DNA from: an uncultured delta proteobacterium
GTDB taxonomy: Bacteria > Myxococcota_A > Polyangia > Fen-1088
Direction of reading: 5' to 3'
NCBI GenBank assembly: GCA_963737265.1
Contig: CAVTRY010000022.1
Coordinates: forward strand, 362,973 to 426,972
Length of the DNA stretch: 64,000 nt
Positions 1 to 64,000 of this stretch are shown piece after piece. Within the stretch, counting starts at the first letter, position 1, and each line of letters begins with the position of its first letter. A program made the translations under genes and the position numbers. The notes beneath the pieces were generated by a model. The model saw only the letters and a program-made list of their open reading frames with translations. It ran no database searches and was not told where the DNA came from.

Positions 1-1
1 T

Positions 2-709
2 TTCTTAGGTGAGTTTCTCCTCGGTGTGCGGCGCCAGGAAGCAGCTTGCCTGGCGCCATCCGATACGCGAGACGTGAGCCTCATCCTCATTTCGCACGCG
101 CATCGCGACCGTCTGCACCTGCCCAGTCTGCGCCGACTGCCTCGGCGCGCGGCGATCGTGGTGCCGCCTCGATGCACGCCTCTTGTCCATCGCTTGGGGT
201 TTGCAAGGGTCGTGGAGCTTGCGCCCGGCCAAGTGGTGGAACATAGGGATCTGGAAGTGACGGCGGTGGCCGCACGTCACGACGGCAGGCGCGGGCTGCT
301 CGACCCGACCTGGCGGTCGGCGGGTGGCTACATCGTGAAGTCCGCCGGAGCCTCGGTCTACTACGCGGGAGATTCGGCCTATTTCTCGGGTTTCGAGGAG
401 ATTGGCCGTCGCCTCCACCCGGACGTGGCGCTCTTGCCCGTGGCTGGCTACGAGCCGCCGAGCTTGCGCGACGACCACATGTCGCCGCTCGATGCCTTGC
501 AGGCGTTCCAGGATCTCGGCGCCAAGCTGCTGGTTCCCATCGGGTATGGCTCGTTTCCGATGGGCTACGAGCCGTGCGACGAACCCTTGTCCTGGCTGGT
601 CCGCCTCTGCGCCGAGCGGGGTCTCGCGGATCGCCTGGCGGTGCTCCGGCCGGGCGATACTTGCCAAGTGCACGGCGGTTTTATTGCCGACGGCGGTCCC
701 AACCGCTGA
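2..709 (+). CDS. MBL-fold metallo-hydrolase (NAPE-PLD/RomA-like), 5' partial
   Basis: Frame open from window start; motifs LILISHAHRDRL, AVAARH, YYAGDSAY, DVALLPV, HMSP, PIGYGSF match the beta-lactamase_B_2 family pattern. Confidence 0.8.
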   Translation, partial: FLGEFLLGVRRQEAACLAPSDTRDVSLILISHAHRDRLHLPSLRRLPRRAAIVVPPRCTPLVHRLGFARVVELAPGQVVEHRDLEVTAVAARHDGRRGLLDPTWRSAGGYIVKSAGASVYYAGDSAYFSGFEEIGRRLHPDVALLPVAGYEPPSLRDDHMSPLDALQAFQDLGAKLLVPIGYGSFPMGYEPCDEPLSWLVRLCAERGLADRLAVLRPGDTCQVHGGFIADGGPNR

Positions 710-794
710 TCGACACTTGTCGTCTCTCATCGTTCCTTTTGCCTATCCACACTGCTAAAGTGCCGGCCCGGCGAAGGAAAGCCCGAAAGAACGC

Positions 795-3182
795 ATGATT
801 CTTATGGAAAAATTGCGGCGAATACAGCCAGTTTGGTGGATCGCGCTTTTCGCGGTCGCCCTCGTCTTGCCCCGGCTTGGATCGTTTGGTTTCTGGGATC
901 CCTGGGAGCTGAAAGTCGCGGAGCACGCGCGCGATATGGCGGGCGCGTCGTCGTTGTTCGACGTGACCGTGAACAAACGTTTCACGGCGGAGCCGCCGCT
1001 CGATCTCGTTCTGAGCGCGCTCGGTATGCAGCTTTTTTCGGTGGGGGAGTTTGGCGGTCGCATCGGCAACGGCCTGTGCGCCATCCTCGCCATCCTCGCC
1101 GTCTATTGGGCTGGCCTCGGTCTGTTCCGGCGCCGGGCGGCCGTGCTCTCGGCGCTGGCGCTCGGCTCATTTCCACTGTTCGTGCTCGAAGCTCGCCAAA
1201 TCGTATCGGATATGCCTTTGATCGCGGGGCTGGCGCTGGCCTTGGGAGGGTTCGGCCGCTACGCCTGGCCCGCCGACGGTGTGCGGCGCTCGCGCGACCT
1301 TGCCGTGGCTGGGATTGGTCTCGTGCTGGGCCTTCTCTCGGGCGGCGCGCTCCTCGGCGTGGCCTTGCCGTGTTTGACGGTCGCGGGAGCTCTCCTCGTC
1401 GGTTTCGGTTTGCGCCCGCGCGACGAAGCCGCCGGAGCGGGAAATTCATCGCTGACGGCGGCCGGCGTCGGACGAGACGTCCCTGCCGACGCAAGCTTCG
1501 GTCGCGGGCTCTTCGCCCAGGCGGCACGGGGCCGCGCGCCTCTCGTCTCGGTGGCGGCTCTTGGTGTGCTGTTGTTCGCGCTGACCCTCATCACCGCCAA
1601 CGTCGCTGGCAAGTTCTCGCTGCTCCTAGGCGGCGTGCCTCGCGCGGGTACGCCTGCCACGACCTTCGACTTCTTCGTCAAGCAACTCGGCTTCGGCCTA
1701 TTTCCCTGGAGCGCCGTGGCCGTGTTCGCTCTCGGCCGGCCGCTGATTCGGCTCGGCGGTGGCGACGAACCCGACGGCGATCGACTGGCTTTCGCGCAAC
1801 TCTACCTGCTCATCTTCGCCGCCTTTGGCTTCGCGCTGTCGAGCCTCTTCGTGCTTATGACCGGTGAGGCGCGCTTCGCCGCGCTGGCGCCGGTCGCGCT
1901 GGCCGTCGGCGCGCTTCTCGACGAGGCACTGGAGGGCAAACGCGCCGAGCCGGTGCTGGGCCTGCTGGTCGCGACCGGCACCATGGTGGTCGCGCGCGAT
2001 TTCGTCCTCACGCCTGAAGAGCTGGTTTCGGTCCACACCCTGGCCAAGGTGCATTGGCCGCCCACCATCAATCTTGGCCCGGTTTTCATCGTCATCGGGC
2101 TGCTTTTTGCCGGCGGAATCTACACCGGGCTGTCCACGCGCGGTCGCGCCCTCGGGCGCGTGGCGCTCCGCGATCTCGGCGCTGCCGGGCCGTGGCGCAG
2201 ATGCATCGAGAAGGCCGTGGTCGAGGCCGGCCGCTACGGCATCCAGGTCGCGGTGGCTTCGGCCGTGCTGTTCGCGGGCGTGGTTGGCCTCTATCTCGTG
2301 CCGACCCTATCCAAACACCTTTCCTTCAAGCCGCTGCTCGAAACCTACGCGCGCTTCGCTCTGCATGGCGAGAGAATCGGCCGCTACAAGGTCGAAGCCC
2401 AGGGCGCCGGCTTCTACAGCCACAAGGAAATGAGCGATCTGCCCACGCAGGATCGCTTGGTGGAATTCCTGCGCGCCAGTGACCGCGTGTTCGCGTTGGT
2501 GCCGACGACGGAAATTGGGGCGCTCGATGCCGCGCTCAAGACGGCCAAGGTGGCGTACGTGGTGGTCGACGGGTCGTCGTCGCGCTTCCTGCTGTTGTCG
2601 AATCGGCTGGAAAGCGGCGAAAAGGACGACAATCCGCTCAAGCCCGATGTGTGGATGGCGCCGCAGTTGCCGTCGCTGGTTGCGGCGGCGTCGGGCGAGG
2701 CGAGCCCCAACCCTGCAGCGGGTGAAGCCGCCAAGAAGATCGAGTGGCCGGATCAGCCGGCGCCCTGGAAGTGGCGAATTTCGGCCCGGGCCATTTTTGA
2801 CGATTCCATCGAGCTAGTCGGCGCGGATTTTCCACCCGACATTCGCCGGCCAGGCAAGATTCATCTCGTGCTCTACTTCCGGGTGCACAAGAAGCCCAAG
2901 CCTGGATTCCGCGTGTTCGTGCACTTCGACGCGCCCTCCGAACCGCGGCTGCTCGGCGACCATCCCCTGCTGAACGGGACCTTCCCGACCGAATATTGGT
3001 TGCCGGGGGAATACATTCGCGATAGCTACGACGTGGATGTTCCGCTGATGACGACGCCCGCGGGCAAATACACTCTGTTGATTGGCTTCTGGCCGGGTGG
3101 CGAGGGCAAGCGCCTGAAGATCACGGCGGGCAACAACGACGGCGCGGATCGCACCCAGGTTGGCTTCATTGAGATCAAGTAG
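795..3182 (+). CDS. ArnT/PMT-like (GT-C) membrane glycosyltransferase with C-terminal soluble beta domain
   Basis: 795 aa; N-terminal PRLGSFGFWDPWE...EPPL motif, ~12 hydrophobic segments, C-terminal FVHFD...DH...W.PGEYIRD...G.YTL..G domain typical of GT39/GT83-associated domains. Confidence 0.75.
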   Translation: MILMEKLRRIQPVWWIALFAVALVLPRLGSFGFWDPWELKVAEHARDMAGASSLFDVTVNKRFTAEPPLDLVLSALGMQLFSVGEFGGRIGNGLCAILAILAVYWAGLGLFRRRAAVLSALALGSFPLFVLEARQIVSDMPLIAGLALALGGFGRYAWPADGVRRSRDLAVAGIGLVLGLLSGGALLGVALPCLTVAGALLVGFGLRPRDEAAGAGNSSLTAAGVGRDVPADASFGRGLFAQAARGRAPLVSVAALGVLLFALTLITANVAGKFSLLLGGVPRAGTPATTFDFFVKQLGFGLFPWSAVAVFALGRPLIRLGGGDEPDGDRLAFAQLYLLIFAAFGFALSSLFVLMTGEARFAALAPVALAVGALLDEALEGKRAEPVLGLLVATGTMVVARDFVLTPEELVSVHTLAKVHWPPTINLGPVFIVIGLLFAGGIYTGLSTRGRALGRVALRDLGAAGPWRRCIEKAVVEAGRYGIQVAVASAVLFAGVVGLYLVPTLSKHLSFKPLLETYARFALHGERIGRYKVEAQGAGFYSHKEMSDLPTQDRLVEFLRASDRVFALVPTTEIGALDAALKTAKVAYVVVDGSSSRFLLLSNRLESGEKDDNPLKPDVWMAPQLPSLVAAASGEASPNPAAGEAAKKIEWPDQPAPWKWRISARAIFDDSIELVGADFPPDIRRPGKIHLVLYFRVHKKPKPGFRVFVHFDAPSEPRLLGDHPLLNGTFPTEYWLPGEYIRDSYDVDVPLMTTPAGKYTLLIGFWPGGEGKRLKITAGNNDGADRTQVGFIEIK

Positions 3183-3186
3183 CCCC

Positions 3187-3612
3187 ATGCCCGCCAAGGA
3201 TCGTCGCAAGCGCAAAGCCTCGGTCGTCGCCGACGAACGGCGCGAAGGGCGCGAGCGGCGCGAACACGAGCGTATAGCGATGTGTCTGGAGGTCGACTAT
3301 CGCTGCGACGAAACCTTCCTGTTCGCCTACATCACCGATATGTCGGCCATGGGGATTTTCATTCAAACCACGAGTCCGCAACCGGCTGGCACCTTGCTCA
3401 ACTTGCGTTTTCGCACCCCGGACGGCGCGCGCATGGATGTCGATGGCAGGGTCATTTGGGTCAATCACCCTCGGCGGGCCGACAGCATCAACCCGGGCAT
3501 GGGCGTGCAATTCGTCGATTTGACGTCCGCGCAGCGCGAACAGATCACGGGACTCGTGCGCACGTTCGCCTATCTCAGCGACGATGAAGACAAGATTCGC
3601 GGGAATTCCTAG
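3187..3612 (+). CDS. PilZ-domain protein (myxobacterial TIGR02266-like)
   Basis: RxxxR (RREHER) and D/NxSxxG (DMSAMG) c-di-GMP motifs; GRVIWVN...PGMGVQF signature. Confidence 0.85.
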   Translation: MPAKDRRKRKASVVADERREGRERREHERIAMCLEVDYRCDETFLFAYITDMSAMGIFIQTTSPQPAGTLLNLRFRTPDGARMDVDGRVIWVNHPRRADSINPGMGVQFVDLTSAQREQITGLVRTFAYLSDDEDKIRGNS

Positions 3613-3677
3613 AGCACCGCTCGCGTGCTCGCGTGCGGGAAAGTTGACAGAATCGCAGCCGCGTTGAGACTCGCTCC

Positions 3678-3947
3678 ATGAGGCCAGCGCGGCGAATAAT
3701 CAAAGTCCAGCGGCGACAAGTGCTTCCCGAGCGATCGCGCATTACTGCGGGCCGCACCGTGGCGGCGCTGCGACGAAGCCGGGAAGCGCTGGTGGATATC
3801 GAAAACCAGCTCGACAATCTTCTGCTGAACCTGCGGTCGCCCGGGACGCGCATCGACGCCGGCGCCCCGGATCGGCTGGCATGTGCCGCCGGGAAGGCCA
3901 ACGAAGCCATGGTCACGCTTCAGAATCTCGGAAGTCTTTTCGCGTAG
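3678..3947 (+). CDS. small hypothetical protein
   Basis: 89-aa ORF in operon orientation between PilZ and CPBP genes; helical composition; no recognised motif. Confidence 0.4.
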   Translation: MRPARRIIKVQRRQVLPERSRITAGRTVAALRRSREALVDIENQLDNLLLNLRSPGTRIDAGAPDRLACAAGKANEAMVTLQNLGSLFA

Positions 3948-3973
3948 CAGGCGCTCGGGCGGGAACGTGCGCC

Positions 3974-4726
3974 TTGCCGGATCGCGAACAAAGAACCGCC
4001 AGCCTGAGCGAACCGCTGCTGGCGTTTGCTGCGGTGATTGGGGTCGCGGCGATTCTTTTTTTGGCCGCGCGCAGTGTCAGCTTCGTGCAGCAGATCATGC
4101 ACAGCGCAATTGCATGCACATTCCTCTTCGGACCTGAGGTCGCGGCACGCCTCTCCGGTCGTCCGTTCGATCCGCGGGTGGCGGGCATTACCGTCCAACC
4201 CCTCGGACCTAGCTTGCGCGTGCTCGGTCTCGCCGTACTTGTGACCTGGCCCATCTTTGTCCTCGGTTTCTTTCTTTACTACGCTGCCATCTGTCCGGAA
4301 GATGGCTCGCTGCACGCATGGGTCGAGGCGTTGGCGCCGGTGTGTTCGCGCTGGCGTGGGGTAGCTGCCTGGCACTGGCAGGTGCCCGAGGGATTCTTGG
4401 TCTTGGCGCTGTCCCAGATTCTGGTGGTCGCCGTTCCTGAGGAAATCTTCTTTCGCGGCTATTTGATGGCGCGTTTCGAGGAGCGCTGGCCATCGCGCCG
4501 CCGCCTGTGGGGCGCCGCGGTGGGATGGCCGCTCTTGTTGTCGAGCGTGCTTTTCGGCCTAGGCCATTTCCTGGTCGATTTTCAGCCGGCGCGGCTGGCG
4601 GTGTTTTTTCCTGCGCTCGCCTTTGGGTGGATGCGCAACCGTTCGGGGTCGGTTGCGCCGGGCGCGGTTTTTCACGCCCTGTGCAACCTGCTAAGCGAAG
4701 TCCTGCACGACAGCCTCTTCAATTAA
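3974..4726 (+). CDS. CPBP/Abi glutamic-type intramembrane protease (myxosortase-like)
   Basis: EEIFFRG, FGLGH and FHALCN motifs in a multi-TM protein; start uncertain (TTG 3974 chosen). Confidence 0.85.
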   Translation: MPDREQRTASLSEPLLAFAAVIGVAAILFLAARSVSFVQQIMHSAIACTFLFGPEVAARLSGRPFDPRVAGITVQPLGPSLRVLGLAVLVTWPIFVLGFFLYYAAICPEDGSLHAWVEALAPVCSRWRGVAAWHWQVPEGFLVLALSQILVVAVPEEIFFRGYLMARFEERWPSRRRLWGAAVGWPLLLSSVLFGLGHFLVDFQPARLAVFFPALAFGWMRNRSGSVAPGAVFHALCNLLSEVLHDSLFN

Positions 4727-4809
4727 ATTAGGAGCAGGATCGATGGGGCACTTTTCATCCCCCGCGGTCGAGTTCCGGCGGACATAACCCCGCCGTCCCG
4801 CACGCGGCA

Positions 4810-7547
4810 TTACTGCGGCGACGACGCCGATTGGCCCTGGAGATGGATGTTGCGAGTGGTGCTGTTCCAGCCAGCCGGCAGCGGTTGGCAGAAGGCCTGA
4901 TCGCTCGCCACCGAGATGACCAAATTGCCCGTCGCGGTGAACGTCAAATCGGAGTCGTTGGGCTGGAAGATGGCCACGATGTTGGAAGTGACCGGTACCG
5001 TGAGGGGTGGCGCATCGGTGCCGGGTAAAATATTCGTTTGATTGGAGAGTCTGAACACTGAGCCCTGGCCCGGAGCAATGATGAGATTCTGCAAAGACGC
5101 CTGCGCTGGTGCATTCCCGGCGTTGACGATGGGGACGTACAGTTTGCGTATTGCTCCAGTGGTGGCGGTGCCGAAGCTCCATTCCGTCGGCCAAAGCTCG
5201 TTGGTGATGATGACACCTTGGGCGCCCATCGTCAGACTAACCTGATGGGGACTGTCGTTCACGGCATCGGTCGTGATGGTCAGACTTCCGTCGAATAGCG
5301 CGTGGTTCGGAACTTGGGCGACCGCCGGCGGAATAGCAACTGGCGTAACCGTGATTTCGACCGAGCTGTCCGGTGCTACAGCTGCTGGCAGGTTTGGATA
5401 GTCAAGTGTGTAGTAGTTGGTGTTGGTGAGCGTGACATTGGTTATGTCGTACGGGGCGCTGCCGGGGTTGGTCAGAGTAATCTGCTGCGGGGCCGCGCTT
5501 GCTCCGCAGTTGACCAGGCCGAAGTCGATCGCGCCGGGGATTCCCGCCACCAGTGCGCGCGTGGCCCTCCCCGTCGCGGACAGGTCGCCCGAGGCGGTTC
5601 CACAATTGGCTTCCGCGCCAACTTGCCAGTGGATGGTTGCCGCCAGGTCGACGTGCGTGCCGCTCGTGATGATGCTGGTGTCCGCACCGGGAGCGAACGT
5701 TACCGTCACATCGGCCTGGCCGCCGGCGGCGACGCTAACCGAGGATGGAGCCACGCTAAAGTATGGGGCGCCTCCGCCGGTGACCGTGAACGAAACCGAC
5801 GCGGGAACGGAATTCGGATTGGCGTTGTTTTGCACCGTCAGGTGAACCGGGAGCGACTGCTGAGCGGGCGAGGCGATGGGAACCGAGCCGAAGGCAAGCG
5901 ACGGTGCCGTCACAGTCACGACGTCACCCAGCGGGGTTTGCGTTAGCGTGATATGGCGAACAGTGGTGTCACCGAGGATGTTGGTTGGCGTAACGTCAAT
6001 CGTGTCGGTGACCGGCGTGGCGTTGCTCGGACTGTTCGGCGTGACGGTGACCTGCGAAGCCGGCTCGGGGCTGCCGTTGGTGGGCGGCGGCAGCGTGTCT
6101 CCGGTCGACGAGAGCTGGAAGATGGAGCTGTTTCCGCCTTCGAGGGCCGCGGTCCATGCCATGGAGGCCGTCCCACTGTTCGTGACGGTGAAGGTCTGGC
6201 CGATCGGATTGCCACCACAAGCGGTGGCGAAGCTTAGCGAGATCGCCGAGAGCGCGATAGCGCCGTTGAGCGACGTTCCGGTCAGGGCGAGCGGGCCCGG
6301 CAGCGCGTGCTGGCACACCGCCACTTGCGTCGCCAGGGTCATCGACAGGGCGCCGACCGCCGGCCCGGCCGCATCCGGAGCCATGAAAGCAACGATGCCG
6401 TCGGCCGAGTGGCCGGCGAGGATGGTGACGGGCGTGGAACTGGTTACGCTGAACGCGTTGGTCGCAAGCAGGTTCACCTGCGCATCCACGTTGCCGGAGT
6501 TGACGACGTGGAATGTTCCGGTCGTTGTCTCTCCTGGCGACAGGATGCCGAAGGAGCCAAATGATTCTTCAGTGCTCCACGCGAGCACCGCGCCCTGCGC
6601 GCTCTCGGTGACGTAGACCAAGTGCTGGTCGTCGTTGGGAACGTCGGTCTGAATCGTCAGGGTGTCGTCGTAGCTGGCCCCCACGGCGGAGGTCAGGGGA
6701 ATTCCCGGAGCGTGAATGGTGACGACAAGCGTTCCGCCGGCAGCGATGGTCGTTCCGCCCGTGACAGCGGTGTAGCCCAGCGTTCCCGTGAATTGCGAGC
6801 TTGTGATATGAGCGTCGGATCCACCCGAGTTGGTCAAGGTGAAGGTCTGCACCGGCGGCGCTTGGCCGCCACATGGATTGAGGCCGAAGTCGAAGGTGTA
6901 GTCTTTTGCTGGCCAACCGGTGAGCACGGCTGGCGAGCTCGGCGCGTCGGGATTGGCCGAGGCGCCAGCTTCCGTTAGGTCACCACCGGCCTCGCCCGCT
7001 AGGCCACTGTCGACATCAATGCCGATGGCGCCGCCCGTGCCGCCAGTGCCGCCACCCGCGCCGCCCGCACCGCCCGCACCGCCGCTTCCGGCCCCGGTGT
7101 CGAGGCCAGCGCCTCCCGAGCCGCTGATGGGACTGTCTGCCGGCGATCCGTCGGCCGGCGCCACGCCATCCGAGGGGAGCGGAACGTCAGCGGTGGCATT
7201 GGCCGCGTCCACCGTGCCGCCAGCAGCGTCATCGGCTGTCGGCGTGTTCGAGCCTCGCGCTGCTGTCCTGACCGCCGTCGTAGCTGCTCGCGACGGTGTC
7301 GGCCCCAACGCCCACGTCGGCCGGGCCGCCAGAATCCATCGGGGACCTTCTTGCCTGCCTCCGGCTGCGCCTCGGAACCTACGGTGCTATCTGGGGCTGA
7401 GCCAACCGCGTCTCCCCTTCCGTCGCTGGCCGCGTCGGAGTCCTTCTTTGGTGCGCCGCTGCCGCCGCAACCCGCGAAGGCAAACACTCCGGCCAGTCCG
7501 AGGCAGGCGATGGGAAAAAGGGCAGTGGAACATTGAAAGGGCTTCAT
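4810..7547 (-). CDS. large surface lipoprotein with Gly/Asp-rich stalk and tandem Ig-like (ASH/choice-of-anchor D-like) domains; two apparent frameshifts at ~7260-7340
   Basis: Lipobox N-terminus MKPFQC...AGVFAFAGC from ATG 7547; main frame 4810-7308 has repeated FG...TFTLTNSG / VVNSG / TVTNSG / ITLTNPG units of ~100-115 aa. Confidence 0.75.
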
Positions 7548-7610
7548 CTGTCGATCTCCAGTGAGGGGTGCGATGGTCCTGCCAGCGAGCGTGGATCGCG
7601 TTCGCGGCTG

Positions 7611-8114
7611 GATGTTCACGACCACTACAACTACGACCACAGCGCGAACTTTGGAGCCTACAAAACTTACCAATGGGTCGATCTCCCAGGCCCCGGCGGG
7701 GCGGTGCCGGACCAGTTGATCGATCAGTCCATTAAGCGGGCAGTGGACGAACAACTCGCGCAGAAAGGCCTGACCAGGGTCGACAGTGGCGCGGATCTCC
7801 ACGTCGCTTATCACGCCATTGTCAGAGAGGAAAAAGGCATCAACTTGTCGGCATTTGGTGACGGCGGCGGCCCTTGGGGATGGGGCGGCGGTTGGGGCGG
7901 ATTCAATAGCGGTACAGTAACCGGCCAAACATCCACTATTCCTGTCGGAACGCTGCTCGTAGACCTCTATGATCCTGCAAGAAAGCAGCTGGTCTGGCGC
8001 GGAGATGGCACCAAAACTATTGATCTTAAGAAAGACCCTGATAAGAACTACAGAACTCTGCAAAAATCCATGGCCAAGCTGTTCAAGAACTATCCGCCGC
8101 AGGCCGGCAAGTAA
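7611..8114 (+). CDS. DUF4136-family exported protein, 5' truncated at segment junction
   Basis: YNYDHSANFGAYKTYQW...I..AVDEQLAQKGL...GTLLVDLYD...LVWRG pattern; no signal peptide or start upstream. Confidence 0.8.
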   Translation, partial: DVHDHYNYDHSANFGAYKTYQWVDLPGPGGAVPDQLIDQSIKRAVDEQLAQKGLTRVDSGADLHVAYHAIVREEKGINLSAFGDGGGPWGWGGGWGGFNSGTVTGQTSTIPVGTLLVDLYDPARKQLVWRGDGTKTIDLKKDPDKNYRTLQKSMAKLFKNYPPQAGK

Positions 8115-8127
8115 GAGGAGACTTAAA

Positions 8128-8932
8128 GTGAAATCACAATGGATCATCGGATTTTTACTAACGTGTGCGCTGGCGATTTCCGCCAATGCTCAAGAGAATG
8201 GCGGCGTGCAAAGTGCGGCCGGCCCAATCGCAAACTTCGCGCAGCAAAACTCCGGCGGCGCAACCAGCCCTACTACGCAACTACAAGCACCTGCAGGAGG
8301 GCAGGAGGCAGGGACCTACCAAGACCGATTAGAGGAGGTCGTTGGAGCCATGTCGGCAGAGTTAGCCGAAATTGCGCAGGCCGCTCGTGAAGGCAAGATC
8401 GGCCGCGATCAAGCCGAATACCTCAGCCTGGAACGCTATTACGTTGCACTGACACGCTTCCAGCTCCTACGTACCCTGTACCAGGCGCCGCAGGACAGCA
8501 ATCCACCACAAAGTTACGCGCAGGCGAATACTTCAACCCAGATTTCCGGGAGCGCCTTCGCGTATTCCTTCGATGGTCTGCTCGCCTGATATTCCCGACC
8601 AGCTCGTTGACTATCTCCAGCTCACGCCGCTAGAAATCCAGGCGTTAGAGGCACAAGTTACCGAACAGTGCAAGCAGGTACAACCACTTGTAGACCGGCT
8701 TGAAAAGAGCCGTCGCAAGGTGCTTGAGATGAAACTGAACGGGAAAGTTGACGACCGGGAAGTTCAGGCTCTCGCCGCAGAACAGTCGCAGATTATCAAG
8801 CAGCTCATTGTGGCGAATTCACAGCTTGAGACCAAACTCTATAAGACGCTGACCAGCGAACAACAACAAAAGGTGGATGGGTTATTGCGCCAGACTCTCA
8901 GCTCTGGAGGAACACCACCGCTTCCTCAATAG
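8128..8932 (+). CDS. exported protein with C-terminal Spy/CpxP-like helical domain (frameshift ~8570)
   Basis: GAGGAG RBS, signal peptide MKSQWIIGFLLTCALAISANA; second half has LQLTPLE...LYKTLTSEQQQK (LTxxQ motif). Confidence 0.6.
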
Positions 8933-9206
8933 CGAGCGGGCCCATACCATTCAGAAACTCTTGTCCGAGGCCGCCTTGCTGTTGAAAGGATTGCAACCCA
9001 AGGCGGCGTTAATAACGCCGCTACCTCTTAACCTCCTGTCCTTTTCGGTCGTTGCGTCACTTTCTTTGCCAGTTACGCTTCGACGCTCGCTCGTCTATCC
9101 CACACTGATTACTGGAGTTTCGTCAGCCGCCTGCATTCGGTCAGGGCAGATTCAGTCTGCATTGGTAAAGGCGCCTTGATTTCAGCAACTTGCGGTAAAC
9201 ACTGAT

Positions 9207-9222
9207 TGGCACGCGGGCTGCA
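9207..9222 (+). promoter_or_regulatory. sigma54 -24/-12 promoter
   Basis: TGGCAC-GCGGG-CTGCA; IHF-like TTTCAGCAACTTG just upstream. Confidence 0.7.
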
Positions 9223-9295
9223 TTACCTATTACGTCCGTCGCCCCGACTCTTCCAAGCTCTGAAGATCGGGAAATTGAAGGCGCAAAGGTGATGC

Positions 9296-9910
9296 ATGTA
9301 TTGGCTGCACCTGACAAGGAAGCAGAAGAAACGAATCGCACAAGTACTCAGCACGACCGAGATCGAGGATCCTTTTGCTGACCAAAGCGAGAGTCTGTAC
9401 TGGACTGCTCTGATGATCACGGGAACTGCGGAAATGGCGGAGCGATCGGTTATCGACGCAACAGGTCTTGCCGAGACCAGTAGCCGCGAATTTCGTGACT
9501 GGCTGGTGCTTTGGGCACATTTGGCTACTGCCCGCTCTGCACTGAACGCCGTCCGTTCATCGATCCAGGAAACTGCTAAACGATACGCTGACTGGACTTG
9601 CTCGCACCATGGCCACGAGCCTCTTTCATGGGCCGAGATTCGAAGGCTCCAGGAGCTGGATGCAGGTAAAGTCGTGCAGCAGCTCGACGTTTTGGCTCGG
9701 GCTGTTCTGGTTCTTCACGGCTGCCACGCCGCTTCGTTCGAGGACTGCGTGTTGTTGCTGAATGTGCCGCTTCAATCTGCCGTTGGCGCCTACTGTACAG
9801 CGCTTGAGTGGTACAAGGCGTTTACAGAACCGGCTGACAGAGATGCAGCCGACGCAACTTCCGCAACCTACATTTTCCGGTTGCGACCTAAATGGACATT
9901 TGGGGTGTAG
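9296..9910 (+). CDS. degenerate ECF sigma-factor-like protein
   Basis: LYWTALMITGTAEMAERSVIDA resembles region 2; LDVLARAVLVLHGCHAASFEDCVLLLNVP...AL resembles region 4 HTH. Confidence 0.5.
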   Translation: MYWLHLTRKQKKRIAQVLSTTEIEDPFADQSESLYWTALMITGTAEMAERSVIDATGLAETSSREFRDWLVLWAHLATARSALNAVRSSIQETAKRYADWTCSHHGHEPLSWAEIRRLQELDAGKVVQQLDVLARAVLVLHGCHAASFEDCVLLLNVPLQSAVGAYCTALEWYKAFTEPADRDAADATSATYIFRLRPKWTFGV

Positions 9911-9921
9911 AGGAGGTCGAT

Positions 9922-10515
9922 GTGAAACGGCATTGGATGCTGGCATTCTTAATCGCTGGGGCGCTCGTGATTTCGACGGTCGCGCAAGACGTGAAAGCAC
10001 AATCTACGAACACTGTTGTGACTCAGCAGCAAGCAAGCAGCGACAACGGCTTACACACAATTGTGGTCAATGTGTGGTCAAAATCCGGGCCGGGAGAACA
10101 GGAGCCCGTCAAAATGTCATCAGCATTTGCGGCAGCCGGCCTGAACGCCGCGTTCAAGATGGAGCTGACTGAGCGAAAGATCGAAAACTCCATCAGGAGA
10201 GGTTTCCCGCTTGGCGAGTTCTGGATTCAAAACGATCTTGCCGAAGTTGACGATGCGCTAAAACTGGCGGCTCTTTCCGCCGCCAACGATGCCGATCAAC
10301 AGGCATTGCAGGAACTCGAAAAGCAAAGCACTCGGCTGCGGACCTGGAGCGATTGGCTTATTGACCAGAACCGACACCTCGCGCTGACCGAGTACTACAT
10401 CTCCTCCTCGACCCTGGACAACGACGAGCAGTTTCAGAATAGCGTCGCTTGCACAAAGTTTTTGGTCTCTATGCTGTCGAGCAGAACCTTGGCACAGGCG
10501 AACTCCTGTCTCTGA
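9922..10515 (+). CDS. secreted hypothetical protein
   Basis: GAGGAGG RBS, GTG start, signal peptide KRHWMLAFLIAGALVISTVA. Confidence 0.65.
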   Translation: MKRHWMLAFLIAGALVISTVAQDVKAQSTNTVVTQQQASSDNGLHTIVVNVWSKSGPGEQEPVKMSSAFAAAGLNAAFKMELTERKIENSIRRGFPLGEFWIQNDLAEVDDALKLAALSAANDADQQALQELEKQSTRLRTWSDWLIDQNRHLALTEYYISSSTLDNDEQFQNSVACTKFLVSMLSSRTLAQANSCL

Positions 10516-10555
10516 GGCGCGGAGGCATAACAATCAGAAAGGTGAGCAATCTTAT

Positions 10556-10936
10556 ATGGAGAGCATCATGAACATGAAAAGGACGTTTGCGTTGTGGCTG
10601 CTTGAGGCCAGTCTGGTGGCCGGCATTGCGATAGCGGGATGCGCGCAGAACACGATGACAACCCCGAACGGCAACAGTGGTCCCGCGACGGCCGTTCAGC
10701 GCGCCCCCGAAGTGACCTGGCTGGTCGGCTGTCTGGAGCGAGGTCCCGCTGCAGATCAGTACGCACTGCATGGTGCAAGTTCGCAATGGTGGGCCCCGCT
10801 TAAGAGTGACAGCTTCCATCTCCAGGCTTTTCTCGATACGGAGGTCAGGGTGGCTGTCGTGAAGTCAACCGAGAACGATGGCACACTTACCGTGACCGAC
10901 TTGATCCTAGCGAGTCCGAGTTGCGCGTCGCGGTAG
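10556..10936 (+). CDS. small lipoprotein
   Basis: Lipobox IAIAGC; LVGCLERG...YAL pattern. Confidence 0.6.
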   Translation: MESIMNMKRTFALWLLEASLVAGIAIAGCAQNTMTTPNGNSGPATAVQRAPEVTWLVGCLERGPAADQYALHGASSQWWAPLKSDSFHLQAFLDTEVRVAVVKSTENDGTLTVTDLILASPSCASR

Positions 10937-11206
10937 CAGCGGCAGGGCTTGGTGCGCAGGGCCAACAATGCTGCATTCCTTTGCTGAATATCCACCGCCG
11001 TAAAAGTTACCTGGCAGTCACTTGGACGAATTCTTCGGCCAGACCGAACCCTGCCTTCTTAAAGGGCGATGCGGCTCATCCCGAAACCGCCGCCCTAATG
11101 TGGGCAGAAAGCCACCACTGCCCATGTACGGTCGAAAGTTTCGACAGACTGTCCAGTCTTAGTTTGTCAATCCCTTTTTTCTCAGCCACTTACATTGACC
11201 AAGCCT

Positions 11207-11222
11207 TGGCATCCGCGTTGCT
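11207..11222 (+). promoter_or_regulatory. sigma54 -24/-12 promoter
   Basis: TGGCAT-CCGCG-TTGCT with IHF-like TTCTCAGCCACTTA upstream; precedes 11303 gene. Confidence 0.7.
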
Positions 11223-11302
11223 CTTTAGATCACGTAGTCCGCAAGTCAGACATTCTGTCGCCGAAATCCATCGCTTGCGCGAAGAAGAAAAGGTGACCAA
11301 CT

Positions 11303-12260
11303 ATGAACGGGATCCCCGCTAGGCAGCGTAGCTTCGCCAGTCGTTACAGCTTCCGCACACTCCGAGCCTTTATTGCCATGCTCGTATATTTGGGCTGTCT
11401 CGTCGCGCCCTCGCCCGCCCATGGGGCTGAGTTGAGGCAAGACACTTTGGTCTCTTGGAATGCGTACCTCGATGCTGCCCGTCCACAGATGGCCCCCCAG
11501 ACACCCTTTCTCTGGATCGACCAGGAGCCCGAGCGCCTTCAGCGTGTCCGTGATGGTGAGATTCTGGTCTCGTCCGTCGGGAAGGAAAACCCAAAACCGG
11601 TGCCCTCGGGTTTGATCCACGATTGGCTGGGCGCGGCCTTTTTTCCGAACGCCAGTATCAAAGACGTTTTGTCCGCCGCGCGTGATTACAGCAACTACAA
11701 GGAGTATTACAAGCCGACGGTTGTTGATTCCAGGTTGCTCAGCAGCGATGGATCCTGTGAACAGTACTCCATGCGCGTAGTGAACAAAGAGGCCGTAGCC
11801 GAGACGGCGCTGGATATGGATTACGAAACCTGCTATTTCAAAATCGACGACCGGCGATGGTACAGCACCACGCATACTACCCGGGTGCAAGAGGTCCGGC
11901 ACTACGGCCGCGCCGAACGAGCAGGTGCTTCCGCCGGATCATGGCAGCGGCTTCATCTGGCGCCTATATAGCGTCGCCAGGTTTGAGCAAAGAGACGGCG
12001 GAACCTATGTGGAAGTCGAGGCGATTGCGTTGAGTCGCGACATTCCGACTGCGCTACGCTGGGTGGTCAATCCTATCGTGCGCCGCGTCTCAAGGAACTC
12101 CATGCTCGTCTCCCTGCAACAGATGAAGGAGGCGGTCCGTTTGACCGAAGATGCAGAGCGAGCCGCCAAATTACCCACGACTGCCAACAACGGTACGCGA
12201 GGCGCGTTCGCTTCGGAGGTAGGTATCGCCAAGAGTTTTGCTTCGGCCGGGAAGCCGTGA
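11303..12260 (+). CDS. exported hypothetical protein, possibly START/SRPBCC-like (frameshift ~11920)
   Basis: Signal peptide, PSGLIHDWLGAAFFP, then GFIWRLYSVARFEQRDGGTYVEVEAIALSRDIP in adjacent frame; halves join naturally. Confidence 0.65.
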
Positions 12261-12510
12261 TTTGGGATCCATTGGCACGAGCCAAAGCCCGCCTTGAGCA
12301 GAGTTCTACCCTGACGGGAATTCTCGTCGAGAACGATAAGAAAGGCGGAAACGCGGGCCTCATGACACTCGAGTGGTCGCTTTCTCGCCGTGGGAGCAAG
12401 GAGGAAATGACACTGCTCGCTGCGATGCACCGAGTCGTGCAATCATCTCGGGCACTCATGAATAAGTGAACTTACTCTGAAACACTGCATCAGCTCAAAC
12501 ACGCCATAAC

Positions 12511-14199
12511 TCAAACCTGCTCGCCTACAAGTTCATCCCTCAGGTAGCGTCCAACGGCAATCTCCAGATTGAAATGCATTCCTTCACGCCGCAGGATCTG
12601 TCCCAGCGGTGATCGTTGTACGACCGCCAAAACTCCGGGATTCATACCAATCAGCCACAGTTGAATGCCATCCTGACTTTGCCTCTGCGCAACTTGTGCG
12701 AACATTTTGAGCGCGGTGTACTCCATGTCGAGGACTCCGCTCGCGTCGACCGCGACGACTTTCGGTTGCGTTTCCCTGACCAGCGGCTCAATCTTGTGTG
12801 CGATCTGTGCCGCATTGGCAAAGAAAATTGGACCTTCCGGCCTCAGCAGCAGAAGGCCAGGAAAACTCTCATCCTCGGGATGTTCCGGCGATTCCGGCCG
12901 GAATACGTTGGTTCCGGGCTTACGCCGCAGGACATACACTGGAGCGTCGGCCACATGGTACGCCAGTGTGACCAGGGAAACGATAATGGCTACGATAATT
13001 CCCTTTAGGGTGCCGACGAGCACGACCCCTGCGAACGCCACGATCGCCCATGAAAATTCGGTCCTGCGAACGCTAAGAATCTCACGGAACTCGATCGGCT
13101 TAATAAGTCCGAAGGAATACACAATCACCAGCGCCGCCAAAGCAGCTTGCGGCATCATCGCAATGACTGGAGCGAGGAAGAGGGTTGTTACCAGTGCCAT
13201 CGCCGCGGTTACGATTTCGGCTAATTGCGTGCGAGCTCCTGCGCGCACATTGACCGCCGTCTGCGTTGTGCCACCGCCGCCGGGCATAGCACCGAAGAGC
13301 GCGCCTCCGACATTGGCGAGTCCGGTTGCAAGCAGCTCTCTGTCTGCTCGCGGCGCCGGCTCGTCATTTCGTACGAAGGCTCGTCCGGCCGCAACCGTCT
13401 CCGTGAAACTCATCAAGGCAATCCCTAATGCGCCGGGCCACAGCACGGTTATGAACGAAAAGTCTGGCTTCATCAGCGACGGCAATCCTGGCGGTATGTG
13501 GCCCACCAGTTCGACACCCCGATGTTGCAAATTCAAGAAGTAGGCGCCCGCTATCGCAGCAGCTACGGCCAGCAGCGGCGCTGGCAGTTTCGGCAGGAAA
13601 CGCTCCATGGTCAGCAGAATCGCCAGTACTGCGAGCCCGACGGCCAGCGTTGCTAACGACGTTTTTGGGAGGGTGTGAACTATTGAGAGGACGTTCTGAA
13701 CGAATGTGCCTCTTGTGAAGTGGATGCCAAGGATCTTCGGGATCTGGTCCACTACAATGACCAGCCCTATGCCGGCTCTGAAACCGACGAGCACCGGCTC
13801 GGAGATAAAGTTAGCCACGATTCCCAGGCGCAGCAGGTACGCCAGCAAAAGTGCGGCTCCCACCAGTAGCGCCAGCGTCGCTGAGGCTGTCAGCAGGGCT
13901 GCGGGGTTGCCGTTGGGCACGACCTGCCCCAACTGAGCGGCGGTCAGAATCGCCAACGTTGTAGTCGTGCTGACGCTGAGCACGCGCGAGGTCCCAAGCA
14001 CCGCGTAGATCACCATCGGCACCAGGGCGGTATAGAGGCCTACCTGCACCGGTAGCCCGGCCATCATGGCATACGCCATCGCCTTGGGAATAATTACCGC
14101 GCCGGTGGTCAGCCCCGCGACGATGTCGGGACGCAGCCAATCCGCATGGTATGGCACTAGCCAGTCCGGCAAAGCACGAGACCAGGGACGCGTTGACAT
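12511..14199 (-). CDS. SulP family inorganic anion transporter with STAS domain
   Basis: DIVAGLT..IPKAMAYAMMAGLP..GLY, many TM helices, C-terminal IFFANA..VDASGV STAS. Confidence 0.95.
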   Translation of the reverse strand: MSTRPWSRALPDWLVPYHADWLRPDIVAGLTTGAVIIPKAMAYAMMAGLPVQVGLYTALVPMVIYAVLGTSRVLSVSTTTTLAILTAAQLGQVVPNGNPAALLTASATLALLVGAALLLAYLLRLGIVANFISEPVLVGFRAGIGLVIVVDQIPKILGIHFTRGTFVQNVLSIVHTLPKTSLATLAVGLAVLAILLTMERFLPKLPAPLLAVAAAIAGAYFLNLQHRGVELVGHIPPGLPSLMKPDFSFITVLWPGALGIALMSFTETVAAGRAFVRNDEPAPRADRELLATGLANVGGALFGAMPGGGGTTQTAVNVRAGARTQLAEIVTAAMALVTTLFLAPVIAMMPQAALAALVIVYSFGLIKPIEFREILSVRRTEFSWAIVAFAGVVLVGTLKGIIVAIIVSLVTLAYHVADAPVYVLRRKPGTNVFRPESPEHPEDESFPGLLLLRPEGPIFFANAAQIAHKIEPLVRETQPKVVAVDASGVLDMEYTALKMFAQVAQRQSQDGIQLWLIGMNPGVLAVVQRSPLGQILRREGMHFNLEIAVGRYLRDELVGEQV

Positions 14200-14209
14200 G
14201 CTGCCAAGC

Positions 14210-15064
14210 CTACAGGTGCTGCGGGACGGTTCGATGATTGTGATTCGGCTCTACGTACCCTTTCGGCTTTTGCCTTGGCGGGAGCTTGGGAGGCGTATAA
14301 GGAATCTCCTCGTACCGGATGCTGTTGAGTATGTGCGCAATGCAGTTCAGGTGGGCGCGCTTTTTGTCGTCTGACGGAACGATGTGCCAGGGCGATGCTA
14401 CTGTATCCGTGGCTGCAAGCATCGCATCCCGGGCGCGTGAGTAGTCGTAATAACGGCGGTGCGATTCCAGGTCCATAGGACTAAGCTTCCAGCGCTTGGA
14501 AGGATCTTCAATTCGCGCCAGGAAGCGTTTGTGCTGTTCCTTTTCCGATACTTCCAGCCAGTACTTCAGAAGCGCGATGCCTTGGCTGACCAGAAAGGCC
14601 TCGAAGCTGGGACAGTCCCTGAGAAACTCGTTGTACTCCTCAGAAGTACAGAATCCCATCACATACTCAACACCGGCGCGGTTATACCAGCTTCGGTCGA
14701 AGATAACGACTTCACCTCCGGCGGGCAGTTGTTCAACGTAGCGTTGAGCATGGAGCTGCGTTTTCTGCCTCTCGCTCGGCGAGGGAAGGGCGACTACGCG
14801 AAAGATGCGCGGGCTGACCCGCTCTACGATGCGCTTGATCATGCCGCCTTTGCCGGCAGCATCTCGTCCTTCAAAAATGATCACAATTCGGGCGTTGGTC
14901 GCCTTGACCCAGTCCTGTAGCTTGACCAGCTCAACTTGTAGCTTGAAAATCTCGGCCTCGTACTCATCTTTACCGATCTTCGGTTGCCCGTTGACGCCGG
15001 ACTGTTGAGTGTTGCTGTCCAGCCTTGATTCTTGTTTCATGTTGTTTTTGGATTTCTTGCCCAT
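14210..15064 (-). CDS. ppk2: polyphosphate kinase 2
   Basis: FEGRDAAGKGG, FDRSWYNRAGVE, WKLSPMD motifs. Confidence 0.95.
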   Translation of the reverse strand: MGKKSKNNMKQESRLDSNTQQSGVNGQPKIGKDEYEAEIFKLQVELVKLQDWVKATNARIVIIFEGRDAAGKGGMIKRIVERVSPRIFRVVALPSPSERQKTQLHAQRYVEQLPAGGEVVIFDRSWYNRAGVEYVMGFCTSEEYNEFLRDCPSFEAFLVSQGIALLKYWLEVSEKEQHKRFLARIEDPSKRWKLSPMDLESHRRYYDYSRARDAMLAATDTVASPWHIVPSDDKKRAHLNCIAHILNSIRYEEIPYTPPKLPPRQKPKGYVEPNHNHRTVPQHL

Positions 15065-15084
15065 CGTTGCTTTCTGGCTCCTTG

Positions 15085-15228
15085 GCAGGCTGCAAAGAAA
15101 GTTAGTTTCGATAGCGTTTTGAAAGGGCACGACTTTAGTCGTGCCGATAAGCCCTTATTTTTTGCCATCCCGAGCGGACGTTAGTCCGCGAGGGACCTGC
15201 TTTTTCCGACTTTTTCACCAACCTCTTC
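15085..15228. repeat. composite REP-like palindromic element
   Basis: Perfect palindrome GGCACGAC-TTTA-GTCGTGCC (15126-15145), second hairpin CATCCCGAGCGGAC-GTTA-GTCCGCGAGGGACCTGC, imperfect terminal inverted repeats (AGGCTGCAAAGAAAGT / ACTTTTTCACCAACCT). Confidence 0.6.
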
Positions 15229-15291
15229 AGTCCAGGGAGGACTTATGAGACGGCTTCATGTCCGTCCAACTTGATTCACCTCCTATCACGC

Positions 15292-15307
15292 AGCAATTGC
15301 AGTACCA
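15292..15307 (-). promoter_or_regulatory. sigma54 promoter for ppk2-sulP
   Basis: Minus strand TGGTAC-TGCAA-TTGCT. Confidence 0.65.
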
Positions 15308-15463
15308 AACCTCACACGCCATAACGCCGCAATTTCACTATCAATGAAATGGGATCCGAGCAGTTAATGCTCATTTACGGTCATGCTGCCCAGATGAAGG
15401 CATGGGTGGCCTGCTGAGATGTCGGAGTTCACTGAGAAGCAAGAGCTTAAGGAAGATATCGAT

Positions 15464-15479
15464 TGGCACGCCATCTGCA
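15464..15479 (+). promoter_or_regulatory. sigma54 promoter (divergent from ppk2 promoter)
   Basis: TGGCAC-GCCAT-CTGCA with IHF-like AAGCAAGAGCTTA upstream. Confidence 0.7.
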
Positions 15480-15612
15480 CTACTACAGGTGGCCATTGCA
15501 CAAGAGCGTGTGTAGTGACCGCCAGCCGGAAACGGCGAAATCAGGGAGCCGAGAGAGGGAGTCGTTCTGGTAGTGGCCGAAGAAGGCCGAGAAATAACCT
15601 CAAGGTGCAAAA

Positions 15613-15831
15613 ATGAAAGACAACAGTAGTAAAACCAGGTTCTGGACAGCGCTAGTGACGGTCAACTCATTGACCTTGCTCTTCCCCCTTGCTTTCTTAA
15701 TTATTGTCTTACTTCAGCCAGATGACGACCCATTGCGGCTTCTCGCAGTCCTTGCGACTTATGGGACTGTATTCCTGCTTTTCATTGCGGACACCCTCAG
15801 TATTTGTCTCCGGTATTTTATGGACAGTTGA
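15613..15831 (+). CDS. small two-TM membrane protein
   Basis: 72 aa, two hydrophobic helices, AAGGTG RBS, downstream of sigma54 site. Confidence 0.55.
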   Translation: MKDNSSKTRFWTALVTVNSLTLLFPLAFLIIVLLQPDDDPLRLLAVLATYGTVFLLFIADTLSICLRYFMDS

Positions 15832-15967
15832 TCCGGCCGCACGATTCACCCTGCGTTTGTCTTAACTGAGATTGGTGAAGTTGACCGAAGCACAACCCTA
15901 CGACTCGAGCCAATCAGGCAGGGCTAATGGCCAGTCGCGCTATAGGTTTAGGAAAGGACTTCTAGTT

Positions 15968-16489
15968 GTGAAATTTGCAAAGGCAACAGTACTTCCCCTT
16001 CTGTTTTTACTCGGGAGCATCGTTTCGCTGAGCCAGACCCAATCGGCGCCGTCCGCGGCGGAGGCGGTGCACGTCACAGGCTTGACAGGCATCAAGGAAA
16101 ACACCAAAGGTACCCTGACAGTCGAGAATGGCACGCTCACCTTCGCTACCTCAAAGAGTAGTTGCGATGTTTCTGCGGCTTCCATACAAGATGTTGTCAC
16201 TGGGAATGACAGTCAGCGTGTCATCAGAGGAACTGTAGGCACGCTGACTATGCTCGCCCCGTACGGAGGTGGGCGGGCAATCAGTCTCTTACGTACCAAG
16301 ATCGACACCCTTACGATTCAGTATCGGGATTCAAATGGCGGCCTTCACGGGGCCGTCTTTACCATGCCGGTTGGCAAGGCTGAATTGATCAAAGAGTCGC
16401 TGCTCGCGCAGGGTGCTCATACCAGCATCCCGTCGAAACAAGACTCGACAGCGGATCCGACTCAGCAATCTGCGGCAAAGGAGCAATAA
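15968..16489 (+). CDS. exported hypothetical protein
   Basis: Signal peptide then beta-rich domain; GTG start after AAGGA. Confidence 0.65.
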   Translation: MKFAKATVLPLLFLLGSIVSLSQTQSAPSAAEAVHVTGLTGIKENTKGTLTVENGTLTFATSKSSCDVSAASIQDVVTGNDSQRVIRGTVGTLTMLAPYGGGRAISLLRTKIDTLTIQYRDSNGGLHGAVFTMPVGKAELIKESLLAQGAHTSIPSKQDSTADPTQQSAAKEQ

Positions 16490-16491
16490 CG

Positions 16492-17030
16492 TTGAAAACC
16501 ATCAAGACTGCTACTCTTCTTTGGACACTCATGGCCGGATTAAGTGCGGCGCCGCTGTTGTGCGCGCAAGCCGATCCAGCAGCCAAATCGCCGTCATCTG
16601 CGATCGAAGTTGAGATGATCCAGCCCGGGGAGATCAACCTTCCTGCCGAATTCCAGGTCGCACTCTACGAGAACCTGGTCCAGCAGCTGCAGAAAGAAGG
16701 CGGCTTCTCCCAGGTCTATCGTGACGGTGACCGGAATGCCACCGATGCCTCGGTCTCGTTATTCTTCACACCGAGGTTATAGGCTTCAAGAAAGGCAGTG
16801 AACTTGAGCGTAACGTCACAACGGTTGGCGGGGCCACCTCCATTACGGTTCATTGTAAGTTCACGGATAAAGAGGGGAAGGTGCTGCTGGAGCGCGACAT
16901 TGACGGCAAAGTGCGGTTCTTCGGCGACAACCTGAAAGCCACGAGTGACTTCGCAAAAAAGGTCGCGAAAGTTGCAAGTGAGCGCTTTCCTTCTGATCAC
17001 AACAAGAGTGTTGCGGTGGTGGGGTACTGA
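16492..17030 (+). CDS. exported DUF4410-like protein (frameshift ~16755)
   Basis: Signal peptide; continues in next frame as IGFKKGSELERNVTTVGGATSITV...GKVRFFGDNL to TGA 17030. Confidence 0.6.
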
Positions 17031-17560
17031 CGTGTGGGCGAGCGAGTCTGCCTGCCTCACCAAAGTTGCGAAGGGCATCCAACTTAATGTGCCAGACACG
17101 GACTCCGCAGCCAACCAGTTCGGCGCGCCACAAAGCGCAGAAACCCCGCGGCATATTTCCGTTGTTGTTGGCCCGTGTTGCTCCTCGCGACGTGCTATTT
17201 GGTAAAGGCGCCGATGGGCCAGATCCATGATCTGCGCCGCAGTCGACATCTCCTGAATTAGCCCAAGCATCGAGGGATTCTGCCGGATGTCGATCTGACT
17301 ATGTTCAAGCCGCTTCAGAGTCCCCACAGACAACGTAATGGCCCAATAGTTGCCGCTGACTTGGCTTTGCGCTGACGCGGAATACGGATATCAACCTCGG
17401 ACGGATTTGCCGGGCGCCGAGTCAATTATGCAACTTTACCCCGTGACGACAACTGCCCGGATTCCGTCAGCGCCCTTCGTCCGCCACATCCTACCTACGT
17501 TGCGGGTGCGCATGTAACTGAAAACAGGTCCCGTTGCCTGCATTTTAACGTGCCTATTCG

Positions 17561-17576
17561 TGGCACTCGAATTGCG
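17561..17576 (+). promoter_or_regulatory. sigma54 promoter upstream of phosphoketolase
   Basis: TGGCAC-TCGAA-TTGCG. Confidence 0.7.
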
Positions 17577-17826
17577 ATATGAATGTCCGATATTCGATTC
17601 GCTCCACCAGGGGGTGCTGACTTGCTCGGAGAACTGATAAACATTCCGACTGACACGCTCATCCACATGCTCTTTGTAATCCTCGCGGGCGAGGTCATTC
17701 TCACGGCGAAAGATGTAGCGGAAATTGTGGAGATTCAGTGTGAGTTGCAAAGAAGAGACGAGGGGAGCCACTGGAACTGGCGCGCTGTTAACTAAGACGC
17801 ACCGAACAGCGAAGGAAGGACTGAAA

Positions 17827-20283
17827 ATGACATTACTCGCAGATACGCAAGACTTGGCAGAGCCATTGAGGCCCGAGGGTACAGCGCGGTCTACTGTCCC
17901 GGGAGCGCCGCTAAGTGTCGATGAACTGAACAGGCTCGACGCCTTTTGGCGTGCGTGCAAGTACCTGGCTCTAGGAATGATCTATCTTCAGGCAAACCCA
18001 CTGTTACGGGAATCCCTGAAACCAAAGCACATTAAGAGTCGGCTCTTGGGCCATTGGGGCGCCAGCCCCGGTCTGGCCTTTATCTACATCCATCTGAGTC
18101 GCCTTATAAAAAAACATGACCTTGAGATGATGTTTCTCGCGGGGCCGGGCCACGGCGCGCCAGGCGTTTTGGCACCTGTGTATCTAGAGGGCACGTACAC
18201 TGAGATCTACCCAGAAAAAACCCAGGACGAAAAAGGCCTCCAGGAATTCTTCAAGCAATTCTCATTCCCGGGAGGAATCGGAAGTCACTGCACCCCGGAA
18301 ACCCCAGGCTCGATTCACGAAGGAGGCGAACTGGGCTATGTCCTCTCGCATGCCTGTGGAGCTGCTTTCGACAATCCTGACCTGATCGTCGCAGCTGTAG
18401 TGGGTGACGGTGAAGCTGAAACTGGCCCATTGGCGACCTCCTGGCACATTAGCAAGTTTCTAAATCCAATCCGCGATGGGGCTGTCCTACCTATACTTCA
18501 CCTTAACGGCTACAAGATCAACAACCCGACTCTGCTGGCAAGAATTACCCACGAAGAGTTGGAAAGCTTGTTACGCGGATACGGCTGGAATCCGTACTTT
18601 GTGGAAGGATCCGAACCTGACAGCATGCATCAGGCAATGGCCGCGACACTTCAGCGATGCACGGCCGAGATCAAGTCACATCAGGAAGAATGCCGCAAGA
18701 GTGGGACCGCGATCCGGCCACGCTGGCCCATGGTGGTGTTGCGATCGCCAAAGGGATGGGGTGCGCCGACGGAGGTGGACGGACATCGGATTGAAGGCTC
18801 TTGGCGCTCACACCAGGTTCCGGTGACAGACGTCAAGAGCAACCCCGAACATCTGCGCATTCTGGAGGACTGGATGCGGTCATTCAAGCCCGAGGAACTC
18901 TTCGACGAGAACGGAAGGCTGCGACCGGAGCTCGCCGAAATTGCACCATCCGGCTCGCGCCGCATGAGCGCCAGTCCTCACGCGAATGGAGAGCTCAGAG
19001 AAAAACTACTGTTGCCCGACTTTCGTGACTACGCCGTTAGAATCGAGAGCCCAGGGAGTCTGGAAGTCGAAAATGTGCCACCGCTGGGTACCTTCCTGCG
19101 GGACGTCATGAAATCGAACATGAGCAGTTTTCGGGTGTTTGCGCCTGATGAGAACACTTCCAACAAGCTGGATGCGGTCTATCAGGCTTCGAAGAAATTT
19201 TGGATTGCGGGAACTCTGCCCGAGGACAGTGATGGCACCGAACTGGCCTCCGACGGACGCGTTATTGAAATGCTTAGCGAGCACACTATGGAGGGCATGC
19301 TCGAGGGCTATTTGCTGACCGGTCGTAACGGCTTTCTCTCATCCTATGAAGCCTTTGTTCATGTAATCGACTCGATGTTTAATCAGCACGCGAAATGGTT
19401 ATCCATCTGCAATCAGTTATCTTGGCGCCGAAAGATCGCGTCTCTCAATCTTCTTATTACCTCAACGGTGTGGCGTCAGGATCACAATGGCTTCACGCAC
19501 CAGGACCCCGGGTTCCTCGACGTAGTACTCAACAAGAGTGCGGCAGTTACCCGTATCTACCTACCGCCGGATGCGAATTGTTTACTGTCCGTAGCAGACC
19601 ACTGCCTGCGATCTGAAAACTACGTCAATGTTATTGTCTCCGACAAGCAGCGGCATCTGCAATATCTGAATATTGACGCTGCCATTACTCACTGCACAAA
19701 AGGCATAGGCATCTGGAAGTGGGCCAGCAATGATGCAGATCAGGATCCTGACGTTGTCATTGCTGCAGCGGGCGACATTCCTACACAAGAAGCGCTGGCC
19801 GCCACAGTACTGCTCAGAGAACGGTTCCCCGACCTCAAGATCCGCTTTGTCAACGTCGTCGACTTGTTCAAACTACAACCGAACACTGAACATCCGCATG
19901 GCCTGACGGATGCAGACTTTGACTCTCTCTTCACCACCGACAAGCCGATCATCTTTAACTTCCATGGCTACCCCTGGCTGATTCACCGCCTCGCTTACCG
20001 TCGCACAAATCATCGGAACCTGCATGTGCGCGGCTACAAAGAGAAGGGAAACATTAATACCCCCATGGAGCTGGCGATTAACAATCAAACAGACCGCTTC
20101 AGTCTCGCCATCGACGCCATTGACCGCGTGGGAAAACTGCAGCGGGTAGGAGCGCATGCTAAAGAGGAATTTCGCGATTGCCAGCTTGCGTGCAGGCGCC
20201 ACGCTTACGAGTACGGAGTCGACAGCCCCGAGATTGGCGGTTGGAAGTGGCCTTCGGACAAGGATGAAGTGATGGGCTCGTAG
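17827..20283 (+). CDS. xfp: xylulose-5-P/fructose-6-P phosphoketolase
   Basis: LLGHWG, GPGHG, EGGELGY, TPP motif [28 protein letters not shown]. Confidence 0.97.
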
Positions 20284-20485
20284 CGCTGGCCGGAGCAGCC
20301 AGCAATATTCCACTAGCCGCCCGAATAAGCGAGCAGGACACTTATCAGTCTGCACTCTGCCCGTCGCCTTTGGCCTGCCCATCCACCTGCCCACATTCCG
20401 GCGTTTCCGAGTTTCGCGCGCGGCTGTCTACTGGTCCGCATTGCCAAACCACTATCTTTTCTATGGCTTAGTGCGGGTTCGTGGT

Positions 20486-20501
20486 TGGCATAGCGCCTGC
20501 A
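20486..20501 (+). promoter_or_regulatory. sigma54 promoter
   Basis: TGGCAT-AGCGC-CTGCA with IHF-like TTTCTATGGCTTA upstream. Confidence 0.6.
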
Positions 20502-20804
20502 TATTACTTTGTTGGTGAACGGAGGAACGATGCTAATCGCAGAAATACGATTTTCCGCGAAGGCTTTGATCGTCAAGCCGGGAGGCGGATCTATCAGCGA
20601 TGATGCGAAGTGCGTTCGGATGCTAACGGAGGTCACCTTCGAGGACTCTGTGGCGAAGCGACCTGGTCGTCTTTCAGCAGACTCGGAGCGAAGATCCTTG
20701 CCGAGGAGGCCTACATATTGAATGTGTACAAGCGGCTTGATCGTAGGGACGGCCTGCCCGGGAGCCTCGTTTCTGCATGAACGATATCGTCCAATTCGTT
20801 TTGA

Positions 20805-20897
20805 AGCATGGCTAAGTTCTCCAGCGACCGCACCATCGCCGAGTACGCAGCCCATATCGGGAACGTGCAACCATGTCCAGTGCCCGAGAAGGCTTAA
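20805..20897 (+). pseudogene. glgP: C-terminal remnant of glycogen/starch phosphorylase
   Basis: Translates SMAKFSSDRTIAEYAAHIGNVQPCPVP, matching the phosphorylase terminal motif GKFSSDRTIxEYAxxIW; rest of the gene is absent. Confidence 0.75.
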
Positions 20898-21283
20898 TCG
20901 GCCGCCCGCTTCAGCCTCGCGGCCTGCGATGGCCTCGGCTGGTGATCAGGTTTTGTTTTTAAATGCGGCGTGAGGAGCAAAGGTCGACGAATGACGGAGC
21001 GAGTTGTCCCTACCTGGCCGCGCCATTTTGCCTGCCGTTCCTTGGCGGTTCCCGTATGTGGGCAAGGGCAAAGCTTTTCACGAGGAGGTTACACGAGTAT
21101 CGTAACTCGGCTGATTGCTACAACCAGCAACATTTCAAATAAGGTCAACCGCATGTTCCAAGGCCGGTTGCAAACCGCCCGGGAGCGGTTTAGCGCGCGC
21201 ATCAGGAAGGCATACGAGGAGAACGTTGCGTCGTTGATGACGAGGGCGTCGACGCGATGCGACGACCCAGGAGGAAGATCCAT

Positions 21284-21730
21284 ATGTCTGACAATCTCCG
21301 GTCGCTGATTAAGGAACATCACGCTTTCTACGAGGTGTTGCCATGCTACCTCGTGCTCGAGGAAAGGCATGTAAGCTCTTCGGTCGTGACTCGAAGGGTT
21401 CAGGCTGGCTTTGATGTTGAGCTCTACGGAGTAAACATTAGGGATGAGTTTGTGGTGCCGGGCCCTGATCCTCACTACGCGCTGGCCTATGCCCAGTTAC
21501 AGAAGATCGTGGAAAAGGTTTCGCATCGTGTCGACCATTCCTGCTCCCTGAAGGTTATTCCGTTCCATTCGACCTTCGTCCTCGATAGTCGAAATCAGAC
21601 GGTTGAAGCAATGATCCGAATCAGGATTTCACATCGGCGGGGTATTGACCAACCCGCCGGACTGGCGGAGCAACATGCACTTGAGGAAATCGAAAACCAG
21701 CTTCACGGCCTGGGCATCACCCGCCGATGA
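21284..21730 (+). CDS. hypothetical protein
   Basis: AGGAGGA RBS before ATG 21284; 148 aa globular composition. Confidence 0.6.
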   Translation: MSDNLRSLIKEHHAFYEVLPCYLVLEERHVSSSVVTRRVQAGFDVELYGVNIRDEFVVPGPDPHYALAYAQLQKIVEKVSHRVDHSCSLKVIPFHSTFVLDSRNQTVEAMIRIRISHRRGIDQPAGLAEQHALEEIENQLHGLGITRR

Positions 21731-21799
21731 CGAACCGCACAACCTCGGATTCAATGCTGGCGAGCGGGAGATTGGCCGAGGACAAACTCCTGCCGCTAG

Positions 21800-22726
21800 G
21801 TGCAGCTAATGGCGTTCCCAAGACTGAAGCAGCTCACAGCCCCGGCGACCGGCCGTAGCTTTCCAATAGGGGCTACGCTGATAAACGGCGGTACCAATTT
21901 CTCAATCTTCTCCCGGACTGCCGCCAGCATTGAGCTGCTGCTTTTTGATAACGTGGATGACGCTCGCCCTTCCTGTGTGATTCCCATCGATCCCTTAGCG
22001 AACCGCACGTACCATTACTGGCACGTATTCGTGCCCGGGGTGAAAGCGGGTCAGGTCTACGGATTCCGGGCCTTCGGGCCGTTCCAGCCAGATCGGGGTC
22101 TCAGGTTCGATCCATCCAAGCTACTGCTCGACCCGTATGCTCGTGCTATCGTGGTCCCCAAAAACTATTCCCGTGAGGCAGCCCGTCGGGAAGGCGACAA
22201 CCTAGCGACGGCCATGAAGAGCGTGGTCACGGACCCGCACGCGTATGACTGGGAAGGTGACGTGCCCCTGAAGCGGCCGTGGTCGCGCAGTATCATTTAC
22301 GAGATGCATGTGCGCGGTTTTACCGCACATCCCAGCTCCGGTCTGCCAGAATCGAAACGTGGTACGTACGCCGCATTAGTCGACAAGATCCCCTACCTTC
22401 GGCAATTGGGGGTTACCGCGGTCGAGCTGCTTCCCGTCTTTCAGTTTGATCCCCAAGACGCGCCTCGGGGCCGAAGAAACTACTGGGGTTATTCCCCGGT
22501 TGCATTTTTTGCACCGCACCAGGCATACAGCTCGCGTCAGGAACGGCTGGGCGCGGTTGATGAGTTTCGAGACATGGTGAAGGCGCTGCACCGAGCCGGC
22601 ATCGAAGTGATTCTGGACGTAGTCTTTAATCACACGGCGGAAGGCGGACAGGACGGCCCAACACAATGCTTCCGCGGACTTGATAATCCGACTTACTACC
22701 TCCTGGGGGCAGACCAATCACTTTAC
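21800..22726 (+). pseudogene. glgX: glycogen debranching enzyme, 3' truncated at junction
   Basis: PIGATL..GGTNFS, LLDPYAR, IYEMHVRGFT, VELLPV, NYWGY, VILDVVFNHTAEG; stops before the GH13 catalytic GFRFD region. Confidence 0.9.
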
Positions 22727-24340
22727 CGGGTAAGCGGCATTCACTCCTACTACGCCAGCGATGATGACAGGAATCGGACGAAGCTCGTGCTGGAGGCCCT
22801 GATCCGCTCCTTACCGGAGAGATCCATGCGCCTGCAAGTGCGATTTGAGATTGCCGAAGGAGCTGACGACCTGATCGCACGCTACAACCGGGAGCAACAG
22901 AATCCCAGCGCGGTTCTTCAGGCAGTAGATCGCGAACAATCCGACCTCTGGCTGAAGAAAAACGCAGAGGGCTATTACCTGCAACAGCTGCTGCACTTCT
23001 ACTTCATCTGGGACCCGCGCATCCACCACCAGTCGCCGGAGGTGGAGTGGAAAAAGAAGATGCGCAGTTCGAGCTTCAGCATGTCGGCCAACAAGTGCAT
23101 CGAGCGCAGCCGGAGAGAGCATGAGGACCTGGTCGCCGAGTTCAACAGTCTGATGTCCGGAGTCGAGGCCTCGCTGCAGGCCACCGGCATGAAGATCGAG
23201 CGGCTCACGCAAAACGACATTTTCCTGGAGGTCAAGCGGGCCCTCAATCCGCTCGTGAACGACAAACGGCCGTTTCTTCCTCCGAGAGAATCGCTGGTGT
23301 ACGAGAGTGCGCGAAGCCAGATGGCCAGCGTCAACATCGAGGATGAACTCGATGAGCACGTCAAGATCGGCGGACTACTGTACTCGTTCATCAGCCTGAA
23401 AGACCTTCCCGACGCCACCTTCCCTGGAGTGTTGCGGGAACTGGTGGTGATGGACTTCCCGATCATCATCAACGCCGAAGTTGTACTTCCCGATCAGACG
23501 AAGGCGGTGAAGCAGTACAAGAGCCGGCTGCGCAAAATGACTGCGGCACAGAAGGACATCCACGGAGGGTTCCGGCTCAATGTGGACGCCCAGGTGGCGG
23601 AGCATCAACTGATCAAGGTCCTGCAGGAGTTGATTTCGAGCTCGCTGAAATCCTGCCAGCTCAGCCTGACCATTGCCGTCCGCACCTCACGTGCAGCCCG
23701 CAATCGCTTTGAGGCGGAGGAAGCGGAACGCACTCTTGCCGATCGCCGGCAGCGGGTGTTGCACGCCATCGGGCGCATGAACGGCGCACGCGGGATTCCG
23801 GAGACATTGGCGCAAAAGCGCTTCTTCTTTTCCAGTCTCCCGGGACTCGGTGAGATCAACAAGCGGGAAAAGGATGTTCTCACCCTTCACGCAGCCGACC
23901 TGCTGCCGGTGGAGATGCCATGGAAAGGAACGCCCAATTCTCCGTTGATGCTGTTTGAAACTCCCTACCGCCAGCTCATACCGTTCTCGCCGTTCGATTC
24001 CGGGTTGGGTGACGCCAACATGCTCATCATGGCGAAGAGCGGTGGAGGCAAGACGTTCCTCGCGCAGCTCAAGCTGTTGATGATGGCACGTGCCCGTCCG
24101 CTGGTGTCGATTCTGGAGCGCGGGGATTCTTACGAACCGCTGGTCGATCTGATGGGCGGCCGTGTGATCAATGTCGATCTGGATGGCAGAGAGACGCTGA
24201 ATCCGTGGGACCTCCCGGAAGGCGAGACGGGTCCCAGCAATGAGAAGACGGCATTTCTGAAGAACCTGACGCGGCACATGCTCGGCGACAGTCATAACTC
24301 GGACACGTCGCTGCTGGACAACGTGCTCACCGATGCGATT
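22727..24340 (+). CDS. virB4: VirB4-like T4SS ATPase, truncated at both ends
   Basis: DLLPVEMPWKG, FSPFD...ANMLIMAKSGGGKT (Walker A), ILERGDSY, LNPWDL; Walker B half missing. Confidence 0.85.
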
Positions 24341-24470
24341 ACGCAATCCTGCAATCGCTGATGTCCGCGCTTCAGATCACCGATCCGATGCAGTTTAACG
24401 GATCGTGGCTGCAGGCGTTTGTCGGCTCCAGCCAGATGATCGTGATGAGTGTCGCCAGCGTGCTGTTGGC
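24340..24470 (+). pseudogene. internal fragment of a hydrophobic VirB6/TrbL-like protein
   Basis: Frame from 24340 reads YAILQSLMSALQITDPMQFNGSWLQAFVGSSQMIVMSVASVLLA (TM-rich); not in ORF track. Confidence 0.45.
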
Positions 24471-25105
24471 GATCATGGTTGCCGGCTCTCAACCGATGGT
24501 GTCGCTGCCGTTGCCCAGGCGCAACTGCAGCTGAGAGGCACACTGGTCCTTCATTCGGAAACCGCTGCAAGAAACGGCGGGGATTTTGACTTCGATATGG
24601 TGTGCCTGGTCGAGGACAACCGTTTTCCACGGTTCGTCGCAGACCGGTGCGCCTACGAGGAACAACACACCGCCACTAAGAAGAAGAACCCTAAACCTCC
24701 AGTCCCTGGTGGAACCTTCCGCAAGTTTCAATGCAGGCCCGCGGAAATCAGATCGGCGCCATAACCGATTTGAAGACCTCGTGCCTGGCAAAAGGAAGGC
24801 CAGACCTGGCGCGGGAATTGGTGGACCAGCTTCAGAATGCGCTGGATCAACTGAAGCACGGTACCCAACCCGATCAGGAGGTCATCCGCAATATCCGCAA
24901 CGATGTGCCCACAGCGCCTTGGCTGAAGCTGAAACAGAAACGACGGATCGAAGACATGGACGAGCACATTGAAGTCGATGCCAACGATAAGGTCGGAAGA
25001 CTCTACAACTTCACGCGCAAGGAACTGGGGCGGTTCTTCGGTAGTGCCGCCACGGCGCGCTTGAGCGATTTCCGGGGAGTAATCGGAGGTCAGAGCTTTA
25101 ACTAA
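24470..25105 (+). pseudogene. fragment of a double-psi-beta-barrel (two-barrel) RNA polymerase-like protein (frameshift ~24700)
   Basis: GTLVLHSETAARNGGDFDFDMVCLV (DxDxD at 24582-24596), followed after a frameshift by WWNLPQVSMQARGNQIGAITDLKTSCLA...LARELVDQLQNALDQLKHG. Confidence 0.65.
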
Positions 25106-25182
25106 CCATAACCGTCCAGGAGACTTCGGAGGGAGTCTCCTGGATGTACAACATTCGGACTGAAGGAAGGAACAAACAAGCC

Positions 25183-26062
25183 ATGAGACGCGTTGTGTTG
25201 ATGTTCGCAGTGCTGGCCGCGGTACTTGTCCCGGCTGTTGCGCAGAAGATTGAGACCGAAACCAGTGACCGCACCCGCATCGTCCATCTGAAGACGGCGT
25301 TGAACCACCTCACGGTCATCGAGGTCGGCGAACCGGTCGTGCAGGTGGCAGCCGGGAGCCCATCATTCAAGGTCGAGTGGCGGGAAAACAAGGTATTTGT
25401 CCAGCCCACCGAAGCCGATGCCGCAACCAACTTGTTCATCTGGACGGCCAATCAGCGCCTGAACTACGAACTGGAGCCCGCCGACTCGGTGACAAACATG
25501 GACTTTGCCGTCGACCAGGCGCCTGTGCACCTGGAGCCGGTTAAGCCGACGGCTGCGACTGCGCCTGTCCCGGTTTCGCCATCGATAACCGAACTGCTGC
25601 TCACGGGAAAGCCAATTCGACTTCTGCCCTCAAAGCAGCGCGCCTCGAAGCCGGTCGAGGTGTGGATCAGCGACCTGTACGAAAAAGATGGCCGCCTGTT
25701 GGTTCGCTACACCGTCTGCAACCACGGCACCGAACCATACGCCATTGACACCCCGCTGGTGTACCAGTTGGACGGGGTGCGGTCTGCCCAGTCCTTGTAC
25801 GGCCTACAGAACTCGCAGTTGGGCGACGAGCAAGCGGCCAAGCTCAAGATCAAGCAAGAGACGCCGGTGAAGAGTGCTGGATGGTCAGACCCAGACCGCG
25901 CGGATTGCTCCGGGCGAAGAAGCGGTTGGCGTGGTGGCCCTGGAGATGGCGTCAGGCACACAACCCACAGTCCTGCGCTTCCAGTTCTCCAGCTCCAAGC
26001 AATCGGAAGACGGATTGAGCAATGGCCCACAGACTCAGATCGCCGCATTTCTGGTGCGATAA
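25183..26062 (+). CDS. VirB9/TrbG/TraK-like conjugative transfer protein (frameshift ~25870)
   Basis: Signal peptide; LNHLTVIEVGEPVVQVAAGS..F..EWRENKVFVQP...TNLFIWT...YEL pattern. Confidence 0.7.
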
Positions 26063-26089
26063 GCGCCGAAGCGCAACCAGAGGCAAAAC

Positions 26090-26314
26090 ATGGCAGATCC
26101 ATTCACCGTCAAGCCGGTTTACAACGCGCTGAGCCAATACATCCGCAATCGAGCGGACATTGGTGCGGGCAGGGCCATGCGTGACGGTGTGCTGGAACCT
26201 TCCAACCCGTTTGAACGAAAAGCCGCGAGGCCACCCAGACGCTGGTTTGTGTTGTTGTCTCTCCTCGCCGCGATGGTGTTTGGCTTCTTTGTTTACTTTA
26301 ACAACCTCCTGTAA
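26090..26314 (+). CDS. small membrane protein of tra cluster
   Basis: 74 aa with C-terminal TM helix, GAGG RBS. Confidence 0.6.
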   Translation: MADPFTVKPVYNALSQYIRNRADIGAGRAMRDGVLEPSNPFERKAARPPRRWFVLLSLLAAMVFGFFVYFNNLL

Positions 26315-26318
26315 GGCT

Positions 26319-26580
26319 ATGAATATGAACGATAAAAACGATGCAAACGAAGTAAACCTCCCGCCCCAACCGAGCTGGGCAGCGATGCGCGAGAGCAGAT
26401 TCGCGACTGGGAGTTTCTCTTCTGGGCTTTCCTGCTGTTCGGCTTGGCTCGGCTGGCTGGCTGTATCTCTACCGGCCGGAGAACAATGCCTTTCATTTGG
26501 GCCTCTCGTGCGGGTTCGTGTTCTGCGGCGTCCTGGGGTTTCTCATGCGCTGGGTGTTTAGCCCGAAGAGGAGGAAATAA
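26319..26580 (+). CDS. small two-TM protein (frameshifted)
   Basis: Pieces WEFLFWAFLLFGL and GWLYLYRPENNAFHLGLSCGFVFCGVLGFLMRWVFSPKRRK* in successive frames, ending just before virD4. Confidence 0.45.
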
Positions 26581-26582
26581 TA

Positions 26583-28367
26583 ATGATGCGCGAATCGTAC
26601 GCCAACCGGCAGCAGAACCCGCCAGTCCTGGAGAGCATGGAGATCGTGGTCGCCCTCGTTCTGATGGCGGTGTGCTGGTTCTCCTGGTACGTAGCCCACG
26701 AGCGTTACAACTTGACGAACCGCCAGATTGCCGAGGTGGCATGCTACCTGGCTCTCGGCGGCTTGGCCATCGCCGGCTCCGCCATATTGATTGCCACCGC
26801 GCGCTCCCGCCGGGAGAAGCAATGGCCCCATCCACCGATGGTTGTCTCCCGCAAACGGGACGAGCAGTTTACGTCCGAAGCCTGGAAGCAAGACGCCGTG
26901 GTCCTCGGCTACGACATCCACGGCAAGCCTTGGTACTGGCCGGACAGAGTGCGCGTCATGCAGGGCATCGTGCTGGGCATGACCGGGTCCGGCAAGACCA
27001 CGCTTCTGAAGAACATCATTACGCAGGACATGGCGCGCGTGGTCGGCACTCCGAAGGATCCACACCGGTTGCCGATGGTGATCTTTGATGGCAAGGGGGA
27101 TCTCGAGTTCTTTTACGATCTTCTGCCGCACGTCCACCGAGCCGGACGGCTGCATCAACTGCGAGTCCTGAATCCCGCGCGCCCGGATATTTCCGTCCGG
27201 TACAACCCGTTCTACTGCAACGACGAGGACTACATGGCCGTCGTCAACATGGTCTTCGGCTCCTTCAACCTGCACGACGAGTTCTTTGCCAAGCACCAGT
27301 TGAACTATCTGGCCGACATCGTTCGCGTGCTGGTGTACACCGGCCGGAAGATCAACGTCTATGACGTGCTGGTCGCGGCCATTGACGAACAGGTGCTGCG
27401 CGAACAGGTCGAAAAGGCACGTCAGCGACTGGAACACGACCCATCCATTCCCGTGCAGCGCCGCCTGAACTTCGAGATGTCGGTTAGAAACCTCTACCAG
27501 TCGTTTGCAGACCGCGAGCGTGTGCCAAAGATCCAGGGCTTGGTCAACGAGTGTATGACGCTTCTCGACGATGAACTGAGCGTGATCACCGGCCCGTACG
27601 AGGATCTGTTGTCGCTGGATGAAGTGATCGAGCAGGAGCTGATCCTGTTCGTCACCTTGAACGTCAACAAGAACACCGAGCCGGTACGGGCTCTGGGGAA
27701 GATGCTGTTGCAAAACCTGCAACTGGTCGTTGGCAAACGGTACGAGAGTGAGGAACAGCGGCGGCGCACCAACCGCCCGATGTTCAGCGTCGTGTTGGAC
27801 GAGTTTGCGCCGTTCGGATACCGGAACTTCGCACAGATCCTGCAGACCGCCCGCGGCACTCACACGGCGTTTCTGTTCTCAATGCAAAGCCTGCCGCAAC
27901 TGATGCAGGTCGGCCGGGGCTTTAAGGAAGACGTAACCTCGGCGCCGAACACGACTCTGACGTTGCGCACCCGCGACGAGGAAACGGCCCGCTATTTCTT
28001 GCGGGCCTCGGCCGAGCACACCGTCACCCGGCGCAGCGTGTCGATGCACCGCCAGCGACTATTTGGTTACGAGAAGTACGAGGCAACCGACCGGGCCACG
28101 GAGAGCGAAGACCGTGAGACCCGCGCACTCGATGAGCACATCAAGAATCTTCCCAAGGGACAGATGGAGATTCTGATGACGGATGACACGCGCGGCACAT
28201 TGCACCAGTTGTTGCACGTCCGTCCGCCGCAGGATGTCACCTTCCCGAACTTCGAGCCGAAGTTGTACCCGCGGCTGCTGGAATCCGTGGAGGAATCAGC
28301 TGGCGCGAACCTGCGGTTCAAAACGCCTGAGTTGGCGGCAACCACCCGTTTTGCCCGTCGCGGATAA
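26583..28367 (+). CDS. virD4: VirD4/TraD-like type IV coupling protein
   Basis: Two N-terminal TMs, GMTGSGKT, IFDGKGD, YNPF, VVLDEF, ARG...MQSLPQL. Confidence 0.92.
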   Translation: MMRESYANRQQNPPVLESMEIVVALVLMAVCWFSWYVAHERYNLTNRQIAEVACYLALGGLAIAGSAILIATARSRREKQWPHPPMVVSRKRDEQFTSEAWKQDAVVLGYDIHGKPWYWPDRVRVMQGIVLGMTGSGKTTLLKNIITQDMARVVGTPKDPHRLPMVIFDGKGDLEFFYDLLPHVHRAGRLHQLRVLNPARPDISVRYNPFYCNDEDYMAVVNMVFGSFNLHDEFFAKHQLNYLADIVRVLVYTGRKINVYDVLVAAIDEQVLREQVEKARQRLEHDPSIPVQRRLNFEMSVRNLYQSFADRERVPKIQGLVNECMTLLDDELSVITGPYEDLLSLDEVIEQELILFVTLNVNKNTEPVRALGKMLLQNLQLVVGKRYESEEQRRRTNRPMFSVVLDEFAPFGYRNFAQILQTARGTHTAFLFSMQSLPQLMQVGRGFKEDVTSAPNTTLTLRTRDEETARYFLRASAEHTVTRRSVSMHRQRLFGYEKYEATDRATESEDRETRALDEHIKNLPKGQMEILMTDDTRGTLHQLLHVRPPQDVTFPNFEPKLYPRLLESVEESAGANLRFKTPELAATTRFARRG

Positions 28368-28384
28368 GGAGAGAGGACACGACC

Positions 28385-29201
28385 ATGAAGCGAACGATCG
28401 CAATCGTCACACTCGCAGTGGTGGGACTGATCACAGCCGGTCCTGCCATCGCACAGCAACGGCCGCAATCTCCGGTTGCGTTACGTGGGCAACGACAGGC
28501 GCAGCCCCAGGGGCAACGACAAGCTCCGCCGGCGCGTCCGATGTACCAACGCCGTGACACCTGGTACGAGTTCCTGCTCAAGCAGTTTAATCCCAGCAAT
28601 TTCGATTACGGCGCGTGGATCGAAGAACGGCGTCAGGTGTTCCTCGACGCAAGCGTGCGGAACCCGTACTTCAAGTACAGCTTCGGCACGACGATTGCGC
28701 TGCATGTTCATGGCCGTGCTGTGCACCAAGCAATGGATCGACCACCGTCGCGCCATGTGGATTACGGCGGAGATGATGACGGATTTGTACAACCACGATC
28801 TCTACTCGCGGGAAGTCGCTGAGAAGGCGATCCAGAAATACAACCAGCACATCGAACGCTGCAACCGCGCAATCGAAGCTGCCCAACATGGTAGTGCGCT
28901 ACCGGTGGCGACTGCAGACGCGGATCAACTTAACGCCCAACTGCAAAAGACCGCAGGCGAACTTAACGTGGCAAACACGGACAACGCCGCTCTCCAGGAA
29001 CAGCTGACGCAGAAGTCCAACGTGATTGTGGAGTTGTCCTTGCGAGTGGACGCTCTGTTAAAGAAGAATGGCGGAAACTTGGCAAGCTTGCAGCCGATTG
29101 ATCTGAGCGGTGCTGACCCTAACCTGATAAAGCATATCAACGACCTGCAAGAGCAACTGGTTGTCGAGCGCAAGAAAAACCGGCAACTCAAGGGTGCATA
29201 A
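28385..29201 (+). CDS. membrane-anchored coiled-coil protein (frameshift ~28700)
   Basis: Signal peptide, TM segment and long coiled-coil C-terminus across two frames. Confidence 0.6.
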
Positions 29202-29203
29202 CG

Positions 29204-29749
29204 GTGCTGGTCGCGGTGACAGAATTTGGCAGCGTGTGGCGCAGGCGATTCAGCAAGAACGAACATGACCTGAACCGGTTTGCCCATGGAGCCTACTTCA
29301 ACACAACCGGTGTGATGGTGAACGGCCACGTGCGACAGCGCCCGCTAGTTCTTGGTTACGCAAAGTTCAACGGCGCCGGCGGCTTCGATCCTAACTTTCC
29401 TTCCCGAATGATCAATCGTGTTTTCGAGTGTGCCGATATGTGCGTCTGGAATGGCGCGAACAAACTTCTGTTCCGGCGACTCCTTCCTCACGGCGAGGTG
29501 CCTGACTTGTTCCTGGTTGTCGCTCGGCCTGATGTCACTGGAAGACTATTGATGGGTTCGGAGGGCTGGCGGTCCGACGACACCTGGCTGCTGGCGTTCA
29601 GCGAAGACGGGCAACGGCAGGAAGCCATGTTGCTAATGCCGGCACATGCTTGGATCCGTAGCGTGCTGGGAACGTTCGTACTGGAACCGCGCTCAACTCC
29701 ATGGATTGCAACCTTGCGCCTGCAGGACTGCGCCAAGGCGGCGAGGTGA
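29204..29749 (+). CDS. hypothetical protein of conjugative backbone
   Basis: 181 aa, tightly coupled to neighbours (2-3 bp gaps). Confidence 0.6.
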   Translation: MLVAVTEFGSVWRRRFSKNEHDLNRFAHGAYFNTTGVMVNGHVRQRPLVLGYAKFNGAGGFDPNFPSRMINRVFECADMCVWNGANKLLFRRLLPHGEVPDLFLVVARPDVTGRLLMGSEGWRSDDTWLLAFSEDGQRQEAMLLMPAHAWIRSVLGTFVLEPRSTPWIATLRLQDCAKAAR

Positions 29750-29752
29750 GAT

Positions 29753-30520
29753 GTGCGCTACCCGAAAGACAGTCTGCACTTGGGCCGCGAACATGATTAT
29801 CCTTTACTGCGGCAGCTTGCGCACTCCCGCTTTGCCACGCGCAGCCAACTGTTCGAATACATGCAGCTACGCGGTTGTAGCGAATGCCGCCGGTCATTCA
29901 ACTGGAGAACCCAAAGGCTCATTCAGCATGACCTTGTCAGCAGACGGACGGTGCCCGCGTTGGGAGCGGAGTACGTCTACGCGCTGACGACGCATGGCGC
30001 CGTAACTCTGGAAGAGATCGAGCAGCGCTTCTCGCTCTCGCTGAGTGCGGATCGCAACCAGGGTGAAGACCTGAGCGTGATCCACTCGGTCGAACTCAAC
30101 AACATCGAACTGCGAGTGGCAAAAGCCGGGCTGTTGGCACGATGGATCCCGGAAGCAGAGATCCGCTCGGAGAACGCACTGACAAACCTGGCCTACAGGA
30201 AAGAATACGACGCCGTTGTCACGTTGCGGCTCGGCAGCCGCGAGGTGACATTTGCGTTGGAGTACGAACGGACGCCCAAGTCTCGAAGTAAATATGACAA
30301 GATCGCGGAGGATATGTGCCGGGAAGAAAACGTGGATCACTTCCTGTACTTGACTGCCAACGAGCATTTGCTGAGGTTCGCGTCCTGGTCCTTCCGAGAT
30401 CTTCAGCGGCGTGTCTATTTCGGGCTTGTCACAGACTGGCACCGGCAGTTGCTCGACATGCCAGCCTTCAGTTGGAAGGCGAAACGGTATGTTCCACTCA
30501 AGACTTTGCTTGCTCAATGA
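29753..30520 (+). CDS. replication-relaxation family protein (MOB_C-like relaxase)
   Basis: N-terminal wHTH (RFATRSQL...VYALT..G), HSVELN, W..E, YDAVV...FALEYERTPKS PD-(D/E)XK-type motif. Confidence 0.8.
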   Translation: MRYPKDSLHLGREHDYPLLRQLAHSRFATRSQLFEYMQLRGCSECRRSFNWRTQRLIQHDLVSRRTVPALGAEYVYALTTHGAVTLEEIEQRFSLSLSADRNQGEDLSVIHSVELNNIELRVAKAGLLARWIPEAEIRSENALTNLAYRKEYDAVVTLRLGSREVTFALEYERTPKSRSKYDKIAEDMCREENVDHFLYLTANEHLLRFASWSFRDLQRRVYFGLVTDWHRQLLDMPAFSWKAKRYVPLKTLLAQ

Positions 30521-31639
30521 CGGCGCGGCCACACGCGAACTTTCTCCAGTTTTGGCCCCAAACGACAATGGCGACGCGACGGAACCAACTCAATAGTCTC
30601 TTGGAACAAATGGGACTTGGCCCGAGGCACCAGACGTTGGCTGAGCTGTCTGGCGGTTCTGGCAGCCGAGGTTTAAGCGGTATGCCTACCCTTTGCCTGC
30701 CTGTTGTCTGCTCATTGCCTGCTCGGGGGTACTCGCAACTATTCGTATTCTCAATGAGATGCGGCTTGACTACTCCCCCATTCATGCAGGTTTTGCCTAT
30801 AAAACGACGGAACAGTTGTGGCATTCGCGCGCGCTATTGCGATGCATTGTGTGCAGCCATGATGACGCAGTTCTTGTACATGCTGAGTTGCTCGTTCCGG
30901 TTAGGTGTTCCGGCAGTTGCGGCGAAACTGTGCGCGCGCAAGTTGCACAAGCTGGTCCGGCGACACGCGCGGGTTGTGCGCACAGCAGTGGTTCGGTTTG
31001 GGCGATGAATGTACACGGCTATCGTTCGAGCCGCGCGGCGCTGTGTTGTGCGACTGATCCACCAGCATCGGTGGGGACATCCGTTGCCAATTGTTGTTAC
31101 TTACGCGCTGGTTGTTGCCGAACCGTGTGCATGGGCTGGTGCAAGACGAGTGGCAAGGTGCAAGCTCGTTTGAGATTCACTCTGCGTGGTCAGTCTGCGC
31201 CGTCGTGTGCACACTGCTGTGTAAGGATGCGCATCAGATGCACGCGGCTGTCGATTCCGGCTGCGAACGAGAATGCGCAGCTGATGTGCGAATCTTCGAA
31301 CTACGGCCGTGTGCCGGTTGCCACGGATGTTAACGGCGTTGTGGTGATGCTCGGGAGATGGACGTGCTCTTAGCACTCATGCACCGCTTGTTACATGGCG
31401 ACCATACATTCCGGTTTGCTCACTCAGGATGAATCAGGGATCAACTTGCGTACGCTCCCCCCACACCCACTGTGAGCGAACGAGTTCACTCGTTGCGGTT
31501 CGCTTACCGGGGAGACTAGAGACAAATATAATCAGCCGACGCCGGGTCGGTGGGTCTGGCGCAAGGGCAAACCTATTTCGTTTCTGGTGACGAATTGGTC
31601 ACGGGTGTTCCTCGGCCTGTGCTGAAAAGAAACGGTTGC
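30521..31639. other. non-coding region, candidate oriT
   Basis: No credible ORF; many GTGCAC-like words and palindromes; nested hairpin at 31472-31507; adjacent to relaxase. Confidence 0.4.
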
Positions 31640-34482
31640 TCACCACGGTGACAGTGTCGGAACCGGCGGGCACTTTTCAACTTGAAGATATTTCTTACAG
31701 CCTTCGTCGGAGGGATGGGCTGTGACACGCTGTTGGGCAAGTGCCATCAAGTCGCGAATGTCCATGGCATAAATTTGCACCAATCCGTCCCACCCCGCTG
31801 TCGATAGTCGCCTGCTGTCCGGGCTCCAGGCCACGTCCGTAACGGCATCGCTGTGTCCGTACAACGTCAGCACTTCCTGGCCACTGGCGGCATCCCACAC
31901 GTTGGCCGTATTGTCTCCGCTTGTCGTCGCCAGACGCTTCCCGTTTGGGCTCCAGGCCACGCTCTTACCGGCATCGTTGTGTCCGTACAACGTCAGCACT
32001 TCCTGGCCACTGGCGGTAACCCACACCTTGGCTGTATGGTCCACACTGCCCGTCGCCAGGCGCTTGCCGTCCGGGCTCCAAGTCACGCCGCCACGAGAGT
32101 CGCTCTCGCCGTGCAGGGCCATCAGTTCCCGACCGCTGGCCGCATCCCACACCTTGGCCGTGCCGTCAAAACTCCCAGTGGCGACCCGCTTGCCGTCCGG
32201 GCTCCAGGCCGCACCCTGAACACCCCTGCTATGGCCGCGCAAAGTCAGCTGTTCCTTGCCACTGGTGGCATCCCACACCTTGGCCGCACCGTCCCAACTC
32301 CACGTCGCTAGCCGCTGTCCGTCTGGGCTCCAAGCTATGCCCTCAACCGGTTTGTCGTGGCCGCGCCAGGTCAGCAGTTTCCGGCCGCTCACGGCATCCC
32401 ACACGGTGTTCGTGCCGTCCCCACTCCCCATGGCCAGCCGCTTGCCGTCCGGACTCCAGGTCACGCTGTAAACACCTTTGCCATGGCCGAGCAAGGTCAG
32501 CTGTTCCTGGCCGCTGGCGGCATTCCAAATCTTGGCTGTGCCATCGTTGCTCGCCGTCGCCAGCCGCTTGCCGTCCGGGCTCCAGACCACGCCGTTAACC
32601 CAACCGTCATGGCCACGCAAGGTCAGCTGTTCCTGAGTGGCGGCATCCCACACCTTGGCCGTCTTGTCATTGCTCGCCGTTGCCAAGCCGCTTGCCGTCC
32701 GGGCTCCAAGCTACGCTCATAACAGCAGCGCCATGGCCGCGCAGGGTGAGCAGTTCCCGCCCGCTGACTGCATCCCAAAGCTTCGCCGTATTGTCAAAAC
32801 TTGCCGTGGCCAGCCGCTTGCCGTCCGGGCTCCAAACCACGCTCCAAAACTGAATCGCCATGGCCGCGCAAGGTCAACAGTTCCCGTCCACTGTCTGCAT
32901 CCCATACCTTCGCCGTCTTGTCAAAACTTGCCGTTGCCAGCCGCTTGCCGTCCGGGCTCCAAGACATGCTGTAAACAGCTTCGCCATGGCCACGCAAGGC
33001 TTGCAGTTCGTGGCCGCTGACAGCATCCCACACCTGGGCTATGCCTTCCACACTCCCCGTCGCCAGACGCTTGCCATCCGGACTCCAAGCCATGCTGCCA
33101 ACGGAATTGCCACGATCGCGCAGGACTATCCGTTCCTGTCCGCTTGCCGCGTCCCACACCCTAGCCGTACCGTCCCAGCTCCCCGTCGCCAGACGGTTAC
33201 TGTCTGGGCTCCAGGCCACGATACGAACAGCTTTGACATGGCCGCGCAAGGTCAGCAGTTCCTGCCCGCTGTCCACATCCCACACCTCTGCCTCACCGTC
33301 CGCACTCCCCGTCGCCAACTTAATGCCATCGGGACTCCAAGCCATGCTGTCGACACGACCTCCACGAACGTGTAAGGTGAGCAGTTCGCGGCCGTTGGCC
33401 GCATCCCACACTTTGGCGGTCTTGTCCCCACTCCTCGTCGCCAGACGCTTGCCATCCGGGCTCCAGGCCACGCCGTCAACACCTTTGGAATGGCCGCGTA
33501 AGGTCAACTGTTCCTGGCCGCTAGCGGCGTCCCACACCTTGGCCGTTTTGTCCGCACTCCCCGTCGCCAGCCACTTGCCGTCCGGGCTCCAGGCCACGCT
33601 GTCAACAGAATCGCCATGGCCGCGCAAGGTCAGCCTCACATGGGACGCCATGATGGCATGATGTAATTCGTCTTCGGCTTCGGGAAGAACGCTGTGACCC
33701 CACGGCCAGGTTGCGCCCACTGCATGGGCCGCTAACAAGATCGAAAGCTCGGGATCAGTGTCCTCATTTGAGATGGAGCTTGCGACCAACTGCCGAGCTC
33801 GGGCCCTAGCAGTCTGCCAGAAAGCGTAGATAGCCAGACCCACCGCAATCAGAAACGCGAGGGACACGGCTGCAATAACGATCCGTTGCAGCTTGGTCGC
33901 GGCCTGGCGGCTGGCCAGGATGTACTGCGACTGTAGCGTCGTCGGCGACGGTTCTTTTCCTGAACTCTTGGCGACCCATCGCTCCGCGTCACGGAGGTCC
34001 TTGCCCCGGAGCACGAGGCTGCTGTCTTTGCCCCCTCTTTCCCACTCCTTGGCGCGCATCAGCAGGCGAGTATGCGCCTGCGTCCAAGCCAGGTCGGTAT
34101 CCAGCGCTATGATTAGCGCCGCGAAGTTTTCGTCGAATCGAACATCGCCATCAAAGTCGATGCGCTGAAACTTGCCGAGCGTTTCGGGGATGGCGTCATC
34201 TGGAACCGCGCGATAGAAGATCGGAACCATGCGCTTGTGGGTGGCCACTGCATGATCGATCTCTTTCCTGCAGTTGGCGGAAGCTACCGATTCCGGACTG
34301 ATGATGAACAGGAAATTGTCGGCAGCTTCGATGTTGGCGAAGATTTCTTGCTGCCACTCTGCCGTTAGCGGAATGTCTTTCCAATCGACCCAGGCCTCGC
34401 GCTCCTGCGCTGCAAGAGCTTCGCCCAGCTTGCTCACGAAGTCTTTATCTTTCCGAGAGTACGAGATGAATACCTGTGCCAT
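31640..34482 (-). CDS. TIR domain + TM helix + ~15 WD40 repeats (frameshifts ~32850, ~32690)
   Basis: VFISYSRKD...WVDW..I...[25 protein letters not shown] (TIR_2 with catalytic Glu); [24 protein letters not shown]; repeated [23 protein letters not shown]. Confidence 0.92.
31770..33640 (-). repeat. ~126-bp tandem coding repeats (WD40 array)
   Basis: Recurring + strand words such as CGCTTGCCGTCCGGGCTCCA and GCATCCCACACCTTGGC at ~126-bp period. Confidence 0.9.
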
Positions 34483-34954
34483 GAAAGCCTGTTCTCAGAA
34501 GAGGGATCGATGGACGTACCACCTAGTCCCGCTTCTTGAGCTAACCAACCCATTACGAATAGTGGAATCCGAGTCGAGCGTGATTTTTGGACGTTTATCT
34601 TACCACCCTACATCGCAGGCATATAGGGTTGTTCCGCAATCGCAGGGATGGCCGAAGATGATTTCGGACGCACGGTCGGCTTGCCCTGTCATAGTCGGAT
34701 CGTCGGCACTACCACTCAGCGCCATCGCCGGATAGTAATCAATCTGAGCGTGCGACTTGCATCCTTTTATATAGACATCGTCCTGTTTAGCGATCTTCTT
34801 TCTGCTCTACCCACTCTCAACCCTCGTATTGCCAACAAAACAAGACCCTTAGCGTACTCGCTGCCTCCGCGTGAGTCGAGGTGTGCGCCATTGGTCCCGC
34901 CTTCCCTTCAACACAACACGACTTGGGCGAAACCGCCCGGAAAGGATCACTGCA

Positions 34955-35332
34955 ATGTTTGGACAAATGATGGTTGAACCCGTTGTGCAGCTCGACCCCG
35001 GCTTCGATTTGCAGACAGCGATAGCCACACTGATAAAGGTTGCCGAAAACGTCGAGATCGTTCGTTGGATCGAGTTGCCGGCGTCGGTCCTGCTGTTCTT
35101 GCTTGTGCCAGGAGACCCGGATTCTGGGGCGGTCTATGTCCTGGATCGCAAGAAAGGAACCTGGTACGCCGTGGACTTCGATGACGAACGATTCGGCGGC
35201 TATAGCGTAAGCCAGCTCGAAATACTCCTGAAGGACTGTAACTTCCTCGATCTTGTTGAGCGGCCAGGACTTTGGCGCGCAGGGTTGCAGTGGATGGTAT
35301 TGCCCGGAATGCGGCCTGAGACCGCCGTTTGA
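34955..35332 (+). CDS. hypothetical protein
   Basis: AAAGGA RBS; 125 aa with DPDSGAVYVLDRK.G.WY.VDF motif. Confidence 0.65.
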   Translation: MFGQMMVEPVVQLDPGFDLQTAIATLIKVAENVEIVRWIELPASVLLFLLVPGDPDSGAVYVLDRKKGTWYAVDFDDERFGGYSVSQLEILLKDCNFLDLVERPGLWRAGLQWMVLPGMRPETAV

Positions 35333-35443
35333 CAGAAAAAATATTCCGGGTTATCTAACGACACCCACATCCGAAAGCCGGATGGGGAAATGGCGAACAC
35401 GAGCCCCGAATTCGCGAATTTGTCAGAAGGAGGTGACGGGTTA

Positions 35444-36418
35444 ATGGAACCGACAATCACGGCAACCCGGCAGGTCGTCGAGGATTACCAAAGGCTGTTC
35501 GTGAACCGCCGAGCCTACACGATGCAGTCCATGCGGCCGCACCCGGAAACAGGGCGGCATTACTACTTTCGGCCAAGCAAGAAAGGGACAGACATCCCCC
35601 AGATGCTGACCGAGGGAACCATCCGACAACACCTGGAAGGCAAAATCACGGTCGGCCTGTATGCCATCAACCCGTCAACCCAGCGCTGTAAATGGGTCGC
35701 CATCGACGCTGACTACAAGAACTCCATGGAGGACTTGCTCAAGCTCCAGTACCACTTGACACAGGACAAGGTGGAACCAGCGCTGGAAATGAGCAAGCGA
35801 GGAGGGCATCTTTGGATCTTCCTGGCAACGCCCCTGCTGGCCAAGGAGTGCCGAATCTACATCCATGATCTTGCCCTGAGGTTGGGGGTGCCGGTGAAAG
35901 CGTCGGGCTTGGCGGAAGGCATCGAGGTGTTTCCGAAGCACGACGCCATCGGCGCCGGAGAGTTTGGCAACGCCATTCGCGGTCCCCTGGGAATTCACCG
36001 TGGTGCTAACCGCCGATTTTGGTTCTACGGCGCCGATTACACGCTGGAGGACCAGATCGCATACCTCAAACGTCTGCGAAAGGTCACCGAGGAAGAACTG
36101 CGGAGGTTCATCGCTGGGAAGGAAAGGCCGGAGCCGGATTTCTCGCCGCGTCCAGGAAGGGTCACTTCAACGCTACGAAAAACTGGGAACGGACGATCAG
36201 AATTCCGCATTTTGGCACACGTGGGTACCGTGCGGAAAGTCGGCCGGAATTACGTCGCGCGATGCCCATCCTGCGCGGACTGTGGCCACGACCGGAGCGG
36301 CGACAACCTGGCCATCCTGATCGAAGATCCGCGCTTTTACAAATGCTGGGCTGGATGCACCAAGGAGATGATTCGGGCCGCCCTCGGCTGCCCGATTCGT
36401 GTGCGGCATTCCGCCTGA
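35444..36418 (+). CDS. archaeo-eukaryotic primase (TOTE-type AEP) with C-terminal Zn-binding domain
   Basis: HLEGKITVGLY, WVAIDAD (DxD), LEMSKRGGHLWIF (SxH motif), EVFPK, GNAIRGPLG; C-terminal CPSC...D..L.I...KCWAGC. Confidence 0.8.
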   Translation: MEPTITATRQVVEDYQRLFVNRRAYTMQSMRPHPETGRHYYFRPSKKGTDIPQMLTEGTIRQHLEGKITVGLYAINPSTQRCKWVAIDADYKNSMEDLLKLQYHLTQDKVEPALEMSKRGGHLWIFLATPLLAKECRIYIHDLALRLGVPVKASGLAEGIEVFPKHDAIGAGEFGNAIRGPLGIHRGANRRFWFYGADYTLEDQIAYLKRLRKVTEEELRRFIAGKERPEPDFSPRPGRVTSTLRKTGNGRSEFRILAHVGTVRKVGRNYVARCPSCADCGHDRSGDNLAILIEDPRFYKCWAGCTKEMIRAALGCPIRVRHSA

Positions 36419-36439
36419 GACAAGGAGAGGGTTGTTGTC

Positions 36440-37081
36440 ATGAAGCAGAAGCGATTGCCAGATGTAATGGGCCTGAGGCTAACGCGACAGGCGCTGCGGG
36501 TACTGAAGGAACGCGGAATCTTCGCCCATTCGCCAGTAAGCCTGGAACACCAGCACCTTGCGAAACGCTATGTGGTGCGCGGGTTGGAGTCGGGCGGTGC
36601 GGTCGGAGACCTTGGGCGATACGTCACGTTCACCACGGAAGATGGCCGGCCAGTCGGGTGGCTGCATCCGGTGGAGGCCATCGGAGTAAATGGCTTGCAT
36701 GCAGTTGTGGTGGCCCCCGTCCTGGTGCGAGTTGAGATGCTGCGGAAGGGACAGACATACGAACTGCTGATCACCCAGCATCGACCAGGTCTGACCAACG
36801 ATGGAAAGAGACCGCCACTAGAAACAAGACTCCTGTTTCGTGGCATTCATGGTCGCTTGGATCTGGATTTGTCAGGGAAGGACAAGGAGAAGGCTGGCGC
36901 GGTTCTGCCGGCGTTCTATTCGCGCGCCGGGGAGGAAGTCGGGATACCGAAGCGGTTTCGCCAATCGGTGCGCGCGATAACCGCGGCGGTTCATTGCTAC
37001 GGCTGTTTCCATTGCCACTATGTCAGGCCGCCGCAGAAGGAAGAGGAACAGGTTTACGCCGCAGAACGTGTCACAGCCTGA
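36440..37081 (+). CDS. hypothetical protein with C-terminal CxxCxHxH
   Basis: AGGAGAGG RBS; 213 aa; terminal HCYGCFHCHY. Confidence 0.65.
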   Translation: MKQKRLPDVMGLRLTRQALRVLKERGIFAHSPVSLEHQHLAKRYVVRGLESGGAVGDLGRYVTFTTEDGRPVGWLHPVEAIGVNGLHAVVVAPVLVRVEMLRKGQTYELLITQHRPGLTNDGKRPPLETRLLFRGIHGRLDLDLSGKDKEKAGAVLPAFYSRAGEEVGIPKRFRQSVRAITAAVHCYGCFHCHYVRPPQKEEEQVYAAERVTA

Positions 37082-37109
37082 CATGGCCGAAGGTAAGGAG
37101 TGAATTGCG

Positions 37110-37355
37110 ATGCATAGCAAGGTCAAGAACTACTCTCTGGTTTTTTGTCTGTTTGTGTTTCTGTTCGTAATCATCGGAGGCGGCCTGCACATGAACCCGG
37201 GCGGTGCGCTGCTCGCCGCACTGAGCGGCACTCCATTGGTGATTTATGCCTTTAATCGCAAGCCCAGTGGGGATTGCCGGCCAGAGCATGGTCCACCCCA
37301 GCTTGCGGGAAATGAGGTTCGATATGGCAGCGACAAATCGGACAACCCCGATTGA
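37110..37355 (+). CDS. small membrane protein
   Basis: TAAGGAG RBS; two hydrophobic segments. Confidence 0.5.
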   Translation: MHSKVKNYSLVFCLFVFLFVIIGGGLHMNPGGALLAALSGTPLVIYAFNRKPSGDCRPEHGPPQLAGNEVRYGSDKSDNPD

Positions 37356-37959
37356 CGAAAGTGAAGTCGCGGTGAACGAGAGCACAGGTTCAGAGCGTTC
37401 CGAACCCACACGCGCGTTTCGGCGGCACTTGCCGGACGAGCGGCGGGCACTCACCCATCACTTTTCGATCGCCGGGCAGGAGGGATATCTCACGGTCGGA
37501 GTCTACGAAGACGGGCTGCCAGGCGAGATCTTCATCACCATGGCGAAGCAGGGCTCGACCATCTCGGGGCTCATGGATTCGTTTGCAACTGCGGTATCGC
37601 TGGCTCTGCAACATGGGGTGCCCCTCGACATTTTGTGCAGCAAATTCACGCATGTGCGCTTTGAGCCCAGCGGTTGGTCCGGAAATCCCAAGATCGGTTA
37701 CGCGAAGTCGATTGTCGACTACGTGTTCCGGTGGCTCGAACGGAAATTCATCACCGGTGACCAGGGCGAATTGTTTCGAGCCCTTCCGACGCCCATTCAG
37801 CCAGCGACGGAGCCCAACGGTACGGATCCGGTTGGAGCACTTGGAGAACTTATCCAGATGGGAGATGCGCCCGCCTGCAACATCTGCGGTTCGCTGACGG
37901 TGCGGAGCGGAACCTGCTACCGCTGTATGACCTGCGGCAGTACAAGCGGGTGCTCGTAG
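37324..37959 (+). CDS. stand-alone C-terminal (TSCPD/Zn-ribbon) domain of class II ribonucleotide reductase
   Basis: RRHLPDER..THHFSIAGQEGYLTVG.YEDG.PGEIFI.MAK.GSTISGLMD, FEPSG, DAPACNICG...CYRCMTCGSTSGCS. Confidence 0.85.
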   Translation: MAATNRTTPIDESEVAVNESTGSERSEPTRAFRRHLPDERRALTHHFSIAGQEGYLTVGVYEDGLPGEIFITMAKQGSTISGLMDSFATAVSLALQHGVPLDILCSKFTHVRFEPSGWSGNPKIGYAKSIVDYVFRWLERKFITGDQGELFRALPTPIQPATEPNGTDPVGALGELIQMGDAPACNICGSLTVRSGTCYRCMTCGSTSGCS

Positions 37960-37995
37960 CGGGTAGGCAAGAGAGAGAGAAAGGAGCAATAAAAG

Positions 37996-38400
37996 ATGCA
38001 GAAAGTAATGTTGATCGGGAATCTCGGCCGTGATCCTGATGTGAAATACAGCCAAGAAGGAGCGGCCATATCGCAGTTTTCCGTCGCCACGACGGAACGA
38101 TGGAAGGACAAAGACGGCATACCGCAGGAACATACGGAATGGTTTGCCGTGAAAGCCTTCAATCGCCTGGCAGAGATCGCCGGCGAACACCTTCACAAAG
38201 GCGCCCGCGTCTATCTCGAAGGCAGGAAGCGCACAGAGTCATGGGACGACAAGCAGACGGGGGGCAAGCACTACAGGGATCTCGTCTACGTCGACAGGAT
38301 CGAATTCCTGGATTCGAAGGGCAGTGGGAACGGTCATCGGAATCCCGCCGACAGCACCGACTACGAGCCAACGTTGACAGACCAACAGATGCCGTTCTGA
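37996..38400 (+). CDS. ssb: single-stranded DNA-binding protein
   Basis: KVMLIGNLGRDP, FSVATTE.W, TEWF, KGARVYLEG, C-terminal MPF tail. Confidence 0.95.
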   Translation: MQKVMLIGNLGRDPDVKYSQEGAAISQFSVATTERWKDKDGIPQEHTEWFAVKAFNRLAEIAGEHLHKGARVYLEGRKRTESWDDKQTGGKHYRDLVYVDRIEFLDSKGSGNGHRNPADSTDYEPTLTDQQMPF

Positions 38401-38646
38401 CGAACGATGTCGATTCCTACGTCTCGCTATTCTTCTACGTGTGCTAAACACGGATGTCATCAAGAGACATTCGAGGCAGATCGCATCGTGTGAAGCGGAT
38501 ACATTCGTGAACACTGGCCCACTTGTCGGTGTCTGTCAGACAATCTTCAGAATTCAGAGGGATAGAATCGTACATGCTGGTCGGGTAATGATGCAGTTTT
38601 GACTTGTTTGTGTCCAGAACGACGGCGCCGCGGGAATTTGAAGGAC

Positions 38647-39858
38647 TCACTCGGTCGGCGTGCGCTCGTCGCCCGATTTAGAGACGCGACTGTCTTCAGC
38701 AGCATCGAGGTCTCGCATCGTCTCGGCCCAGATGAGGAGCGTCCGGTCCGGCATAATGATGGACATTACTCGCTCTGTTCGGAAGATGATTGGTTGCTCA
38801 GACGCAGTGAACCTAAGGGACGTGAGTTGCCCGCGTTGGAAAGCGCTTATCAGTTCCTCTGTGATTCCCCAGAAGAATACTCCTCCATCCTGCGGTCGCT
38901 CGATTTTCGTCAACCAACTCGGCCAAACAATGTTCTCGAAGAACGTGCCAATATAAAGCGTTCCGTTCCATCTGAACCCGCTTCGCCCCCGGCGCATCGC
39001 GGCATTGGATAAGGCTGTATCACCGCTCACCAAGTAGCGCGAGAAATCCTGGTCTGAGGATTCAGATAAGGCTTTCAGGCGCTCACCGAAAGCCCTGATT
39101 AGTCCACCCTGAGCGATAAAGATGGGCACATAATGCATTAGTAGGTTGCGATACCGCGAGTTGGACATGTGACGATTCGGCTCTCCCTCTGGATCTAGGA
39201 TGATGATGTCCTCTCGGCCGCTGTTACTCGTTCGCGGAAAGAAAATCACACCTATAGCCTGAGAGAAATTAGGATTGTCAAACTTCGCATACACCTGCTG
39301 GATAGCTGTTTCCGTGTTCGTTCGATTAATCCGTCCTCGAGCCTCGACTCGAAACTCGTTTTCGTCTTCGTCCGTCGCGGAAAGATCAAAGGATTGGAGA
39401 CCTTCGGTTGCCGCCCAATACGGGTACGCTACTTCGTATAAGCGGATGCCGATCTCGAGTGCGACACTCATGGCAAGTACTTCAGATCGAATCGCCGTCA
39501 TTCGGGAGTTAGGCTGGTCCGCTACCACGAGCACCCGGCGACTGGGCCGTGTTTTATGGGGCACGGATACCATGTTCCATCCCCTGAGAAGATTCCACGC
39601 CGCCCTCATGCGGGCATCTTCCAGTCCATAACCCTCATCCTGCACTGATCCGGCGAAATGCAGATTTGCACTCGCGACCAACTGGGCTATCGAGAGCGTT
39701 AATCCGTTCTCTTGCAACGCGATGAGACGGGTGTTGATGACCGGATCAGTTGTAGTACAGCGTGAGCGATCCACCCTTATGCGGAAATGAACCAATTCAC
39801 TGCTTGGAGACTGTACGACCGGACCAACAGAGCTCGGGAAGCTAGGGGTAGATGTCAT
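38647..39858 (-). CDS. hypothetical protein, putative PD-(D/E)XK nuclease (cargo)
   Basis: SEVLAM...SFD-x13-EARG...LDPEG; antisense to backbone, more AT-rich. Confidence 0.55.
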   Translation of the reverse strand: MTSTPSFPSSVGPVVQSPSSELVHFRIRVDRSRCTTTDPVINTRLIALQENGLTLSIAQLVASANLHFAGSVQDEGYGLEDARMRAAWNLLRGWNMVSVPHKTRPSRRVLVVADQPNSRMTAIRSEVLAMSVALEIGIRLYEVAYPYWAATEGLQSFDLSATDEDENEFRVEARGRINRTNTETAIQQVYAKFDNPNFSQAIGVIFFPRTSNSGREDIIILDPEGEPNRHMSNSRYRNLLMHYVPIFIAQGGLIRAFGERLKALSESSDQDFSRYLVSGDTALSNAAMRRGRSGFRWNGTLYIGTFFENIVWPSWLTKIERPQDGGVFFWGITEELISAFQRGQLTSLRFTASEQPIIFRTERVMSIIMPDRTLLIWAETMRDLDAAEDSRVSKSGDERTPTE

Positions 39859-40275
39859 GAACTAACGTACCTATGCTAATCATAACTTTAGAGGATAACG
39901 AGCCAAAACAGTCAACCCGAGGACCAGAATGCGCCAGCAATCTTAGTCGACTCCGAGTTTCACGCTCCGTACGTCGTCCAAACTCGGGTCATTTGATGGA
40001 AGATCGCCCTCTCATCGGTAATCCGGCTTTTCTTTCAGCCACGGGTTTTGCCCGTCGATCCCACTAACTCATTCCGTGGACATTGAGAAATCCGGCTCGG
40101 GCTGGTGGCGGCGACCGCGATAACCAGCCACAGCAAAAGCCATTCGCTTCCGTTCTACTTCGGCCAGTGGCGACCCGTTGTATCCACCCAAACCCAGCCA
40201 ACAGCCGACTCGCAGTTCCTCTAATCACAACGGAGTTCAACAAATCCTCAGGCACCTGAAGGAGGGTGCTTCGTC

Positions 40276-41328
40276 ATGCCAACTAACGACCCAACAACAT
40301 CTCCCTCGGGGCTGGATGTGACCGAGCTCCTTTCGGAGCTCGAAGTCCCGTTTTCACCCGACCAAGTCCGGTGGCGGGTCACCAACACAACCAACGACAA
40401 GAAACGCGGTCAGATCGTGTCGTATGCCGATTCCCGCGCCTACACCGACCGGCTGAACTCGCTGTTCACGCCGCAGGGCTGGACCCGCGAGTACAAGGTC
40501 GAGACGATGACTAATATCACGCGCGTGAAGAAGGGCGAGAGCATCGTCTCGGGCAAGGTGCTGGTCACCTGCACGGTCACGATCCTTGGCATTGGCTCGC
40601 ATTCAGGCACCGGCGAAGAATGGGCCGACGATGACAACGGAATGACGTCAGCCGACGCGCAGGCATTCAAGCGGGCATGCTCTTGCCTTGGGCTTGGCCG
40701 CTACTTCTACGACATACCGCCAATCTGGGTCGATCTCGACCAGAACCGCCAGCCTGTCAGAACACCGGTGTTATCGGCTTGGGCGCTGCCGGAGAACTGG
40801 CGCAAGGGGATGCGGCCGCCGGGCAAGAATCGGAACGGAAATGCCAACGCACCGAACCATGGCATTGGTTCGAACGGGGGCAGCAACGGCAACCATGGCC
40901 AGGCTACGAAAAGCCAAACTCGGCCAACCGATGGCGGCGGGAACGGTCATGCCCAAACCGCAAAGTCTAACGGGTCGGCGGCGGCTGGCTCCGGCGACGA
41001 TCTGGACGCGCGCATTCTGGGATTGGAGAAGGCCGTCGGTACGGCGCTATTCAGAGGCATTCTGCGGGAGTACGGGCGCGCCAACCAGCCTAAGCTAATC
41101 CGCGACGCAGCCATCAAAGGGAAGGTCCTTCAGATGCTGGAGTCCGCAACGCGCGGCCTGGACCGTTTGGAAGCTGTTACCCAACGGCTCGACCCGAACA
41201 CGGTGAAGGGGCTGCTCGATAAGCTGCAAGTCCCGCCGCTGAACGAGATCGCGGACATCAAAACCCTGCAAAACGTTGTCTTCGGCCTCGAAGAACTCGC
41301 TGGTTCCGACCAGCACCACGCAGCCTAA
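40276..41328 (+). CDS. Rad52/Rad22-family single-strand annealing protein
   Basis: LEVPF...WRV, YADSRAYTDRLN, GW, SADAQAFKRACSCLGLGRYFYD; Asn/Gly-rich linker. Confidence 0.88.
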   Translation: MPTNDPTTSPSGLDVTELLSELEVPFSPDQVRWRVTNTTNDKKRGQIVSYADSRAYTDRLNSLFTPQGWTREYKVETMTNITRVKKGESIVSGKVLVTCTVTILGIGSHSGTGEEWADDDNGMTSADAQAFKRACSCLGLGRYFYDIPPIWVDLDQNRQPVRTPVLSAWALPENWRKGMRPPGKNRNGNANAPNHGIGSNGGSNGNHGQATKSQTRPTDGGGNGHAQTAKSNGSAAAGSGDDLDARILGLEKAVGTALFRGILREYGRANQPKLIRDAAIKGKVLQMLESATRGLDRLEAVTQRLDPNTVKGLLDKLQVPPLNEIADIKTLQNVVFGLEELAGSDQHHAA

Positions 41329-41450
41329 TCACCACCACCGCCACCACGAATGCGAGGGCACAGGGATACGTGTGCCCTTCGCTCGTTGAACACAGCCAGA
41401 AATGGCGTCCATACCAAAAAACTCCACCACAAACATGCGGAGGCGGAAAC

Positions 41451-42284
41451 GTGTCTCTGAAGGCAGTCGCACACATCTCTCAAGTCCGCGGCGGCTCGCA
41501 AGCGCGAATCATGCTGGCCGATGACGGCAGGAAATACGTGACCAAGCTCCAGGGCAACCCACAGTGCACAAGAGTGCTGGCCAATGACTACTTGGCCTGC
41601 AGACTGGCGCGGATGATCGGGCTCAGTGTGCCGGAGCCGGTCATTATTCTCGTGGACGAAGAGACGATCCTGGAGCAGCAAATTACCTTCACCCTGGCTG
41701 GCCGGGCGGTTGCTGCGCGTCCTGGGCTTCAATTTGGTTCTGCCCTGGTGTCCGGCGAGGTCTTGGACTGGCTGCCAGGGACAATGCTTGGGCGGGTCAG
41801 GAATTTGAGGGAGTTTGCCGGTATGCTGGCTTTCGACAAGTGGACCTGCAATGCCGATGGCCGGCAGGTCGTATTCCACAAGAAGCTGCAGCAGCGAAAA
41901 TACGACGCGGCGTTCATCGACTTTGGATACTGCTTCAATGCGGGCGAGTGGAGTTTCCCCGACGCGCCGCTGCGGGGAGTGTACGGGCTCAATGATGTCT
42001 ATGAGCGGATCGAATCGTGGGACGACTTTGCTCCGTGGTTGTCGCGGATCGAGCGATTCTCCGAGCGGCAACTGCACAGCATTGCGGACGAGATCCCATG
42101 CGAGTGGTATGGCGAACGCTCCGATCTGCAACGCTTGCTGGATTGCTTGTTGGAGCGACGCAGCATAGTCCGTCAGCTAATCGAAGACTTCAGGACTTCC
42201 AGCAGAAATCCTTTTCCGAATTGGACCATGGAACGGTCGACACCTTGCGCGACCGAAGCCAGGGGAGAGCCGCTTGCGGTGTGA
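41451..42284 (+). CDS. HipA-like Ser/Thr kinase
   Basis: RGGSQA...ADDG.KYVTK, LANDYLA..LA..IGL.VP, FDKWTCNADGRQ, IDFGYCF. Confidence 0.85.
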   Translation: MSLKAVAHISQVRGGSQARIMLADDGRKYVTKLQGNPQCTRVLANDYLACRLARMIGLSVPEPVIILVDEETILEQQITFTLAGRAVAARPGLQFGSALVSGEVLDWLPGTMLGRVRNLREFAGMLAFDKWTCNADGRQVVFHKKLQQRKYDAAFIDFGYCFNAGEWSFPDAPLRGVYGLNDVYERIESWDDFAPWLSRIERFSERQLHSIADEIPCEWYGERSDLQRLLDCLLERRSIVRQLIEDFRTSSRNPFPNWTMERSTPCATEARGEPLAV

Positions 42285-42337
42285 GATCCGCCCATCTTCA
42301 GCAAACCCTCGATAAGTCTCACGCCGTGGAGGAAGAA

Positions 42338-43388
42338 ATGAGAAATGCTGGTCGCCTCAAACTCGGTTACTATCCCTTGCCGGTAGAGGAAGCCCAAAAC
42401 ATCCGCGCCTTGCTGATGTCCTCTGCGCCGTATTCGGCCATCGATCCCTGCGTCGGTGACGGTACGGCACTTGCTTGAGATCACCAAGGATACCGGCGCC
42501 CACCTGGCCGGCATAGAACTCGATGCAGACAGGGCTGCAGCAGCCGCCGAGAAGGGAATTGCGACCGTCCAAGGCAGCGCGTTTGAGTGCCGGGTGCTGG
42601 CGGAAACCTGTTCGCTCCTGTATCTGAATCCGCCCTATGACAGCGAGTTTGGGCCGCACAGTAATAAGAGGATGGAGTTGGTGTTCCTGGAACACTGCTA
42701 TCGCTGGGTGACCAGCGAGGGCGTGCTGGTGTTCGTTGTTCCGGCTCCCGCAGTCGGAACGTGCGCACGTCTATTGGCGAGCCAGTTCGATCGGCTTTGC
42801 GTCTTTCGACTCGAACATCCGGAGTCCGTCCGTTTTAACCAGGTCGTGGTGTTTGGCAGACGAAAGAAAGCGCATCTGCGCGGCGAACCCAAGGGAGCAG
42901 ATGAGTTGCTCCGGATTGCATACAAGCCACATCTGCTTCCTGTGCTCAACCAAGAGGTTGTGGAGCGGTATGCGATCCCACCGTCATCGCCCGCGACGAT
43001 CACTTACACGGGACTACCTTTGGATGAGATTGAGGATGCGCTGCAGCGCTCTGTGGCGATGCAGAATGCCCGCGGCATTCTCGTTCGCAAGCAGCAGAAA
43101 ATGAGTGGCCGGCCAGTGACGCCGTTGCACAAAGGCCACGTTGGCCTATTGGCCTGCAGCGGCATGCTCAACGGCTTCTTCGGGGAAGGCGAGACGCGCC
43201 ACATCGCACACTGGCGATCGGTCAAGTATGTGGACGAGTTCAACGAGGAAGGTGAAGCCGAGGGGGAGACCATCATTCGCAAACGCGAACGGTTCAGCCA
43301 TGAGCTGACCCTCGCCTATGAGAGTGGCCAGATCATCGAGTTGAAGGAGACCAAGGAGGCCAAGCCCAGCGATGAAGAACGCTCATGA
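42338..43388 (+). CDS. DUF6094-type amino-methyltransferase (frameshift ~42470)
   Basis: KLGYYP, DPCVGDG (motif I), GIELD, LYLNPPY (motif IV), QVVVFG. Confidence 0.85.
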
Positions 43389-44007
43389 ACGTTTCGGCAA
43401 ACTCGTTTATCGGCGACGCACAGAAAAGACGGCAACCAACCTTCGCGTCTTCCTGGATGCCTTTGTGGGTGAGGACCGAGGCAAAGCCCACTTGGTATCT
43501 GTGGTTGGCGGCGATGTTGAGATCGGCGCCTTGGCAGCCGCCTTTGCCAACGGTGACTCATTTACCGTGGTCGATCCTTACGGTGAAGAGAGTATCGTCT
43601 CGCTGGGAGAGAAGCCGCTGTGCTTCCGAGGTTCGATCGTGGTCCATGGCCGGAAGCGGCCGCTGAGACATCTTGTGAGCTGCTCGCAGGAATTGGCGGA
43701 CGCCACCTCCGATGGGAAACTGCTTCTGATCAGCGACGACCAATCCTTCATCTGGTCTTCGCTGGTGCGGCACTACGGCCTGCCCGCCACGCCGGAATGG
43801 GGGCCGTGGATGATCTCGCAGATGCACCAGCAAAAGCGTATTCAGCCACTTCCCGCGTTTGGATATGCCGGAGTGGCCGTCAAGGTCAAGCGAAAAGAGT
43901 TATTGGCGATGCTTCGGAAGGGGCTGCGCAGCAATCGGCTCGCGTTTCCTGCCCAAAATGGGGCCGTCGAATGGCCCGAAATCCAGCTCATCAAAAAGAC
44001 TGCCTGA
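43372..44007 (+). CDS. hypothetical protein of ICE methylase-helicase module
   Basis: 211 aa overlapping methylase stop; GLPATPEW motif. Confidence 0.6.
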   Translation: MKNAHERFGKLVYRRRTEKTATNLRVFLDAFVGEDRGKAHLVSVVGGDVEIGALAAAFANGDSFTVVDPYGEESIVSLGEKPLCFRGSIVVHGRKRPLRHLVSCSQELADATSDGKLLLISDDQSFIWSSLVRHYGLPATPEWGPWMISQMHQQKRIQPLPAFGYAGVAVKVKRKELLAMLRKGLRSNRLAFPAQNGAVEWPEIQLIKKTA

Positions 44008-44111
44008 TTCCCGCCGGAAAAGCCGCATCCGCGGACGGCCGCGCAGAAACGACCACTCACGGATGTACTACACACCCAAATTCTGAAAGGTTCTGGGAGG
44101 ACCTGCAATCC

Positions 44112-44654
44112 ATGGCGCTCTTACATACAGGCGACCGCATTTGTGCGTCGTGCGGAGGCATGAACGGCCGTCACCGGGCAGCGTGCTCCGGCGACGAATC
44201 TATCGACGTACTCAACGTCTACAGCCGCCGGCAAGCGATAGACGATGGCATTCTGGTCGATTGCGACCAAGCTCCAATGGGCGAGATGCGCCGCCAGCTT
44301 ATGAAGTGGCCGCTGGCGATGACCGCCACCGCATTTCACCGATACGTGTGGCCAATAGATGAGGAGGCGAACCTGCCGCCAGGCCAGAGCTTGGAAGGCC
44401 GCTTCTGGGATGTGGTTTGGATGTTCCATGCGGCCGCCAAGGGTGCAGTCCCGGCCCAGCGCATTGACCCGTGCAACCTGCTGTTCGACTTCTACTGCAT
44501 CGTTGCTGATCCGGCACTGTCGTCAAACGAGATGATCGACGCGACTGCCAGGAGCGGGCCAGAGAGGATGCGGCTCGTAACGCTGAAGGCGGTTTCTGGG
44601 CCTGGCGATGACGGCGAACCCGTGCTGACGTTCATGTTGCCGGAGGAAGATTGA
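44112..44654 (+). CDS. DUF6573-like protein
   Basis: YSRRQAIDDGILVD...GQSLEGRFWDV...GPGDDGEPVLTFMLPEED. Confidence 0.7.
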   Translation: MALLHTGDRICASCGGMNGRHRAACSGDESIDVLNVYSRRQAIDDGILVDCDQAPMGEMRRQLMKWPLAMTATAFHRYVWPIDEEANLPPGQSLEGRFWDVVWMFHAAAKGAVPAQRIDPCNLLFDFYCIVADPALSSNEMIDATARSGPERMRLVTLKAVSGPGDDGEPVLTFMLPEED

Positions 44655-44718
44655 CGGGCACGAGTCGCTGAGTCGAAGTGGCGGAACTAGGGGGAGATCA
44701 AACTTAGACGAGACCCGT

Positions 44719-45573
44719 TTAGATCTTGTTGGGCCATATATCGCCATGATTCTTTCGTGCAGCCTCGTACCGACCTTCGTAACACAGCCCCATTGAATCT
44801 TTCAGCGTAACGGTAAGCGGGGCGTTTTGCGCGTCCGACATTCTTATTCCCTCCATCAAGAAATGCAGCCATCCTTCCTCTGGGATCGTGTATTGAAGGG
44901 ACTTTCGTTCCAACTCGTTCAGAGCTTCTCGTCTCGACTCAGACTCAACATTTCCAAACGTGTCCAAAATTGGCTCGTCGTTGTCCGTGTGATATGTGCC
45001 GAGGCTGTTAGGCAACCACTTGGCCGACTCAGTCTTGCCGTCCTTTGTTGAAACCTGAAGAGAGTAACCGTGGAGTCCTCTTTGGTGTAAGAAACTGCTA
45101 ACAAGCCGCACAGAAACAAAAAAATCCACTGCTAGGCTCGGATCGTCGATTGTCCCCTCGCGCATAGCTTTACTCAAGCCACCGACTAAACGTGGGTGTA
45201 TGTGACAGTCTTTCACCCGCACGGCGATGCATGCCTGCTCCTCTGCTGCTCGGAGTTCGGTATTTAGGTCGGCAATCGTCTTCTCAAGAGCTTCGCTCTC
45301 TTTTTGTCTCTTTCGGTCAAGATCTAGCGGCGAGCGAAAGAGGTAAAATACCGCAAACACGCCAAGCAGGCCTATGTAAGGCCACACAATTGCCCATAGG
45401 TTAGATCGTATTTCTCCCGGTTTAATAACCCCGTATCGAATCTGGAAGAACAGGATTCCGCCGGACAGCACAAGGCCGATCACTTGCGCACGTCCCGCGC
45501 CAACAAGATCGCGCCACCACTGCCGCACCCAACGAGTGTAGAAGTCTCTGCGGCTACTTTGTTTGCCTTCCAT
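44719..45573 (-). CDS. hypothetical membrane protein (2 TM + coiled coil + beta domain), cargo
   Basis: Antisense ORF, AT-richer, two TM helices then LDRKRQKESEALEKTIADL coil. Confidence 0.6.
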   Translation of the reverse strand: MEGKQSSRRDFYTRWVRQWWRDLVGAGRAQVIGLVLSGGILFFQIRYGVIKPGEIRSNLWAIVWPYIGLLGVFAVFYLFRSPLDLDRKRQKESEALEKTIADLNTELRAAEEQACIAVRVKDCHIHPRLVGGLSKAMREGTIDDPSLAVDFFVSVRLVSSFLHQRGLHGYSLQVSTKDGKTESAKWLPNSLGTYHTDNDEPILDTFGNVESESRREALNELERKSLQYTIPEEGWLHFLMEGIRMSDAQNAPLTVTLKDSMGLCYEGRYEAARKNHGDIWPNKI

Positions 45574-45702
45574 ATAACATGGGCCTCGGTAAGGATTGTA
45601 CTTAATGGCAAAAGGACTGTGTTCCGCCTTGATACGTGAGCAGTTCAGGCAAAGTAGGGCGCTGCCGAACAGCGCGACGGAGACGGCGATCAATCTCCCA
45701 AA

Positions 45703-45942
45703 TCAGCCCTGGCGCGGCAGTTGCCGGAATGACTCCAGATGCCAAAGGCCATCAGGCGTGGATGTCTCCCGGCGCAGGATGTAGAGATTGCCGTCATCTG
45801 CACGGACTTTGTAAAAGACATCTGACGGACCGTACCACTGGTCGAGCACTTCCTCGACCATGTACTCATGCCCGTCCAGACGAAAGCGAAGAGGCCTTTC
45901 GTCCGCCGCCCGCCCGGAATAGCAATCCACTTCCAGCTTCAT
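45703..45942 (-). CDS. small conserved hypothetical protein
   Basis: MKLEVDCYSG..DERP.RF...EVLDQWYGP...KVRADDGNLYILR pattern. Confidence 0.7.
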   Translation of the reverse strand: MKLEVDCYSGRAADERPLRFRLDGHEYMVEEVLDQWYGPSDVFYKVRADDGNLYILRRETSTPDGLWHLESFRQLPRQG

Positions 45943-46012
45943 CCCCACCATTCTGACGCATAGGCGATAGACCTGCCACATACGCGTTCACACCTCCTGT
46001 CCGGAGAACTCC

Positions 46013-48295
46013 ATGCAGAGCCTAGATACGATTCACGACTACTTGAGGACACACTCAGACGAAATCGGAAAAAGAATTTTGTCATCTTACCCAGCCCTGC
46101 ACGGTGCCGACGAAGCCCCTTCTCCGTTGCTTTCCGCGATGGTGCGTGTTCCATATCCGGCGCAAACCTTGGCGATTATGGGCGTGAGCAAGCGTTGGCA
46201 GTTGGCAAGCAACGCAAACGTTGTCGCTGAGTGCGGCTCTGGCAAGACGCTGATCGCACTCGGGAGCATGCTGGTTCACAGCGCTGGAAGACCGTTTTCG
46301 GGTTTGGTCATGGCCCCACCGCACCTGGTGGAGAAATGGGCGCGGGAAACCTTCTTAACACTGGCTCAGGTGCGCGTATTCCTCATCGATGACATGCGTA
46401 ACGGTGGCGATCCGACACAGCCGCACGGCATCAACGAGGTCCGGCTGCGCCGCGGTGAAATCGTGCGCGAGGGGCTGCACACCTCCCTGGCTGAATTGCG
46501 GCGTCTGGGGCGTAAAGGCTGGCGCAAACTTTGCCCCGGAACCACGATCTTCTGCATTGGACGAGAGAAAGCAAAGCTGTCGTATTTCTGGAAGCACTGT
46601 TACGGCAAAAGCCGCTCCGGACGGTATCTTGGCTCCCTCACAAACCCGGACACCGGCTGTCCTGTCGAGACGGATGGAGTGCGGCTGAGCGCGCTTGATT
46701 TCGAGAAGAAGCGCCTGCACCAGATCGTGGAAGACTCGAACGCGGGCAAGACCAAGTACTCTGCGCTCTGGCAAGCCGACGGCAACAAGATTGTGCGCAT
46801 GGCACCAGCGGAATACATGGGACGCTTCATGCCGGAATGGTGGGACTACGCCATTGCGGATGAGATTCACCAACTGGCTGGCGACACGGCCCAGGGGAAT
46901 GCCCTTGGCGTGCTCAACAAAACGGCAAGACGGTTCCTCGGACTCACGGGGACCCTGCTTTCTGGCTATGCGGATGATCTGTTCAACACCCTGTTCCGCA
47001 CCGATGCCAAGCGCATGACCGAGGACGGCTACGAATGGGGTTCGGCCGGACGGGAGCGATTCACCCGCGACTTCGGGGTGATCGAGACCATTGAGCGCAT
47101 CACAGTCGAAGACAACGCCTGCTCAAAGAAAACCAAAAAGACGGTCACCATCAAACGGAAGCCCGGTGCTTCACCCCTGCTGTTCGGCAAATATCTGATG
47201 GACCACTGCGCATTCATCGGCCTAGAGGACATCTCGGACGGGCTGCCGAGCTACCGGGAGGAGGTCGTGCCGGTGGCGATGGAGGAGCCAGTGAAGACGG
47301 CTTATGAGGAGCTCGAAGAGGAGATCACTGCCTGCCTGAAGGAGCATCGCGGAAACTGCAGTGTGGCGAGTACCATGCTGAACGCTCTACTGGCGTGGCC
47401 GGACCATCCGTACGGATTCGGCACGCTGTACGGGTCTGAGTTCGACCCAGAAACCAAGTGTCGCGAAAGCTTCGTTATCGCCGAGACGGTCGATTTGGAC
47501 CCGAGCCGGGCATACGCGAAAGAGCGGGCGCTGATCGAGGAAGTCAAGGCGCAACTGGCCCGCGGCCGCAAGTGCCAGGTATTTGCGGTTTACACCAACA
47601 AACACGATGTTATCGAACGGCTGGAGGGGTTGTTTCGGACCGAGGGAATACGGGCAGCCACATTGCGGGCCAGCGTTCCCACGCACAGGCGGGAAGCCTG
47701 GTACCGGGAACAGCTGCGCCGTGGAATCGATGTCGCGATCTGCCATCCCAAGATCGTCGAGACCGGGCTGGATCTCCTGGACTTTCCAACCATACTGTTT
47801 CATGAAACGGGCTATTCATTGCACACGCTTCGTCAATCCAGCCGGAGGTCATGGCGCATTGGACAGAGACGGCCAGTCGAGGTGAAGTTCTTTGCCTATG
47901 CAGGAACCATGCAGGAGGTCTGCCTCCGGCTGATGGGTAAGAAGCTGCTTGTTGCGTTAGCGATGGAGGGCAAATTTGCCTCCGAAGGCCTGCAGGCTAT
48001 CGACGGCGATGACGACATGCTCACGGCGATGGCGCGTGAGTTGGTTGAGAACAAGGGGATTGGGGAGTCTGCCGATTCAATCTGGCGAAATGTCCAGCAG
48101 CTACGGCCCTCGTCGGCGTCACCCGTGCATGAAGAACCAGAGGATAGGCAATTTGAACACGTGGAAGTCGAGATGCCTGCGATGCTGCCGTTGTCGATCG
48201 AGTCGGTTCCGGGTGCAGCCTTCTTGGATGCTGAAAGTTCATCGCGCCGTTCCCCGCGCAGAGATACACCTGCCAATCAGCTGTCGCTCTTCTGA
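46013..48295 (+). CDS. SF2 (SNF2-like) helicase of ICE methylase-helicase module
   Basis: AECGSGKT, PPHLVEKW.RE, IADEIH, LTGTL, ETGLDL, RQSSRRSWRIGQ. Confidence 0.9.
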   Translation: MQSLDTIHDYLRTHSDEIGKRILSSYPALHGADEAPSPLLSAMVRVPYPAQTLAIMGVSKRWQLASNANVVAECGSGKTLIALGSMLVHSAGRPFSGLVMAPPHLVEKWARETFLTLAQVRVFLIDDMRNGGDPTQPHGINEVRLRRGEIVREGLHTSLAELRRLGRKGWRKLCPGTTIFCIGREKAKLSYFWKHCYGKSRSGRYLGSLTNPDTGCPVETDGVRLSALDFEKKRLHQIVEDSNAGKTKYSALWQADGNKIVRMAPAEYMGRFMPEWWDYAIADEIHQLAGDTAQGNALGVLNKTARRFLGLTGTLLSGYADDLFNTLFRTDAKRMTEDGYEWGSAGRERFTRDFGVIETIERITVEDNACSKKTKKTVTIKRKPGASPLLFGKYLMDHCAFIGLEDISDGLPSYREEVVPVAMEEPVKTAYEELEEEITACLKEHRGNCSVASTMLNALLAWPDHPYGFGTLYGSEFDPETKCRESFVIAETVDLDPSRAYAKERALIEEVKAQLARGRKCQVFAVYTNKHDVIERLEGLFRTEGIRAATLRASVPTHRREAWYREQLRRGIDVAICHPKIVETGLDLLDFPTILFHETGYSLHTLRQSSRRSWRIGQRRPVEVKFFAYAGTMQEVCLRLMGKKLLVALAMEGKFASEGLQAIDGDDDMLTAMARELVENKGIGESADSIWRNVQQLRPSSASPVHEEPEDRQFEHVEVEMPAMLPLSIESVPGAAFLDAESSSRRSPRRDTPANQLSLF

Positions 48296-48483
48296 CATGC
48301 CAACCGAAACCGCGGTTAAACGCCCATCGCGAACCTCTACTCATTGGCGGCTCGCTGTGCTTTCGCGATCACAATCTGTATACGGACTTGTCGGTATCGA
48401 TCTCGTGGCAGCTGTCTCGAAAGACTTGCTAGCAAGCTCATCGGTTTAGATCAGGACTAGAATGTTGTCATCGCGGAGACATC

Positions 48484-49910
48484 GTGTACCTCGCCAAGCT
48501 GACCATCGGAAACTTCCGCAAGCTTGAAAAGGTCGAGGTTTGCTTTCAGGCTGGACTCAATATCATCGTTGGTCCCAACAATGTCGGCAAGACAGCAGTT
48601 ATCGACGGACTGCGCGCCCTCCTGGGCGGCCAGGATGAGCCGATTCCGCGCTTATCTGTGGACGACGTGTACCGTCCGAAAGACCGCACGCCTGCCGCAG
48701 GAATCGAGTTCCATTATGAGTTCAAAGGTTTGGACCTGGACGACGAGGCTGACTTCCTATCGGCCCTCGTACCAAACGCCGAGGGTGCCCTGGAGGCGCA
48801 CATCCATGTTCGGTACTCCGATCCTGAGAAGACTTCGGGCAGGTTGCGCGTAAAGCGTTGGTGCGGTCCTCTGGAAGAGAACGTCCTTAGCGCTGAAATG
48901 ATGGAGAATTTGCGAGGAGTTTACCTCCCGCCCCTCCGCGATGCGTCGCTCGGCCTTCGGCCCAGCCGATCAAGCCAATTAGCGAGATTGATTCGCATTT
49001 TGGCAGACGATGCGGGGCGTCTCGGCATCAATCAGGCACTCAAGGAACTCGATGCTGAGCTGAGGAAGCATCGTCCGCTTGTAGACATTCAGATGGCGAT
49101 CTCCGGTCATCATGCAAAAATGCTCGGCGCCCAATTGGCGCAAGCCCTAGAAGTAGGACTGAGTGCGAGCGACTTCCAGCGGTTCTCCTCGCGACTCTCA
49201 CTTATGGTCGATTCCTTTGAAGTGGAACAAAACGGGTTAGGCTTCAACAACCTGATCTTCATGGCCGTGGTGCTCAGCGAGCTGGCCAAGAATCCTGAAT
49301 CGGCCTATCGAGGGCTGATCGTGGAAGAGCCGGAGGCGCATCTTCATCCACAGCTCCAGGCTGTGCTCCTCCAGTATCTCCAGACCATGAAGGCGGTAAA
49401 GAAAGGCCAGGAGCTGCCAGCTGGCGTCGAGCAGGAGCCTAAAGCAGGAGCAGTGGTTGATGGTCCCAGCGGAACGGTCACTGGAAAGACGGGGGAGGCG
49501 GATGGGACTGTTTCGCCAAGCGGTGCGACGAATGGTACACAACAAGAAGAAGCGCGCGCTTTGGAATCGACCGACCAACCTGTGCAAGTGTTCGTGACAA
49601 GCCACTCGCCCAATTTCGCAAGCATAGCGAAACTCGCGTCGCTCATTTGTCTCGTTGAAACGGCTGCCGGTGTGACCTGTTTCCTCCCAAGATCGGTCGT
49701 CTTCGGCAAGGGCAAGCTGGAAAAACTTGAACGCTACCTCGACGTGACACGTGCAGAGTTGTTCTTTGCACGACGAATTATCTTTGTTGAGGGAGCGGCC
49801 GAGTTGATGCTGGTCAGCGTGCTGGCGCGGAAGTGCGGATACAACCTGCGGGACTATGCCGTCAGCCTGATTAGCGTTGAAGGTTTGAACTTTGACTGTT
49901 TCCTCCCATT
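48484..49910 (+). CDS. OLD-family ATP-dependent nuclease (ABC ATPase + TOPRIM; GajA-like), 3' truncated at junction
   Basis: NFR..GLNIIVGPNNVGKT, NGLG, IVEEPEAHLHPQLQ, TSHSP, LFFARRIIFVEGAAE; TOPRIM DxD lost at junction. Confidence 0.9.
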
Positions 49911-50247
49911 TGCCGGCAGCATCCCGTACAGCTTCGAGACGTTGTAATCGCGTCCCCGATCATCGGGTAGTTCGGCGCCGTGCCCTGCGTCTCCTCGATG
50001 TCGTGCGCCCACTTCGCGTGCTTGCCGGTCGGGTCGACCGAGAGGCCGATGATCTTCACGTTCCGCCGATCGAACTCCGGCTTGATCTTGGCCATGTAGC
50101 CGAGCTCGGTCGTGCAGACCGGGGTGAAGTCCTTCGGGTGCGAGAAAGCACCGCCCAGGAGTCGCCGATCCAGTCGTGGAAGCTGATCCGGCCCTCGGTC
50201 GTCTCGGCTTCGAAGTCAGGCGCGGTGTCCCCAAGTGAGAGAGTCAT
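49911..50247 (-). pseudogene. 1-Cys peroxiredoxin (Prx6), 3' truncated and frameshifted
   Basis: MTLSLGDTAPDF...HDWIGDSW..SHPKDFTPVCTTELG...LSVD...NYPMIGD...LYGMLPA across frames; high GC. Confidence 0.9.
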
Positions 50248-50689
50248 ATTCTCCTCCGAGTCCTGTCATGAACTAGATACACGGTGCAGTCCAGCAGGCA
50301 CATACCCGTCCCTGGGGTACCGGTGACCAGCCTGTACTAATCCGGGACGTTACCCGGCGACAGGAACCGCAGTGGCCGGATCATCGACGGGGAGTGCCTG
50401 TTCTTCCAGGTAATAGCAGTGCCTCCCGCGGGGCCGCCGGAAGCGCCTACCGTGATGTCATGGACAACCGACACACGCGTGTACGGCCGCGACCCCGACC
50501 CCGGTTGCATTCTCGGCCTCTAGTGTGACGCCTGCAAGTACCTCTAACCCCGCCGCCTCGAAGTGGCCCTATCGTCGTTACTGCAAGCGGTGCGTTTTCG
50601 AGACACAAGGCTGCCCGGATGAGCGCTTGCCGACCACCCTTCTTCCTCATAGAGTTCTGATTTATTTTCTGATTGTACGAGGCGTCATT

Positions 50690-52283
50690 TTGGTAGGGCG
50701 CGAACCGTCTGAGCGACAGCAATTTCTGCTGGCAAACCTACCGCCATCACAGCGGCAGACCCGCTTGGCGGTCGGCATCGTTGTAGCCCTTATCGCCGCA
50801 TTCGGCCTAACGGCACCGTTTATAAACACTCAGCTACCGAGTGTGAACGCTACCATTCCAGCCATTGAAACCGCAATTTTAATCAATGACCTTATTACCT
50901 CGGCGTTGCTGCTTTCTCAATTCTCAATCACACGTCGCTGGGCACTTTTGGTGCTCGCAAGCGGTTATCTCTTTACAGCACTGATTGTCATTCCGCATGC
51001 GCTCATTTTTCCTGGCGCGTTCACGCCGACGGGCCTCCTCCGCGCCGGGTTGCAGAGTAGCGCATGGCTTTACACGTTCTGGCACGCAGGCTTACCACTG
51101 GCCGTGATTGTCTATGTGCTGCTGAGAGACGCGGATAGCGGCGACAAGCATGTCCGAGCGCTCGCTGGTAGTTGTGATCGGCTTGAGTGTCGCCGCCGTG
51201 ATCGGGATGGTGTGCGGTCTAACCTGGATCGCCACCGCCGGAGATTGGCTTCTGCCACGGATATTTCTTGACAGCGTTCACGCGGACCCAAGCCGCATTT
51301 GGCAAACCGGTGCAGTTGATTTGTCATTGACCGCCGGCGCCCTTGCGCTGCTGTGGCTTCGGCGGCGCTCCGTGCTCGATCTGTGGCTTATGGTCATGTG
51401 CTGTACTTGGTTACTCGAACTTGCGATGACCGCCGTCTTTCTCAGCACCCGTTTCAGTGTTGGCTGGTATGCAAGCCGGATTTATACGCTCACCGCCTCA
51501 ATTGTCGTCTTGCTCGTACTGCTTTCCGAGACGACAGCACTCTATGCAAACCTCGCACGGTCGGTCATGAGGCAGCGCGGCGAACGCCAGGAGCGGCAGA
51601 TTGCGATGGACGCAATGGCGGCTTCAATCGCTCACGAGATCAATCAGCCTTTGGCAGCCATGGTTACTAACGCCAATGCGGCCGTCCGCTGGTTGACGAG
51701 CGCGACACCGGACCTGGATGAGGCGCGTGGCGCTCTGGGGCGCATTGTCGACGACGGTCACCGAGCGAGCGAAGTAATTGGCGGCATTCGATCGATGTTC
51801 AAGAAGGGCGCTCACGGGAGACTATTGCTCGAGATTAACGACCTCGTTCGCGAGGTCCTCACAATGGTTGAGCTTGATTTACGGAATCACCGAGTATCGG
51901 TCACGACTGATTTGCGCGATGGCCTCCCGCGATTGCTTGCCGATCGAGGCCAATTGCAGCAAGTATTTTATAATTTGATTGTGAACGCGATTGAAGCGAT
52001 GGGCTCCGTCACCGATCGGGCGCGCGTGTTGCGGATTAGCTCCGAAATCATTCACGAGCCTTCCGGGATTGCGGTCGCCGTTGAGGATTCTGGTACCGGA
52101 ATAAAGGATGATGACAAGGACCGTATCTTTGAGCCGTTCTTTACAAGAAAGTCTACTGGAACCGGAATAGGACTTACCATCTGTCGGTCGATCATCGAGT
52201 CCCATGGTGGGAGCCTTCGGGTATCTGCCAGCAAGCCTTACGGGACGATCTTTCAGGCCACTTTGCCGAGCGGCGACGTATAA
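50690..52283 (+). CDS. MASE4-type membrane sensor histidine kinase (frameshift ~51145)
   Basis: PHALIFPGAF..GL...LQSSAWLY.FWH membrane domain; IAHEINQPL H-box, NLIVNAIEA, VEDSGTG, FEPFFT, GIGL. Confidence 0.88.
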
Positions 52284-52329
52284 AAAAGACAGCCGCAGTC
52301 TCAGTCACACAACGCGCCCGGTCCATGAC

Positions 52330-52450
52330 CCCTTTGGGTCATTCGCGACCGGAGCGGCCCCAGCAGAAGGTCCGGCCACGTCCGTTATCCCCCCGAAACC
52401 GACCAACGTCTGCTTCAGGGGCACATGTCGCGACGGGCCAAAAGGCCACC
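52330..52450 (+). repeat. Rhizobiales-type intergenic mosaic repeat, copy 1
   Basis: TTTGGGTCA...GTCCGTTATCCCCC...CGGGCCAA frame shared with 54255-54375. Confidence 0.45.
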
Positions 52451-52746
52451 TGAGCAGGTGCAACTCAATTGTCGAAATCTGCTGGCCCACGGCACTTGTG
52501 CGTGCGCGGATCGCGATAACGTCCGCGTCCGCAGCCTCCGATGCCTTCGTTTGGCAGGGGCGAATTGTAAGTCGGGACAGCGACGCGGGAACCTGGAAGC
52601 CCCTCGTGCATGTTAGTGCCGCCTTTGCCCAGCGTTTCAATTGGAACGAAGGATACAAAAATCAACAGCAGCGGCAGATAGAGAAGGAATTGATGAGCCG
52701 TGTTTGTGGAAGCTGTCCGGTCTAACCTCATTGGACGCCCCGCTTC

Positions 52747-53744
52747 TCATCGGTTCAACAGCGGCTTGCCGAACAGTGACGGGACCAGGTCGTCGAGAAA
52801 TAGAAGCAGCTGCGTTCTAACGCCCACGCCGTGCCCCGACACCGCGTTGAGCGGCAGCACCGCTTCGACGGCGAACTGCCAGGTGGTCGCCACATAGGCG
52901 ACGCCAGGGCTCATGTTGGCGATTGTTTCTTGTCCACGAGGGCTGTCGAACGCGAACTCGACGAGTGGCACAAACTGATTGAGCGGCTCTTGCTTTGGCG
53001 GGCCGCCGGTGAAGCGCGGTGTCAAATAATAGGTGCTGTACTGGATTGAAAAGCCCCAATGCAGGATCGGGACGTTTTCGAAAGGTAGCGGAATGAGCGC
53101 CGAACCAGTGTTGTTTATGCCAAGGATGGTGGATAGCGAGACGGCTGGTACGTCGACTGCGAACTCGCCCGTGACGGCAAACGGACGCAGCCAGCTTAGA
53201 TTGTCCGGAAGATCGCCAAAGCCTTTGCCGAAATAGAAAGCAGGCCGAAAGGTGTCAGCTTCTATGGCACCAACCGCAGGCGCTCCCGACCCGCCGATCC
53301 CCAACTCGATTCCGCCGAAAGCAACACTTCATGCGGATCGCTCTCGTATAGCAGGCCCTTTAGTGAAACCGTCGTGGTGTCGAAGCCGTTGCGTTGTAGC
53401 TCTGGCCAATCGCGATGAGCGAAGCCGCTATCCACGACAATGGCGAGGTTTGGCACCAGCAGCCGCATAAGCTCCCAACTAACGCCCTGGTCCGTTACTG
53501 CGCTGCCGTCTGCGGCTCGCTTGTTCACCCACGACGGCGTGACGGCAAGCTCATCCGAGACTGCCGGATCATCAAACGAGAGCGTTCCTGGGAAAAGACG
53601 GTTTCCTGCGATGCCGTGTGCGGCTGCCACAGAACAGGTCAGCACCACTACAGCGGCGATGCAGAAGGCCGCTAGTCGAATATAAGCGAGCGGAACGCTT
53701 CCGTCCTGCGCGAACGCGCACGCGAAACGATGCTGGGCAACCAT
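52747..53744 (-). CDS. exported protein, putative outer-membrane beta-barrel/metal-related (frameshift ~53305)
   Basis: Signal peptide followed by His at mature N-terminus (AAAHGIAGNRLFPGTL.FDDPAV); alternating beta-strand pattern. Confidence 0.65.
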
Positions 53745-53809
53745 GATAAACCCATGCCTCTACGTATCCAAACAGCGCGCACGGCCTCGATAAGCCGGGG
53801 CAATACGGT

Positions 53810-54187
53810 TCAGACCGGAGGCAGGGATTTTGGTGGACGATCCAGGCGCGCGGGATGCCAGCTAACGAGCGCAATTAACTCGGGCAGAGACACCGACACC
53901 TCCGCCGTTTCAACCAGCGCCATGCTAACGGCATAGGGCAGAGGCGCGGTCAACGAATGCAGCGCGCAGCACTGATCGTGGAGATCAATGACACCGTGGT
54001 GGTGGTCGGCATCAGGTTGCACAGTGCTGCTCGCCAGCCGAACGTGAAAGTGTCTGGCGACCGGGGTCGTCTCGTAGATATTGAGCGTGTGGTCGTAGAT
54101 CAGGGGTACAACGCCTGCGACTTGGGCAATGATGTAGAGCCCAAGCAGCCACCTCCGTAACATGCGGACCCGGACGAACGACATCAT
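53810..54187 (-). CDS. His/Cys-rich leader ORF with C-terminal RPP (CruR/CutF/DUF2946-like)
   Basis: N-terminal TM, DADHHHGVIDLHDQCCALH, C-terminal LDRPPKSLPPV. Confidence 0.6.
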   Translation of the reverse strand: MMSFVRVRMLRRWLLGLYIIAQVAGVVPLIYDHTLNIYETTPVARHFHVRLASSTVQPDADHHHGVIDLHDQCCALHSLTAPLPYAVSMALVETAEVSVSLPELIALVSWHPARLDRPPKSLPPV

Positions 54188-54254
54188 CCACCCGGCGATG
54201 CGGCCCCGTTGAGCGCGTATCATACCATTTGTTGCGGCACCTCGATACTGTGAT

Positions 54255-54375
54255 TTGTCCGCTGTGGGTCATCACCGCCGGATTGACAATGTCCGCGCAA
54301 TGTCTGCTTCGCCCCCAACTCCGGTCGAATTGATGCAGCGCGGCGAACGGTAGAAACGGGCCAACGGGAGACATA
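54255..54375 (+). repeat. Rhizobiales-type intergenic mosaic repeat, copy 2
   Basis: GTCCGCTGTGGGTCA...TGTCTGCTTCGCCCCC...CGGGCCAA. Confidence 0.45.
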
Positions 54376-54405
54376 CCCTGTCAATAAAGTTGCCCGCCCG
54401 GTGAA

Positions 54406-55257
54406 CTAATCGAGATGGGCGGCAACCTCGACGGCGTCATCGCCGGAAACGGCTGTGAAGGTGAGTGTCGCACCCTCGGCGTAGGCGCCAGGTGGCTGGC
54501 CGTCGAGCTCGAACGTGAAGTGCCGCATTGTCGCTTCGATGCCCGTCTCCTCCGGCAGCGGCAGTGACCAATCGGGAGTCGGTCCCTCGACGAAAAGATC
54601 AACCGCTGCGCGCTCGGGTGCGGCGACCTCGACCACGACGCGCCCGTGCGCGGCGCCCGGTTCGCGACGCACGGAGAGAATAGCAAGACGTTCGCCGGCG
54701 CCGAGCGCGACGCGCCGCGGCACGCGCATCTCCGCCTTCTCGATCGCCGTCTCCTCGGCGCCTTCCCCTGTGAGCGAGAGTTGCAGCTTGGCTTCGGCCG
54801 GCACGCACAGATTTGCGCACACGGCATAGGCGAGCTTCAGGTGCACCGACGCTGGCTTGGCCGCGTCGCTTGGAATGACCCGCAGCGGGAAGATGATATC
54901 GCCCATATACCCGATCGAATGGCCGCCTGCGCCGTCGGGGAACCGCTCCGGCGCAGGCCATAGCACAGTCACCGCTTTCACGTTCTCCGAGCCGGCGAAA
55001 TCCAGCGTCGGCGGAACGCCGGAATCTCCAGGATCGCGCCAATAGGTCTCCCAGCCGGGGTCGAGCCTGATCTCGACACCCGCGCGCAGATACGCCGCGT
55101 CAGCAGTCGTGATCATCGACCCGGCGATGAGTCGCGCCTCCGAATGGATGTCCGCATCCCAGGCGGAGGTGTCCTGCGCCCGCGCGGCCGGTATGCCCGA
55201 AAAGGCAGACAGAGTAACAAATGCAATTATTACTCGAGGAGGCGCCGCGTCAGGCAT
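54406..55257 (-). CDS. DsbD N-terminal-like periplasmic protein
   Basis: Signal peptide; GW.TYWRDPGDSG.PP, WPAP.RF, AVCANLCVP. Confidence 0.85.
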   Translation of the reverse strand: MPDAAPPRVIIAFVTLSAFSGIPAARAQDTSAWDADIHSEARLIAGSMITTADAAYLRAGVEIRLDPGWETYWRDPGDSGVPPTLDFAGSENVKAVTVLWPAPERFPDGAGGHSIGYMGDIIFPLRVIPSDAAKPASVHLKLAYAVCANLCVPAEAKLQLSLTGEGAEETAIEKAEMRVPRRVALGAGERLAILSVRREPGAAHGRVVVEVAAPERAAVDLFVEGPTPDWSLPLPEETGIEATMRHFTFELDGQPPGAYAEGATLTFTAVSGDDAVEVAAHLD

Positions 55258-55348
55258 CGTTGCTGTCTAGGGTGAAGCCGACGCACGCGCCACTGAAATG
55301 ATCGTGACTGTGTTCATGGGGTCCTCGATTTGCGCATCACGCAATACG

Positions 55349-56059
55349 TCAGCATTTCGCAACGATGAACGGACTGATTTCGCTCGGGTCGGCGAAGATC
55401 GCATCAGCGCGATCACCCATCATCCCAGCAGCAACCAATCCAGGCGCTCCTTTTTCCGGCCCATTCTCACTGCTGTCGATCATCAAGCGAAGATTGCGCT
55501 CCCAAAAAGTACGCGTCTTACCATCGGCGGTAGTCACCCGATAGGTGTCGCGGCAAAAACTGATGGCTTGAACGTGATGTTCCGGGCCAGCTGTCTTCAG
55601 ATTGAGATCGGCACCGCCCATCATCATTCCGCCCATTTGCCCGTCCTGACGAGCCGCTTGCGACGGCGCGTGTCCCGGTTGTGTCGCTTGCTTAAGAAAC
55701 GCCAACAGGTCGGCGCGCTGCCGATCGTCCTTGATGCCCTGGAACGTCATGTCATTGTTAGGAATGAGATGCTGAGGATCATTGATCCAGTCGTCGAGGG
55801 TTTTGTCGTTCCAGACGACGCTCGAAGATTTCAGCGCGGACGAATAGCGCGGAAAGCTCGCCAAACCTCCAGCCTTGCGGTTCCAAAGTTCTGCCAGGCT
55901 CGGCCCGGTCATGCTGCGATTCAACTCCAACGAATGGCATGCCGCACAAGCGTTGAAAACGCGCTGGCCTCGGACGGGGTTACCGTCGGCAGCGATTGCT
56001 CGTGGGGCGATTACCAGCAAAGCAAGAGCCGTAAGTGCGACTATTTGTGAGCCGTTCAT
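55349..56059 (-). CDS. cytochrome c (c2-like) with extra C-terminal domain
   Basis: Signal peptide, CAACH, GPSL, YS.ALK...W, P..LIP..M; C-terminal FWERNLR..IDSS..GP domain. Confidence 0.9.
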   Translation of the reverse strand: MNGSQIVALTALALLVIAPRAIAADGNPVRGQRVFNACAACHSLELNRSMTGPSLAELWNRKAGGLASFPRYSSALKSSSVVWNDKTLDDWINDPQHLIPNNDMTFQGIKDDRQRADLLAFLKQATQPGHAPSQAARQDGQMGGMMMGGADLNLKTAGPEHHVQAISFCRDTYRVTTADGKTRTFWERNLRLMIDSSENGPEKGAPGLVAAGMMGDRADAIFADPSEISPFIVAKC

Positions 56060-56130
56060 GATTGTTCTCCGGCGGTGACAAGAATGAGCGCGCAAGCGCG
56101 CGAGCAAAGCTCGCGTGTCGCACCGTCAAA

Positions 56131-56469
56131 TTAAAATTGGAACTGGACCGGAGGAGGACGAGTCGGGGGGCTACTTACGTGTGTATGTATCGCGTCCCTC
56201 ACAAAGGATGCGCGAGCATCGTCAACTACGAGCAGCATAGTGACGACCATTACGGGAAGAACGACGCCCACAAAACTGATACATTTAAATGCGCACTCAA
56301 TGGAACCCTTACTATCATCAGGAGGACAGCAAGGCATCGCCGCATGATCGGGCATCGCGGGCATCGACATTTCAACGGGCTTTGTGGAAACGGTGGCCTC
56401 CGCACTTGCCGGCACCATGACCACGGAAAGGGCAATTAGGGCGGCCTGGAATGTGCGGAGAATGTGCAT
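56131..56469 (-). CDS. CutF-like leader protein (signal peptide, CxxxC, C-terminal Pro-rich/RPP)
   Basis: MHILRTFQAALIALSVVMVPASAEA...MPCC...ECAFKC...SSPPTRPPP. Confidence 0.65.
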   Translation of the reverse strand: MHILRTFQAALIALSVVMVPASAEATVSTKPVEMSMPAMPDHAAMPCCPPDDSKGSIECAFKCISFVGVVLPVMVVTMLLVVDDARASFVRDAIHTHVSSPPTRPPPVQFQF

Positions 56470-56861
56470 GCCGGGAACTATCGGGCGATACCAAGTGAAG
56501 GTCAACTGCCAGGCACAAGCGCCCCTTCAGTAGCATCTGGCCCTTTCAATTCTCAAAATCTTGACGGGATGCTGCCGGCTCTGATGCTGGCCGGCTCCAT
56601 GCATACGGGCGCGATCCAGAATACGCCCCCGGTCGGCGCCGGCAACGAGACCATGGCATGATTAAGCATTCTACGGTTGCTTGCCCAAACTGCGGGCATC
56701 GGACAACCGAACAAATGGCTGATGCCTGCCAGTTCTTTTGTGACCGTAAAGGGTGCGGTTTAAACCGCTGCCGGGTGATTGCGGCATATGCGGCTGTCGC
56801 GCGAGAAGCTCTTACGAACGCATAACCGGGAACGGCCGCTCAAGCCCGCCCGGCGCTGGCT

Positions 56862-57557
56862 CTACGATCCACACCCGCGCCTGGCAAGCCCGGTAATGTA
56901 ATCTCGCAGGGCCACTTCATCGCCGGACGGCGAGAAACACACGCGTTTGTCAGCCAGTCCTCCCTCACCGCATTTCTCGGCCAACTGCAGCATCAGGTGC
57001 TTGCATGAACTTTGCATCGCCGCCCGACGGCACGTGGCCTGCTGCACGCTTGTGGCGCTCTTGCATTCGGCGTTGCTATCGCATGCGGCGTGCGTGCACG
57101 CAGTCACTAACTCGTACGCCGTTCCGCAGCCAGGCGCGAGACTGTCCAAGCATCCGCGCACGTTTGCTTTGGGAAGCGCATTCTTGCGAGTGATAAACGG
57201 TCCGTGCACGGTAGCGCTGTCCGGCGTGAATACGCATTGCGCACAGGCGCTATTCGCCGTCTTCCACGCCGCACAGTTACCGCTTGATTCGAAACAGGCG
57301 CCGAAGAGCCGGTCCAGTGCTGCTTGCGAGCACGCTCCTTGTGCTGTTGGCATAGGTGAGTATTCGGCGAGCGGCTTCGATGCTCCGACGTCGCTGGGAA
57401 CGCAAGCGGCGGGTGTCGAAGATGCTGTCGACCCATTATCCGCGCTGTGGCTGCTCGTCGCGGGTTGGGACGTCTTACGACCGGAACCACCCACGACCAC
57501 CGCGAGCATGCTGATCGTTACGACGACCAGCATCGCAGCATTGCGTTCGCAATTCAT
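56862..57557 (-). CDS. Cys-rich exported protein
   Basis: N-terminal hydrophobic segment, Ser/Thr linker, many Cys (C..GAC..C..C.QC..GC..GC..AC..AC..C). Confidence 0.7.
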   Translation of the reverse strand: MNCERNAAMLVVVTISMLAVVVGGSGRKTSQPATSSHSADNGSTASSTPAACVPSDVGASKPLAEYSPMPTAQGACSQAALDRLFGACFESSGNCAAWKTANSACAQCVFTPDSATVHGPFITRKNALPKANVRGCLDSLAPGCGTAYELVTACTHAACDSNAECKSATSVQQATCRRAAMQSSCKHLMLQLAEKCGEGGLADKRVCFSPSGDEVALRDYITGLARRGCGS

Positions 57558-57656
57558 GGACACGGCATTCGCTTACTCCGGGTGGGCACCGATCATTGAC
57601 TGACCTCTTCCCGGGGCAGCGGCTTCAACCAATGCGTAGGTTTCGTGCTCCCGATG

Positions 57657-58010
57657 TCACTCCTCGTTCTCCTCCGAAGGAAACTCGCACACATGTGCGA
57701 CCAAGTCGGTGACGATGCAGCGCACACGGTCATCGACAAGCGAGTAAATGATCTGCTTGCCGCTGCGGGTCGAGCGCAACAGGCGTGCGGCGCGCAGCAG
57801 TCGGAGATGATGACTTACCAGCGAACGCGGCATGCCGACGCGGATCGCGATTTCGCCGACGGAGCCAAGTTGAGTCAGGCACGCGAGTAGGATGCGCAGT
57901 CGCGACGGTTCGCCGAGCATGCGCAGAATTTCCGCCGCCTCGGTGAGTTGTTCGTCGATTAATCCGGGGATTTCCTCCGGAATTGCTTTCGTGACAACAC
58001 GCATTGTCAT
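57657..58010 (-). CDS. ArsR/SmtB family metal-responsive repressor
   Basis: LRMLGEPSRLRIL...VGEIA...SLVSHHLRLLR...R.GKQIIYSL.D; divergent from RND operon. Confidence 0.92.
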   Translation of the reverse strand: MTMRVVTKAIPEEIPGLIDEQLTEAAEILRMLGEPSRLRILLACLTQLGSVGEIAIRVGMPRSLVSHHLRLLRAARLLRSTRSGKQIIYSLVDDRVRCIVTDLVAHVCEFPSEENEE

Positions 58011-58078
58011 GTTAGTATGTTTCCAGATTTCTGAGGCGATGACAAGATGGTGCGAAAACGCTGCGCATCCGGGCACCC

Positions 58079-59566
58079 GTGAAGGTGTGGGGTATGTCCG
58101 CGGGTTTGCGACACAACGCTTCAGGCGTTACCGGGAAATGCGACACGTGGTTCGCCGATCTCCCAAGCGTCCTAAGACAGGTTGCGACCCAGATCGGAAC
58201 AGCCGGCGCAACGTGCCCCTTCTTCGCGGCGCTTGCGATTATTCTGTGCGGATGTGCACAGCTCGACTACTCGGCCGAAAGCACCGCTTCCTCACAGGAG
58301 CTTCTGACAACCGGTAACGTGTCTCGCCCAATCGGCGATAGTGCGCTCGATTCAGATCAGCCACGACGCACCGCGATAGCTCTTCGCGACCGTTCGCTGA
58401 GTCTGGGAGCCGCATTAGCGCTCGTGCAAGCCGAGAATGCGGATCTGATCGCGAGTGCAGCCGGGGTCGCGGCAGTCGGGGCCCGGCAGATCGACGCGGG
58501 AAAGCTAACCAACCCCCAAGCCGACATCTACGTGGAGGATATTGGCTTCCGCCCCGAAACACAGACCACCCTGCAGCTGAGCCAGGCGCTGCCGCTGACG
58601 GCAAAGCTCGCCCACCAACAGGCTGTTGCGCGCGGCCAGCACGACGTAGCCCAACGAGAAGCCGATGTCCGCCGCCTTGAGATATATGGCGAGACGGCGC
58701 GCACGTTCATTGCCTTGCTAATCGCTCAGCGGCGTGCCGCGCTCGCCAACGACCAACTGACTCTCGTGAAGCGGCTGTCCGCCGCCGAAGAGGCGCGGGT
58801 CGAAGCCGGCCAGAGAGCCCCTTACGAGCGCAGCCGCGCGGTGGCGGCCTTGGCGGAGGCGCAGCTGCGCGTCGAGGAAGTCCATCGCGACATCCAGGTG
58901 CTTCGCCAACGCCTCGCATCCTTCTGGAACGGAGACGTGAGGTCGTTCCGCGAGGTCAGTGGTAATCTTGGCCGCGTTCCTGCAATCCCGGCATTGCCGG
59001 TACTACTCGCGCGGCTCGACGGCAGCCCCGAGGTCGTCCGGGTCGCTGCCGAGATAGCGCTCCGGCGTTCGGCCCTGGCGCTCGAAAGAGCAAAGTCGAC
59101 ACCTGACATCGTGGTCACTGGCGGCATCCGCCGGCACGAGGAGTTCGGCAACTATGCGGCCGTCGCCGGCCTATCGATGCCTCTCCCAATCATCAATCAT
59201 AACGAAAGCGGCATCGCCGAAGCGGCGTACAGGCGACAACAGGCAGAGCTTGAACTCACTGCCGTGAGGCGCCGCGTAAAGGCCATTGTCAGCGAGGATT
59301 TTGAACGGCTGACGGCTACGGCCGCCGAGATCGAAGCGTTGCAAAAGACCCTCATTCCTGCCTTGGAGAATGCAATTTCAGCAGTCCGCGAAGGATATGA
59401 GGCTCACAAATTTCCGCTGTCAGAACTGCTGATCGCCGAGCAATCATTGGGCGCGTTGCGCGAGAAGCAGGCGACGACACTCGGCACCTATCACCAGGAT
59501 TATGTTGATCTTGAGCAGCTGCTTGGCGGCGAGTTCTACGGCCAACCTATCCAAAAGCCACGCTGA
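58079..59566 (+). CDS. czcC: TolC/CzcC-family outer membrane efflux lipoprotein (start uncertain)
   Basis: Lipobox IILCGC; NP.., LSQALPL, PD....G, LSMPLPI..N.G.I repeats; long helices. Confidence 0.85.
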   Translation: MKVWGMSAGLRHNASGVTGKCDTWFADLPSVLRQVATQIGTAGATCPFFAALAIILCGCAQLDYSAESTASSQELLTTGNVSRPIGDSALDSDQPRRTAIALRDRSLSLGAALALVQAENADLIASAAGVAAVGARQIDAGKLTNPQADIYVEDIGFRPETQTTLQLSQALPLTAKLAHQQAVARGQHDVAQREADVRRLEIYGETARTFIALLIAQRRAALANDQLTLVKRLSAAEEARVEAGQRAPYERSRAVAALAEAQLRVEEVHRDIQVLRQRLASFWNGDVRSFREVSGNLGRVPAIPALPVLLARLDGSPEVVRVAAEIALRRSALALERAKSTPDIVVTGGIRRHEEFGNYAAVAGLSMPLPIINHNESGIAEAAYRRQQAELELTAVRRRVKAIVSEDFERLTATAAEIEALQKTLIPALENAISAVREGYEAHKFPLSELLIAEQSLGALREKQATTLGTYHQDYVDLEQLLGGEFYGQPIQKPR

Positions 59567-60783
59567 TGCGGACCTGGGGCATTCTCTTCCTCTTGTTGAT
59601 CGGTGCGACAGCAGGCGCGTTGCTGCAGAAGCCCCTTTCCCGACTGCTGCCTGCTCCGGTTGGCCAGAGCGCGGAACTCAGGAGCGACGAAAAGGGCGGC
59701 AGCGAACCGAAGGAGCCTCCCCGCTCGAAGGACAAGCGGATGATTTCTGTCGATCCTGACATCGCGAAGCTGTTGGGAATAGAGATTGCTACGGCAGAAC
59801 CGGGCGTCATGCCGACCGAGGTCCGGGTCACCGGCACCATCGGATTCAATGAAGACAAGCTGGCCCGTATCGTTCCGCGTGCTGCCGGAGTGGTGCGCCG
59901 CGTTCTCAAGAACGTTGGCGACCAGGTCGAGGCCGGAGAGGTGCTTGCTACCCTTGAAAGCAAGGACGTTGCCGACGCGAAGGCCGGTTATCTGGCCGCC
60001 AAGGACAAATTGAGCTTGGCCGAAACGACGTTCAGTCGGGAGGACACGCTTTTCAACAAGGGCGTCTCTTCCGAACAGGACCGCATCAATGCCCGGCGAG
60101 CCTTGGCGCAGGCGCGCAGTGACATGCGGAGTGCGACCCAGAGCCTGCTAACGCTAGGATTTCGCGACGCCGATTTGGAGCGACTTGGGATCGAACCCAT
60201 CGATCTGAGCCGCGTCGATATCATGGCTCCGTTCGCCGGCGAAGTGATCGAGAAGCACATCTTTACGGGCGAATACCTGCCACAGGACCGCGAGGTGTTC
60301 GCCGTGGCCGATCTCGACGTGGTCTGGGTGCATCTCCTGATTAGCCTCGACAAACTGAAAGACACCGCCGTCGAAGCGCCGGTGAAAATCACCGACGGCC
60401 ATGGTTTGAGCGCAGAGGCGAAAATCGGCTACGTTGCACCGATCATCTCCAACGAGACCCGGGCCGCGCTGGCGCGCGTCGACCTTCCCAATCCCAAACA
60501 TTCGTGGCGGCCTGGCACGGTCGTGGAGGCCACAATCGAAGGGCCTGCAGCACCTGCCGCTATTGTTGTGCCGAACGCCGCGATTCAAACCGTCCAGGGC
60601 CGGCCGAGCGTATTTTTGCCCGCCGAGGGCGGATTTCGGGTTCAAACGGTCAAACTTGGCCGGTCCAACGCACAGCAGACCGAAATCATCAAGGGTCTGA
60701 ACACCGGCGACAAAGTCGCGACCGGCCAAACGTTCGCGCTCAAGTCCGAACTGGAAAAGGGTGCCGGAGAGGACAATGACTGA
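59566..60783 (+). CDS. czcB: RND periplasmic adaptor (CzcB-like)
   Basis: VPRAAGVV...VGDQVEAGEVLA, APFAGEVIE, VADLDVVWV, WRPG, VP.AAIQ. Confidence 0.9.
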   Translation: MRTWGILFLLLIGATAGALLQKPLSRLLPAPVGQSAELRSDEKGGSEPKEPPRSKDKRMISVDPDIAKLLGIEIATAEPGVMPTEVRVTGTIGFNEDKLARIVPRAAGVVRRVLKNVGDQVEAGEVLATLESKDVADAKAGYLAAKDKLSLAETTFSREDTLFNKGVSSEQDRINARRALAQARSDMRSATQSLLTLGFRDADLERLGIEPIDLSRVDIMAPFAGEVIEKHIFTGEYLPQDREVFAVADLDVVWVHLLISLDKLKDTAVEAPVKITDGHGLSAEAKIGYVAPIISNETRAALARVDLPNPKHSWRPGTVVEATIEGPAAPAAIVVPNAAIQTVQGRPSVFLPAEGGFRVQTVKLGRSNAQQTEIIKGLNTGDKVATGQTFALKSELEKGAGEDND

Positions 60784-60816
60784 TCGTCGGCGGTCTCAAT
60801 CCGAGGGAGGCGCGCG

Positions 60817-63800
60817 ATGTTGAGATGGCTCATCGACGCGTCCCTGCGGAACCGCTTTCTCGTACTGTTTCTCGCTGGGTTGGCCATCATTGCAGGCGGC
60901 TGGGCCGTGAGCCGCCTGCCTATCGACGCCGTTCCGGACATCACCAACAAGCAAGTTCAGATCAACACGGTCGTGCTGAGACTCGCGCCGGAAGAGGTCG
61001 AGGCGCAGGTGACGTTCCCGATCGAGACGGCCATTGCCGGGACTCCCGGGCTCGTCTCCACCCGCTCACTGTCGCGCAACGGCTTTAGCCAGGTGACCGC
61101 CATCTTCGACGATGACACCGACATCTATTTCGCCCGCCAGCAGTTGGGCGAGCGTCTGGGCGCGGCGCGGGAAACGCTGCCGGCCGGCGCCGAACCCATT
61201 CTAGGCCCGATCGCGACGGGCCTCGGGGAACTCTACTGGTGGACGCTATCCTATAACCCGACGCCGTCGAGCCCGCGGTCAGGAGAGCCTGGCTGGCAAT
61301 CGGACGGGTCTTATCTCACGCCGCAGGGCGAGGTTTTGGCAACGCCTCTGGAGCGGGCGACCTACTTGCGCACGCTCCAGGATTGGACGATCAAACCGCG
61401 GCTTTTGAACGTGCCGGGAGTCGCGGGCATCGATATCGCAGGAGGCTATGTCCGCCAGCTTGAGGTCCAGCCTGATCCAACCCGGCTCGTGGCGTACGGG
61501 ATCACGCTGGACGAACTGGCTGCCGCTATCGAGAGCAGCAACATCGGGACCAGCGCAGGCTTCATCGAAAGTCACGGCGCAGCGTATATCGCCCGAGCGG
61601 ACAGCCGCTTTCGCTCCACGGCGGATGTCGAACGAGCCATAGTGGCAACCCGCAATAGCATGCCCGTGACAGTTGCTGATCTCGCCCACGTTGTGCCCGG
61701 CGAGGAACAACGCATGGGAAGCGCCAGTGCCAACGGCGAAGAAGTGGTTCTGGGGATCGCCCTGATGCGTGTCGGCGGCAACAGCCGAACCGTCGCAGGC
61801 GCGGTCGGCGATAAGCTCCGGCAGGTCGCTGCAAGCCTGCCGCCTGACATCAAAGTGACCCCCGTGCTCGATCGAACCAAACTGGTCGATGCGACCATAC
61901 GTACGGTCGCGTCGAACCTCACCGAAGGAGCCCTACTGGTCATCGCCGTTCTCCTCCTGACGATCGGCAACGTCCGCGCGGCATTGGTGACTGCGCTGGT
62001 GATTCCCCTTTCGTTGCTGATGACCGCGACCGGCATGGTCGAGAGCGGCGTCAGCGCGAACCTCATGAGCCTTGGTGCACTCGACTTCGGGCTCATTGTC
62101 GATGGCACGATCATCATCGTCGAGAACTCGCTTCGGCATCTCCAGGAGGAACGGGTCCGTCTGGGCCGCACGCTCGACCTTCATGAGCGCCAGGAAGTAG
62201 TGGCGCGATCGACCTACGAGATGATCCGACCAACGGTTTATGGGCAGATCATCATCTGCATCGTCTATGTTCCGGTGATGTTGCTGACTGGCGTCGAAGG
62301 TAAGACATTCCACCCGATGGCGATCACGGTCATCTTCGCTCTCGCGTCCGCATTCGTGCTCTCCCTGACACTGATTCCAACACTCGTTTTGACTCTGATC
62401 ACGGGGCGCGGCGGCGGACAGCGTGAGGGTTTCCTCGTTGTGGTCGCGCGCCGACTCTATCCGCCATTGCTTGAGGATGCCTTCCGCCACAGATTTGTGG
62501 TTCTGCTCGCCGCCGGCGGGTTACTGGCAGTTTCCGTGCCCACCTACCTGGCGCTTGGGCAGGAATTCATCCCATCGCTCGATGAATTCGACATTGCGGC
62601 AGAGATCAACAAAATCACGAGCGCGAGCGGGCCGCAATCGACCCGAATGCAGCATGTGATCGAACACATGCTGTTGACGCTGCCGGAAGTCGCCTTCGTT
62701 GTGTCCAAGACCGGCACTGCCGAGTTGGCGACAGACCCCATGCCGCCCAGCAGCTCCGATGTCTACATCATCCTGAAGCCAAGGGGTGAGTGGCCACATC
62801 CGGAAGAGCCAAAGGCTTCCGTCTTGTCACGCGTCCAGGCGATAGTCGACCGCATTCCGGGAACGACGAAGGAGTTCTCGCAACCCATCGCGCTGCGCTT
62901 CAACGAGCTCATCGCCGGCGTCAAGAGCGATCTCGCCATCAAGATCTTCGGCGATGACTTGGCGACACTGCGCGATCTCGCCGACCAAATCGCGGTGGTG
63001 ATGGGCGGAGTTCGCGGAGCCGTCGACGTCAAAGTGGAGCAAACGACCGGACAGCCAGTGATGACGCTGCGTCCGGATCGAGATGCGCTGGCGCACTACG
63101 GCATCACGCCGAGCGAGATCCATGAGACCCTCACCGCCGCCATCAGAGGGCGGGTCATCGGGCAGATATACGAGGGCACGTTGCACTATCCCATCGTGCT
63201 GCGCTTCCCGGAGGCGTTTCGAACAAGTCCCAGCGCGCCAGAACAGCTGCCGGTTCCGCTCCCGGCATCTGCGGGAGGCTCCCGGCAGGTGCGCAATGCC
63301 TCTCTCGCGCCAGAAACGTCGCAGATCAGGCACTTCGTGCCTCTCTCGGATGTGGCTCGTCTGGAGATTGCGGATGCCGACGCCCAGATCAGCCGCGAGA
63401 ACGGAAAGCGTCGTGTCGTCGTGACCGCCAATATTCGCGGGCGCGATCTCGGTTCGACTGTCGAGGACGCGCGACGGCAGATCACGGACAAGGTCAAATT
63501 GCCGCCCGGTGTCTGGATCGAGTGGGGTGGGCAGATCGAGAATCTGCAATCGGCCCGGCAACGGCTCGTCTTGGTCGTACCTATCTGCTTTGGAGCCATC
63601 CTCGCGCTGCTTTACGGCGCCGTCGGATCACTCCGCCAGGCACTCATCATCTTCACCGGCGTGCCTTTTGGGCTCACCGGTGGAGTATTCTCGCTCTGGG
63701 GCGTTGGCATGCCGTTCTCGATCTCCGCCGCGGTGGGCTTCATCGCCCTGTCCGGCGTCGCGGTCTTGAACGGTCTCGTGCTCGCCAATTCGATCAACGG

Positions 63801-64000
63801 CCTTGTCATAAACGGAATGGAGGCGGGCGAAGCATGCCGCCAGGGCGCCCTTGCTCGGCTTCGTCCCGTGATCATGACCGCACTCGTGGCCTCGCTCGGT
63901 TTCGTGCCGATGGCAGTGGCCACCGGCGCCGGCTCCGAAGTGCAACGGCCGTTGGCGCTGGTGGTCATCGGCGGCGTCATCACGAGCACTGCGTTGACGC
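60817..64000 (+). CDS. czcA: CusA/CzcA heavy-metal RND permease, 3' partial (missing from ORF track)
   Basis: GGGAGG RBS; MLRWLIDASLRNR...LPIDAVPDITN.QVQINT, ANLMSLGALDFGLIVDG, RLRPVIMTALVASLGFVPMA...GSEVQRPLA; in frame at window end. Confidence 0.95.
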   Translation, partial: MLRWLIDASLRNRFLVLFLAGLAIIAGGWAVSRLPIDAVPDITNKQVQINTVVLRLAPEEVEAQVTFPIETAIAGTPGLVSTRSLSRNGFSQVTAIFDDDTDIYFARQQLGERLGAARETLPAGAEPILGPIATGLGELYWWTLSYNPTPSSPRSGEPGWQSDGSYLTPQGEVLATPLERATYLRTLQDWTIKPRLLNVPGVAGIDIAGGYVRQLEVQPDPTRLVAYGITLDELAAAIESSNIGTSAGFIESHGAAYIARADSRFRSTADVERAIVATRNSMPVTVADLAHVVPGEEQRMGSASANGEEVVLGIALMRVGGNSRTVAGAVGDKLRQVAASLPPDIKVTPVLDRTKLVDATIRTVASNLTEGALLVIAVLLLTIGNVRAALVTALVIPLSLLMTATGMVESGVSANLMSLGALDFGLIVDGTIIIVENSLRHLQEERVRLGRTLDLHERQEVVARSTYEMIRPTVYGQIIICIVYVPVMLLTGVEGKTFHPMAITVIFALASAFVLSLTLIPTLVLTLITGRGGGQREGFLVVVARRLYPPLLEDAFRHRFVVLLAAGGLLAVSVPTYLALGQEFIPSLDEFDIAAEINKITSASGPQSTRMQHVIEHMLLTLPEVAFVVSKTGTAELATDPMPPSSSDVYIILKPRGEWPHPEEPKASVLSRVQAIVDRIPGTTKEFSQPIALRFNELIAGVKSDLAIKIFGDDLATLRDLADQIAVVMGGVRGAVDVKVEQTTGQPVMTLRPDRDALAHYGITPSEIHETLTAAIRGRVIGQIYEGTLHYPIVLRFPEAFRTSPSAPEQLPVPLPASAGGSRQVRNASLAPETSQIRHFVPLSDVARLEIADADAQISRENGKRRVVVTANIRGRDLGSTVEDARRQITDKVKLPPGVWIEWGGQIENLQSARQRLVLVVPICFGAILALLYGAVGSLRQALIIFTGVPFGLTGGVFSLWGVGMPFSISAAVGFIALSGVAVLNGLVLANSINGLVINGMEAGEACRQGALARLRPVIMTALVASLGFVPMAVATGAGSEVQRPLALVVIGGVITSTALT

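Follow-up and report, generated by a model that had tools for sequence, protein, structure and literature searches.

The segment at 24476-25105 of the window (the whole 64,000-nucleotide stretch of DNA analysed here) is very probably a dead internal remnant of a gene for a single-chain two-barrel polymerase of ~949 residues, of the QDE-1/RDR type, a judgement that covers its identity and its relic status jointly. The first-pass annotation of this DNA had described an RNA polymerase active site within a T4SS gene cluster, and proposed that the conjugative element encodes its own polymerase. This proposal fails for the copy in the window, which is reduced to a frameshifted tail of barrel A and the helices that follow it, and stands for the intact family. 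The interest lies in that family; the locus itself is a fossil, which contributes a decayed copy only and shows how an element is lost by stepwise microhomology deletions.

The polymerase fragment and the relic element around it

Two ORFs had been proposed to join across a 1-nt frameshift near 24700, at 24405-24764 (119 aa) and 24731-25105 (124 aa). Both exist, with an overlap of 34 nt, and all of the quoted peptides were found in the translations, the DFDFD part in frame 3 and the GNQIG and LKHG part in frame 2; the peptides with LHSETAARNGGDFDFD, GNQIGAITD and LDQLKHG are hence split over two different frames. The key motifs map to 24582-24596 (DFDFD), 24743-24757 (GNQIG) and 24851-24862 (LKHG). 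The frameshift was placed by DNA alignment with four intact loci (alignment A2; L004, L018, L011 and L022), relative to which a single G is missing after base 24700, and this G is present in the contigs from all four soil metagenome or metatranscriptome runs that were aligned to the window. Alignment to the intact loci also assigns the fragment to codons 491-700 of 949, 210 codons in all, in agreement with the ~210 aa first estimated, and codon 700 directly precedes the native last codon and stop of the gene. The parts of the fragment are as follows.

24476..24700, + strand: polymerase fragment part A, in the frame of ORF 24405-24764; codons 491 to ~565
24700..24701, + strand: site of the 1-nt deletion; the G of intact copies is absent between these bases
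24701..25099, + strand: polymerase fragment part B, in the frame of ORF 24731-25105; ~codons 566-700
25100..25105, + strand: final codon and stop codon native to the polymerase gene; a deletion of 746 nt has brought them next to codon 700

Part A contains the final strands of barrel A and the Mg-binding loop DFDFD, whilst part B contains the helices after the catalytic loop, including the invariant GNxIG (24743-24757) and LKH (24851-24862). Against the profile of alignment A1, which holds 26 diverse family members that are 26-83% identical to the full-length relative P0002, part A matches positions 429-501 (E 4e-25) and part B positions 497-632 (E 1e-55). Used as protein queries, piece A (71 aa) matches 587 proteins at E <= 0.01 (best ~5e-31), mostly of 940-950 residues and named only "hypothetical protein", and piece B (135 aa) matches 106 cluster representatives at E <= 0.001 (best 1.2e-77). 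Both pieces are 92-95% identical to contiguous stretches of ~949-aa proteins, and because they are contiguous in these full-length relatives, the proposed join is correct. As judged by these sequence comparisons, the similarity of the fragment to the family is far beyond chance.

What survives of the family's structural model in the window copy comprises strands E513-515 and E532-537 and helices 542-690. Lost are barrel B (with the family residues D152, R228 and K237), the RxP motif (R460, P462), which is missing because the fragment begins at codon 491, and the C-terminal third; from these losses it follows that the window copy is unable to polymerise. The 210-codon fragment cannot form a two-DPBB fold.

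The DNA around the fragment is that of a reduced mobile element. By DNA comparison the closest intact loci are L036 and L018, which are 90-96% identical to the window over five collinear blocks. The recognisable parts and blocks are listed here.

21800..22723, + strand: N-terminal part of a GlgX-type (glycogen-debranching) gene, with Pfam CBM_48 (7e-13) and Alpha-amylase (5e-13), residues 23-281 of the ORF
22724..24342, + strand: VirB4/TraC-type ATPase fragment, ~codons 42-580 of 893, both ends missing
24340..24483, + strand: p420 piece, 48 codons (200-247 of 420), read within the 57-aa ORF 24361-24534
25144..26062, + strand: virB9/CagX-like gene, apparent frameshift near 25870, C-terminal part in ORF 25874-26062
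26583..28367, + strand: virD4/TraG-type coupling protein, apparently whole, 594 aa
28476..30520, + strand: three element genes further downstream, two of them homologous to p271 and p181 of L004 and the third relaxase-like (Replic_Relax)
22724-24360: collinear block, virB4, ~codons 42-580
24476-25100: collinear block, polymerase, codons 491-700
25100-31388: collinear block, last polymerase codon and stop, virB9, virD4, p271, p181 and relaxase

Homology to intact elements begins at 22724, and the contigs of other soil runs diverge at 22724-22727. At this point the first ~308 glgX-type codons are fused in frame to the virB4 piece, generating a chimeric 853-aa ORF at 21800-24361. The VirB4 fragment is 95% identical to L036 2627-4264 by blastn and 92% to the VirB4 of L004 by tblastn, and gives weak Pfam matches to TraC_F_IV, P-loop_TraG and CagE_TrbE_VirB. 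The p420 piece is 90% identical to L036 7500-7644 by blastn (tblastn, query residues 200-247). Window position 25100 corresponds to L036 12846 by blastn, and the DNA is collinear with L036 as far as window 31388. The virB9 gene scores below the cut-off for Pfam CagX (3e-6) and is covered by tblastn only over query residues 1-231 of 293; its frame change near 25870 was read from the three-frame translation. The virD4 gene is 92% identical to residues 41-630 of the L004 VirD4, with matches to Pfam T4SS-DNA_transf (6e-14), TraG-D_C and TrwB_AAD_bind that are all above cut-off, and the relaxase-like gene falls just under the Replic_Relax cut-off (3.5e-5; 24.4 bits versus 25.3). The T4SS set of the window is incomplete: VirB8 is absent, VirB4 and the VirB6-like protein are fragmentary and VirB9 is frameshifted. 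The T4SS cluster that had been noticed around the fragment thus consists of real flanking genes, but mostly as fragments of a deletion relic. The same element also carries a gene with an AEP-type primase domain at 35390-36418, and conflict-type genes (TIR-WD40, AEP-TOTE) lie in the same element region.

Through the deletions at four junctions, most of the T4SS was lost, and with it the polymerase's first barrel, RxP motif and C-terminal third. The element was reduced by a truncation at the left end, which joined glgX to virB4, and by three deletions inside it, whose microhomology measures 1-8 nt. The microhomology at the internal junctions amounts to 3 nt (VirB4/p420), ~8 nt (p420/polymerase) and 1-2 nt (before the last codon), and because it is so short, deletion by illegitimate recombination fits better than a k-mer misjoin. 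At VirB4/p420, a 21-nt overlap of blastn segments had raised the possibility of a k-mer chimera, which was rejected, as only 3 nt of the overlap is real microhomology. Rearrangement mediated by an IS was likewise discarded: of the two ORFs of 562 aa, the one at 12511 encodes a SulP transporter and the one at 32794 a TIR-WD40 protein, with no relationship between them. All long repeats of the window proved to be WD40 repeats.

That the mosaic, with its four junctions in 2.4 kb, arose by faulty assembly or binning whilst the organism carries an intact element is very unlikely. The genome bin does consist of 25 contigs with 7.6% contamination, and the junctions do not recur in any other data set: contigs of the four runs stop at 22724, 24340, 24476-24498 and 25100, none of them bridging a junction, and the highest share of sampled words in the public read runs was 0.31. 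However, the 1-8 nt shared at the junctions are too short for a k-mer join, and the DNA flanking each junction comes from a single element lineage, 90-96% identical to L036. Moreover, the other pieces of the polymerase gene are absent from the assembly, where searches with both pieces and the A1 profile recovered no second copy or further polymerase piece, and the pieces keep the order of the intact operon, which is what nested deletions would leave. It is harder still to credit that the 124-aa ORF at 24731-25105 is still made and has acquired a different function, such as regulation or inhibition, which we regard as extremely improbable. Its open frame has an ATG and is 93% identical to intact proteins, but such high identity fits recent decay equally well, and the native stop ends the frame only because of the geometry of the deletion. 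The product would cover a few helices cut from a large domain, and the short proteins that match piece B are contig-end fragments of varied extent. Taken together, this analysis indicates that the window copy of the polymerase is a pseudogene remnant inside a relic element.

Predicted fold and catalytic residues of the full-length family

The full-length relatives gave no Pfam, NCBIfam or PDB sequence match. Pfam searches returned only chance-level matches for both window pieces and none for the full-length proteins P0002, P0036 and P0085; NCBIfam gave no match for the polymerase of L004, and phmmer and the A1 profile run against PDB sequences returned only coiled-coil noise (E > 3). None of the 26 A1 members reaches the gathering cut-off of the Pfam RdRP family PF05183 (23.8 bits; best 16.0). 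Three of them do give weak scores to it (13.6-16.0 bits), over profile positions 429-560 of 582, which correspond to the region retained by the window copy. These weak matches are consistent with the earlier suggestion that the fragment carries a QDE-1-like helix downstream of the catalytic loop.

For the fold, the evidence is one predicted model, an AlphaFold (AF2) model of P0002 built with alignment A1 (pLDDT 83.2, pTM 0.80). Foldseek against the PDB gave 27 matches at E <= 0.001, and among the matches listed all are RDR2, QDE-1 or phage single-chain RNAPs. The best match is 7w82 (8e-14); maize and Arabidopsis RDR2 score 8e-14 and QDE-1 ~1e-12, followed by the phage proteins P74 gp62, P32 gp64, crAss-like phi14:2 gp66 and P23-45 gp96. 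In VIA-align the model aligns to maize RDR2 with Z 21.7 (615 residues aligned, rmsd 5.6, model residues 8-840), to QDE-1 with Z 19.3 (model 5-840) and to phage P32 gp64 with Z 15.9, with unrelated helical proteins at 9.4 or below. The best matches in BFVD are phage proteins annotated as RdRP. The DPBB fold, including the second barrel, is accordingly predicted in a full-length relative. On the basis of this model, the nearest relatives are the cellular RdRPs and the phage single-chain RNAPs, not beta'. The first-pass annotation had leaned on beta', which we rejected as nearest relative: its best chain stands at Foldseek rank 38 with E 0.23. The call of a two-barrel polymerase itself was right, and is upheld by predicted fold, catalytic residues and synteny.

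Eight residues are invariant in two-barrel RNAPs, and in QDE-1 these are D709, R738, K743, R962, P964, D1007, D1009 and D1011, according to the sections of Ruprich-Robert & Thuriaux (PMC2919709) drawn on here. In the family, residues D152, R228, K237, R460, P462, D527, D529 and D531 occur in the same order, kept in 25 of 25 to 26 of 26 members. The first three (D152 in 25/25; R228 and K237 in 26/26) lie in a strand-rich segment of the model at 131-276, the second barrel, and from their order and spacing they are probably equivalent to QDE-1 D709, R738 and K743. The RxP of barrel A (R460 and P462; R962/P964 in QDE-1) is present in all 26 A1 members, as are all three aspartates D527, D529 and D531, on whose conservation the polymerase reading had been made to depend. 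In the wider set, 158 of the 163 proteins that contain the region have the triad, which is substituted in the other five.

Between the second and third Asp, the A1 members have F in 15 cases, G in nine and Y in two. Because this fourth loop position varies in such a way, DFDFD is a lineage variant of DxDGD. The DxDGD form, which is the cellular RdRP type, was not found in the window or its close relatives, all of which have DFDFD. The beta'-like LH-x9-DxDxD spacing that had drawn attention to the fragment is real at the level of the motif and is shared with the genome's own beta'. A six-frame translation of the whole genome contains this pattern three times: in its own beta', in the fragment and in one stop-ridden frame.

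The intact operon and a proposed role of the enzyme

A scan of one genome per species gave 42 loci, all in Acidobacteriota MAGs. With the genes of L004 as queries, the conserved gene order is p461, p109, virB4, p285, p272, p420, virB8-like, p107, p145, polymerase, virB9/CagX-like, virD4, p271, p181 and Replic_Relax relaxase. Among the loci whose flank on the side in question measures 2 kb or more, T4SS genes lie upstream of the polymerase in 32 of 33 (exception L044) and downstream in 32 of 35 (exceptions L013, L031 and L044); L013, L031 and L044 look like further truncated copies. The linkage to T4SS genes expected of the homologues is thus seen in nearly all flanked loci, with the polymerase gene inside the operon. 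As a fixed component, the gene belongs to the T4SS operon of the intact integrative conjugative elements (ICEs) of Terriglobia.

Within L004, three operon proteins score above their family cut-offs: VirB4 (P-loop_TraG 5e-16), VirD4 (3.5e-14) and Replic_Relax (27.4 bits, cut-off 25.3). VirB8 (22.1 bits, cut-off 23.2) and CagX/VirB9 (25.8 bits, cut-off 34.2) fall below, as does p420 (TrbL_P, E 0.0055), a weakly TrbL/VirB6-like membrane protein whose score is far from the cut-off. Most of the operon genes scanned are without a family match. The polymerase gene is sparse among species representatives: the A1 profile found none in 400 other genomes of the class (two candidates scored per genome), and among 400 other genomes from the phylum, a search with piece B returned a single weak match (E 6.7e-4).

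Because the catalytic residues are conserved and the gene has a fixed place among mating-pair genes, an active polymerase would be expected to be made when transfer is made. We tentatively propose, as the likeliest of the roles considered, that the intact enzyme synthesises RNA on the transferred single strand, as primers or first transcripts, and is possibly co-transferred, a reading that argues by analogy and that we hold to be possible rather than probable. The enzyme would act on the single-stranded DNA produced by conjugation, its RNA product would serve either as primer for complementary-strand synthesis or as the first transcripts, and the enzyme itself may accompany the DNA into the recipient, much as the virions of some phages contain two-barrel RNAPs. 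According to its PDB title, the polymerase of crAss-like phi14:2 is packaged in the virion, and the P23-45 virion RNAP transcribes pre-early genes, as stated in the part of bioRxiv 10.1101/2022.12.01.518664 used here. The passages drawn on from PMC9508822 describe both DNA- and RNA-dependent activity for QDE-1, and those from PMC3417536 propose that the RdRP-like enzymes of selfish elements are primases. The AEP-type primase domain gene on the element could make a priming role of the polymerase redundant.

Two other roles for the intact enzyme deserve consideration. It might be the element's transcriptase for a block of its genes in the donor, working on dsDNA independently of the host RNAP in the manner of YonO and not acting on transferred strands, which we consider rather doubtful. 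A precedent exists in YonO of SPbeta, a processive DNA-dependent RNAP that transcribes the late operon (PMC5467207, in the portion consulted), and the structural neighbours P32 gp64, P74 gp62 and P23-45 gp96 are phage transcription enzymes; the gene, however, lies inside the operon that it would transcribe, between mating-pair genes, and not ahead of it like a regulator or early gene. An enzyme that uses RNA templates, making dsRNA or antisense RNA as a weapon or counter-defence on host entry, seems improbable. Its best structural matches are indeed RdRPs of RNA silencing, RdRP-like two-barrel domains are predicted in secreted rhizobial type III effectors in the section of PMC13667924 referred to here, and the element region has the conflict-type genes mentioned above. 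Yet the fold does not fix the template, since QDE-1 also uses DNA (PMC9508822, same passages), and no RNA-processing partners were found among the operon genes scanned, most of which are without a family match.

RNA synthesis on the transferred strand can be placed in a wider frame, to which we lend only limited credence. The intact enzyme may be the conjugation counterpart of the virion-packaged phage RNAPs, perhaps passed through the T4SS and priming or transcribing in the recipient, with conjugative elements as a candidate source of the eukaryotic RNAi polymerase. For the last suggestion, the enzyme would be the bacterial protein with the predicted fold closest to QDE-1/RDR2 over the whole catalytic core. 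If this is true, the window holds the fossil of such a conjugative element. Were the enzyme to prime or transcribe transferred ssDNA, this would explain both the conversion of the incoming strand and first expression for these elements, and would make the ancestry of RNAi polymerases accessible to study in a tractable bacterial system.

Comparison with known systems

RdRP/YonO-like enzymes are already known, as computational predictions, from the phages and selfish elements of prokaryotes. To our knowledge, none of the bacterial RdRP relatives on selfish elements has been assayed outside phages. No two-barrel or RdRP-like polymerase within a T4SS operon was found in the literature searched, although the primary Iyer & Aravind papers may describe one; in PMC5512222, on polyvalent proteins, RdRP, YonO and double-psi are not mentioned.

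With RNAP beta' the family shares a superfamily and the LH-x9-DxDxD spacing of the organism's own beta'. The structural match is remote, 2a6h_D (Foldseek rank 38, E 0.23) being the only beta' chain among the matches listed, and the family differs in having both barrels in a single chain.

The RdRP/YonO-like proteins predicted on selfish elements are of the same class, bacterial single-chain two-barrel enzymes for which a primase role has been proposed (Ruprich-Robert & Thuriaux 2010; Iyer & Aravind 2011/2012, as cited in the passages of PMC3417536 drawn on here). Those passages place them in firmicutes, cyanobacteria and two CFB members, on elements with REase/URI nuclease or RNase H, and mention no Acidobacteria or T4SS operon.

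The conjugative primases RP4 TraC and ColIb-P9 Sog are the functional analogue that we propose, each an element-encoded RNA-maker for the incoming strand. Both are transferred to recipients, and their folds are unrelated to the two-barrel enzymes. In contrast to these primases, the activity of the acidobacterial enzyme is predicted only. TraC and Sog are cited as references in PMC5512222.

The phage single-chain RNAPs belong to the same superfamily as the family described here (VIA-align Z of 15.9, 15.5 and 11.6 for P32 gp64, P74 gp62 and P23-45 gp96; Foldseek 9e-5 for gp66). Like it, P32 gp64, P74 gp62, P23-45 gp96 and the TMP-fused vRNAP, phi14:2 gp66 and YonO are products of mobile elements. 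The PDB and BFVD fold-search lists contain no chain of YonO. Phage enzymes are either shorter chains or parts of giant proteins, and they match a smaller share of the P0002 model. Some of them enter a new host with the DNA, going by a PDB title and the cited part of bioRxiv 10.1101/2022.12.01.518664, whereas for the ICE enzyme such delivery is a proposal.

The closest likeness is to the cellular RdRPs (QDE-1 of Neurospora and Thielavia, RDR2 of maize and Arabidopsis; PF05183), with the same predicted fold over ~615 residues (Z 19-21.7) that spans both barrels as well as the neck and head helices. The eight invariant residues come in the same order, and some family members have the DxDGD loop, although this lineage has DFDFD, sequence identity is 12-15% and the Pfam cut-off is not reached. 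Unlike the cellular RdRPs, the family is bacterial and is encoded, without RNAi partners, within a T4SS operon.

Flanks and apparent cargo of the relic element

The genes at 12511-20283, to the left of the decayed conjugative element, are ordinary chromosomal ones, and they are followed by an in-frame chimeric ORF. Its first ~308 codons are the N-terminal part of a debranching enzyme of the GlgX type, comprising CBM48 and the beginning of the amylase domain, and are fused to an internal piece of VirB4. The GlgX/VirB4 join at 22724 is where the deletion cut off the element on its left side. Beyond the remaining transfer genes, on the right, lie three genes that look like conflict or defence cargo, encoding a TIR_2-WD40 protein, a WD40-only protein and an AEP-TOTE protein.

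Features flanking the relic transfer genes (window positions)
12511-14199, minus strand: SulP/STAS sulfate permease
14210-15130, minus strand: PPK2 polyphosphate kinase
17725-20283: XFP phosphoketolase
21800-24361: in-frame chimeric ORF, 853 aa (GlgX-type/VirB4)
31640-32686, minus strand: WD40-only ORF, adjoining the TIR_2 + WD40 gene
32794-34482, minus strand: TIR_2 + WD40 protein
35390-36418: AEP-TOTE gene ('TOTE conflict system' primase domain)

The WD40 repeats are the source of offset self-matches, at about 70-75% identity, within the TIR_2-WD40/WD40-only pair (31640-34482).

Decay within the window and in other genomes

Within the relic, the virB9/CagX-like gene (25144-26062) undergoes a change of frame near 25870: ORF 25144-26184 ends in an out-of-frame tail rich in Arg and Gly, whilst the real VirB9 C-terminus is carried on in ORF 25874-26062. 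Element decay seems to be common: in other public genomes, too, the polymerase gene is truncated or interrupted at some loci (L013, L031, L044, L035, L036 and L039). At L013 the gene ends at codon 818, with virB9 and virD4 absent downstream; L044 holds an isolated piece spanning codons 422-940, and the 8-10 kb around it contain no T4SS genes.

A 383-nt contig from a soil metatranscriptome (RNA library; run X15) matches window positions 24476-24777 in the intact gene form, retaining the G that is missing after 24700 in the window and continuing upstream like the intact locus L018. Because DNA may be present in metatranscriptome libraries, this contig offers only a weak hint that the intact form is expressed.

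Variation within the polymerase family

Five family members (P0023, P0079, P0128, P0135 and P0219) carry an Asp substitution in the catalytic DxDxD loop, where Asp is replaced by His or Asn or the loop as a whole is degenerate; these proteins may represent further decaying copies or non-catalytic variants. Across the 26 diverse members aligned, barrel B bears a helical insertion of ~50 residues in four (P0002, P0036, P0085 and P0158; residues 159-217 of the full-length P0002), which is shorter in a few others and missing from most. The C-terminal tail (about 890-949 in P0002) is variable, basic and predicted to be disordered (pLDDT < 50). Approximately 10 of the 26 nevertheless share a short motif within this tail, D/N-G-K-x-x-F ... 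Q-R-P, which could be a candidate recognition signal.
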